Program-made: the position numbers and the translations under genes
Source: Candidatus Latescibacterota bacterium
Lineage (GTDB): Bacteria; Latescibacterota; UBA2968; UBA8231
Length of the DNA stretch: 21,965 bases
Assembly: GCA_965242865.1 (NCBI GenBank)
Contig: CBDETK010000012.1
Span: 1-21,965, forward strand
Reading direction: 5' to 3'
Notes under the pieces: generated by a model
Database searches by the model: none
What the model was told of the DNA's origin: nothing
The model's input: the letters and a program-made list of their open reading frames with translations, nothing else
Part shown: positions 1 through 21,965 of the stretch, one piece after another
Numbering within the stretch: position 1 is the stretch's first letter
Layout: the number at the start of each line of letters is the position of its first letter

Positions 1-3
1 GTT

Positions 4-585
4 TCAAGCTGCATGACCGATCGCCTCTTGCCAGACAGCGACGGTCCGGCGCGCCCAACCATGCAGGAAGCGTTGATTACTCGGACGATCCCGTACCGAG
101 TCGCAGTACAGGGCTATGCAGGCTATGCAGTAGCCCTTCTGCATGTCGGATGCGTTGAGGTCCGGTGACAACCAGTCCTCTACGGCCTGCCGGGTATTCC
201 TGCCCCACAGCCCATCGACGAACTTCGGCGACCCCAACAGGGGATTCGTCCACACCACCAATTGCTGCAGGGCGGCGATGGCGCGCTTGGGGCTGGTTGC
301 GGCCATGTGCGCGTACTGAAGCTGCAACGGCCTCGGCACGTGCTCGATATGGTTGGACTTCAGGTAAGTATCCCAAAAACGCAGCAGCATGGGCATCAGC
401 AAGTCTTGCAAGTCTGGCGAGTTCTTATTGCCGGTCCAGCGGTCCACTTCGTCCCAGCCTTCCCAGCCGGGATTGTAGTGCCGGGCAATGCCGGCATAGG
501 TCTCGCCGCCGCTGTCGTTGGGGTCGTTGACGTAGCCGCCCTCCGATTTGAGGACGGAAACGAGGATGGCATGCTCTACCATCAT
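4..585 (-). CDS. Glycoside hydrolase family 108 lysozyme/endolysin with peptidoglycan-binding C-terminus
   Basis: EGGYVNDPNDSGGETYAGI is the GH108 signature. VDGLWGRNT and RFLHGWARR are typical C-terminal motifs of this family. Confidence 0.92.
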   Translation of the reverse strand: MMVEHAILVSVLKSEGGYVNDPNDSGGETYAGIARHYNPGWEGWDEVDRWTGNKNSPDLQDLLMPMLLRFWDTYLKSNHIEHVPRPLQLQYAHMAATSPKRAIAALQQLVVWTNPLLGSPKFVDGLWGRNTRQAVEDWLSPDLNASDMQKGYCIACIALYCDSVRDRPSNQRFLHGWARRTVAVWQEAIGHAA

Positions 586-749
586 CGCTCCTTTCTTTGC
601 GCGCGCTCGCGTTTACGCTTATTCCGCGCGGCCAAGTTCCGCAGATTCATGGCGTGGCGCTTTGAGCAGTGCGGCGAGCACGTCTTGATGCGAGGGTTTA
701 AGGCACGGCGATACCCATCGATTGGGCTGCCGCAGACTGCACAGTTCAT
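582..749 (-). CDS. Small Cys4 zinc-binding protein with basic tail (55 aa), putative DNA-binding/regulator
   Basis: ATG at 749 preceded by AGGAGG. Contains CAVC...TCSPHC and a K/R-rich C-terminus. Its stop overlaps the lysozyme start. Confidence 0.75.
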   Translation of the reverse strand: MNCAVCGSPIDGYRRALNPRIKTCSPHCSKRHAMNLRNLAARNKRKRERAQRKER

Positions 750-814
750 AGAGCCTCCTGATTGCACAGACAAATAAATATGATGTGTCTGCGGATGTCC
801 AGCACTTTTTTTTA

Positions 815-896
815 TCCACAAATCCACAGCCCCTAGTACTACGATCCAAGGCTGTGGATTTGTCCTTACCACTACTAGGGGCTGTGGATTTGTGGA
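815..896. repeat. Perfect 24-bp inverted repeat with 34-bp spacer
   Basis: TCCACAAATCCACAGCCCCTAGTA (815-838) pairs with TACTAGGGGCTGTGGATTTGTGGA (873-896). GGCTGTGGATTTGT is also directly repeated at 850-863 and 880-893. Confidence 0.95.
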
Positions 897-910
897 CCCG
901 CCTATGAAGG

Positions 911-946
911 AAGGATGTAGAAAGGATGTGGAAAGAATGTGGAAAA
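911..946 (+). repeat. Three imperfect 11-bp tandem repeats
   Basis: AAGGATGTAGA, AAGGATGTGGA, AAGAATGTGGA. Confidence 0.9.
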
Positions 947-1014
947 CTAGCGATGCCCATACATCTTGCTATCTTTTCCACAAGATGGTGTGGAAAGGGG
1001 GTGGGCATGAAAAA

Positions 1015-2616
1015 GTGAAGGACGAGACCAAAAAAAGAAGGGCCAATCACGCAGCGTACATGCGTGAGTGGCGGCGCAAGCAGAAGGAGAAAAAGGCCGC
1101 TGCGTCCGTATGTCTGCGTTCGGCAGCCGAGTATGAACCGGACCTCGACGGCTTTTTTGCGTGGGCCGAAGCCAAGCTGAAAGTGCCCTCGGGGCCGTTG
1201 CAGGGCGAACCCTTCCTCATCGACGATTGGCAACAGCACTTCCTCCGCGAAGCGCACACTGCGCGCGAAAGCGGGCTGTCGGTGGCGCGGAAGAATGGGA
1301 AGTCTGGCCTAATAGCCGCCTACGTGCTGGGCCACTTGGTGGGGCCGCTCAATCGGCCCGATTGGCGCGGGGTCGTAATTAGCCTAACTGGCGAGCTGGC
1401 CAAAGAGCTGCGGCTGGCCATCTCATTAACGGCCGAAGCGAGCGGCTTCGAAATAATCGACCGGCAAACGCCCCAACCGGGTCGCGTCGAAGGCGACCGC
1501 GGGGCCGCGGTCAAATTCTTAGCCAGCGACCGGGCGACCGGGCACGCCATCGGCAGCGACTTAGCGATTATCGATGAGGCCGGCTTGCTCGAAGAGACAC
1601 ACCGCGAGCTATGGAACGCGGTGCTGTCCTCGACCAGCGGTCGCAACGGGCGCTTGCTCTGCATCAGCATTCAGGGGATGGGGCCGATGTTCAAGGAGAT
1701 GCGCGACCGCGCTCAGCGCGGAGTCTGCTGGCATGAATATGCCGCGCCGTTGACCGCGGCCATCGACCAGCCCCAGACCTGGCATGCGGCTAATCCGGGT
1801 TTACGCCGCGGCATTAAGTCCATGGAGTATATGCGCGACATGGCGCAACGGGCGCTCGACAGCCCAGCCGATCAGCCCTCGTTCCGCGCCTACGACCTCA
1901 ACCAGCCGCAGGATCCATCGCGTGAAAGTTTGTGCAGCTTAACCGATTGGATGGCGTGCGTGCACAAAGAGCCTGCGCCGCGAAGGGGGCCGTGCGTGAT
2001 TGGCTTCGACCTGGGGGGCGCATCGAGTATGACCGCGCTATGCGCTTTTTGGCCAGCTACGGGACGGGCCGAAGCATGGGGCGCGTTCCCCTCGACGCCG
2101 AATTTAATCGACCGCGGTGCCCGCGATGGAGTGGGCGGCCTGTACCAGCGCATGGCCGATCGCGGCGAGCTGAAGGTGTACCCGGGTCGAGTGACGCCGG
2201 TCGGAGAATTTCTGCTTGACTGCGCGGACCAGCTAAAAAATCAGGAAGTGTCGGCTGCCGGATGCGACCGCTATCGGGCGGCCGAAGCCGCCCAAGCCCT
2301 GCAGCAGGCGGCCATCAGTTGGCCGATGGTCTACCGCGGGCAGGGCGCGTCCGCCGGGGCCGACGGCAGCCACGATGTCCGAGCGTTCCAGCGCTACGTG
2401 TTGCGCGCCGACTGGTCGATGGCAGAAAGCCTGCTATTCGAAAGTGCGGTACGCGAATCCTCGATTCGCCGGGATCCGGCGGGCAACCCCGCGCTGGAAC
2501 GCTCCCGCTCGCGGGGGCGCATCGACGTACTGCAGGCTGGGGTGATTGCCGCGGGGCTGGGCGAGCTGCTGTTGGGAACGATCGGGCTGCCGCGGGCGCG
2601 GGTGGTGTTGGCGTGA
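1015..2616 (+). CDS. terL: Terminase large subunit (HK97-like/Terminase_1 type)
   Basis: Walker A VARKNGKS, Walker B LAIIDEAG, WHAANPGL, nuclease motifs IGFDLG and RIDVLQA. Start is uncertain: GTG 1015 chosen, ATG 1060 is an alternative. Confidence 0.95.
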   Translation: MKDETKKRRANHAAYMREWRRKQKEKKAAASVCLRSAAEYEPDLDGFFAWAEAKLKVPSGPLQGEPFLIDDWQQHFLREAHTARESGLSVARKNGKSGLIAAYVLGHLVGPLNRPDWRGVVISLTGELAKELRLAISLTAEASGFEIIDRQTPQPGRVEGDRGAAVKFLASDRATGHAIGSDLAIIDEAGLLEETHRELWNAVLSSTSGRNGRLLCISIQGMGPMFKEMRDRAQRGVCWHEYAAPLTAAIDQPQTWHAANPGLRRGIKSMEYMRDMAQRALDSPADQPSFRAYDLNQPQDPSRESLCSLTDWMACVHKEPAPRRGPCVIGFDLGGASSMTALCAFWPATGRAEAWGAFPSTPNLIDRGARDGVGGLYQRMADRGELKVYPGRVTPVGEFLLDCADQLKNQEVSAAGCDRYRAAEAAQALQQAAISWPMVYRGQGASAGADGSHDVRAFQRYVLRADWSMAESLLFESAVRESSIRRDPAGNPALERSRSRGRIDVLQAGVIAAGLGELLLGTIGLPRARVVLA

Positions 2617-2656
2617 AGCTTAATCGTTTGTCGAGCCTAAAAGCGGAAAAAAAAAC

Positions 2657-2938
2657 GTGAAGCCTTCCGTCAGCGTACGCCAAGCGCGCCGCAACTACCA
2701 GCTTCCGCGCTGGCGGCAGCTGCGGCGGCAGGTGTTTGAGCGCGACGGCTGGCGCTGCCGCCAGTGCGGGCGGGCCGGTCGATTGGAGTGCGATCATATC
2801 CGCAACTGGCGCGAAGGCGGCCCCTTCTGGTCGATGCACAATTTGCAGGCGCTGTGTAGGGGGTGCCATATTGAAAAGACGAGCCGCGAGGTGAAAGCGC
2901 GTAAACTCCAGTGGGACGATAGGTTGCAGGGGCTATGA
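2657..2938 (+). CDS. HNH endonuclease (HK97 gp74-like packaging cofactor)
   Basis: RWRQLRRQVFERDGWRCRQC...ECDHI...GG...NLQALCRGCHIEKT, adjacent to TerL. Confidence 0.93.
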   Translation: MKPSVSVRQARRNYQLPRWRQLRRQVFERDGWRCRQCGRAGRLECDHIRNWREGGPFWSMHNLQALCRGCHIEKTSREVKARKLQWDDRLQGL

Positions 2939-3984
2939 CGGAAGCAGTTCAGCCGCTTGATACAGTGCTGACGTGGAAGGACGTCGGGGATGGGGCGCCA
3001 GCGCAGGGCCTGATTGTCGAGGTAGGCGAAGGGGACGCAGAGCCGGCAGTCACCGGGAGAGAGGTGCGTGTTACGCCCGAGTTTGTGTTTAGCGGGGGCG
3101 TACAAGAAATGAGATTTCCGACTCGGCCGCAGGACCTGGCGGTGACAGATCCTATCCGAGTCACGGCCGGCAACTCCATATATTTAGCCGGGCATTCTGT
3201 GAATTCTATTGCTGAGTGGTATATAGCGGTCCAGTTAAACGCCGCGGTGCTTAGCGATACGAGCGCGGCTGTAAGAACGTTGGTCGAGGCCACCGGCACA
3301 GCCGGCACCGTCTTGCAGAATCCGCCCGCTCTTATCGGACTCAATATTGGTCCAAATTCGCCGTTGCCGAGCTACGTTATCGCGGCCGCCGGCCTGTCGC
3401 CGGGGGCGACCTTTCCAGACAATCAAGAGGTCGTCACCACGCTAAATTTGAGCTGGAACGGCCTCAACAGTTTTAACGATAGAATCCGGGGCACCCACTT
3501 GCTGGCGATTAAGCGGCCCATTGAAATTCGATACTTTGCGAACCACCGCTTCCTCGTTCTGCCAATCGCCAATAGCGACATCATATTTTCGTCGCGTTCG
3601 CGCCGCTCGGGCTTATCTGATTATAGAAGCAGGACGCCCATCCCAGGGACGCTGACGGCCCTGCCCGTGAATTGGACCTATCAAGGCGCGCCCACCGTTA
3701 GCCCTGAAGGTCCTTTCACGGCGCGCCGCCTGTTTGCTCGACGCGACGACAGCCAGGTCGAAACCGTCAATTACTCGACGGATGATGATGGCAATACAGT
3801 CGCCACGGTCCGAAGGGCTACCGATTTTATCGTCCGGCGCGACACCATCCCGCCGGTCAGTGCGCTACTTTCCGAGTTCGACACGTGGGACGGCAGCCGC
3901 CCGGTCTGGAGCGTCGAAACCGTCGAACATCTCGACCGCGCTCGCTTTGCTCGACTGAGGTGTTCCGAATTTGTTGTTGTGTAA
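2935..3984 (+). CDS. Putative head-closure/stopper (SPP1 gp16-like) protein with a large inserted domain, 349 aa
   Basis: N-terminal LDTVLTW and C-terminal LFARR...TDFIVRR...WSVETVEHLDRARFARLRCSE resemble the head-tail joining family pattern. ATGA overlap with HNH. The CDS is solid; the function is inferred. Confidence 0.55.
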   Translation: MTEAVQPLDTVLTWKDVGDGAPAQGLIVEVGEGDAEPAVTGREVRVTPEFVFSGGVQEMRFPTRPQDLAVTDPIRVTAGNSIYLAGHSVNSIAEWYIAVQLNAAVLSDTSAAVRTLVEATGTAGTVLQNPPALIGLNIGPNSPLPSYVIAAAGLSPGATFPDNQEVVTTLNLSWNGLNSFNDRIRGTHLLAIKRPIEIRYFANHRFLVLPIANSDIIFSSRSRRSGLSDYRSRTPIPGTLTALPVNWTYQGAPTVSPEGPFTARRLFARRDDSQVETVNYSTDDDGNTVATVRRATDFIVRRDTIPPVSALLSEFDTWDGSRPVWSVETVEHLDRARFARLRCSEFVVV

Positions 3985-4007
3985 CCCATTCACAGGAGGA
4001 CTTCCCT

Positions 4008-5279
4008 TTGACCCCTTTGCAGAAACTCCAAGTTCGGCAGTCCGAGCTTCGTCAGCGCGTCAACGATTTGTTGGGCAAGGACACGCTCGAAGACGCGGAG
4101 GCGACCGAGCTGGAAAAAGCCACCCGCGAGCTGCAGGACATCGAGCCGAAATTGCGGGCCGCGCTCGTAGCCCAAGACGACGGCTCGACCGCGGACGAAG
4201 ACCCCGCGGACGACGAACAAAAGCGCGACGACAACCCGGACGCCGAAGTCCGCGAGCTGCAGGAGCTATCCTGCCGCGCCCTGCTGTCCAACTTCGCCGT
4301 CTCAGCCCTCAGCCAGCGCAACGCCGAAGGCGCGGAAAAAGAGCTGGCCGAAGCGTTCAAAATCCCCGCGGACGCCGGCCACATCCCGCTGATTATGCTG
4401 GTCGCGCCCGAAGAGCGGGCCGATGCGGTCAGCGACTTCAATGCCGCGGACGCGCCGGTGTCTTCGGGCCGCTTCCTGGCGCGGGTGTTCACCACGTCGA
4501 TAGCCCGCTGGCTGGGCGTCACCTTCGAGAGCGTGCCCGTAGGCGAGCGCGTCCACACGGTGCTCACCGGCGGCGTCGATCCGGACACCGTAGCCCGCGC
4601 TGCCGCCCACGATGCGGACGCGGCCACGCTGTCGACGGTCGTCATGGATCCGCACCGCATCACGGCGCGGTACCTGTTCGAGCTCGAAGATTTGGCGCGG
4701 CTGCCGCAGTTGGAAGCGCGGCTGAGGCAGGACTTGTCGATGGCGTTGGCCAACGAGATGGACGATCAGATTTTCAACGGCAACGCCCAACTGATGTCCA
4801 ACGGCCTGTCCAACGCGCTGGCGGCCGGCCAGACCGAGACGGTAGCCACCTTCTCGACGGCGACCGCCGAAGACCTCCATGGGGACGTCCTCTCGGCGAT
4901 TGATGGGGTGTACGCGACCATGCTCGAGGACGTGCGGTTGGCGATGGATAGCAGCTCGCTGGTCGCATTCAAGAAGTTGGTCAATGCGGACGTGGAAATG
5001 TTCCTCTACGACATCCTCAAGATGCAGGGGCTGTCGATGAACTCGTCCAACCACATCGCGGGCGGGCAGCTGGCCGACGGCGACAAGTGGGCCTATGCCT
5101 CGAAGGGGCGCGGGCTGGCCGGCGCCGCGATCGCGGCCGTGTGGCCGTCCCTGCAGCTCATCCGCGATCCGTACACGGCCGCGGCCAAGGGCCAAGTCGC
5201 CCTCACCATCATTCAGATGTGGGATTTCGCCCTCATTCGCGCGGCCAACTTCCGCCGCTTCGTCGCGACCGCGAAGTGA
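4008..5279 (+). CDS. Major capsid protein, HK97 fold with N-terminal coiled-coil scaffold (delta) domain, 423 aa
   Basis: AGGAGG at 3994-3999 before TTG 4008. Contains LRQDLSMALANEMDDQIFNG and the C-terminal LIRDPYTAAAKGQVALTIIQMWDFALIRAANF. Confidence 0.92.
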   Translation: MTPLQKLQVRQSELRQRVNDLLGKDTLEDAEATELEKATRELQDIEPKLRAALVAQDDGSTADEDPADDEQKRDDNPDAEVRELQELSCRALLSNFAVSALSQRNAEGAEKELAEAFKIPADAGHIPLIMLVAPEERADAVSDFNAADAPVSSGRFLARVFTTSIARWLGVTFESVPVGERVHTVLTGGVDPDTVARAAAHDADAATLSTVVMDPHRITARYLFELEDLARLPQLEARLRQDLSMALANEMDDQIFNGNAQLMSNGLSNALAAGQTETVATFSTATAEDLHGDVLSAIDGVYATMLEDVRLAMDSSSLVAFKKLVNADVEMFLYDILKMQGLSMNSSNHIAGGQLADGDKWAYASKGRGLAGAAIAAVWPSLQLIRDPYTAAAKGQVALTIIQMWDFALIRAANFRRFVATAK

Positions 5280-5824
5280 CCGCGGCCAAACAATCCGCCG
5301 CCCTGCCACTGGCCTTTACCCGCAACGAGAGCGGGGACCTAGCGAGGGGGTTAGGCACTGTGCGCGGGGCGGCTATTATCTGGGGGGACGTAGCCCGATT
5401 AGGCCGGGGCGCGTTTGCCTTGCGCGAGCAGTTCAAGCGCGGGGCGTTGACGCCCTACAACCGCGGGGTGATAGCGTCCGTCCAGCACGACCGCTCGCAA
5501 TTGCTGGCGCAATACCCTAACGGCGGCCTGCGGCTCGACAGCCGCGATCGCGGCTACTTCGTCGAAATTGATCTACCCGATACCACCGTGGGGCGCGATG
5601 CGGCCGCGCTCATCGACCGCGGGGCGCTTCGGGGCTTGTCGATTGAGTTTGTCGATGAGAAAATCCGTGACCGCGGCCACCGCGATATCGTCATCGAGCG
5701 GGCCACCATAACGGGCGTTTCCATCGTCGATCGGCCGGCCTATCCCCAATCGGAGATCGAGTTTATTCAACGTTGGCTCGACGCGCCGCCGGCGAAACCT
5801 TCACGGAGATCACGATGGCTCTAA
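5276..5824 (+). CDS. HK97-family prohead protease, 182 aa
   Basis: GTGA overlap with capsid stop. Motifs EQFKRGA, QHDR, LPDTTVGRD, GLSIEF and VSIVDRPAYP. Confidence 0.92.
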   Translation: MTAAKQSAALPLAFTRNESGDLARGLGTVRGAAIIWGDVARLGRGAFALREQFKRGALTPYNRGVIASVQHDRSQLLAQYPNGGLRLDSRDRGYFVEIDLPDTTVGRDAAALIDRGALRGLSIEFVDEKIRDRGHRDIVIERATITGVSIVDRPAYPQSEIEFIQRWLDAPPAKPSRRSRWL

Positions 5825-8385
5825 CCGTCGCTCAACTGCTCAACGCGATACGGGCCGCGCCCGAAGGCGAGGTCGTCAGCGCCCAACTGACGGCGATTGG
5901 CACGCGCCTGTTGGCGGTCGGGCGTGCGCTGGTCGATACCTACGCGCCGCTGGCCCCCGAAGACGTGCGCGACGAGGCGGTTATTAGGGTGGCTGGCTAT
6001 CTCTACGACGCGCCCAACGTGACGCGCTCTGGGGTGGCCTGGAACGAAAGCGGAGCGCACGCGCTGGTCGACCCGTGGGTACAGCGCGGCGTTGCGCCGG
6101 TCGATTTTGACTTGACGGCCGTGGCCGCGGCCAGCCAGGGCGCGGGCGTGGACGAAGATGCGGTCGAAGCGATTGTGCGGCGGCTGGTTGCCGACTGGGC
6201 CGAAGCCGATAGTTCGGCTGCCGTCCCAGAAGCGAAGCTGCCCAGCGATTCAACCGCGTTCATCGAACTGGGCAGCTTTGTGTTCAATGCCTCTGGCACC
6301 ACGTTCGTAGACAGCAATATTGCTCTGCCGGCTGCCGGCTGGATTATAATCGACTTCGATGGGGGCCGAACGTTTTGGATTGACAGCGCTAAGTTCCGAC
6401 TGGGCCGCGCCCAAGTCGCAGGCGCTGCGCCGGCTGCCGGGGATTCGCTTCAATTTCCCGGTGCCATCGGGCATGGCTCCGTCTTTATTGATATTTGGCT
6501 GGGCCACACCGCCGCTCAAAACATCTTGGTCAGCAATCGAAGGGGCTCAGGTGCGACCGGGTTTAGTGTCTATCGCGTATCGATTGGCTCCAGTAGCGGC
6601 GGTTTAACCCAAGCGCAGGTCGATGCGCGCATTGGCGCCCGCGTCGAGGCGTGGGCTACGCAAGGCTCAGGGGATACGCCGGCCGCGGCCGATTTAGCCG
6701 ACAACCCGAACGTGGGCCAAGTGCTCAAGGCCGCGTCCGACGGCGACGCGGAATGGGCCAATGAATCCGGGGGCCTCACGCAAGCCCAGGTCGACGCCCG
6801 CGTGGCGGCCGTCGAGGGACCTGACCCAGCTACGTGGGCCGAAGACGGCAACGCGGACCAAATCCCCGCCAACAAGCTGGCCAACGCCCCGTCGGGCGGG
6901 GGCGGCCTCACTCAAGCGCAGGTCGACGCCCGGGTACAGGCCGGCGTCAAGGACAAAGCCGAGACCGGCGGCGGCAAGTGGGCCTACCCGGACGATTATA
7001 TCCTGCCGCAGGGCCTCGAAGCCCTGAACCGCGTCATGGCCGCCGGCGGCTGGGAAGCCCGTTCAGGCGACCTACAGGTGTCGGGGCCGCGGGCGGCGAC
7101 GTGGAACGCCAACCAAGCGACCGCGGCCTCCTTCGCCGACAGCGTCCAGCACGGCACGAGCCAAGAGAACTGGTATGTCTTAGTGCGGGCAGCCAACAGC
7201 TTAGGCAACGACCCCGCGAAATTTCGGCTCAACATCGACGACGACCTCTATCAGTCCCTGATGGGCGTGGCCGAAGTGTTCGACTCGGCTAATGCCATGT
7301 GGTACTATTTCGCCGTCCAAGTGTCGCGGCTGCCGGCCGGGGCTGTCGTCACAGCCGAGTATGACGAAGACGTTGAGCTGGGCGCGGATGTCGATGTCAA
7401 TGCGCCCAACGTCAAAGGCAATCTGACGGACGCTCGCATTGCCGCGGCCCGGGTGGACGGACTGGACGCGGCCATCGACCAGCGCGCCCCGCGGACCGCG
7501 GGGCTGGTAGAGCTGCACAACGGGGTGATGGGCGCGCCGACGCTGGTCGATCTGTCGGGCCACCGCTATTCCGTGCGGCAGGCGACGACGTTTGACCTCG
7601 ACGATCATCCGCAAGGGGTGTTCGAGTTCGAGGTGCGGCTGACGCTATCGGAAACCAGGGTCCCAATCAACCTGTCGCTTGCCAGCGACAGCGTCACTCG
7701 GACCGCGACGATTGAAGGGCTTTTGACGGCCACCGCGCTGAGCGCGTCCGCGGCCGCGGCCAACCCGGGGGCTGGCGTGGGACTCGTACAGGGGGAGGCG
7801 TCCCTGTACAGCGGCAGTGCCCTGCAAGGCAAGGTCAAATTCTACGTCGCGAAAGATGCCAACAACGTCGTCTGGAGCTATTTGGAGTACGATGGGGAGG
7901 CGACGGCGGTCAGTGGGAACGGGGCGTTGACGGCGAACTTGGTGTTCGACTTTCAGCGGTCGGATGGAGGGGGCGCCGCCGGCCCTAGTAGCCCCTGGAC
8001 GCTAGAGGACTCGAGCGTCAACAACTACAACATGAACCAGACAACTGGTAGAACACACACCGTAAACACCGATCTGGTCCTGCCTGCCGATTGGCAGAAT
8101 AAGTTTTTTATGATTACGAACTATAACGGCCCGACCTTTTTCTTCCGTGGTGGTGACTCTGCCCTAGTCGGTGGCTATGTCAGCTCGTCGCCTAGGAGGG
8201 TGCAAATTTGGGATTCAGAGGTGTCTTCGCTCTATATCGGCCGCACGTCTGCGGCCCTGCCTCGAAACCTGAGCTTTTACTCGAGCAGTAAAAGGCGTAG
8301 TGGGCCGACCTCTGGATCCAATGCACAGTACATGAGGATACTCATATCGCAGCCCCGGCTGTATTCGCAAGTGCTGCCGACGTAA
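5815..8385 (+). CDS. Head-tail adaptor (HK97 gp6/SPP1 gp15-like) N-terminal domain fused to a long fibre/adhesin-like extension, 856 aa
   Basis: GGAGA before ATG 5815. The first ~92 aa fit the gp6 pattern (RLLAVGRALVDTYAP.APEDVRDEAVIRVAGYLYD...ALVDPW). The remainder is G/A/S-rich with repeated linkers and beta-rich blocks. Confidence 0.75.
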   Translation: MALTVAQLLNAIRAAPEGEVVSAQLTAIGTRLLAVGRALVDTYAPLAPEDVRDEAVIRVAGYLYDAPNVTRSGVAWNESGAHALVDPWVQRGVAPVDFDLTAVAAASQGAGVDEDAVEAIVRRLVADWAEADSSAAVPEAKLPSDSTAFIELGSFVFNASGTTFVDSNIALPAAGWIIIDFDGGRTFWIDSAKFRLGRAQVAGAAPAAGDSLQFPGAIGHGSVFIDIWLGHTAAQNILVSNRRGSGATGFSVYRVSIGSSSGGLTQAQVDARIGARVEAWATQGSGDTPAAADLADNPNVGQVLKAASDGDAEWANESGGLTQAQVDARVAAVEGPDPATWAEDGNADQIPANKLANAPSGGGGLTQAQVDARVQAGVKDKAETGGGKWAYPDDYILPQGLEALNRVMAAGGWEARSGDLQVSGPRAATWNANQATAASFADSVQHGTSQENWYVLVRAANSLGNDPAKFRLNIDDDLYQSLMGVAEVFDSANAMWYYFAVQVSRLPAGAVVTAEYDEDVELGADVDVNAPNVKGNLTDARIAAARVDGLDAAIDQRAPRTAGLVELHNGVMGAPTLVDLSGHRYSVRQATTFDLDDHPQGVFEFEVRLTLSETRVPINLSLASDSVTRTATIEGLLTATALSASAAAANPGAGVGLVQGEASLYSGSALQGKVKFYVAKDANNVVWSYLEYDGEATAVSGNGALTANLVFDFQRSDGGGAAGPSSPWTLEDSSVNNYNMNQTTGRTHTVNTDLVLPADWQNKFFMITNYNGPTFFFRGGDSALVGGYVSSSPRRVQIWDSEVSSLYIGRTSAALPRNLSFYSSSKRRSGPTSGSNAQYMRILISQPRLYSQVLPT
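6598..6936 (+). repeat. Three copies of the coding repeat GGLTQAQVDAR(I/V)
   Basis: At 6598-6633, 6769-6804 and 6901-6936, with synonymous divergence between copies. Confidence 0.9.
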
Positions 8386-8810
8386 TGGCCAACCCTACCC
8401 TTTTTAATCGAGCCGTCCGCGACATCGTTTGGGACGAGATGAAAAACGGGCGCACCGGCTTGGAGCTGGTAGCCAGCATGCCCGAACGCACGGGCAATCT
8501 GAAACGGTCGTACCGGGTCACTCGGCCCAACAGCCGCACGGTGCGCGTTTCGTTCCCCGGAGCGGATTATTTGGTTCTGCCGGTCATACGTGTCCGGTTC
8601 AACGAAAAAAATCAGCGGCTGGCTGCGGCGGTGTTCGACGCGGAGCGCTTGGCTGTTCGCCGTCGCCAGAGCGACATCGCCCAAGCCGTCTTTATGTTCT
8701 TGGGCGCTCACTTCGCTCGAGAATTTTCTCAAGCGAGCGACCCCAACTTCTTCTTCCGTATCAACAGACAGCTGCGCTTCGCGGGGCGCACCGTAAACCT
8801 CACGAGGTGA
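8385..8810 (+). CDS. HK97 gp10-like neck/tail-completion protein, 141 aa
   Basis: MPERTGNLKRSYRV matches the P-x-x-TG-x-L-x-x-S motif. TAATG overlap with the upstream gene. Confidence 0.6.
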   Translation: MANPTLFNRAVRDIVWDEMKNGRTGLELVASMPERTGNLKRSYRVTRPNSRTVRVSFPGADYLVLPVIRVRFNEKNQRLAAAVFDAERLAVRRRQSDIAQAVFMFLGAHFAREFSQASDPNFFFRINRQLRFAGRTVNLTR

Positions 8811-8813
8811 AAA

Positions 8814-8945
8814 ATGGGCGATTGGCTCCTCCAAGAAGGCATTGACCTGTTCGACGTGCTCACCGTGGTCTGCACGGCCATGTTGACGAAGTTGATACAC
8901 GCCGAGCGTCACCGCCGCAAGCGCGAGCGGAAGCATCACAAGTGA
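8814..8945 (+). CDS. 43-aa putative single-pass membrane peptide (holin candidate), not in the ORF track
   Basis: GAGGTG at 8804-8809 before ATG. Translation: MGDWLLQEGIDLFDVLTVVCTAMLTKLIHAERHRRKRERKHHK. It fills the gap exactly, with a GTGA overlap into portal. Confidence 0.65.
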   Translation: MGDWLLQEGIDLFDVLTVVCTAMLTKLIHAERHRRKRERKHHK

Positions 8946-10066
8946 AGGCCCTCGATTGGTTTCGGCCCGCGGTCCTCCGCCAGCGCGTCCATCAACTCGC
9001 GCTCGCCGAGTGGCGCGCCATTTCCTTCTCCTCCGCCATCGAGCGCGCCGTCGAGGAGCAGGCCCAAGCCAGCGGCGAAGCCATCCGCGCGGGGCTGGCT
9101 GCCCAAGAAGCCTGCGCCGGTCTCTGGGAGCGCGCGTTTGCCTCCGCGACCGTGCGCGGGCGCCGAGCGCAGGGCGTGTGCGGCCCGTCGATGCTCGCGC
9201 TGGTAGCCCGCGAATTTGTCTATACGGGCGAAAGCTGTTGGCTGTTGGAGGTGCTCGATGATGGGATGCTGGCCGCTGGGATTGCTTCGTCGTGGGAGGT
9301 CAACGGCCCGGGCGTCTATCCCCAGCGCTGGCGCTATCGGCTCGACGTGCTGGGGCCTTCGGGCAACCGCACGCGCCGCGCGAACTGGGATGGCGTGCTG
9401 CATTTTATGATTGGCCGCCGCCCTGAGCAGCCCTGGAAGGGCCAAGCCCCGCTGGAGCGCGCATCGGCTACCCAACGTCTAGCCAACCTGCTGGAGACGC
9501 GGCTGGGCGAAGAAGCGGCCGCCCAGGTAGGCAATATCATTGCCTTGCCGCGCGACCCATCCCCGCGGCAAAAGCCCGACGGCACGATGTACGATCCGCT
9601 GGAAGACACCCGCAAAGCACTAGGCAGTATCCGCGGCAAAACGGTGCTCGTCGAGACGACGGCCAGCGGCTGGGGCGAAGGCCGCTTTTCCGCGCCGCGG
9701 CAGGACTGGACACCCCAGCGGATAGGCCCCAATCCCCCCGACAGCCTAGGGACGCTCCGCGTAGAAGTCAGCCGCATCATCACCGCGGCGTTGGGCGTAC
9801 CGCCCGCGTTACTCGAAGAAAGTTCGGACGGAACCAGCCAGCGCGAGAGCTGGCGACGCTTCCTGCATGGCACGATTCAGCCCGTAGCTGAAATCGTAGC
9901 TGAAGAGCTGTCGATCAAGCTGGACGAGCGCGTGCAACTCAATTTCGACCGCCTGTTCGCGTCCGACTTAAGCGGTCGTGCACGTGCGTTTCAGAGTATG
10001 GTTGGGGGGGGTATGGCGGTGGATAAAGCGGCGGCCCTTTCGGGCCTAATGGAACAAGAGGCATGA
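8942..10066 (+). CDS. Portal protein (HK97-like), 374 aa
   Basis: REFVYTGESCW, VLHF...GQAPL, ITAALGVPPALL and FLHGTIQPVAEIVAEELSIKL follow the HK97 portal pattern. Confidence 0.9.
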   Translation: MKALDWFRPAVLRQRVHQLALAEWRAISFSSAIERAVEEQAQASGEAIRAGLAAQEACAGLWERAFASATVRGRRAQGVCGPSMLALVAREFVYTGESCWLLEVLDDGMLAAGIASSWEVNGPGVYPQRWRYRLDVLGPSGNRTRRANWDGVLHFMIGRRPEQPWKGQAPLERASATQRLANLLETRLGEEAAAQVGNIIALPRDPSPRQKPDGTMYDPLEDTRKALGSIRGKTVLVETTASGWGEGRFSAPRQDWTPQRIGPNPPDSLGTLRVEVSRIITAALGVPPALLEESSDGTSQRESWRRFLHGTIQPVAEIVAEELSIKLDERVQLNFDRLFASDLSGRARAFQSMVGGGMAVDKAAALSGLMEQEA

Positions 10067-10098
10067 TCGAAATTCTCGACTGGACTTCATAAGCCGTA

Positions 10099-10132
10099 CA
10101 AACGAACGATAATAGGATTTATCGTTAGTTTG
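10099..10132. other. 14-bp inverted repeat (1 mismatch) with 6-bp spacer; dif-like recombination site, operator or terminator
   Basis: CAAACGAACGATAA-TAGGAT-TTATCGTTAGTTTG between convergent genes. The repeat is directly seen; the function is inferred. Confidence 0.5.
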
Positions 10133-10236
10133 GATCGTTCTTCATAGGGGAAAAACGAGAGCGTTTATTCGGCTTTTATCCGCTCTTCTGTCCCCATTAG
10201 CTGGCCATCGATCCAGCATTCCGGTGCCGACAGGGG

Positions 10237-10265
10237 TAGCGACGGGCGATTTAGCCAAGTCGCTA
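10237..10265 (-). terminator. Possible hairpin ending the minus-strand operon
   Basis: TAGCGAC (10237-10243) pairs with GTCGCTA (10259-10265) just after the stop at 10268. No U-tract. Confidence 0.3.
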
Positions 10266-10267
10266 AA

Positions 10268-10438
10268 CTAATTTAATGCGATGCCTCTCCAGCGCGGCTT
10301 ACGCCCTCGATTGTGAATAGTAATCGAGCAAAAGCCTATCACCGTTTTGAATTTTCCGATGGGAGTGCGCAGCTGAAGTCGTATCCTCAGCGGCACCTCG
10401 TCGTCGAGCGGAATGTATAGCCACGTTTCAAGCTGCAT
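10268..10438 (-). CDS. Hypothetical 56-aa protein downstream of the lysozyme
   Basis: ATG at 10438 with GAGG upstream, overlapping the lysozyme 3' end. Translation MQLETWLYIPLDDEVPLRIRLQLRTPIGKFKTVIGFCSITIHNRGRKPRWRGIALN. Confidence 0.5.
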   Translation of the reverse strand: MQLETWLYIPLDDEVPLRIRLQLRTPIGKFKTVIGFCSITIHNRGRKPRWRGIALN

Positions 10439-11009
10439 GACCGATCGCCTCTTGCCAGACAGCGACGGTCCGGCGCGCCCAACCATGCAGGAAGCGTTGA
10501 TTACTCGGACGATCCCGTACCGAGTCGCAGTACAGGGCTATGCAGGCTATGCAGTAGCCCTTCTGCATGTCGGATGCGTTGAGGTCCGGTGACAACCAGT
10601 CCTCTACGGCCTGCCGGGTATTCCTGCCCCACAGCCCATCGACGAACTTCGGCGACCCCAACAGGGGATTCGTCCACACCACCAATTGCTGCAGGGCGGC
10701 GATGGCGCGCTTGGGGCTGGTTGCGGCCATGTGCGCGTACTGAAGCTGCAACGGCCTCGGCACGTGCTCGATATGGTTGGACTTCAGGTAAGTATCCCAA
10801 AAACGCAGCAGCATGGGCATCAGCAAGTCTTGCAAGTCTGGCGAGTTCTTATTGCCGGTCCAGCGGTCCACTTCGTCCCAGCCTTCCCAGCCGGGATTGT
10901 AGTGCCGGGCAATGCCGGCATAGGTCTCGCCGCCGCTGTCGTTGGGGTCGTTGACGTAGCCGCCCTCCGATTTGAGGACGGAAACGAGGATGGCATGCTC
11001 TACCATCAT
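10428..11009 (-). CDS. GH108 lysozyme/endolysin (copy 2)
   Basis: Identical translation to 4..585. Confidence 0.92.
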   Translation of the reverse strand: MMVEHAILVSVLKSEGGYVNDPNDSGGETYAGIARHYNPGWEGWDEVDRWTGNKNSPDLQDLLMPMLLRFWDTYLKSNHIEHVPRPLQLQYAHMAATSPKRAIAALQQLVVWTNPLLGSPKFVDGLWGRNTRQAVEDWLSPDLNASDMQKGYCIACIALYCDSVRDRPSNQRFLHGWARRTVAVWQEAIGHAA

Positions 11010-11173
11010 CGCTCCTTTCTTTGCGCGCGCTCGCGTTTACGCTTATTCCGCGCGGCCAAGTTCCGCAGATTCATGGCGTGGCGCTTTGAGCAGTGCGGCG
11101 AGCACGTCTTGATGCGAGGGTTTAAGGCACGGCGATACCCATCGATTGGGCTGCCGCAGACTGCACAGTTCAT
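11006..11173 (-). CDS. Small Cys4 zinc-binding protein (copy 2)
   Basis: Identical to 582..749. Confidence 0.75.
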   Translation of the reverse strand: MNCAVCGSPIDGYRRALNPRIKTCSPHCSKRHAMNLRNLAARNKRKRERAQRKER

Positions 11174-11235
11174 AGAGCCTCCTGATTGCACAGACAAATA
11201 AATATGATGTGTCTGCGGATGTCCAGCACTTTTTT

Positions 11236-11421
11236 TTATCCACAAATCCACAGCCCCTAGTACTACGATCCAAGGCTGTGGATTTGTCCTTACCACTACT
11301 AGGGGCTGTGGATTTGTGGACCCGCCTATGAAGGAAGGATGTAGAAAGGATGTGGAAAGAATGTGGAAAACTAGCGATGCCCATACATCTTGCTATCTTT
11401 TCCACAAGATGGTGTGGAAAG
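11236..11421. promoter_or_regulatory. DnaA-box cluster, putative origin (copy 2)
   Basis: Identical to 812..997. Confidence 0.75.
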
Positions 11422-11505
11422 GGGACGGCGGGGGCGGCGGCGGGGACCCCTGCGGCGGTCGCGCCTATGGGGGACAAACCGCGCACGGGGGACACGCGCT
11501 TTCAC
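11421..11505 (+). other. G-rich segment upstream of terL, candidate cos/packaging site
   Basis: Four GGGGAC motifs (11421, 11442, 11470, 11488). 11425-11505 is absent from copy 1. Confidence 0.45.
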
Positions 11506-11519
11506 GTGGGCATGAAAAA

Positions 11520-13121
11520 GTGAAGGACGAGACCAAAAAAAGAAGGGCCAATCACGCAGCGTACATGCGTGAGTGGCGGCGCAAGCAGAAGGAGAAAAAG
11601 GCCGCTGCGTCCGTATGTCTGCGTTCGGCAGCCGAGTATGAACCGGACCTCGACGGCTTTTTTGCGTGGGCCGAAGCCAAGCTGAAAGTGCCCTCGGGGC
11701 CGTTGCAGGGCGAACCCTTCCTCATCGACGATTGGCAACAGCACTTCCTCCGCGAAGCGCACACTGCGCGCGAAAGCGGGCTGTCGGTGGCGCGGAAGAA
11801 TGGGAAGTCTGGCCTAATAGCCGCCTACGTGCTGGGCCACTTGGTGGGGCCGCTCAATCGGCCCGATTGGCGCGGGGTCGTAATTAGCCTAACTGGCGAG
11901 CTGGCCAAAGAGCTGCGGCTGGCCATCTCATTAACGGCCGAAGCGAGCGGCTTCGAAATAATCGACCGGCAAACGCCCCAACCGGGTCGCGTCGAAGGCG
12001 ACCGCGGGGCCGCGGTCAAATTCTTAGCCAGCGACCGGGCGACCGGGCACGCCATCGGCAGCGACTTAGCGATTATCGATGAGGCCGGCTTGCTCGAAGA
12101 GACACACCGCGAGCTATGGAACGCGGTGCTGTCCTCGACCAGCGGTCGCAACGGGCGCTTGCTCTGCATCAGCATTCAGGGGATGGGGCCGATGTTCAAG
12201 GAGATGCGCGACCGCGCTCAGCGCGGAGTCTGCTGGCATGAATATGCCGCGCCGTTGACCGCGGCCATCGACCAGCCCCAGACCTGGCATGCGGCTAATC
12301 CGGGTTTACGCCGCGGCATTAAGTCCATGGAGTATATGCGCGACATGGCGCAACGGGCGCTCGACAGCCCAGCCGATCAGCCCTCGTTCCGCGCCTACGA
12401 CCTCAACCAGCCGCAGGATCCATCGCGTGAAAGTTTGTGCAGCTTAACCGATTGGATGGCGTGCGTGCACAAAGAGCCTGCGCCGCGAAGGGGGCCGTGC
12501 GTGATTGGCTTCGACCTGGGGGGCGCATCGAGTATGACCGCGCTATGCGCTTTTTGGCCAGCTACGGGACGGGCCGAAGCATGGGGCGCGTTCCCCTCGA
12601 CGCCGAATTTAATCGACCGCGGTGCCCGCGATGGAGTGGGCGGCCTGTACCAGCGCATGGCCGATCGCGGCGAGCTGAAGGTGTACCCGGGTCGAGTGAC
12701 GCCGGTCGGAGAATTTCTGCTTGACTGCGCGGACCAGCTAAAAAATCAGGAAGTGTCGGCTGCCGGATGCGACCGCTATCGGGCGGCCGAAGCCGCCCAA
12801 GCCCTGCAGCAGGCGGCCATCAGTTGGCCGATGGTCTACCGCGGGCAGGGCGCGTCCGCCGGGGCCGACGGCAGCCACGATGTCCGAGCGTTCCAGCGCT
12901 ACGTGTTGCGCGCCGACTGGTCGATGGCAGAAAGCCTGCTATTCGAAAGTGCGGTACGCGAATCCTCGATTCGCCGGGATCCGGCGGGCAACCCCGCGCT
13001 GGAACGCTCCCGCTCGCGGGGGCGCATCGACGTACTGCAGGCTGGGGTGATTGCCGCGGGGCTGGGCGAGCTGCTGTTGGGAACGATCGGGCTGCCGCGG
13101 GCGCGGGTGGTGTTGGCGTGA
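11520..13121 (+). CDS. terL: Terminase large subunit (copy 2)
   Basis: Identical translation to copy 1 from the GTG start onward. Confidence 0.95.
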   Translation: MKDETKKRRANHAAYMREWRRKQKEKKAAASVCLRSAAEYEPDLDGFFAWAEAKLKVPSGPLQGEPFLIDDWQQHFLREAHTARESGLSVARKNGKSGLIAAYVLGHLVGPLNRPDWRGVVISLTGELAKELRLAISLTAEASGFEIIDRQTPQPGRVEGDRGAAVKFLASDRATGHAIGSDLAIIDEAGLLEETHRELWNAVLSSTSGRNGRLLCISIQGMGPMFKEMRDRAQRGVCWHEYAAPLTAAIDQPQTWHAANPGLRRGIKSMEYMRDMAQRALDSPADQPSFRAYDLNQPQDPSRESLCSLTDWMACVHKEPAPRRGPCVIGFDLGGASSMTALCAFWPATGRAEAWGAFPSTPNLIDRGARDGVGGLYQRMADRGELKVYPGRVTPVGEFLLDCADQLKNQEVSAAGCDRYRAAEAAQALQQAAISWPMVYRGQGASAGADGSHDVRAFQRYVLRADWSMAESLLFESAVRESSIRRDPAGNPALERSRSRGRIDVLQAGVIAAGLGELLLGTIGLPRARVVLA

Positions 13122-13161
13122 AGCTTAATCGTTTGTCGAGCCTAAAAGCGGAAAAAAAAAC

Positions 13162-13443
13162 GTGAAGCCTTCCGTCAGCGTACGCCAAGCGCGCCGCAAC
13201 TACCAGCTTCCGCGCTGGCGGCAGCTGCGGCGGCAGGTGTTTGAGCGCGACGGCTGGCGCTGCCGCCAGTGCGGGCGGGCCGGTCGATTGGAGTGCGATC
13301 ATATCCGCAACTGGCGCGAAGGCGGCCCCTTCTGGTCGATGCACAATTTGCAGGCGCTGTGTAGGGGGTGCCATATTGAAAAGACGAGCCGCGAGGTGAA
13401 AGCGCGTAAACTCCAGTGGGACGATAGGTTGCAGGGGCTATGA
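13162..13443 (+). CDS. HNH endonuclease (copy 2)
   Basis: Identical to 2657..2938. Confidence 0.93.
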   Translation: MKPSVSVRQARRNYQLPRWRQLRRQVFERDGWRCRQCGRAGRLECDHIRNWREGGPFWSMHNLQALCRGCHIEKTSREVKARKLQWDDRLQGL

Positions 13444-14489
13444 CGGAAGCAGTTCAGCCGCTTGATACAGTGCTGACGTGGAAGGACGTCGGGGATGGGG
13501 CGCCAGCGCAGGGCCTGATTGTCGAGGTAGGCGAAGGGGACGCAGAGCCGGCAGTCACCGGGAGAGAGGTGCGTGTTACGCCCGAGTTTGTGTTTAGCGG
13601 GGGCGTACAAGAAATGAGATTTCCGACTCGGCCGCAGGACCTGGCGGTGACAGATCCTATCCGAGTCACGGCCGGCAACTCCATATATTTAGCCGGGCAT
13701 TCTGTGAATTCTATTGCTGAGTGGTATATAGCGGTCCAGTTAAACGCCGCGGTGCTTAGCGATACGAGCGCGGCTGTAAGAACGTTGGTCGAGGCCACCG
13801 GCACAGCCGGCACCGTCTTGCAGAATCCGCCCGCTCTTATCGGACTCAATATTGGTCCAAATTCGCCGTTGCCGAGCTACGTTATCGCGGCCGCCGGCCT
13901 GTCGCCGGGGGCGACCTTTCCAGACAATCAAGAGGTCGTCACCACGCTAAATTTGAGCTGGAACGGCCTCAACAGTTTTAACGATAGAATCCGGGGCACC
14001 CACTTGCTGGCGATTAAGCGGCCCATTGAAATTCGATACTTTGCGAACCACCGCTTCCTCGTTCTGCCAATCGCCAATAGCGACATCATATTTTCGTCGC
14101 GTTCGCGCCGCTCGGGCTTATCTGATTATAGAAGCAGGACGCCCATCCCAGGGACGCTGACGGCCCTGCCCGTGAATTGGACCTATCAAGGCGCGCCCAC
14201 CGTTAGCCCTGAAGGTCCTTTCACGGCGCGCCGCCTGTTTGCTCGACGCGACGACAGCCAGGTCGAAACCGTCAATTACTCGACGGATGATGATGGCAAT
14301 ACAGTCGCCACGGTCCGAAGGGCTACCGATTTTATCGTCCGGCGCGACACCATCCCGCCGGTCAGTGCGCTACTTTCCGAGTTCGACACGTGGGACGGCA
14401 GCCGCCCGGTCTGGAGCGTCGAAACCGTCGAACATCTCGACCGCGCTCGCTTTGCTCGACTGAGGTGTTCCGAATTTGTTGTTGTGTAA
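13440..14489 (+). CDS. Putative head-closure protein with insertion (copy 2)
   Basis: Identical to 2935..3984. Confidence 0.55.
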   Translation: MTEAVQPLDTVLTWKDVGDGAPAQGLIVEVGEGDAEPAVTGREVRVTPEFVFSGGVQEMRFPTRPQDLAVTDPIRVTAGNSIYLAGHSVNSIAEWYIAVQLNAAVLSDTSAAVRTLVEATGTAGTVLQNPPALIGLNIGPNSPLPSYVIAAAGLSPGATFPDNQEVVTTLNLSWNGLNSFNDRIRGTHLLAIKRPIEIRYFANHRFLVLPIANSDIIFSSRSRRSGLSDYRSRTPIPGTLTALPVNWTYQGAPTVSPEGPFTARRLFARRDDSQVETVNYSTDDDGNTVATVRRATDFIVRRDTIPPVSALLSEFDTWDGSRPVWSVETVEHLDRARFARLRCSEFVVV

Positions 14490-14512
14490 CCCATTCACAG
14501 GAGGACTTCCCT

Positions 14513-15784
14513 TTGACCCCTTTGCAGAAACTCCAAGTTCGGCAGTCCGAGCTTCGTCAGCGCGTCAACGATTTGTTGGGCAAGGACACGCTCGAAGACG
14601 CGGAGGCGACCGAGCTGGAAAAAGCCACCCGCGAGCTGCAGGACATCGAGCCGAAATTGCGGGCCGCGCTCGTAGCCCAAGACGACGGCTCGACCGCGGA
14701 CGAAGACCCCGCGGACGACGAACAAAAGCGCGACGACAACCCGGACGCCGAAGTCCGCGAGCTGCAGGAGCTATCCTGCCGCGCCCTGCTGTCCAACTTC
14801 GCCGTCTCAGCCCTCAGCCAGCGCAACGCCGAAGGCGCGGAAAAAGAGCTGGCCGAAGCGTTCAAAATCCCCGCGGACGCCGGCCACATCCCGCTGATTA
14901 TGCTGGTCGCGCCCGAAGAGCGGGCCGATGCGGTCAGCGACTTCAATGCCGCGGACGCGCCGGTGTCTTCGGGCCGCTTCCTGGCGCGGGTGTTCACCAC
15001 GTCGATAGCCCGCTGGCTGGGCGTCACCTTCGAGAGCGTGCCCGTAGGCGAGCGCGTCCACACGGTGCTCACCGGCGGCGTCGATCCGGACACCGTAGCC
15101 CGCGCTGCCGCCCACGATGCGGACGCGGCCACGCTGTCGACGGTCGTCATGGATCCGCACCGCATCACGGCGCGGTACCTGTTCGAGCTCGAAGATTTGG
15201 CGCGGCTGCCGCAGTTGGAAGCGCGGCTGAGGCAGGACTTGTCGATGGCGTTGGCCAACGAGATGGACGATCAGATTTTCAACGGCAACGCCCAACTGAT
15301 GTCCAACGGCCTGTCCAACGCGCTGGCGGCCGGCCAGACCGAGACGGTAGCCACCTTCTCGACGGCGACCGCCGAAGACCTCCATGGGGACGTCCTCTCG
15401 GCGATTGATGGGGTGTACGCGACCATGCTCGAGGACGTGCGGTTGGCGATGGATAGCAGCTCGCTGGTCGCATTCAAGAAGTTGGTCAATGCGGACGTGG
15501 AAATGTTCCTCTACGACATCCTCAAGATGCAGGGGCTGTCGATGAACTCGTCCAACCACATCGCGGGCGGGCAGCTGGCCGACGGCGACAAGTGGGCCTA
15601 TGCCTCGAAGGGGCGCGGGCTGGCCGGCGCCGCGATCGCGGCCGTGTGGCCGTCCCTGCAGCTCATCCGCGATCCGTACACGGCCGCGGCCAAGGGCCAA
15701 GTCGCCCTCACCATCATTCAGATGTGGGATTTCGCCCTCATTCGCGCGGCCAACTTCCGCCGCTTCGTCGCGACCGCGAAGTGA
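14513..15784 (+). CDS. Major capsid protein (copy 2)
   Basis: Identical to 4008..5279. Confidence 0.92.
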   Translation: MTPLQKLQVRQSELRQRVNDLLGKDTLEDAEATELEKATRELQDIEPKLRAALVAQDDGSTADEDPADDEQKRDDNPDAEVRELQELSCRALLSNFAVSALSQRNAEGAEKELAEAFKIPADAGHIPLIMLVAPEERADAVSDFNAADAPVSSGRFLARVFTTSIARWLGVTFESVPVGERVHTVLTGGVDPDTVARAAAHDADAATLSTVVMDPHRITARYLFELEDLARLPQLEARLRQDLSMALANEMDDQIFNGNAQLMSNGLSNALAAGQTETVATFSTATAEDLHGDVLSAIDGVYATMLEDVRLAMDSSSLVAFKKLVNADVEMFLYDILKMQGLSMNSSNHIAGGQLADGDKWAYASKGRGLAGAAIAAVWPSLQLIRDPYTAAAKGQVALTIIQMWDFALIRAANFRRFVATAK

Positions 15785-16329
15785 CCGCGGCCAAACAATC
15801 CGCCGCCCTGCCACTGGCCTTTACCCGCAACGAGAGCGGGGACCTAGCGAGGGGGTTAGGCACTGTGCGCGGGGCGGCTATTATCTGGGGGGACGTAGCC
15901 CGATTAGGCCGGGGCGCGTTTGCCTTGCGCGAGCAGTTCAAGCGCGGGGCGTTGACGCCCTACAACCGCGGGGTGATAGCGTCCGTCCAGCACGACCGCT
16001 CGCAATTGCTGGCGCAATACCCTAACGGCGGCCTGCGGCTCGACAGCCGCGATCGCGGCTACTTCGTCGAAATTGATCTACCCGATACCACCGTGGGGCG
16101 CGATGCGGCCGCGCTCATCGACCGCGGGGCGCTTCGGGGCTTGTCGATTGAGTTTGTCGATGAGAAAATCCGTGACCGCGGCCACCGCGATATCGTCATC
16201 GAGCGGGCCACCATAACGGGCGTTTCCATCGTCGATCGGCCGGCCTATCCCCAATCGGAGATCGAGTTTATTCAACGTTGGCTCGACGCGCCGCCGGCGA
16301 AACCTTCACGGAGATCACGATGGCTCTAA
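15781..16329 (+). CDS. Prohead protease (copy 2)
   Basis: Identical to 5276..5824. Confidence 0.92.
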   Translation: MTAAKQSAALPLAFTRNESGDLARGLGTVRGAAIIWGDVARLGRGAFALREQFKRGALTPYNRGVIASVQHDRSQLLAQYPNGGLRLDSRDRGYFVEIDLPDTTVGRDAAALIDRGALRGLSIEFVDEKIRDRGHRDIVIERATITGVSIVDRPAYPQSEIEFIQRWLDAPPAKPSRRSRWL

Positions 16330-18890
16330 CCGTCGCTCAACTGCTCAACGCGATACGGGCCGCGCCCGAAGGCGAGGTCGTCAGCGCCCAACTGACGGCG
16401 ATTGGCACGCGCCTGTTGGCGGTCGGGCGTGCGCTGGTCGATACCTACGCGCCGCTGGCCCCCGAAGACGTGCGCGACGAGGCGGTTATTAGGGTGGCTG
16501 GCTATCTCTACGACGCGCCCAACGTGACGCGCTCTGGGGTGGCCTGGAACGAAAGCGGAGCGCACGCGCTGGTCGACCCGTGGGTACAGCGCGGCGTTGC
16601 GCCGGTCGATTTTGACTTGACGGCCGTGGCCGCGGCCAGCCAGGGCGCGGGCGTGGACGAAGATGCGGTCGAAGCGATTGTGCGGCGGCTGGTTGCCGAC
16701 TGGGCCGAAGCCGATAGTTCGGCTGCCGTCCCAGAAGCGAAGCTGCCCAGCGATTCAACCGCGTTCATCGAACTGGGCAGCTTTGTGTTCAATGCCTCTG
16801 GCACCACGTTCGTAGACAGCAATATTGCTCTGCCGGCTGCCGGCTGGATTATAATCGACTTCGATGGGGGCCGAACGTTTTGGATTGACAGCGCTAAGTT
16901 CCGACTGGGCCGCGCCCAAGTCGCAGGCGCTGCGCCGGCTGCCGGGGATTCGCTTCAATTTCCCGGTGCCATCGGGCATGGCTCCGTCTTTATTGATATT
17001 TGGCTGGGCCACACCGCCGCTCAAAACATCTTGGTCAGCAATCGAAGGGGCTCAGGTGCGACCGGGTTTAGTGTCTATCGCGTATCGATTGGCTCCAGTA
17101 GCGGCGGTTTAACCCAAGCGCAGGTCGATGCGCGCATTGGCGCCCGCGTCGAGGCGTGGGCTACGCAAGGCTCAGGGGATACGCCGGCCGCGGCCGATTT
17201 AGCCGACAACCCGAACGTGGGCCAAGTGCTCAAGGCCGCGTCCGACGGCGACGCGGAATGGGCCAATGAATCCGGGGGCCTCACGCAAGCCCAGGTCGAC
17301 GCCCGCGTGGCGGCCGTCGAGGGACCTGACCCAGCTACGTGGGCCGAAGACGGCAACGCGGACCAAATCCCCGCCAACAAGCTGGCCAACGCCCCGTCGG
17401 GCGGGGGCGGCCTCACTCAAGCGCAGGTCGACGCCCGGGTACAGGCCGGCGTCAAGGACAAAGCCGAGACCGGCGGCGGCAAGTGGGCCTACCCGGACGA
17501 TTATATCCTGCCGCAGGGCCTCGAAGCCCTGAACCGCGTCATGGCCGCCGGCGGCTGGGAAGCCCGTTCAGGCGACCTACAGGTGTCGGGGCCGCGGGCG
17601 GCGACGTGGAACGCCAACCAAGCGACCGCGGCCTCCTTCGCCGACAGCGTCCAGCACGGCACGAGCCAAGAGAACTGGTATGTCTTAGTGCGGGCAGCCA
17701 ACAGCTTAGGCAACGACCCCGCGAAATTTCGGCTCAACATCGACGACGACCTCTATCAGTCCCTGATGGGCGTGGCCGAAGTGTTCGACTCGGCTAATGC
17801 CATGTGGTACTATTTCGCCGTCCAAGTGTCGCGGCTGCCGGCCGGGGCTGTCGTCACAGCCGAGTATGACGAAGACGTTGAGCTGGGCGCGGATGTCGAT
17901 GTCAATGCGCCCAACGTCAAAGGCAATCTGACGGACGCTCGCATTGCCGCGGCCCGGGTGGACGGACTGGACGCGGCCATCGACCAGCGCGCCCCGCGGA
18001 CCGCGGGGCTGGTAGAGCTGCACAACGGGGTGATGGGCGCGCCGACGCTGGTCGATCTGTCGGGCCACCGCTATTCCGTGCGGCAGGCGACGACGTTTGA
18101 CCTCGACGATCATCCGCAAGGGGTGTTCGAGTTCGAGGTGCGGCTGACGCTATCGGAAACCAGGGTCCCAATCAACCTGTCGCTTGCCAGCGACAGCGTC
18201 ACTCGGACCGCGACGATTGAAGGGCTTTTGACGGCCACCGCGCTGAGCGCGTCCGCGGCCGCGGCCAACCCGGGGGCTGGCGTGGGACTCGTACAGGGGG
18301 AGGCGTCCCTGTACAGCGGCAGTGCCCTGCAAGGCAAGGTCAAATTCTACGTCGCGAAAGATGCCAACAACGTCGTCTGGAGCTATTTGGAGTACGATGG
18401 GGAGGCGACGGCGGTCAGTGGGAACGGGGCGTTGACGGCGAACTTGGTGTTCGACTTTCAGCGGTCGGATGGAGGGGGCGCCGCCGGCCCTAGTAGCCCC
18501 TGGACGCTAGAGGACTCGAGCGTCAACAACTACAACATGAACCAGACAACTGGTAGAACACACACCGTAAACACCGATCTGGTCCTGCCTGCCGATTGGC
18601 AGAATAAGTTTTTTATGATTACGAACTATAACGGCCCGACCTTTTTCTTCCGTGGTGGTGACTCTGCCCTAGTCGGTGGCTATGTCAGCTCGTCGCCTAG
18701 GAGGGTGCAAATTTGGGATTCAGAGGTGTCTTCGCTCTATATCGGCCGCACGTCTGCGGCCCTGCCTCGAAACCTGAGCTTTTACTCGAGCAGTAAAAGG
18801 CGTAGTGGGCCGACCTCTGGATCCAATGCACAGTACATGAGGATACTCATATCGCAGCCCCGGCTGTATTCGCAAGTGCTGCCGACGTAA
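16320..18890 (+). CDS. Head-tail adaptor / fibre fusion (copy 2)
   Basis: Identical to 5815..8385. Confidence 0.75.
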   Translation: MALTVAQLLNAIRAAPEGEVVSAQLTAIGTRLLAVGRALVDTYAPLAPEDVRDEAVIRVAGYLYDAPNVTRSGVAWNESGAHALVDPWVQRGVAPVDFDLTAVAAASQGAGVDEDAVEAIVRRLVADWAEADSSAAVPEAKLPSDSTAFIELGSFVFNASGTTFVDSNIALPAAGWIIIDFDGGRTFWIDSAKFRLGRAQVAGAAPAAGDSLQFPGAIGHGSVFIDIWLGHTAAQNILVSNRRGSGATGFSVYRVSIGSSSGGLTQAQVDARIGARVEAWATQGSGDTPAAADLADNPNVGQVLKAASDGDAEWANESGGLTQAQVDARVAAVEGPDPATWAEDGNADQIPANKLANAPSGGGGLTQAQVDARVQAGVKDKAETGGGKWAYPDDYILPQGLEALNRVMAAGGWEARSGDLQVSGPRAATWNANQATAASFADSVQHGTSQENWYVLVRAANSLGNDPAKFRLNIDDDLYQSLMGVAEVFDSANAMWYYFAVQVSRLPAGAVVTAEYDEDVELGADVDVNAPNVKGNLTDARIAAARVDGLDAAIDQRAPRTAGLVELHNGVMGAPTLVDLSGHRYSVRQATTFDLDDHPQGVFEFEVRLTLSETRVPINLSLASDSVTRTATIEGLLTATALSASAAAANPGAGVGLVQGEASLYSGSALQGKVKFYVAKDANNVVWSYLEYDGEATAVSGNGALTANLVFDFQRSDGGGAAGPSSPWTLEDSSVNNYNMNQTTGRTHTVNTDLVLPADWQNKFFMITNYNGPTFFFRGGDSALVGGYVSSSPRRVQIWDSEVSSLYIGRTSAALPRNLSFYSSSKRRSGPTSGSNAQYMRILISQPRLYSQVLPT

Positions 18891-19315
18891 TGGCCAACCC
18901 TACCCTTTTTAATCGAGCCGTCCGCGACATCGTTTGGGACGAGATGAAAAACGGGCGCACCGGCTTGGAGCTGGTAGCCAGCATGCCCGAACGCACGGGC
19001 AATCTGAAACGGTCGTACCGGGTCACTCGGCCCAACAGCCGCACGGTGCGCGTTTCGTTCCCCGGAGCGGATTATTTGGTTCTGCCGGTCATACGTGTCC
19101 GGTTCAACGAAAAAAATCAGCGGCTGGCTGCGGCGGTGTTCGACGCGGAGCGCTTGGCTGTTCGCCGTCGCCAGAGCGACATCGCCCAAGCCGTCTTTAT
19201 GTTCTTGGGCGCTCACTTCGCTCGAGAATTTTCTCAAGCGAGCGACCCCAACTTCTTCTTCAGTATCAACAGACAGCTGCGCGTCGCGGGGCGCACCGTA
19301 AACCTCACGAGGTGA
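18890..19315 (+). CDS. HK97 gp10-like protein (copy 2; two substitutions)
   Basis: As 8385..8810 except FFFSINRQLRVAG versus FFFRINRQLRFAG. Confidence 0.6.
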   Translation: MANPTLFNRAVRDIVWDEMKNGRTGLELVASMPERTGNLKRSYRVTRPNSRTVRVSFPGADYLVLPVIRVRFNEKNQRLAAAVFDAERLAVRRRQSDIAQAVFMFLGAHFAREFSQASDPNFFFSINRQLRVAGRTVNLTR

Positions 19316-19318
19316 AAA

Positions 19319-19450
19319 ATGGGCGATTGGCTCCTCCAAGAAGGCATTGACCTGTTCGACGTGCTCACCGTGGTCTGCACGGCCATGTTGACGAAGTTGA
19401 TACACGCCGAGCGTCACCGCCGCAAGCGCGAGCGGAAGCATCACAAGTGA
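19319..19450 (+). CDS. 43-aa putative membrane peptide (copy 2)
   Basis: Identical to 8814..8945. Confidence 0.65.
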   Translation: MGDWLLQEGIDLFDVLTVVCTAMLTKLIHAERHRRKRERKHHK

Positions 19451-20571
19451 AGGCCCTCGATTGGTTTCGGCCCGCGGTCCTCCGCCAGCGCGTCCATCAA
19501 CTCGCGCTCGCCGAGTGGCGCGCCATTTCCTTCTCCTCCGCCATCGAGCGCGCCGTCGAGGAGCAGGCCCAAGCCAGCGGCGAAGCCATCCGCGCGGGGC
19601 TGGCTGCCCAAGAAGCCTGCGCCGGTCTCTGGGAGCGCGCGTTTGCCTCCGCGACCGTGCGCGGGCGCCGAGCGCAGGGCGTGTGCGGCCCGTCGATGCT
19701 CGCGCTGGTAGCCCGCGAATTTGTCTATACGGGCGAAAGCTGTTGGCTGTTGGAGGTGCTCGATGATGGGATGCTGGCCGCTGGGATTGCTTCGTCGTGG
19801 GAGGTCAACGGCCCGGGCGTCTATCCCCAGCGCTGGCGCTATCGGCTCGACGTGCTGGGGCCTTCGGGCAACCGCACGCGCCGCGCGAACTGGGATGGCG
19901 TGCTGCATTTTATGATTGGCCGCCGCCCTGAGCAGCCCTGGAAGGGCCAAGCCCCGCTGGAGCGCGCATCGGCTACCCAACGTCTAGCCAACCTGCTGGA
20001 GACGCGGCTGGGCGAAGAAGCGGCCGCCCAGGTAGGCAATATCATTGCCTTGCCGCGCGACCCATCCCCGCGGCAAAAGCCCGACGGCACGATGTACGAT
20101 CCGCTGGAAGACACCCGCAAAGCACTAGGCAGTATCCGCGGCAAAACGGTGCTCGTCGAGACGACGGCCAGCGGCTGGGGCGAAGGCCGCTTTTCCGCGC
20201 CGCGGCAGGACTGGACACCCCAGCGGATAGGCCCCAATCCCCCCGACAGCCTAGGGACGCTCCGCGTAGAAGTCAGCCGCATCATCACCGCGGCGTTGGG
20301 CGTACCGCCCGCGTTACTCGAAGAAAGTTCGGACGGAACCAGCCAGCGCGAGAGCTGGCGACGCTTCCTGCATGGCACGATTCAGCCCGTAGCTGAAATC
20401 GTAGCTGAAGAGCTGTCGATCAAGCTGGACGAGCGCGTGCAACTCAATTTCGACCGCCTGTTCGCGTCCGACTTAAGCGGTCGTGCACGTGCGTTTCAGA
20501 GTATGGTTGGGGGGGGTATGGCGGTGGATAAAGCGGCGGCCCTTTCGGGCCTAATGGAACAAGAGGCATGA
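19447..20571 (+). CDS. Portal protein (copy 2)
   Basis: Identical to 8942..10066. Confidence 0.9.
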   Translation: MKALDWFRPAVLRQRVHQLALAEWRAISFSSAIERAVEEQAQASGEAIRAGLAAQEACAGLWERAFASATVRGRRAQGVCGPSMLALVAREFVYTGESCWLLEVLDDGMLAAGIASSWEVNGPGVYPQRWRYRLDVLGPSGNRTRRANWDGVLHFMIGRRPEQPWKGQAPLERASATQRLANLLETRLGEEAAAQVGNIIALPRDPSPRQKPDGTMYDPLEDTRKALGSIRGKTVLVETTASGWGEGRFSAPRQDWTPQRIGPNPPDSLGTLRVEVSRIITAALGVPPALLEESSDGTSQRESWRRFLHGTIQPVAEIVAEELSIKLDERVQLNFDRLFASDLSGRARAFQSMVGGGMAVDKAAALSGLMEQEA

Positions 20572-20603
20572 TCGAAATTCTCGACTGGACTTCATAAGCC
20601 GTA

Positions 20604-20637
20604 CAAACGAACGATAATAGGATTTATCGTTAGTTTG
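20604..20637. other. dif-like inverted repeat (copy 2)
   Basis: Identical to 10099..10132. Confidence 0.5.
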
Positions 20638-20772
20638 GATCGTTCTTCATAGGGGAAAAACGAGAGCGTTTATTCGGCTTTTATCCGCTCTTCTGTCCCC
20701 ATTAGCTGGCCATCGATCCAGCATTCCGGTGCCGACAGGGGTAGCGACGGGCGATTTAGCCAAGTCGCTAAA

Positions 20773-20943
20773 CTAATTTAATGCGATGCCTCTCCAGCGC
20801 GGCTTACGCCCTCGATTGTGAATAGTAATCGAGCAAAAGCCTATCACCGTTTTGAATTTTCCGATGGGAGTGCGCAGCTGAAGTCGTATCCTCAGCGGCA
20901 CCTCGTCGTCGAGCGGAATGTATAGCCACGTTTCAAGCTGCAT
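20773..20943 (-). CDS. Hypothetical 56-aa protein (second occurrence)
   Basis: Identical to 10268..10438. Confidence 0.5.
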   Translation of the reverse strand: MQLETWLYIPLDDEVPLRIRLQLRTPIGKFKTVIGFCSITIHNRGRKPRWRGIALN

Positions 20944-21514
20944 GACCGATCGCCTCTTGCCAGACAGCGACGGTCCGGCGCGCCCAACCATGCAGGAAGC
21001 GTTGATTACTCGGACGATCCCGTACCGAGTCGCAGTACAGGGCTATGCAGGCTATGCAGTAGCCCTTCTGCATGTCGGATGCGTTGAGGTCCGGTGACAA
21101 CCAGTCCTCTACGGCCTGCCGGGTATTCCTGCCCCACAGCCCATCGACGAACTTCGGCGACCCCAACAGGGGATTCGTCCACACCACCAATTGCTGCAGG
21201 GCGGCGATGGCGCGCTTGGGGCTGGTTGCGGCCATGTGCGCGTACTGAAGCTGCAACGGCCTCGGCACGTGCTCGATATGGTTGGACTTCAGGTAAGTAT
21301 CCCAAAAACGCAGCAGCATGGGCATCAGCAAGTCTTGCAAGTCTGGCGAGTTCTTATTGCCGGTCCAGCGGTCCACTTCGTCCCAGCCTTCCCAGCCGGG
21401 ATTGTAGTGCCGGGCAATGCCGGCATAGGTCTCGCCGCCGCTGTCGTTGGGGTCGTTGACGTAGCCGCCCTCCGATTTGAGGACGGAAACGAGGATGGCA
21501 TGCTCTACCATCAT
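20933..21514 (-). CDS. GH108 lysozyme/endolysin (copy 3)
   Basis: Identical translation to 4..585. Confidence 0.92.
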   Translation of the reverse strand: MMVEHAILVSVLKSEGGYVNDPNDSGGETYAGIARHYNPGWEGWDEVDRWTGNKNSPDLQDLLMPMLLRFWDTYLKSNHIEHVPRPLQLQYAHMAATSPKRAIAALQQLVVWTNPLLGSPKFVDGLWGRNTRQAVEDWLSPDLNASDMQKGYCIACIALYCDSVRDRPSNQRFLHGWARRTVAVWQEAIGHAA

Positions 21515-21678
21515 CGCTCCTTTCTTTGCGCGCGCTCGCGTTTACGCTTATTCCGCGCGGCCAAGTTCCGCAGATTCATGGCGTGGCGCTTTGAGCAGTG
21601 CGGCGAGCACGTCTTGATGCGAGGGTTTAAGGCACGGCGATACCCATCGATTGGGCTGCCGCAGACTGCACAGTTCAT
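21511..21678 (-). CDS. Small Cys4 zinc-binding protein (copy 3)
   Basis: Identical to 582..749. Confidence 0.75.
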   Translation of the reverse strand: MNCAVCGSPIDGYRRALNPRIKTCSPHCSKRHAMNLRNLAARNKRKRERAQRKER

Positions 21679-21740
21679 AGAGCCTCCTGATTGCACAGAC
21701 AAATAAATATGATGTGTCTGCGGATGTCCAGCACTTTTTT

Positions 21741-21926
21741 TTATCCACAAATCCACAGCCCCTAGTACTACGATCCAAGGCTGTGGATTTGTCCTTACCA
21801 CTACTAGGGGCTGTGGATTTGTGGACCCGCCTATGAAGGAAGGATGTAGAAAGGATGTGGAAAGAATGTGGAAAACTAGCGATGCCCATACATCTTGCTA
21901 TCTTTTCCACAAGATGGTGTGGAAAG
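21741..21926. promoter_or_regulatory. DnaA-box cluster, putative origin (copy 3)
   Basis: Identical to 812..997. Confidence 0.75.
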
Positions 21927-21965
21927 GGGACGGCGGGGGCGGCGGCGGGGACCCCTGCGGCGGTC

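Follow-up and report, generated by a model that had tools for sequence, protein, structure and literature searches.

An oriC-like cluster of DnaA boxes, possibly a replication origin, on a virus-like, capsid-encoding element from a Candidatus Latescibacterota bacterium

The window, by which we mean the whole 21,965-nucleotide stretch of DNA analyzed here, consists of 2.1 tandem units of 10,424 and 10,505 bp. The 5.6-Mb chromosome (C13) has no copy of the element in the window (C12), and the element's head-to-tail joint is present in contigs of all four sequencing runs, from two studies. Judged from its gene content, the 10.5-kb DNA is a virus-like, capsid-encoding extrachromosomal element; judged from these contigs, it exists in tandem or circular form. 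Its genes are arranged divergently around a single intergenic region, with a Cys4/endolysin operon running leftward and a TerL-to-portal operon running rightward:

4..585, minus strand: endolysin (GH108 + PG_binding_3)
582..749, minus strand: Cys4 protein, 55 aa
750..1014, no strand: divergent intergenic region, the lowest G+C of the unit, containing the entire DnaA-box cluster
1015..2616, plus strand: large terminase (TerL)
2657..2938, plus strand: HNH endonuclease
2935..3984, plus strand: p349, hypervariable, no function assigned
3885..5279, plus strand: HK97-fold major capsid protein
5087..5824, plus strand: prohead protease (S78)
5773..8385, plus strand: p870, no function assigned, with weak leads to LamG-type viral fibre proteins
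8385..8810, plus strand: p141, no function assigned
8942..10066, plus strand: portal protein
11425..11505, plus strand: segment of 81 nt, rich in G+C and containing three GGGG(G)AC motifs; units 2 and 3 have it, unit 1 lacks it (junction 1000/1001)

The nearest named phages to the large terminase are HK97/HK022-like, at 27% identity, and a gene start near 1015 is backed by the G013 relative, with an alignment from its residue 2. The likeness of the Cys4 protein to DksA/TraR C4 zinc fingers is weak and below cutoff (TIGR02419, E = 0.003 and 18 bits against a cutoff of 59.7; PF01258, E = 0.05). The p349 protein is only 39–42% identical between C12 and two variants of the element, C9 and C6, and its AF2 model has a pLDDT of 46, too low for a structure search. 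PDB sequence searches with p349 and p870 gave no meaningful match, atlas leads for both all scored below 0.9, and p141 does not resemble the G011 island's head-completion protein. Searches of the element's 11 ORFs against Pfam, PHROGs and NCBIfam revealed no Rep, primase, helicase or integrase family, and a six-frame search of C12, C9 and C6 gave no match to the tyrosine integrase family PF00589. The preliminary description had called the element Rep-less. The term is apt in the sense that none was found, with four ORFs (p349, p870, p141 and p72) lacking an assigned function.

The intergenic region has a G+C content of 0.51, versus 0.62 overall, and its 30-mers are 1–2.7 sd less stable than the unit mean. 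Its features are as follows:

804..811, plus strand: T8 tract, immediately upstream of box 1
812..820, plus strand: box 1, TTATCCACA, a perfect consensus DnaA box
815..838, plus strand: left arm of a perfect 24-nt inverted repeat
820..828, plus strand: box 2, AAATCCACA, with 2 mismatches; shares one base with box 1
829..833, plus strand: GCCCC spacer; the end of box 1 lies 13 bp from the first trio
834..845, plus strand: four DnaA-trio-like triplets, TAG TAC TAC GAT, each with a middle A, the first being 3'-GAT-5'
850..863, minus strand: third copy, inverted, of the 14-mer ACAAATCCACAGCC
853..861, minus strand: box 3, TGTGGATTT on the top strand
872..877, minus strand: right-arm triplets TAG TAG, followed by TGG, so that only two are consecutive
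873..896, minus strand: right arm of the inverted repeat
883..891, minus strand: box 4, TGTGGATTT on the top strand and AAATCCACA on the bottom strand
891..899, minus strand: box 5, TGTGGACCC on the top strand and GGGTCCACA on the bottom strand, 3 mismatches, with TGTGG at +79 from the first base of box 1
916..946, minus strand: three-box array TGTAGAAAG-GA-TGTGGAAAG-AA-TGTGGAAAA, with boxes at 916, 927 and 938 (11-bp period, 2-bp gaps)
974..982, plus strand: box 9, TTTTCCACA, 1 mismatch, deleted in one C9 copy
989..997, minus strand: box 10, TGTGGAAAG, deleted in one C9 copy
11236..11323, plus strand: second identical copy of the 812-899 block
21741..21828, plus strand: third identical copy of the 812-899 block

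On the top strand, 812-845 reads TTATCCACA-AATCCACA-GCCCC-TAG-TAC-TAC-GAT, and the bottom strand from 899 reads GGGTCCACA-AATCCACA-GCCCC-TAG-TAG-TGG-TAA. A repeat search returned the two arms, which are 100% complementary over 24 nt with 34 nt between them, and the inverted 14-mer at 850-863. The strand readings, the perfect repeat and a further box-like copy between the arms had all been reported in the preliminary description, and are as described there. Its triplet frame, GCCC|CTA GTA CTA CGA, was off by one; the frame that puts A in the middle is GCCCC|TAG TAC TAC GAT. The extent it gave for the feature, 812-899, corresponds to a real block that is part of a larger cluster, with more boxes at 916, 927, 938, 974 and 989. 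Altogether, ten DnaA boxes in both orientations lie within 812-997. Box 1, box 2 and G829 make up an 18-mer that is present in the origins of many bacteria. Within the trio segment, TAGTACTA is palindromic, such that the bottom strand also reads TAG TAC TAG towards box 3. Position 919 is A in the window; run X2 and the two C9 copies have a G there, which yields TGTGGAAAG.

Chance is excluded as the origin of the repeat and the boxes. No perfect inverted repeat exceeded 13 nt in 50 shuffles, whereas the longest in the unit reaches 24 nt. Matches to TTATCCACA with up to one mismatch number 11 in the window versus 1.6 expected, and those to TGTGGATTT number 9 versus 2.4 expected; none of 100 shuffles reached either count. 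Nine of the unit's 11 TCCACA/TGTGGA hexamers fall within 815-997, and this density, 9 in 250 bp, is the maximum of the 6-Mb assembly. The next-densest count is 4, found at five places that include the chromosomal oriC.

Other signals were sought in the same stretch. No Rfam family was found in 1-11600, and a scan covering one promoter type found no sigma-70-like promoter, and no terminator, in 500-1200. GC skew switches at the intergenic region and tracks gene orientation; it was set aside as origin evidence because it is not independent of that orientation. A coding role for 812-899 was rejected because the Cys4 ATG lies at 749 after AGGAGG, and TerL aligns with its relatives from ~1015. A Xer/dif-type resolution site was likewise rejected, as there is no likeness when judged by eye.

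How closely does the cluster resemble a known unwinding module? As described in the available text of PMC8287927, the basal unwinding system (BUS) of B. subtilis oriC comprises DnaA-boxes 6/7, a GC-rich spacer and DnaA-trios. The search rule given there requires a DnaA box with up to 2 mismatches to TTATCCACA, allows an optional tandem box with up to 4 mismatches provided that the upstream box is the better one, and asks for a box-to-trio spacer of 0–16 bp (13 bp being commonest) and at least 3 consecutive NAN trios (PMC8287927). The left arm agrees with the rule throughout, with a 0-mismatch box, a 2-mismatch tandem box, a 13-bp spacer and four trios. The preliminary description had proposed two such modules facing each other, and only this left one passes. 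In the right arm the AAATCCACA box has 2 mismatches, but the GGGTCCACA box upstream of it is worse, with 3, and the bottom strand TAG TAG TGG TAA has two consecutive trios only. The left arm shares with the BUS, as far as the source describes it, the identical 18-mer box pair, a C-rich spacer reaching 13 bp from box 1, and middle-A triplets led by 5'-TAG, at least three in number (PMC8287927). The element differs in that the site is on phage-like extrachromosomal DNA, has only four trios and no AT-rich tract, and has an extra box and a mirrored module within 60 bp. Indeed, A+T is 0.50 at +17 to +46 past the 18-mer, versus a median of 0.90 at the same offset in the 69 genomic 18-mer examples with trios. 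There is no strongly unstable 30-mer between the arms; the center of the repeat falls just ~1.5 sd below the mean stability of the unit, whose least stable 30-mers are elsewhere.

The missing AT-rich tract favors the main rival explanation, in which the boxes serve DnaA-controlled divergent promoters, a DnaA sink, or both, with replication started in some other way. As regulatory sites, they would let DnaA-ATP repress or activate the lysis and the packaging/structural operons, coupling particle production to the host replication state; as a sink, boxes on a multicopy element may titrate DnaA from oriC. The cluster occupies the sole space for both promoters, and since these must fall within the same 265 bp, the boxes are equally compatible with a role in regulation alone. 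The element also has no recognizable regulator, apart from the weak DksA/TraR-like zinc finger. We nonetheless consider this explanation unlikely. A promoter or sink needs boxes only, leaving the C-rich spacer, the in-phase TAG-led trios and the convergent box at +79 unexplained, and a non-integrated element would be left without an origin. The absence of sigma-70-like promoters in 500-1200, in the scan of one promoter type, also speaks against it.

The exact 18-mer occurs in at least 114 genomes, followed by at least 3 NAN triplets in 78 and by at least 3 TAN triplets in 69, and dnaA or dnaN lies within 300 nt of it in 53, including the B. subtilis group. The preliminary description had called for a comparison with known origins; in the B. 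subtilis group, as in many other genomes, the oriC box pair is exactly this 18-mer. Its statement that the B. subtilis element is nearly the same is also borne out: B. subtilis-group genomes L036, L048 and L105 read TTATCCACAAATCCACAG GCCCTAC TAT TAC T... adjoining dnaA.

The likeness extends to the host family. The oriC of two of its genera, g3 and g8, is TTATCCACACATCCACACCCCCTACTA, which is identical to the element at 24 of 27 positions. In all 24 of the family's dnaA-dnaN intergenic origins, a convergent (A/G)TGTGGATT starts 79–81 nt from box 1, whereas a convergent TGTGG box at +77 to +83 is found at only 4 of the 114 loci from other genomes. The host-family convergent box is, in itself, a testable feature of chromosomal origins outside model organisms. 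Facing modules had been thought unusual for an origin; in this family a convergent box is the rule, and the element copies that geometry. Host-family origins and the element are alike in having a box pair at an 8-nt offset, trios, and a convergent TGTGGATT-type box at +79 to +81, and some of the family's origins have a double form, TGTGGATTGTGG, comparable to the element's TGTGGATTTGTGGA. They differ in what lies around these parts. In the chromosomes, an A-rich tract of ~30 nt separates the trios from the convergent box, and two ATACACAC motifs come next; the element instead has an additional box and a perfect palindrome, with the three-box array after them. The block itself sits on C12 and not beside dnaA/dnaN; the host oriC is at C13:3686349-3686539.

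Given that the core resembles chromosomal oriC cores, it might be an inert passenger, an unused oriC fragment of some bacterium gained by recombination. This is highly improbable. The present host's own origin reads TTATCCACATATCCCGAGTACAAC... and differs, such that the element's core is not copied from it, and the sequence has been remodeled as a perfect 24-nt palindrome, to which further boxes in an array have been added. The region is also invariant among variants that differ elsewhere. Among close variants within one assembly, the four full copies (C12 and C9) agree throughout 750-965 but for a single A/G polymorphism, the G version of which improves a box; elsewhere the variants differ by 3–18%. 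The third variant, C6, diverges straight after the second trio, 31 nt before the contig end, and this 31-nt tail has no match. Conservation in related elements, another check raised by the preliminary description, holds for 750-965 between C12 and C9 and does not reach the intact chromosomal relatives G011 and G013. These are roughly 9-kb islands that encode a tyrosine integrase next to the portal gene and lack a box cluster.

We put the probability at roughly one half that 804-997, with its core at 812-899, is an oriC-type DnaA assembly site, most likely the vegetative origin of the element, mimicking the host oriC core. What supports the origin reading? First, the box density is the highest in the assembly, the left arm conforms to the BUS rule, and the 18-mer is an oriC signature. 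Second, the 24/27 host-family match, the +79 geometry and the 2-bp spacing of the array all point to an origin. Third, no initiator or integrase was found, the element occurs in a free tandem or circular form, and 750-965 is conserved among close variants. Fourth, the absence of a box cluster from G011 and G013 is the difference expected of relatives that carry an integrase. Several points count against the origin reading: the lack of an AT-rich unwinding tract; the trios, which fall short of the rule in the right arm and number only four in the left; the need for both promoters to lie in the same stretch; the four ORFs with no assigned function, any of which may be an initiator; and a conservation seen among variants of one assembly. 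Because the site is host-origin-like and mirrored, and no replication or integration gene is recognizable, the element probably borrows host DnaA. We infer that host DnaA alone may initiate its replication.

The genes next to the cluster suggest another function, namely a packaging or element-specific site: a cos/pac site, or binding sites for one of the element's own proteins (the HNH protein, the Cys4 protein or the terminase, whose N-terminus is basic), with the likeness to DnaA boxes being secondary. Where TerL and HNH genes occur together, cos sites are found close to the terminase genes. The element has the genes of an HK97-type cos system, an HK97-like TerL with an adjacent HNH gene, and the region lies directly upstream of them; no small terminase was identified on the element, and twofold symmetry is common at nicking sites. 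Such a site is improbable because the origin match is too specific, encompassing 18 of 18 positions of a pan-bacterial box pair, the host-family BUS match and the +79 geometry. In addition, the adjoining G+C-rich segment at 11425-11505, a candidate packaging site with no further copy in the genome, is at least an equal cos candidate; the Cys4 protein resembles, weakly, RNA-polymerase-binding DksA/TraR fingers rather than a DNA binder; and distant relatives with the same terminase module lack such repeats.

If the cluster is an origin, initiation could proceed as follows. Host DnaA-ATP would bind the box pair at 812-828 and seven boxes in the opposite orientation (853, 883, 891, 916, 927, 938 and 989), and the three boxes spaced 2 bp apart would nucleate an oligomer. 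Oligomers from both sides would meet at the trio segment 834-845, which has trios on both strands, and open the ~54-bp center. In place of an AT-rich tract, two things may aid opening: the negative supercoiling that the pair of divergent operons generates, and hairpins formed when the 24-bp arms are extruded. These hairpins would hold boxes double-stranded beside single-stranded loops, comparable to an ABC-primosome site, and the host helicase could then be loaded on both strands. A bolder proposal, tentative and in our view doubtful as a whole, is that a tailed-phage-like capsid element has lost its initiator as well as its integrase and persists as a viral minichromosome whose sole replicator is a symmetrized mimic of a host-lineage oriC core. 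Two DnaA oligomers would converge on trios that can be read on either strand, the 24-bp arms would become box-bearing hairpins, and opening and helicase loading on both strands would occur without an AT-rich element.

It is also conceivable that the hairpin acts purely as a single-strand initiation signal. Its duplex boxes would recruit DnaA, helicase and primase on single-stranded DNA, for example on a displaced strand of rolling-circle replication that yields concatemers; complementary-strand synthesis would be started without opening of a duplex, in the manner of an ABC primosome. As single-stranded DNA, the arms are predicted to fold at −30.6 kcal/mol (z = −8.9), none of 200 shuffles folds as well, and the stem contains boxes 1 and 2. 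The element does occur as tandem concatemers, and, according to the available text of PMC6127211, DnaA on a box-bearing hairpin loads DnaB on SSB-coated single-stranded DNA. We nevertheless regard this as quite improbable, as searches of the element recovered neither a nickase nor a rolling-circle Rep, and a hairpin would leave the +79 geometry, the trios and the seven further boxes unaccounted for. The ABC-primosome A site, as described there, is likewise a stable hairpin with DnaA boxes in its stem; it contains a single box, and the DNA on which it acts is that of phages or plasmids in single-stranded form (PMC6127211). The element is not known to pass through a single-stranded stage.

Parts of the cluster have parallels in other systems. 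Low-affinity DnaA sites in E. coli oriC are described as clusters with 2-bp spacing (PMC6070618). The element resembles those arrays, as far as that source describes them, in its same-orientation 9-mers 2 bp apart (916-946), its stronger flanking boxes and its opposed box groups; it has three sites versus four per E. coli array, and the hosts are unrelated (PMC6070618). T5-like phages, in the available text of bioRxiv 10.1101/866236, similarly have about eight DnaA boxes, with pairs in inverted repeats, in a non-coding region. The T5 pairs lie in the first-step-transfer region, far from mapped origins, with a 3-bp separation and no spacer-plus-trio structure in that account, whereas the element's paired boxes overlap by one base. 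The T5 type also has one pair per inverted repeat and lies in a terminal repeat, a feature that the element is not known to have. T5 also encodes its own replication proteins, and the role suggested for its boxes, stopping injection, is a proposal (bioRxiv 10.1101/866236). In the descriptions available, cf-PICIs and small HK97-type capsid islands share with the element a size of ~10 kb and TerL, HNH, portal, protease and HK97-fold capsid genes, and the element's chromosomal relatives are likewise islands with an integrase. In contrast to cf-PICIs as described, the element has an endolysin and an 870-aa fibre-like protein, no integrase or primase-replicase module was found on it, and every observed form is free DNA, tandem or circular; neither the integrase nor the chromosomal attachment that characterizes a capsid-forming PICI was found for C12, C9 or C6. 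Box-plus-trio unwinding modules are described for chromosomal origins in the available text of PMC8287927, and a limited search of open-access text found no published description of one on an initiator-less phage, satellite or plasmid.

What would be the implications of an origin at this site? First, a virus-like element could replicate by copying the host replicator instead of encoding an initiator. Second, its host range would be tied to the DnaA and the origin grammar of the host. Third, it would compete directly with oriC for DnaA-ATP. Fourth, it would be a natural experiment on a minimal unwinding core, with four trios, a palindrome and no AT-rich tract. Should the symmetrized-mimic proposal be true, BUS-type modules would be transferable to mobile DNA, and an inverted repeat could replace an AT-rich tract. 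Even if the cluster were only a DnaA-controlled promoter or sink, it would still be a compact case of a mobile element reading the host replication state.

Close relatives of the element are scarce in the collections searched. TerL has only 23%-identity matches in IMG/VR, no match in GTDB genome contigs and a single match, at 23%, in JGI metagenomes; its best identities are at most 34% in plasmids and 27% in phages. Across the 132 genomes of the class, it was found only in G011, G013 and G075. A blastn search of plasmids and phages with the 266-bp region gave no match. For the hypervariable p349, five homologues are encoded on ENA/Logan contigs, and one of these contigs is 10,520 nt long.

The preliminary description gave window 812-899 as a perfect 24-nt inverted repeat, and its sequence is correct: the arms lie at 815-838 and 873-896, and window 812-845 reads TTATCCACA AATCCACA GCCCC TAG TAC TAC GAT. 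The box-like copy placed between the arms is a third copy of a 14-mer, inverted, at 850-863. In 50 shuffles of the unit no inverted repeat exceeded 13 nt, compared with the 24 nt observed, and as single-stranded DNA the repeat has a predicted fold of -30.6 kcal/mol, equalled in stability by 0 of 200 shuffles. Further boxes follow to the right, and of the 11 TCCACA/TGTGGA hexamers in the unit, nine are within 815-997. Nowhere else in the assembly are these hexamers so dense; the next-densest places, the chromosomal origin among them, have four. The entire cluster is inside a 265-bp divergent intergenic region that has the lowest G+C of the unit, with the repeat centre just moderately below the element's average stability.

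Features of the DnaA-box region and genes of the unit (window coordinates)
812-820, box 1
820-828, box 2
834-845, trios of the left arm
916, 927 and 938, three boxes in the same orientation, with 2-bp gaps
974 and 989, two more boxes
Leftward genes: Cys4 protein (55 aa); GH108 endolysin
Rightward genes: large terminase, HNH endonuclease, p349, HK97-fold capsid protein, S78 prohead protease, p870, p141, portal

What might this cluster do? A DnaA-dependent origin is the reading we favor, with a probability of roughly one half. Scanning one genome per species with the element's 18-mer (812-829) gave at least 114 loci, mostly in Bacillota and including B. subtilis-group genomes. The B. subtilis element that the preliminary description gave as nearly the same is confirmed: in this group, the 18-mer is followed by GCCC TAC TAT TAC TTC TAC TAT and T/A-rich DNA. 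Among the 114 listed loci, 78 have at least three NAN triplets after the 18-mer, 69 have at least three TAN triplets, and 53 have a dnaA or dnaN gene in the 300-nt flanks. A published search rule for the basal unwinding system (BUS; box pair, spacer and trios) specifies a first box with ≤2 mismatches, an optional second with ≤4, a spacer of ≤16 bp (13 being commonest) and ≥3 NAN triplets, the commonest triplet adjoining the box being 3'-GAT-5' (PMC8287927). The left arm agrees on every item: its boxes have 0 and 2 mismatches, its spacer is 13 bp long, and its four triplets begin with 5'-TAG. The right arm falls outside the rule, with three mismatches in its outer box and the triplets TAG TAG TGG, so the two modules are not equivalent. 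At three loci in other genomes (L085, labelled a Magnetococcales MAG, L117 and L138), an inverted repeat of 14-16 nt, CACAAATCCACAGGCC ... GGCCTGTGGATTTGTG, is built from the same box pair; the arms there are ~28 nt apart without trios between them, and dnaA and dnaN were undetected within 300 nt.

A closer model for the facing arrangement is found in the host lineage itself. The host dnaA gene is at C13:3686681-3688018 on the chromosome, and the dnaA-dnaN spacer contains consensus boxes plus TTATCCACA TATCCCGAG TAC AAC TAG AAT TAT TAA..., a putative core that is BUS-like with a long NAN-triplet run. Among the order's 76 genomes, the element's 27-mer with ≤3 mismatches found TTATCCACACATCCACACCCCCTACTA, identical at 24 of 27 positions, in two other genera. 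The pattern TTATCCACAYATCC has one match in each of 24 of the 76 genomes, namely 22 of the 31 in the host genus (the host assembly included) and one each from two other genera, and it lies between dnaA and dnaN in all 24. Each of these origins runs from the box pair through trio-like triplets and an A-rich tract to a convergent box, (A/G)TGTGGATT, whose TGTGG starts 79-81 nt past the first base of box 1 in 24/24; two loci (L162 and L163) have a double convergent form, TGTGGATTGTGG. In the element, TGTGG occurs at +41, +71 and +79, the last two as TGTGGATTTGTGGA. Only 4 of the 114 listed loci from other genomes have TGTGG at +77 to +83. Because this geometry is shared by the host family and rare elsewhere, the best reading of the "two facing modules" is that they copy the unwinding core of the host family, which consists of a box pair, ~60 bp and a facing box. 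The element differs from that core in that its right side is now a perfect mirror of the left, and a third box replaces the A-rich centre. Host-specific origin mimicry is well supported by sequence comparison. Such a copy might be an inert captured fragment, which we consider very improbable. The host-family origins (G000:C13:3686200-3686540; L156-L179) also carry two conserved ATACACAC motifs past the convergent box, at ~+105 and ~+130.

In the proposed origin, the strong pair and the seven oppositely oriented boxes would be occupied by host DnaA-ATP, which would oligomerise with help from the 2-bp-spaced three-box array; low-affinity clusters with 2-bp-spaced sites are described for E. coli oriC (PMC6070618). 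The oligomers would meet at 834-845, a segment whose palindromic TAGTACTA gives trios on both strands. The weakest point of the origin reading is the absent AT-rich tract: the A+T fraction of the 30 nt past the first trios is 0.50, compared with a median of 0.90 in 69 genomic examples. Divergent transcription and hairpin extrusion may make up for this. The extruded arms would keep double-stranded boxes beside single-stranded loops, resembling the A site of the ABC primosome, at which DnaA bound to a hairpin with a DnaA box loads DnaB (PMC6127211). That the repeat is a hairpin priming signal only is quite unlikely.

Alternatively, the boxes could place the divergent promoters under DnaA control, act as a DnaA sink, or do both, a tentative reading to which we give appreciable weight. 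Both divergent promoters necessarily lie within the same DNA as the boxes, and T5-like phages have eight DnaA boxes, arranged in pairs within inverted repeats, at a distance from their origins (10.1101/866236). DnaA-box clusters on phage DNA are therefore not new in themselves; in open-access papers and preprints we found no phage, satellite or initiator-less plasmid described as carrying a box-plus-trio module, and the element's box architecture is striking. Another dense cluster of putative DnaA boxes on viral DNA occurs in an IMG/VR contig (G076, 9632-9893; L180/L182), with 20 TCCACA/TGTGGA hexamers in ~260 bp, the same 18-mer included. That contig is a 23.7-kb phage fragment of 45% G+C encoding dCMP deaminase and thymidylate synthase, in which a search for dnaA (TIGR00362) found none.

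The assembly has 13 contigs totalling 6.0 Mb, of which the chromosome accounts for 5.6 Mb. The window is the entire contig C12, which contains one element as 2.1 head-to-tail units (unit 1, 10,424 bp; units 2 + 3, 10,505 bp) differing by an 81-nt G+C-rich insertion at 1000/1001 and two substitutions. Mosaic variants occur on contigs C9 (two units, ~94-99% identical to C12 with patches of 82%) and C6 (a partial unit), and no part of the element was present on the chromosome. The element, with the joint closing the 10,505-bp unit on itself, is found in Logan contigs from 4/4 runs in two studies. C12 (21,965 nt) and C9 (22,004 nt) are near-equal in length at ~2.1 units each, with different start points within the unit; read length or a packaged headful could be the cause.

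Searches of the element's ORFs against Pfam, PHROGs and NCBIfam matched no Rep, primase, helicase, recombinase or integrase family. "Rep-less" here means that none was found, because p349, p870, p141 and p72 could be assigned no function from searches. A six-frame search of the assembly for the tyrosine-integrase family had matches on the chromosome alone, and none on the element. Of the 75 other genomes in the host's family, 3 have terminase relatives (43-51% identity), and two more, G047 and G009, have weaker matches (32-47% identity, E 1e-16 to 1e-45); there were none at E ≤ 1e-60 in 56 genomes of the class's other three families. The relatives have in common with the element the unusual order TerL-HNH-capsid-protease-portal. 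The two intact relatives (L025 in G013 and L027 in G011) are ~9-kb chromosomal islands ending in a tyrosine integrase, with the order TerL-HNH-capsid-protease-(head completion)-portal-tyrosine integrase; decayed copies with transposases on their flanks are L024 (G075) and L026 (the second G011 copy). No DnaA-box cluster was found in four 20-kb loci of relatives, the maximum being two hexamers per 250 bp. Thus, in these few, related cases, integrated relatives have an integrase and no boxes, whereas the free element has boxes and no integrase; among the comparative evidence, this contrast argues most for a role in maintenance or replication.

Within the assembly, the four full copies on C12 and C9 do not differ across window 750-965 save at position 919 (= 11343), which is A on C12 (TGTAGAAAG) and G in both C9 copies and run X2 (TGTGGAAAG). 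The G reaches full depth in run X2, and TGTGGAAAG is the better box. On C6 the left module is retained, with a single change in box 1; C6 splits from C12 after CCCCTAGTAC, 31 nt short of its contig end, and a search with this tail gave no match. The right-hand part of the region is dispensable in some copies: C12 unit 1 does not have the 81-nt segment, and one C9 copy is without ~118 nt, boxes 9 and 10 included. Full and deleted units are adjacent in both contigs. The 81-nt segment (11425-11505) is 78% G+C, with three GGGG(G)AC motifs and several G runs, and is a candidate cos or pac site or G-quadruplex region. The boxes are unlikely to mark a packaging site or to be bound by proteins of the element itself: the terminase's nearest named relatives are HK97/HK022-like and the HNH partner is present, but the adjacent 81-nt segment is at least equal as a candidate.

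Other parts of the unit vary more. p349 (2935-3984) is just 39-42% identical among the C12, C9 and C6 variants, in DNA that is mostly 94-99% identical (lower in places on C6), and a search of 5.8 billion proteins found only eight homologues of it; p870 and p141 are also partly divergent. This suggests host-recognition or counter-defence functions under diversifying selection. The portal and endolysin operons converge on a second non-coding stretch, 10066-10430 (52% G+C), in which visual inspection shows two short inverted repeats able to form hairpins; a 72-aa ORF on the minus strand (10268-10486) overlaps the endolysin gene's end. Contigs C2, C4 and C11 of the host assembly form a second small-contig family, mutually mosaic (92-99% identical in patches) and unrelated to the element, which suggests an assembly with several multi-variant extrachromosomal elements.

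Follow-up and report, generated by a model that had tools for sequence, protein, structure and literature searches.

A putative head-tail adaptor continued into a modular, fibre-like extension in a capsid-forming element from Latescibacterota

A 10.5-kb element in an assembly of a Candidatus Latescibacterota bacterium encodes, as one polypeptide, an N-terminal domain of about 97 residues that transitive homology places among the Ad1-type head-tail adaptors and an extension of about 760 residues whose organization, ending in a highly variable tip, suggests a modular fibre. We lean, with modest confidence, towards a reading in which the particle, satellite-like and with a capsid of its own, has an adaptor ring at its neck from which as many as 12 variable fibres would project. 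The gene would probably let the particle bring its own attachment device.

According to the model, twelve adaptor domains would ring the portal after DNA has been packaged, and their C-termini would exit the ring at the head-neck junction, so that the particle would bear as many as 12 arms held by covalent linkage, or a smaller number of bundles should the arms oligomerise. The arms would constitute the element's own exchangeable device for attaching to the host surface. DNA would most likely be delivered through a tail borrowed from a co-resident phage and docked by way of a variable 141-aa protein encoded next to the adaptor gene, a route to which we give somewhat under an even chance, as against a distinctly smaller one for a particle that is truly tail-less. 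Incorporation into the particle, the copy number, the target of the arms, and the use of a helper tail are all matters that we infer.

Gene content of the element

The window (the whole stretch of DNA that was analysed, 21,965 nucleotides of contig CBDETK010000012.1) contains a repeat unit of 10,505 bp, present 2.09 times. The two copies of the unit in the contig differ by an 81-bp indel. The genes recognised were:

4..585, minus strand: GH108 endolysin with peptidoglycan-binding domain (PF05838, PF09374, phrog_315)
892..2616, plus strand: large terminase (phrog_9, E 1.6e-54; 27% identity to HK97-like terminases)
2657..2938, plus strand: HNH endonuclease (PF01844, phrog_589)
2935..3984, plus strand: hypervariable 349-aa protein, its slot flanked by the HNH and capsid genes (39-42% identity between variants)
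3885..5279, plus strand: HK97-fold major capsid protein (PF05065, E 2.2e-12), the real start probably lying after 3984
5087..5824, plus strand: prohead serine protease, S78 (PF04586, E 2.3e-21)
5815..8385, plus strand: putative adaptor domain with modular extension, whole gene, 856 aa plus stop (identical copy at 16320-18890)
8385..8810, plus strand: hypervariable 141-aa protein adjoining the adaptor gene (37-76% identity between variants)
8942..10066, plus strand: portal protein (PF04860, E 3.3e-12)

No tail genes were recognised when the 10 ORFs of the unit were scanned with Pfam and PHROGs, nor did the scan reveal integrase, recombinase, replication, or regulation modules. No holin, channel-forming protein, or ejection protein was recognised in the unit, and no gene in it could be securely identified as encoding a small terminase or a connector. 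Searches for tRNAs and Rfam families found none, and promoter and terminator matches were at chance level. Because it carries terminase, HNH endonuclease, capsid, protease, portal, and endolysin genes without recognisable tail, integrase, or replication genes, the element, a circular or concatemer-forming unit that makes its own capsid, resembles the capsid-forming phage satellites.

A close comparison is with the capsid-forming PICIs (cf-PICIs), which are also about 10 kb in size, carry their own capsid, protease, portal, adaptor, HNH endonuclease, and large terminase, and lack a tail module. The unit has this size and gene set (apart from the insecure small terminase and connector). It differs from cf-PICIs in lacking integrase or recombinase, replication, and regulation genes, in having a lytic gene (the GH108 endolysin), and in being extrachromosomal or concatemeric in this assembly. 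A tyrosine integrase is present in one relative, L012. In the cf-PICIs that have been described, islands otherwise almost identical differ in their adaptor and connector genes, which determine tail specificity, and the adaptor extension and the 141-aa protein of the element vary in much the same fashion. Descriptions of cf-PICI adaptors mention no fibre within them.

The 141-aa protein may be a neck or connector protein, to judge from its sequence relationships. It is homologous to a 143-aa protein of relative L009 and a 111-aa protein of relative L011, and it matches HK97 gp10 through a 25-aa motif alone (E 0.006). It does not match PF04883, which matches only proteins of C4 and C11, two tailed-phage contigs in the same assembly. 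The 349-aa protein is homologous to the first ~283 residues of an 855-aa cadherin-like protein of L009, and its family includes members with optional display domains.

Perhaps, however, no tail is borrowed, and the element is an autonomous mini-virus, minimal and podovirus-like, whose whole adsorption and ejection apparatus consists of the adaptor collar, the 141-aa protein, and the 349-aa protein. We regard this as unlikely, though it has more in its favour than the other alternatives. Tail genes are missing not only from the unit but also from L010 and L011, relatives with direct terminal repeats that are complete at 9.5 and 10.5 kb; the element has its own endolysin, a gene excluded by the published definition of capsid-forming islands; and the three hypervariable genes (adaptor-fibre, 141-aa, and 349-aa) could jointly make one apparatus. 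There is also a metagenomic precedent for genomes below 11.6 kb that encode an HK97-fold capsid and hardly any tail gene: the 'Twilight-zone' genomes (Nat Commun 2026, PMC13669383) are described as complete, 5-11.6 kb in size, and bounded by direct terminal repeats, with any tail gene in only 23 of 536. That account centres on portal-less, terminase-less, encapsulin-like members, unlike the element, and its main text does not contain the word 'adaptor', although the supplementary tables may list the adaptor family of the window. Against autonomy, no replication, holin, channel-forming, or ejection gene was recognised, and the relatives L017, G103, and G105 make do with a 102-aa adaptor and lack any large variable protein, which would leave them with no adsorption device unless they borrow one. 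Also, the 141-aa protein varies like the connectors reported to specify the tails of capsid-forming islands. The stricter proposition, that each 10.5-kb unit is a complete dsDNA virus, autonomous and without a tail, whose only adsorption organ is a 12-fold adaptor-fibre collar and whose host range is set by swaps of fibre cassettes, is likewise doubtful.

The putative adaptor-fibre gene

The preliminary description of this DNA had the N-terminal domain continuing in frame into a long modular region, in a gene taking up about a quarter of the unit, and both points hold. There is a single open frame from 5773 to 8385, within which an ATG at 5815 (with GGAG six bases upstream) and a stop at 8385 define a product of 856 aa. 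Homologues begin with the same MALTV residues. The gene occupies 2,571 of the 10,505 bases (24.5%). The coding signature is even across the whole frame (GC3 of 0.64-0.83), and dN/dS, calculated in six windows along the gene against two variants, is 0.08-0.58. The gene is thus real and under purifying selection, including at the junction and in the extension. Production of a separate fibre from an internal start or a frameshift was considered and rejected, as no in-frame start preceded by an SD sequence was found between residues 60 and 300. The parts of the gene, all on the plus strand, are:

5815..6105, plus strand: residues 1-97, N-terminal domain, by transitive homology of the Ad1-type head-tail adaptor family (family profile E 1.2e-30)
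5956..5990, plus strand: protospacer of host CRISPR spacer 4, inside the adaptor domain (32/35 bases match)
6160..6243, plus strand: residues 116-143, linker motif copy 1 (motif HMM E 4.9e-9)
6244..6600, plus strand: residues 144-262, first beta-rich module (30-60% identity to variants C9 and C6)
6601..6969, plus strand: residues 263-299, 320-361, and 364-385, three more linker copies (E 1.7e-14, 2.4e-21, and 5e-8)
6970..7974, plus strand: residues 386-720, central modules (72-82% identity to C6, 34-78% to C9)
7780..7815, plus strand: protospacer of host CRISPR spacer 5, inside the extension (30/36 bases match)
7975..8382, plus strand: residues 721-856, C-terminal tip, the most variable part (8-28% identity to C9 and C6)

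The N-terminal domain

The domain belongs to a large family, known from metagenomes, with 2,130 cluster representatives. Among 176 family proteins, the domain starts no more than 20 aa from the N-terminus in 166, and 41 consist essentially of the domain alone, stand-alone forms of 94-110 aa being common. It had been described as 'gp6/gp15-like'. That assignment stands only by way of the family, since relatives match Ad1 PHROGs and the gene lies between protease and portal; no direct match supports it for the copy in the window. Searches with the whole window protein and four pieces of it gave no relevant match for the N-terminus in Pfam (E up to 10) or PHROGs (E up to 1), and PDB sequences, searched with the N-domain profile, gave none either. 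NCBIfam matched the N-domain family only at chance level, and tblastn of the domain against 50,697 phage records yielded nothing relevant. PF05135 found nothing in the genome, nor did phrog_40 find candidates in five related viral records.

The connection to known adaptors passes through a small minority of family members. One of them, P0116, is 53% identical to the window protein over 66 aa (E 5e-18) and over its whole length, residues 4-93, it matches phrog_40 ('head-tail adaptor Ad1', E 8.7e-9). Among short members, 4 of 36 match Ad1 or adaptor PHROGs at E up to 0.01 (the three besides P0116 at 5e-4 to 6.5e-3), and among long members 3 of 82 do so (P0150, P0175, and P0112, at 8e-5 to 1e-3). 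P0173 matches phrog_40 at 5e-4 and P0097 matches phrog_137 at 9e-4; in all, family members reach phrog_40, phrog_137, and phrog_442. Position is consistent with this connection. In all nine relatives with visible neighbours (L009, L010, L011, L012, L015, L017, L018, L027, and L029), the gene lies between protease and portal, and like HK97 gp6 and SPP1 gp15 (PHROG 40/137; Phage_connect_1), a domain of about 100 aa is encoded in the head module beside capsid, protease, and portal, after the first two. It differs from that class in that no Ad1 model recognises the window sequence itself and in that 760 more residues follow in the same chain, HK97 gp6 having 108 aa and no extension. By transitive homology only, then, residues 1-97 would be an adaptor of the HK97 gp6 / SPP1 gp15 class, with a fold to match.

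One could suppose instead that the domain does not bind the portal but anchors a fibre that docks elsewhere, the PHROG matches being misleading. The lack of a direct match for the window sequence would fit this supposition, and so would the failure of the family's own models to recognise known adaptors: the family HMMs found nothing among 94 ORFs that included HK97 gp6 and three phrog_40 proteins, and the family profile found nothing in the HK97 record. Profile alignment by hhalign gave a probability of 0.2% for the N-domain against HK97 gp6; on the side of the adaptor reading, it put the C-terminal halves in register with those of the three phrog_40 proteins (E 0.065). The best match of P0116 to phage records, at E 0.5, was to Moraxella phage proteins adjoining the coat gene. 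Against it stand the full-length match of P0116 and the existence of head-only gene sets in which a stand-alone form of about 100 aa, flanked by protease and portal, is the sole candidate for the adaptor. We consider the supposition improbable.

The extension and its variation

After residue ~100, four copies of a motif of about 40 aa alternate with beta-rich blocks, which is the general plan of the family. The first copy comes directly after the adaptor domain, as it does in many relatives, and the motif occurs in 47 of the 176 family proteins, 7 of which have matches to tail or virion-structural PHROGs. Among the 82 extended members, 10 match PHROGs of the tail category (tail-fibre or tail), including phrog_892, 'tail fiber protein', at E values down to 5.5e-28. 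With some of these relatives the window extension has the linker motif in common and a local similarity that is weak, and nothing further. The central modules recur in the closest relatives and have a weak counterpart in P0091 (BLASTP E 1.5e-10).

The extension itself has no match in Pfam, PHROGs, or PDB sequences (a PDB search with the full-length alignment also gave nothing), and tblastn with the extension and motif region found none in the 50,697 phage records. Such silence is usual in the family: Pfam matches are lacking for 80 of the 82 extended relatives. A query with residues 400-856 returned only the three variants from the same assembly, outside of which no homologue of the tip was found. 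Since the window extension has no database match of its own, its fibre nature is read from its architecture and its relatives, and these suggest a modular fibre.

Comparison of three co-assembled variants (the window, C9, and C6) shows where the protein changes. Core proteins are 88-99.8% identical between variants and the adaptor-fibre protein 60-62%, with identity falling from 98-100% at the N-terminus (residues 1-97 are 98-100% identical to C9) to 8-28% at the tip. At the DNA level, no match to C9 extends beyond unit position 7448. Segments of the gene are exchanged for others in variant contigs from 3 runs; in one such contig, about 413 bases are replaced by 377 others in the copy-2 equivalent of the first beta-rich module. 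(Dips in depth over the variable segments derive from contigs and were not counted as evidence. C9 has frame breaks in other genes.) The protein thus has a conserved N-terminal anchor and an exchangeable C-terminal tip, and such a gradient, with the tail-fibre PHROG matches of relatives, is the usual signature of receptor-binding proteins.

The extension might nonetheless have nothing to do with attachment and might serve to stabilise or decorate the portal vertex, to direct assembly or size, or to act as an anti-defence decoy. It has, after all, no homology to any receptor-binding domain; collars without fibres have been described, as in phage Milano; and the neighbouring 349-aa protein family also has optional display domains. 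Against this speak the gradient from anchor to swapped tip and the tail-fibre PHROGs matched by relatives, and a structural cement protein would normally be conserved along with the capsid. There is little probability, in our view, that attachment is not the function. The fibre reading is supported by the tail-fibre PHROGs of relatives, the hypervariable tip, the absence of tail genes, and the location of an arm in phage Sf6, where the C-terminal whisker or arm of the adaptor gp7 has been placed at the head-neck junction, bridging neck and head. By analogy with Sf6, an external position of the extension is plausible.

Neck fibres in other systems

Fibres at the neck or collar, radiating from the junction of head and tail, have been described in other phages (phi29 gp12, T4 wac whiskers, XM1 gp40, and Anabaena phage A-1(L)), and a role in sensing or binding the host is ascribed to them. 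Those fibres are separate proteins docked non-covalently on the ring, in 5 or 6 trimers, whereas the fibre proposed here would be part of the same polypeptide as the adaptor, its copy number set by the ring at 12 chains.

A different use of fibres is offered by MiniFlayer, a Streptomyces satellite reported to have its own capsid, portal, terminases, and adaptor but no integrase or primase, and to carry on its small capsid short fibres in place of a tail, by which it attaches to the neck of its helper. By analogy, the arms of the element could bind the helper virion, so that satellite and helper enter together. The element likewise lacks integrase and replication genes, and its assembly contains tailed-phage contigs. 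The MiniFlayer fibre, however, is encoded by a separate gene, its hosts are actinobacterial, and no similarity was detected to any MiniFlayer-type protein: the extension, N-domain, and portal have no tblastn match in the 50,697 phage records. Moreover, hypervariable tips suit diverse cell-surface receptors better than the conserved neck of a helper. We hold this use of the arms to be most improbable.

The fusion across relatives

The preliminary description proposed that homologues be checked for the fusion and that separate genes for its two parts in relatives would make it a local accident. The fusion proves to be widespread, judging from the sequences of relatives, and no local accident. 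More than 100 aa follow the domain in 101 of the best 150 family representatives, and fused forms of ~610 to 944 aa are found on independent contigs of ~9.5-10.9 kb in other assemblies. On a tree of the domain, itself weakly resolved, short forms fall among long ones, with 29 changes as against 31-41 in 200 shuffles. Five relatives (L009, L012, L017, G103, and G105) have a stand-alone adaptor of about 100 aa, and in none of them was a separate gene resembling the window extension found. A point against the favoured reading is that the adaptor stands alone, at 102 aa, in L009, the closest relative in IMG/VR (terminase 70% identical), and in relatives integrated in genomes of the same bacterial family, which makes the extension dispensable for the formation of particles. 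Ralstonia records of 12.9 kb, which have a distant terminase in common with the element, lack the adaptor family of the window. That two genes were fused by an error of assembly or sequencing, a notion to which the concatemeric contig, the 81-bp indel between its copies, and the frame breaks in C9 might lend credence, is rejected with near certainty in view of the identity of the gene in both window copies, the fused forms in other assemblies, and the purifying selection across junction and extension.

Host, samples, and candidate helpers

A CRISPR array in the host chromosome has three adjacent spacers that match the element (at 32/35, 32/35, and 30/36 bases), two of which target the adaptor-fibre gene. 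Among public data, the gene occurs in 5 runs belonging to 2 studies, none of them listed as RNA, and a few samples have the element in abundance. The tailed-phage contigs C4 and C11 are candidate helpers. Neither shows similarity to the extension or the 141-aa protein, and the comparison singles out neither as the helper.

Implications

Capsid-forming satellites are thought to need borrowed tails in order to recognise their hosts. An adaptor with its own exchangeable fibre would give satellites, or tail-less mini-viruses, a determinant of host range independent of those tails, and its fusion to the fibre would add a new way of building a phage neck. If the autonomous tail-less reading were true, the element would be smaller than any tailed phage so far isolated (11.6 kb and upwards) and would have a virion architecture so far undescribed for HK97-fold viruses. 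The case is directly testable, as the element is abundant, the host chromosome carries matching spacers, and candidate helper contigs are in the same assembly. The family is large, with about two thirds of the best 150 of its representatives extended, yet Pfam annotates hardly any of it and the 50,697 sequenced phages do not contain it. Such an architecture may thus be common in uncultured lineages of soil and sediment while being unknown in the laboratory.

The 10.5-kb unit and its tandem copies

Of the 13 contigs of the Latescibacterota assembly, C12 constitutes the entire window, and C13 is the chromosome, of 5.6 Mb. The window carries a 10,505-bp unit repeated head-to-tail in 2.09 copies, with the following genes (coordinates, where shown, are of the first copy):

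Genes of the unit
Minus strand: GH108 endolysin with peptidoglycan-binding domain
Minus strand: 96-aa zinc-ribbon protein
Plus strand: large terminase
Plus strand: HNH endonuclease
2935-3984, plus strand: 349-aa protein without known family
Plus strand: HK97-fold major capsid protein
Plus strand: S78 prohead protease
5815-8385, plus strand: 856-aa protein (the putative adaptor-fibre protein)
8385-8810, plus strand: 141-aa protein without known family
8942-10066, plus strand: portal

The 10 ORFs scanned in the unit include no recognisable gene for a tail, an integrase, or replication, and neither tRNA nor Rfam families were found in the window. The unit is present in five public runs from two studies, and in each of the four runs examined there are contigs that join its end to its start (in one run the join is weak, its shorter side spanning 23 letters), as fits a circular or concatemeric molecule.

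Upstream of its terminase gene, the first copy is missing 81 bp of GC-rich sequence (absent at window 1000/1001) that the second and third copies possess (11425-11505 and 21930 onward). This stretch may serve as a cos or packaging region, or its absence may reflect an assembly problem in GC-rich sequence. Otherwise the tandem copies differ by only two bases, both near the end of the gene for the 141-aa protein (8385-8810 vs. 18890-19315), leading to two residue changes. A similar length difference separates the copies in contig C9, a concatemer of a variant unit, and frame breaks in the genes for capsid and portal set them apart as well. Both C9 (22,004 bp) and C12 (21,965 bp) end at about 2.1 units (~22 kb), a length that may be due to read length, replication intermediates, or packaged DNA.

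A single gene joins a probable adaptor domain to a long extension

The preliminary description held that one in-frame gene, taking up about a quarter of the unit, joins a head-tail adaptor like gp6 or gp15 to a long fibre-like extension. The gene is as described: the open frame spans 5773-8385, and the gene within it, whose full-length product has a mass of 91 kDa, amounts to 24.5% of the unit. The ATG at 5815 is preceded six bases upstream by GGAG, and the MALTV start is common to homologues. The sequence is identical in the two window copies, GC3 is 0.64-0.83 throughout the frame, and comparison with two co-assembled variants gives a dN/dS of 0.08-0.58 in each of six windows along the gene. 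Together these features show a genuine coding region under selection, as opposed to an ORF arising by chance or a fusion made during assembly.

The identity of the N-terminal domain (residues 1-97) found support through its relatives but not in direct tests of the window sequence. Searches with the domain itself brought nothing relevant from Pfam, PHROGs, or NCBIfam and no match among PDB sequences or 50,697 phage records; a search of the genome with PF05135 found no match, and hhalign gave a probability of 0.2% against HK97 gp6. The domain nonetheless belongs to a large family, its profile recovering 2,130 representatives at E ≤1e-3, and 1,310 at E ≤1e-10, from 1.84 billion clustered proteins. 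In 166 of 176 collected family proteins the domain starts no more than 20 residues from the N-terminus, and 41 of the 176 are hardly more than the domain itself. When 36 stand-alone members were scanned individually, four matched adaptor PHROGs at E ≤0.01. The best of these, P0116, matches phrog_40 ("head-tail adaptor Ad1", the class of HK97 gp6 and SPP1 gp15) at E 8.7e-9 over residues 4-93, as well as phrog_442, and the window domain is 53% identical to P0116 over 66 residues (E 5e-18). Ad1 PHROGs are matched also by three long family members. The family HMM finds neither HK97 gp6 nor three phrog_40 proteins from the same phylum; hhalign of the 176-sequence domain alignment against those three places the C-terminal halves in register, but at no better than E 0.065. 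The gene lies within the head module, in the interval between protease and portal, in every relative with a readable neighbourhood. Transitive homology and gene position thus make it very likely that the domain is an Ad1-type adaptor; the preliminary description was correct as to structure and probably right as to the adaptor.

The nature of the extension

The window extension has no match in Pfam, PHROGs, PDB sequences, or phage records, so its designation as a fibre draws on architecture and on relatives rather than on direct homology. No Pfam match at E ≤1e-4 was obtained for 80 of 82 extended relatives, while 10 of the 82 match tail-category PHROGs. Five match phrog_892 ("tail fiber protein"), down to E 5.5e-28; families of tail fibre, tail collar, and minor tail proteins are among those matched by the rest.

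The window protein contains four copies of a motif of about 40 residues (116-143, 263-299, 320-361, and 364-385), in which a helix-like GLTQAQVDARV stretch precedes one of the form DWAE..GN.D.IP..KL; beta-rich blocks separate the copies. The motif is present in 47 of the 176 family proteins, frequently at the end of the adaptor domain and in the intervals between modules, and it is carried by seven of those members that match tail or virion-structural PHROGs. The window protein follows the family plan, in which the motif alternates with modules; in this protein the modules occupy residues 144-262, 386-545, 546-720, and 721-856.

The spread of the fusion

The fusion is general across the family. 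Among the 150 best representatives, chosen without regard to length, the residues past the domain number at most 20 in 31 (some short values perhaps come from genes cut at contig ends), 21-100 in 18, 101-300 in 47, 301-600 in 29, and more than 600 in 25; homologues therefore do share the fusion, with 101 of the 150 extending over 100 residues. Independent contigs 7.6-37 kb long, several of which measure 10.4-10.9 kb, encode fused forms of 528-944 aa. In IMG/VR viral relatives, the adaptor ORFs are of 102, 766, 720, 107, 247, and 890 aa (the 720-aa frame begins upstream of the domain match, and its product may be nearer 610 aa), and two of the relatives with long adaptors (9.5 and 10.5 kb) are complete, as they have direct terminal repeats. 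A tree of the domain, itself weakly resolved, has short and long forms intermingled (29 changes vs. 31-41 in 200 label shuffles), so gain, loss, or exchange of extensions has happened on many occasions.

In L009, which of the IMG/VR relatives is the closest (70% identity in the terminase), the adaptor stands alone, at 102 aa, as it does in integrated head-only clusters of two genomes of the same bacterial family:

Integrated head-only clusters (~6 kb each)
G103:C1, about 1038745-1044549
G105:C3, about 2269953-2275744

These clusters encode terminase, HNH, capsid, protease, the 102-aa adaptor, a small protein, and portal, with neither the extension nor the variable slot protein. One might have expected relatives to encode the two parts as separate genes if the fusion were a local accident, yet no separate gene resembling the window extension was found in L009, in the integrated clusters, or in the other relatives examined. 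The extension is an optional add-on rather than half of a split gene.

Variation concentrated in three genes of the unit

Two further contigs of the assembly, C9 and C6, contain variant units. Compared with these, the portal, protease, terminase, endolysin, and capsid protein of the window show 88-99.8% identity. Values are lower for the adaptor-fibre protein (60-62%), the 349-aa protein (39-42%), and the 141-aa protein (37-76%). Along the adaptor-fibre protein, identity to C9 falls from 98-100% (residues 1-100) to 8-20% (after residue 700), and identity to C6 from 82-94% to 24-28%. Variant contigs in three public runs have segments replaced inside the adaptor-fibre gene, inside the gene for the 349-aa protein, and across the adaptor-fibre tip together with the 141-aa gene (replacements read solely from contigs, at 80% likeness). 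In those blocks of the adaptor-fibre gene that vary, synonymous divergence is above 1, which points to a swap of old cassettes rather than fast point mutation. Receptor-binding proteins usually show just such a pattern, in which the anchor is conserved and the tip can be exchanged.

The gene for the 349-aa protein has HNH on one side and capsid on the other, and its product shares homology with the N-terminal ~283 residues of an 855-aa protein of L009 (L009:1829-4396), which runs on into three cadherin-like domains in a relative whose adaptor stands alone. The locus is a second one that combines an anchor with display. The 141-aa protein is homologous to small proteins adjoining the adaptor in L009 and in another viral relative, L011; its resemblance to HK97 gp10 is limited to a short motif and was not confirmed by Pfam.

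The host and the tailed phages of the assembly

The chromosome has a CRISPR array of 41 repeats (C13:3522935-3525849), in which three adjacent spacers near the AT-rich end, from which they are numbered here, match the element:

Protospacers in the window
1381-1415, terminase: spacer 3, 32/35 bases
5956-5990, adaptor domain: spacer 4, 32/35 bases
7780-7815, extension: spacer 5, 30/36 bases

All three protospacers recur at corresponding places in the second unit copy, and a TGGCC 5' flank is common to two of them. Next to the 81-bp indel there is a weak match (27-28/35) to a fourth spacer. Escape changes may account for the mismatches; alternatively, the spacers may stem from other variants. The matches tie the element to this host lineage and show that the host treats it as an invader.

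Fragments of tailed siphophages make up two other contigs, C4 and C11, on which genes for tape measure, Neck1, adaptor, capsid, and terminase are present; these phages are candidate tail donors. They show no similarity to the extension or the 141-aa protein, and no spacer of the array matches them. The minus strand of C4 (15891-15998) has two copies of the host CRISPR repeat around one 34-nt spacer, whose sole match found is C4 itself; this may be a phage-borne mini-array.

Comparison with known systems

HK97-fold genomes below 11.6 kb, mostly without tail genes, have already been published (PMC13669383), in an article whose main text does not contain the word "adaptor". No description of an adaptor-fibre fusion was found in the open-access full texts searched. 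Capsid-forming PICIs resemble the unit in their head-only gene set and in their variable adaptor and connector genes, which in PICIs set tail specificity, but the unit departs from their stated definition on two points, having no integrase/replication module and carrying a lytic gene. MiniFlayer likewise is described as having neither integrase nor primase and as bearing short fibres; there, however, the fibre is the product of a separate gene and binds the helper's neck. The neck fibres and collars of T4, XM1, phi29, and A-1(L) are separate proteins docked on neck rings. In phage Sf6, a C-terminal whisker of the adaptor is described as bridging neck and head, which makes an outward path for a C-terminal extension plausible.

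The preliminary description envisaged a collar of up to 12 appendages at the portal vertex, which could provide attachment without a tail or override the host range of a borrowed one, and this inference is consistent with all the evidence. The adaptor ring would display up to 12 covalently attached, exchangeable fibres, and these, at the neck of a capsid-forming, satellite-like particle, would serve attachment, more likely with a borrowed tail than with none.

Follow-up and report, generated by a model that had tools for sequence, protein, structure and literature searches.

Organization of the repeat unit

The window analysed here (21,965 bp) is the entire contig C12 of a 13-contig, 6.0-Mb assembly, and it is made up of a 10,505-bp unit in 2.09 tandem copies, head to tail; the features of this unit are collected in Table 1. 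Copy 1 (positions 1-10424) carries two substitutions relative to the complete copy 2 and is missing an 81-bp segment, and the partial copy 3 (20930-21965) is 100% identical to the first 1,036 bases of the unit. The region of the 81-bp segment is also polymorphic in a sister contig, C9, and may represent a cos-site region or a long-read artefact. The repeat period proposed in the first-pass annotation is borne out by this comparison and by Logan contigs from other runs. In three of four such runs, all from one study, the junction from 20929 to 10425 is crossed, the shorter flank measuring 255 letters; in the fourth, from a second study, just 23 letters lie across it.

Table 1. Features of the 10,505-bp unit (positions in the 21,965-bp window)
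Feature	Position	Strand	Evidence or remark
Complete unit (copy 2)	10425..20929		10,505 bp; repeat comparison
Endolysin, 193 aa	10428..11009	-	Glyco_hydro_108 (GH108) E 8.5e-13; PG_binding_3 E 4.3e-8; phrog_315 E 8e-19
Small zinc-ribbon protein, basic tail	11006..11173	-	55 aa from ATG; 96 aa if GTG at 11296
DnaA-box cluster, proposed origin of replication	11236..11421		8 nine-mers: 1 perfect, 2 one-mismatch, 5 two-mismatch
81-bp segment	11425..11505		78% G+C; in copies 2 and 3, missing from copy 1
Large terminase TerL, 537 aa from ATG	11508..13121	+	phrog_9 E 1.6e-54
Protospacer in terL	11886..11920	-	Spacer 3, chromosomal CRISPR array; 3/35 mismatches (2/35 in C9)
HNH endonuclease, 93 aa	13162..13443	+	Pfam HNH E 1.1e-7; phrog_589 E 7.1e-22
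u349	13440..14489	+	Conserved ends, hypervariable middle; clade-specific
HK97-type major capsid protein, 422 aa from TTG	14516..15784	+	Phage_capsid E 2.2e-12
Prohead serine protease, Peptidase_S78	15781..16329	+	Pfam E 2.3e-21; phrog_80 E 2.5e-24; predicted start
Adaptor-fibre fusion (u870), 856 aa	16320..18890	+	gp6-type adaptor aa 1-~95 plus ~760-aa extension
Protospacer in adaptor domain	16461..16495	+	Spacer 4, same chromosomal array; 3/35 mismatches
u141	18890..19315	+	hhalign to gp10-like protein of L037
u43, 43 aa	19319..19450	+	Hydrophobic stretch, basic tail; 86-100% conserved in C9 and C6
Portal protein, 374 aa	19447..20571	+	Phage_portal E 3.3e-12
Non-coding gap between convergent portal and endolysin genes	20572..20929		49% G+C; runs 3 bases into next copy

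By our own gene calls, 11 packed genes (about 12 had been estimated) cover 92.7% of the unit, and all of them are intact in copies 2 and 3. They code for an endolysin, a small zinc-ribbon protein, TerL, an HNH endonuclease, an HK97-type capsid protein, an S78 protease, a portal protein and four products without a family. The unit thus encodes its own small HK97-type head, its packaging enzymes (HK97-type TerL and HNH) and an endolysin. The TerL_nuclease match on TerL (21.2 bits) falls below the 24-bit Pfam cut-off, and the TTG start of the capsid gene is preceded by AGGAGG and coincides with the beginning of the profile match. The zinc-ribbon protein has sub-threshold matches to zf-dskA_traR (E 0.014-0.05) and a match to phrog_7479, a family of unknown function (E 2.6e-5); a DNA-binding regulator, a stand-in for TerS and an origin-binding protein are all candidates for its role. 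In the gap between the portal and endolysin genes, terminator-like sites are not enriched.

No integrase, primase/Rep, tail tube or tape measure was matched by the 10 unit proteins searched against Pfam and PHROGs, in agreement with the inventory of head, packaging and lysozyme genes given by the first-pass annotation. The same PHROG search detects tape measures on two other contigs of the bin (C11 and C4), and the search that gave no Phage_integrase match in the unit detects integrases in four related loci (L023, L024, L027 and L037). Additionally, the Pfam and PHROG searches revealed no primase-replicase among ORFs of at least 90 aa, no nozzle, needle, ejection protein or other DNA-delivery conduit among the unit proteins, and no AlpA/MerR/Stl-type regulator, although the zinc-ribbon protein may be a regulator of some other type. 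TerS has no family match either, and no plus-strand ORF lies between the non-coding gap upstream of terL and terL itself. A holin was found by no search of the unit proteins, and u43 is possibly holin-like, as judged by eye only. The same annotation was mistaken in stating that the unassigned ORFs were merely 43-56 aa long, as three ORFs of 349, 856 and 141 aa are also without a family match. These large proteins look structural; two of them (u349 and u141) stay weakly assigned.

As no nucleotide or protein copy of the unit was found on the 5.6-Mb chromosome contig C13, the unit appears to be free-standing and extrachromosomal. The genome looks binned, with 6.8% contamination, and the link between element and chromosome rests on this binning and on two adjacent spacers (3 and 4) of a chromosomal CRISPR array, which match terL and the adaptor domain. 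Two tailed-phage contigs, candidate helpers, occur in the same bin, one (C11) with TerL, portal, protease and tape measure and the other (C4) with a head protein and a tape measure. None of the CRISPR spacers matches either of them, so only the shared bin ties them to the element.

Neck proteins, sister elements and relatives

The 856-aa protein combines a head-to-tail adaptor with a C-terminus extended into a long, fast-evolving fibre. Its adaptor domain (AF2 model, pLDDT 84) gave as best VIA match HK97 gp6 (Z 8.8, rmsd 2.2, 77 aa), followed by the neck of phage Milano (Z 8.7) and the RcGTA chain 6tba_2A (Z 8.0), and the protein matches the 102-aa connector of L024 by BLASTP (E 7e-11). The extension contains three GGLTQAQVDAR repeats and is hypervariable. 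Since a gp6-type adaptor is followed by about 760 hypervariable residues, the protein is read as a neck-borne fibre, and to this extent the neck-borne fibres suggested in the first-pass annotation gain support. Such fusions are common: the adaptor domain is N-terminal in 91 of the best 150 library matches, and 67 of these 91 proteins exceed 400 aa.

The other two large proteins are probably also part of the neck, although each could have another role. For u349, a probable virion protein, seven homologues that are 33-42% identical (BLASTP) were aligned; none of the eight family members has a Pfam match, and the AF2 model (pLDDT 46) is unusable. The last ~90 aa bear a weak resemblance to a head-completion protein, given an hhalign match to the Phage_HCP-like protein of L024 with E 0.0037 and a probability of 9%. 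A relative of u349 in L097 reaches 855 aa and bears three Cadherin-like domains. With moderate evidence, u141 is probably an HK97 gp10-like neck protein: in hhalign it matches the gp10-like protein of L037 with a probability of 79.5% and E 1.5e-5, over just 28 columns, and the Pfam match of this L037 protein itself falls below the cut-off.

Two sister elements, on contigs C9 and C6, are present in the same bin. Their TerL, HNH, capsid, protease, portal and lysin are 88-99.8% identical to those of the unit, whereas identity is 39-42% in u349, about 60% in the adaptor-fibre protein and 37-77% in u141. In other runs (Logan contigs), the same regions are swapped for alternative sequences. The copies within C9 differ by about 1% and contain frameshifts.

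Beyond this genome, the four closest capsid clusters are 51-75% identical and lie on contigs of 5.6-10.7 kb, and the five u349 homologues lie on contigs of 1.9-10.5 kb. Relatives of the close clade never occur on contigs longer than 10.7 kb, and there is a circularly closed relative (9,736 bp, with a 55-bp terminal overlap). Chromosomes from the same bacterial family contain the module TerL-HNH-capsid-protease-adaptor-portal as well; 12 of 22 further loci compared carry TerL, capsid and portal together, and those from genomes include MAGs of Alphaproteobacteria, Longimicrobiales and Dehalococcoidia. A tyrosine integrase lies beside the module in L023, L024, L027, L037 and L041. The distant relatives, with a capsid 30-38% identical, are islands of ~10 kb in chromosomes and have an integrase adjoining the portal gene and a short adaptor. 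The first-pass annotation had named close homologues beside tail, Rep or integrase genes as evidence against its view; this applies in part, and solely to distant homologues. The proposal of a stand-alone new class is not borne out, as the head module is shared with islands of ~10 kb that form a widespread family. Among isolated phages, the capsid had no match at E <= 1e-3 in 50,697 phage records, and TerL was at most 27.4% identical to its counterparts in the 12 best matches listed, which include the HK97-like cos phages HK542, HK633 and ENT39118.

A predicted origin upstream of terL

The DnaA-box cluster mentioned in the first-pass annotation is real. It lies in the sole non-coding gap upstream of terL, a divergent promoter region of 334 bp, and includes three units that point the same way at a spacing of 11 bp, together with a perfect inverted repeat of 24 nt (11239-11262/11297-11320). 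In the whole window there are 57 nine-mers with at most two mismatches, against 27 expected, a number reached in none of 100 shuffles. When the 6.0 Mb of the assembly were scanned for 250-bp windows with at least three boxes (at most one mismatch) and at least five boxes (at most two mismatches), such windows were found solely in C12 (three copies), in C9 (one) and at position 3686327 of C13. The latter is the cumulative GC-skew minimum (3,686,336), about 0.6 kb from dnaA, and corresponds to the host oriC. None of 27 related loci carries a comparable cluster. The perfect box and the two one-mismatch boxes of the element use the same two sequence variants as this oriC. In E. coli oriC, arrays of DnaA oligomers form on same-direction nine-mers spaced 11 bp, as are those of the cluster. 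Consequently, the claim that replication is outsourced through cis-sites gains support, and the element seems, from its sequence, to borrow the host chromosome-replication initiator DnaA through a predicted oriC-like site.

It is nevertheless possible, though less probable, that replication does not depend on DnaA alone: the repeats of the gap might be iterons or operators for the zinc-ribbon protein or the basic TerL N-terminus, or a helper might supply replication, the likeness to DnaA boxes being auxiliary or regulatory. Five of the eight boxes have two mismatches and are embedded in longer iteron-like repeats (a 14-24-nt unit that occurs three times and an 11-bp unit repeated three times in tandem), and the gap is also the expected site of cos or TerS. 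Being located in a divergent promoter gap, the cluster could instead be a regulatory or packaging site. No clear A+T-rich unwinding element is seen in the gap, which has 46% G+C (62% for C12) and a single T8 run. The Streptomyces satellite phage MiniFlayer and MulchRoom also lack replication genes and, according to the available part of the source, are thought to rely on helpers (PMC10690885). Against this explanation stand the two box variants shared with the host oriC, the 11-bp spacing and a box density otherwise unique to oriC in the 6.0 Mb.

Nature of the element and its relation to known satellites

In gene content, the element resembles capsid-forming PICIs (cf-PICIs): it is small (the cf-PICI median is 14 kb), has no tail genes, and carries its own capsid, prohead protease, portal, TerL and HNH, all recognized with Pfam and PHROGs, as well as the head-to-tail adaptor, recognized by fold. 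Its distant relatives share with cf-PICIs a chromosomal location and an integrase next to the head genes. In line with the SatelliteFinder cf-PICI model, Pfam and PHROGs detected neither tail nor holin genes, but an endolysin is present. By contrast with cf-PICIs, no integrase, AlpA/MerR-type regulator, primase-replicase or TerS was recognised in it with Pfam and PHROGs, and it possesses features not typical of them, namely the endolysin, the DnaA-box cluster and the adaptor extended by ~760 aa. The portal gene follows TerL in cf-PICIs, whereas in the element it comes at the end of the head module. Moreover, the element is extrachromosomal, on a separate tandem contig, whereas 966 of 969 cf-PICIs were chromosomal, and a short adaptor with a head-completion arrangement docks cf-PICI heads onto helper tails, as far as the accessible part of that report describes (PMC10085698).

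A satellite virus that has a capsid and fibres of its own, but neither integrase nor replication genes, has been described before, and the element is not a new class. MiniFlayer (OQ357865), for instance, has a genome of 17.4 kb that is not integrated, codes for its own terminase, portal, capsid, adaptor, HNH and fibres, and has neither integrase nor replication genes; in the part of the description available, a fibre/adsorption module replaces its lysogeny module, and no DnaA-box origin is reported (PMC10690885). The element likewise has its own fibre module, although the fibre and the adaptor, separate genes in MiniFlayer, are fused in it. MiniFlayer also differs in having a linear genome flanked by terminal repeats of 1,057 bp, in possessing a TerS, and in using a scaffold instead of the S78 protease; 12 proteins gave no tblastn match to it at E <= 0.1. 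The satellite P4 (~11 kb) can persist as a multicopy plasmid, a state that the element may resemble; unlike the element, it has genes for a primase-helicase and an integrase but does not make its own capsid. The HK97-like cos phages named above share the TerL type and the HNH partnership with the element, but have 37-41 kb and full tails, compared with 10.5 kb and no recognisable tail.

On balance we consider it probable, if only just, that the unit is an episome without integrase that belongs to a widespread family of capsid-forming elements of ~10 kb resembling cf-PICI satellites, and that it replicates from an oriC-like site. It would persist as a plasmid-like circle or concatemer, and host DnaA would be recruited to the box cluster upstream of terL, so that no initiator of its own would be needed. 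TerL and HNH would then cut concatemers near the gap and fill the element's own heads, and the adaptor would close the neck together with u349 and u141. What the particle sticks to may be set by the variable fibres that the adaptor bears (and u349 in relatives), and delivery most likely depends on the tail of a helper tailed phage or on co-entry, as in the integrase-bearing relatives. Its own endolysin and the two variable adhesin-bearing proteins, unusual for a cf-PICI, speak against the satellite reading and fit an autonomous virus.

Such a self-sufficient minimal virus, in which twelve adaptor-borne fibres together with u349 and u141 would form a stub replacing the tail, with helper-free delivery and lysis by its own endolysin, is an unlikely alternative. 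The endolysin, the possible small membrane protein u43, the coexistence of several variants and the CRISPR spacers directed at the element favour it; the two hypervariable surface-type proteins resemble a receptor arms race, and the adhesion domains of the L097 protein and the frequency of adaptor-extension fusions point the same way. However, the Pfam and PHROG searches recognised no nozzle, tube, needle or ejection protein, no holin was found, and the closest relatives that can be described are islands that carry an integrase, a short adaptor and a head-completion protein, the arrangement by which cf-PICI heads dock onto helper tails. Still less probable is the fuller version, a 10.5-kb self-sufficient duplodnavirus that would be maintained as a minichromosome on the oriC-like origin by host DnaA and replisome, and would infect without a tail through twelve adaptor fibres and a second adhesin-bearing neck protein.

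It is improbable that the unit is a plasmid whose capsid genes yield non-propagating particles, GTA-like or decaying. Its episomal state, the missing entry apparatus and the RcGTA chain among the best adaptor fold matches agree with this idea, but none of the 11 genes is disrupted in copies 2 and 3, three co-resident variants share conserved core genes and differ in their fibre genes, host spacers target the unit, and the presence of TerL and HNH next to a candidate cos region speaks for specific self-packaging. Finally, that assembly produced the unit by collapse, duplication or chimerism from part of a larger prophage or phage genome is hardly credible: the 81-base gap of copy 1, which starts exactly at contig base 1001, and the frameshifts of C9 do indicate an imperfect long-read consensus, and no long Logan contig listed spans 11244-11490, but some contigs cover 11343, the assembly reads through two full junctions in C12 and in C9, three of four other runs bridge the junction, the close relatives never exceed 10.7 kb, and a circularly closed relative exists.

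If the preferred reading holds, the frequent fusions of adaptors with long variable extensions point to a widespread and little-described placement of host-range determinants at the neck of small heads, and bear on how tail-less heads reach cells or helper tails. A genome of 10.5 kb is at the lower edge of HK97-type genomes and is relevant to the question of the "missing small tailed phages", as raised in the available part of PMC7762592. Should the self-sufficient duplodnavirus, improbable as it is, prove correct, no autonomous HK97-type virus would be smaller, and it would be the first one known without any replication gene. If the reading preferred here is true, an oriC-like DnaA-box cluster as the sole replication determinant would provide a natural, and rare, example of parasitism on the host initiator. 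Capsid-forming satellites would then not be bound to the chromosome, the integrase module having been traded for a plasmid-like life with a borrowed origin, and the search space for satellites would widen, because SatelliteFinder-type tools anchor on integrases and chromosomes.

The unit, its genes and its tandem arrangement

Eleven genes, with starts as chosen in our analysis, occupy 92.7% of the unit (see table), which supplies its own head together with enzymes for packaging and lysis, and also encodes a fusion of an adaptor and a fibre (u870). When ten of the unit proteins were compared with Pfam and PHROGs, no match was obtained to integrase, primase/Rep, tail tube or tape-measure families. 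This absence cannot be put down to the tools, as the same searches found the integrases of relatives and the tape measures of two other contigs of the bin. The inventory in the first-pass annotation, that is, a head and packaging set plus a lysozyme and no recognisable tail, Rep or integrase, is thus confirmed. The same annotation described all the unassigned ORFs as tiny, and this has to be corrected, as three sizeable proteins are also without a family assignment. We lean towards a composite reading in which the element is an integrase-less episome that resembles cf-PICIs, the capsid-forming satellites that borrow helper tails. By contrast, that it is a fully autonomous tail-less virus seems rather unlikely to us.

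Features of contig C12, with the amino-acid identity to C12 of the corresponding proteins in the sister elements (contigs C9 and C6)
Feature	Position	Strand	Remarks	Identity in C9/C6
First copy	1-10424		two substitutions; 81 bases (= 11425-11505) missing	
Complete copy	10425-20929		10,505 bp	
Partial third copy	20930-21965		exact match to the first 1,036 bases of the complete copy	
Endolysin, GH108 + PG_binding_3	10428-11009	minus		99%
Small zinc-ribbon protein, basic tail	11006-11173	minus	overlaps endolysin start	
Arg/Lys/Glu run, zinc-ribbon tail	11006-11090			
Non-coding gap	11174-11507		334 bp, between divergent zinc-ribbon and terL genes	
81-bp G+C-rich segment	11425-11505		directly upstream of terL start	
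TerL	11508-13121	plus	phrog_9, E 1.6e-54	99.8%
Arg/Lys/Glu run, TerL N-terminus	11508-11650			
HNH endonuclease	13162-13443	plus		
u349	13440-14489	plus		39-42%
HK97-type capsid protein	14516-15784	plus	Pfam E 2.2e-12	88-98%
S78 prohead protease	about 15781-16329	plus	E 2.3e-21	99.5%
u870	16320-18890	plus	856 aa from likely ATG	about 60%
u141	18890-19315	plus		37-77%
u43	19319-19450	plus	43-aa ORF	
Arg/Lys/Glu run, u43 tail	19410-19450			
Portal	19447-20571	plus	E 3.3e-12	98%

Pfam searches at E <= 10 returned nothing relevant for u141 (a 141-aa protein), the C-terminus of u349 (a 349-aa clade-specific protein), the u870 extension, u43, u72 or the N-terminus of TerL. Neither a TerS nor a regulator was found in the unit, Rfam and tRNA scans of it gave no match, and its promoter-like and terminator-like sites did not rise above shuffled sequence. 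Similar runs of Arg, Lys and Glu occur in three proteins and may serve as nucleic-acid-binding arms in this element without a recognisable TerS.

The source assembly has 13 contigs (6.0 Mb), namely a chromosome of 5.6 Mb (C13), one contig of 154 kb and eleven of 8-41 kb. C12 consists entirely of 2.09 head-to-tail copies of a single unit, and its self-comparison agrees with the repeat period and coordinates first proposed. Logan contigs were compared from four other public runs. Those of three runs, which belong to a single study, bridge the boundary from 20929 to 10425 with a shorter side of 255 letters; in a run from a second study the shorter side has just 23 letters, too short to count. None of the sequencing runs listed for the unit was an RNA run. 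The same type of element is present as 2.1 tandem copies in C9 (22,004 bp) and as a single incomplete copy in C6 (8,345 bp). In these assemblies, the 10.5-kb unit is a free tandem or circular molecule, and it is very improbable that it is an artefact of assembly.

In the second copy of C9, frameshifts or a stop interrupt capsid and portal (about 13,670-14,940 and 20,140-20,320), and the C9 copies differ by ~1%. Both probably stem from uncorrected long-read errors, which limits the trust to be placed in single-base details of the small contigs. The 81-bp segment is present in two of the C12 copies and missing from one, its loss in the first copy falling exactly after contig base 1000. It contains four GGGGAC-type motifs, its folding as single-stranded DNA is somewhat better than that of shuffles (z -2.7) and, when it is absent, the Shine-Dalgarno-like AAGGGGG ends up a few bases 5' of the terL ATG. 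In the same region of C9, a 118-bp stretch differs between the two copies. This polymorphism may have arisen as a long-read artefact or by natural deletion, or it may mark a cos region or packaging end or act as a switch.

Adaptor, fibre and probable neck proteins

The first ~95 residues of u870 align with stand-alone proteins of ~100 aa encoded between the protease and portal genes of relatives (for instance, E 7e-11 with that of locus L024). Modelled with AlphaFold from 17 sequences, this domain has a pLDDT of 84. Foldseek found nothing in the PDB at E <= 0.001; the highest of the relevant rows was a phage connector chain (probability 0.87). In a VIA structure alignment against 48,161 PDB representatives, the top match was HK97 gp6 (Z 8.8, rmsd 2.2 A over 77 residues), followed by the neck of phage Milano (Z 8.7) and the RcGTA chain 6tba_2A (Z 8.0), values that are middling for helical models. 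Of 31 matches with Z >= 5, all but a few have entry titles that refer to a phage neck, connector or portal-tail structure. As this list is consistent and synteny agrees with it, the modelled N-terminal domain is firmly assigned as a predicted head-to-tail adaptor.

The remaining ~760 residues of u870 contain three GGLTQAQVDAR repeats, of which there are up to 14 copies in very long library proteins, and the C-terminus falls with LamG-like viral clusters in the ESM Atlas (0.89), a language-model lead and nothing more. In an exhaustive HMMER search, u870 had 749 relatives at E <= 0.001; the adaptor domain stands at the N-terminus of 91 of the best 150, and 67 of these 91 exceed 400 aa, in a list that is biased toward long proteins because the query is itself long. 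Sequence searches of the PDB with u349, u870 and the adaptor profile gave nothing meaningful.

Regarding u349, only seven homologues were found, all within the clade, with conserved ends and a hypervariable middle. Its AF2 model, from eight sequences, is unusable (pLDDT 46), and Pfam at E <= 10 detected no relevant family in any of the eight family members. The C-terminal ~90 residues show a weak similarity (hhalign E 0.0037, probability 9%) to a Phage_HCP-like protein of L024, which itself scores 24.3 bits in Pfam, just below the cut-off of 25 bits. The closest relative fetched, L097, is an IMG/VR contig of 7,671 bp (70% identity in TerL, 50% in capsid and 57% in portal) with a short adaptor. 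Its gene between HNH and capsid (L097:1829-4396) encodes 855 aa, comprising a u349-like part and then three Cadherin-like beta-sandwich domains (PF12733, E 2.8e-35). Adhesin-type modules are thus carried by the u349 homologue or by the adaptor, depending on the member, which argues that both are exposed in the virion.

As for u141, it has a P-x-R-T-G motif region in common with a protein of L037 (hhalign probability 79.5%, E 1.5e-5, 28 columns) that scores just below the HK97-gp10_like cut-off. From these sequence comparisons, u141 is probably a neck protein, with moderate confidence. It shows no similarity to the Phage_HCP-like protein of L024, and in the ESM Atlas it falls in unnamed viral clusters only.

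Among the sister elements, u349, u870 and u141 diverge most (see table), and the u349 and u870 regions are swapped for unrelated sequence in contigs from other runs. Such a mosaic of a stable core and variable u349 and u870 is as expected for adsorption proteins.

An origin-like gap and the bacterial host

The gap contains eight nine-mers with no more than two mismatches to the DnaA-box consensus (one is perfect, two have one mismatch and five have two), as well as three units in the same direction at 11-bp spacing and a perfect inverted repeat of 24 nt. The 6.0-Mb assembly was scanned in 250-bp windows for at least three boxes with <= 1 mismatch and at least five with <= 2, and five windows passed: three in C12, one in C9 and one at C13:3686327. 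The last lies at the minimum of the cumulative GC skew (3,686,336) and about 0.6 kb from dnaA, and thus corresponds to the host oriC. The gap and the host oriC have the same two box variants, so the cluster is oriC-like, and these box sequences are good evidence that the gap would bind DnaA. DnaA alone may nevertheless not suffice to start replication there: no clear A+T-rich unwinding element was seen in the gap (46% G+C), its repeats may also serve as operators, iterons or terminase sites, and the small zinc-ribbon protein is a candidate DNA-binding partner. A comparable box cluster was found in none of the 27 related loci, a distribution suggestive, within a single clade, of its having been gained along with the loss of the integrase.

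The chromosome also carries a CRISPR array (C13:3522936-3525814) with 41 repeats of 37 nt and 40 spacers of about 35 nt. In C12 and C9, terL and the adaptor region are matched by the adjacent spacers 3 and 4 with 2-3 mismatches in 35 positions. For spacer 5 the match is to the u870 extension (6 mismatches of 36), and spacer 15 has a weak match (7-8 of 35) to the 81-bp segment and terL start. No match of at least 22 nt was obtained between any of the 40 spacers and the other small contigs. The spacer matches show, independently of binning, that the element family is tied to this bacterial lineage and that the element is handled by the cell as an invader. Judging by the mismatches, the resident variants probably escape these spacers.

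Two tailed-phage contigs of the bin are possible helpers, their link to the element being co-binning alone. C11 (23,390 bp) encodes TerL, portal, a ClpP-type protease, a tape measure and a GH108-type lysin, and C4 (28,433 bp) a head protein, a tape measure, a lysin and a DNA methyltransferase. Both tape measures match phrog_1533 (E about 1e-70), and the GH108-type lysins are 30-35% identical to that of the element. Very long proteins (1,600-2,000 aa) are encoded by six other contigs of the bin (C1, C2, C3, C5, C7 and C10; 9-41 kb); of two C1 proteins scanned, that of 1,712 aa has no match and the other matches PHROG families of unknown function.

Known systems, a possible life cycle and the wider family

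Like the element, cf-PICIs build their own head and neck and no tail, but they have an integrase, a primase-replicase and a chromosomal site, all of which are missing here. MiniFlayer, a satellite phage of Streptomyces, is also without integrase and replication genes and carries its own fibres, although it has no sequence homology to the element. Consequently, the new class of virus or satellite initially proposed is not upheld, as cf-PICI- and MiniFlayer-like features were already known. No description was found in the open-access papers searched of a capsid-forming episome of ~10 kb without integrase and Rep/initiator and with a DnaA-box origin. Encapsulin-like mini viruses without portal (10.1101/2025.06.18.659913) and IME1 of Dehalococcoides (10.64898/2026.09.15.751708) do not appear relevant to the element.

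As a cf-PICI-like episome, the element would be kept in a plasmid-like state, with host DnaA initiating its replication. TerL and HNH would then cut the concatemers near the gap; concatemer cutting by these two proteins is the cos mechanism of HK97. The neck would be formed by the adaptor, u349 and u141, and the variable extensions would set specificity. Finally, entry may occur through the tail of a helper or together with the helper, as is described for cf-PICIs (PMC10085698) and MiniFlayer (PMC10690885).

The unit had no nucleotide match in 50,697 phage and 72,556 plasmid records, the capsid gave none in the phage records (tblastn, E <= 1e-3) and one in the plasmid records (22.8%, a Pseudorhodobacter replicon), and a search of IMG/VR with the single capsid protein found no relative. 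In isolated phages, mostly HK97-like cos phages, identity to the TerL of the element does not exceed 27.4% among the 12 best rows listed; the Ralstonia "phage" records of ~13 kb among the TerL matches were set aside, their kinship being confined to TerL. A library of 5.8 billion proteins contained 92 capsid relatives, two of them being C9 and C6 and the next four, 51-75% identical, lying on contigs of 5.6-10.7 kb. By a hand count from the table of relatives, the longest contig is 8-12 kb for about 30 of the 92, and 12 are on contigs of >100 kb.

Within the order of the host, five of 75 other genomes contain a relative, and five of the six places are on chromosome-size contigs, the sixth being a partial match on a small contig (G009). 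These relatives share a module of ~5.7 kb (TerL, HNH, capsid, protease, short adaptor, in some cases head completion, and portal) within low-GC3 islands of ~10 kb. A second island copy in a same-genus genome (L022, G047:C1:2943000-2962999) has one TGA and two TAG codons within the capsid match and is thus a decaying copy. A tyrosine integrase adjoins the portal gene in L023 and L024, and the other 17 ORFs scanned in the flanks of the relatives' module matched no family. Outside the order, the same module is found in MAGs of Alphaproteobacteria, Longimicrobiales and Dehalococcoidia and in small viral contigs; TerL, capsid and portal occur together in 12 of 22 further loci, with integrases also in L027, L037 and L041. 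L026, a viral contig of 9,736 bp with a terminal overlap of 55 bp, had no integrase in the four ORFs tested. Given this recurrence and the integrases of the relatives, the head module belongs to a widespread cf-PICI-like family, of which the element of this Latescibacterota bacterium is the integrase-less branch.
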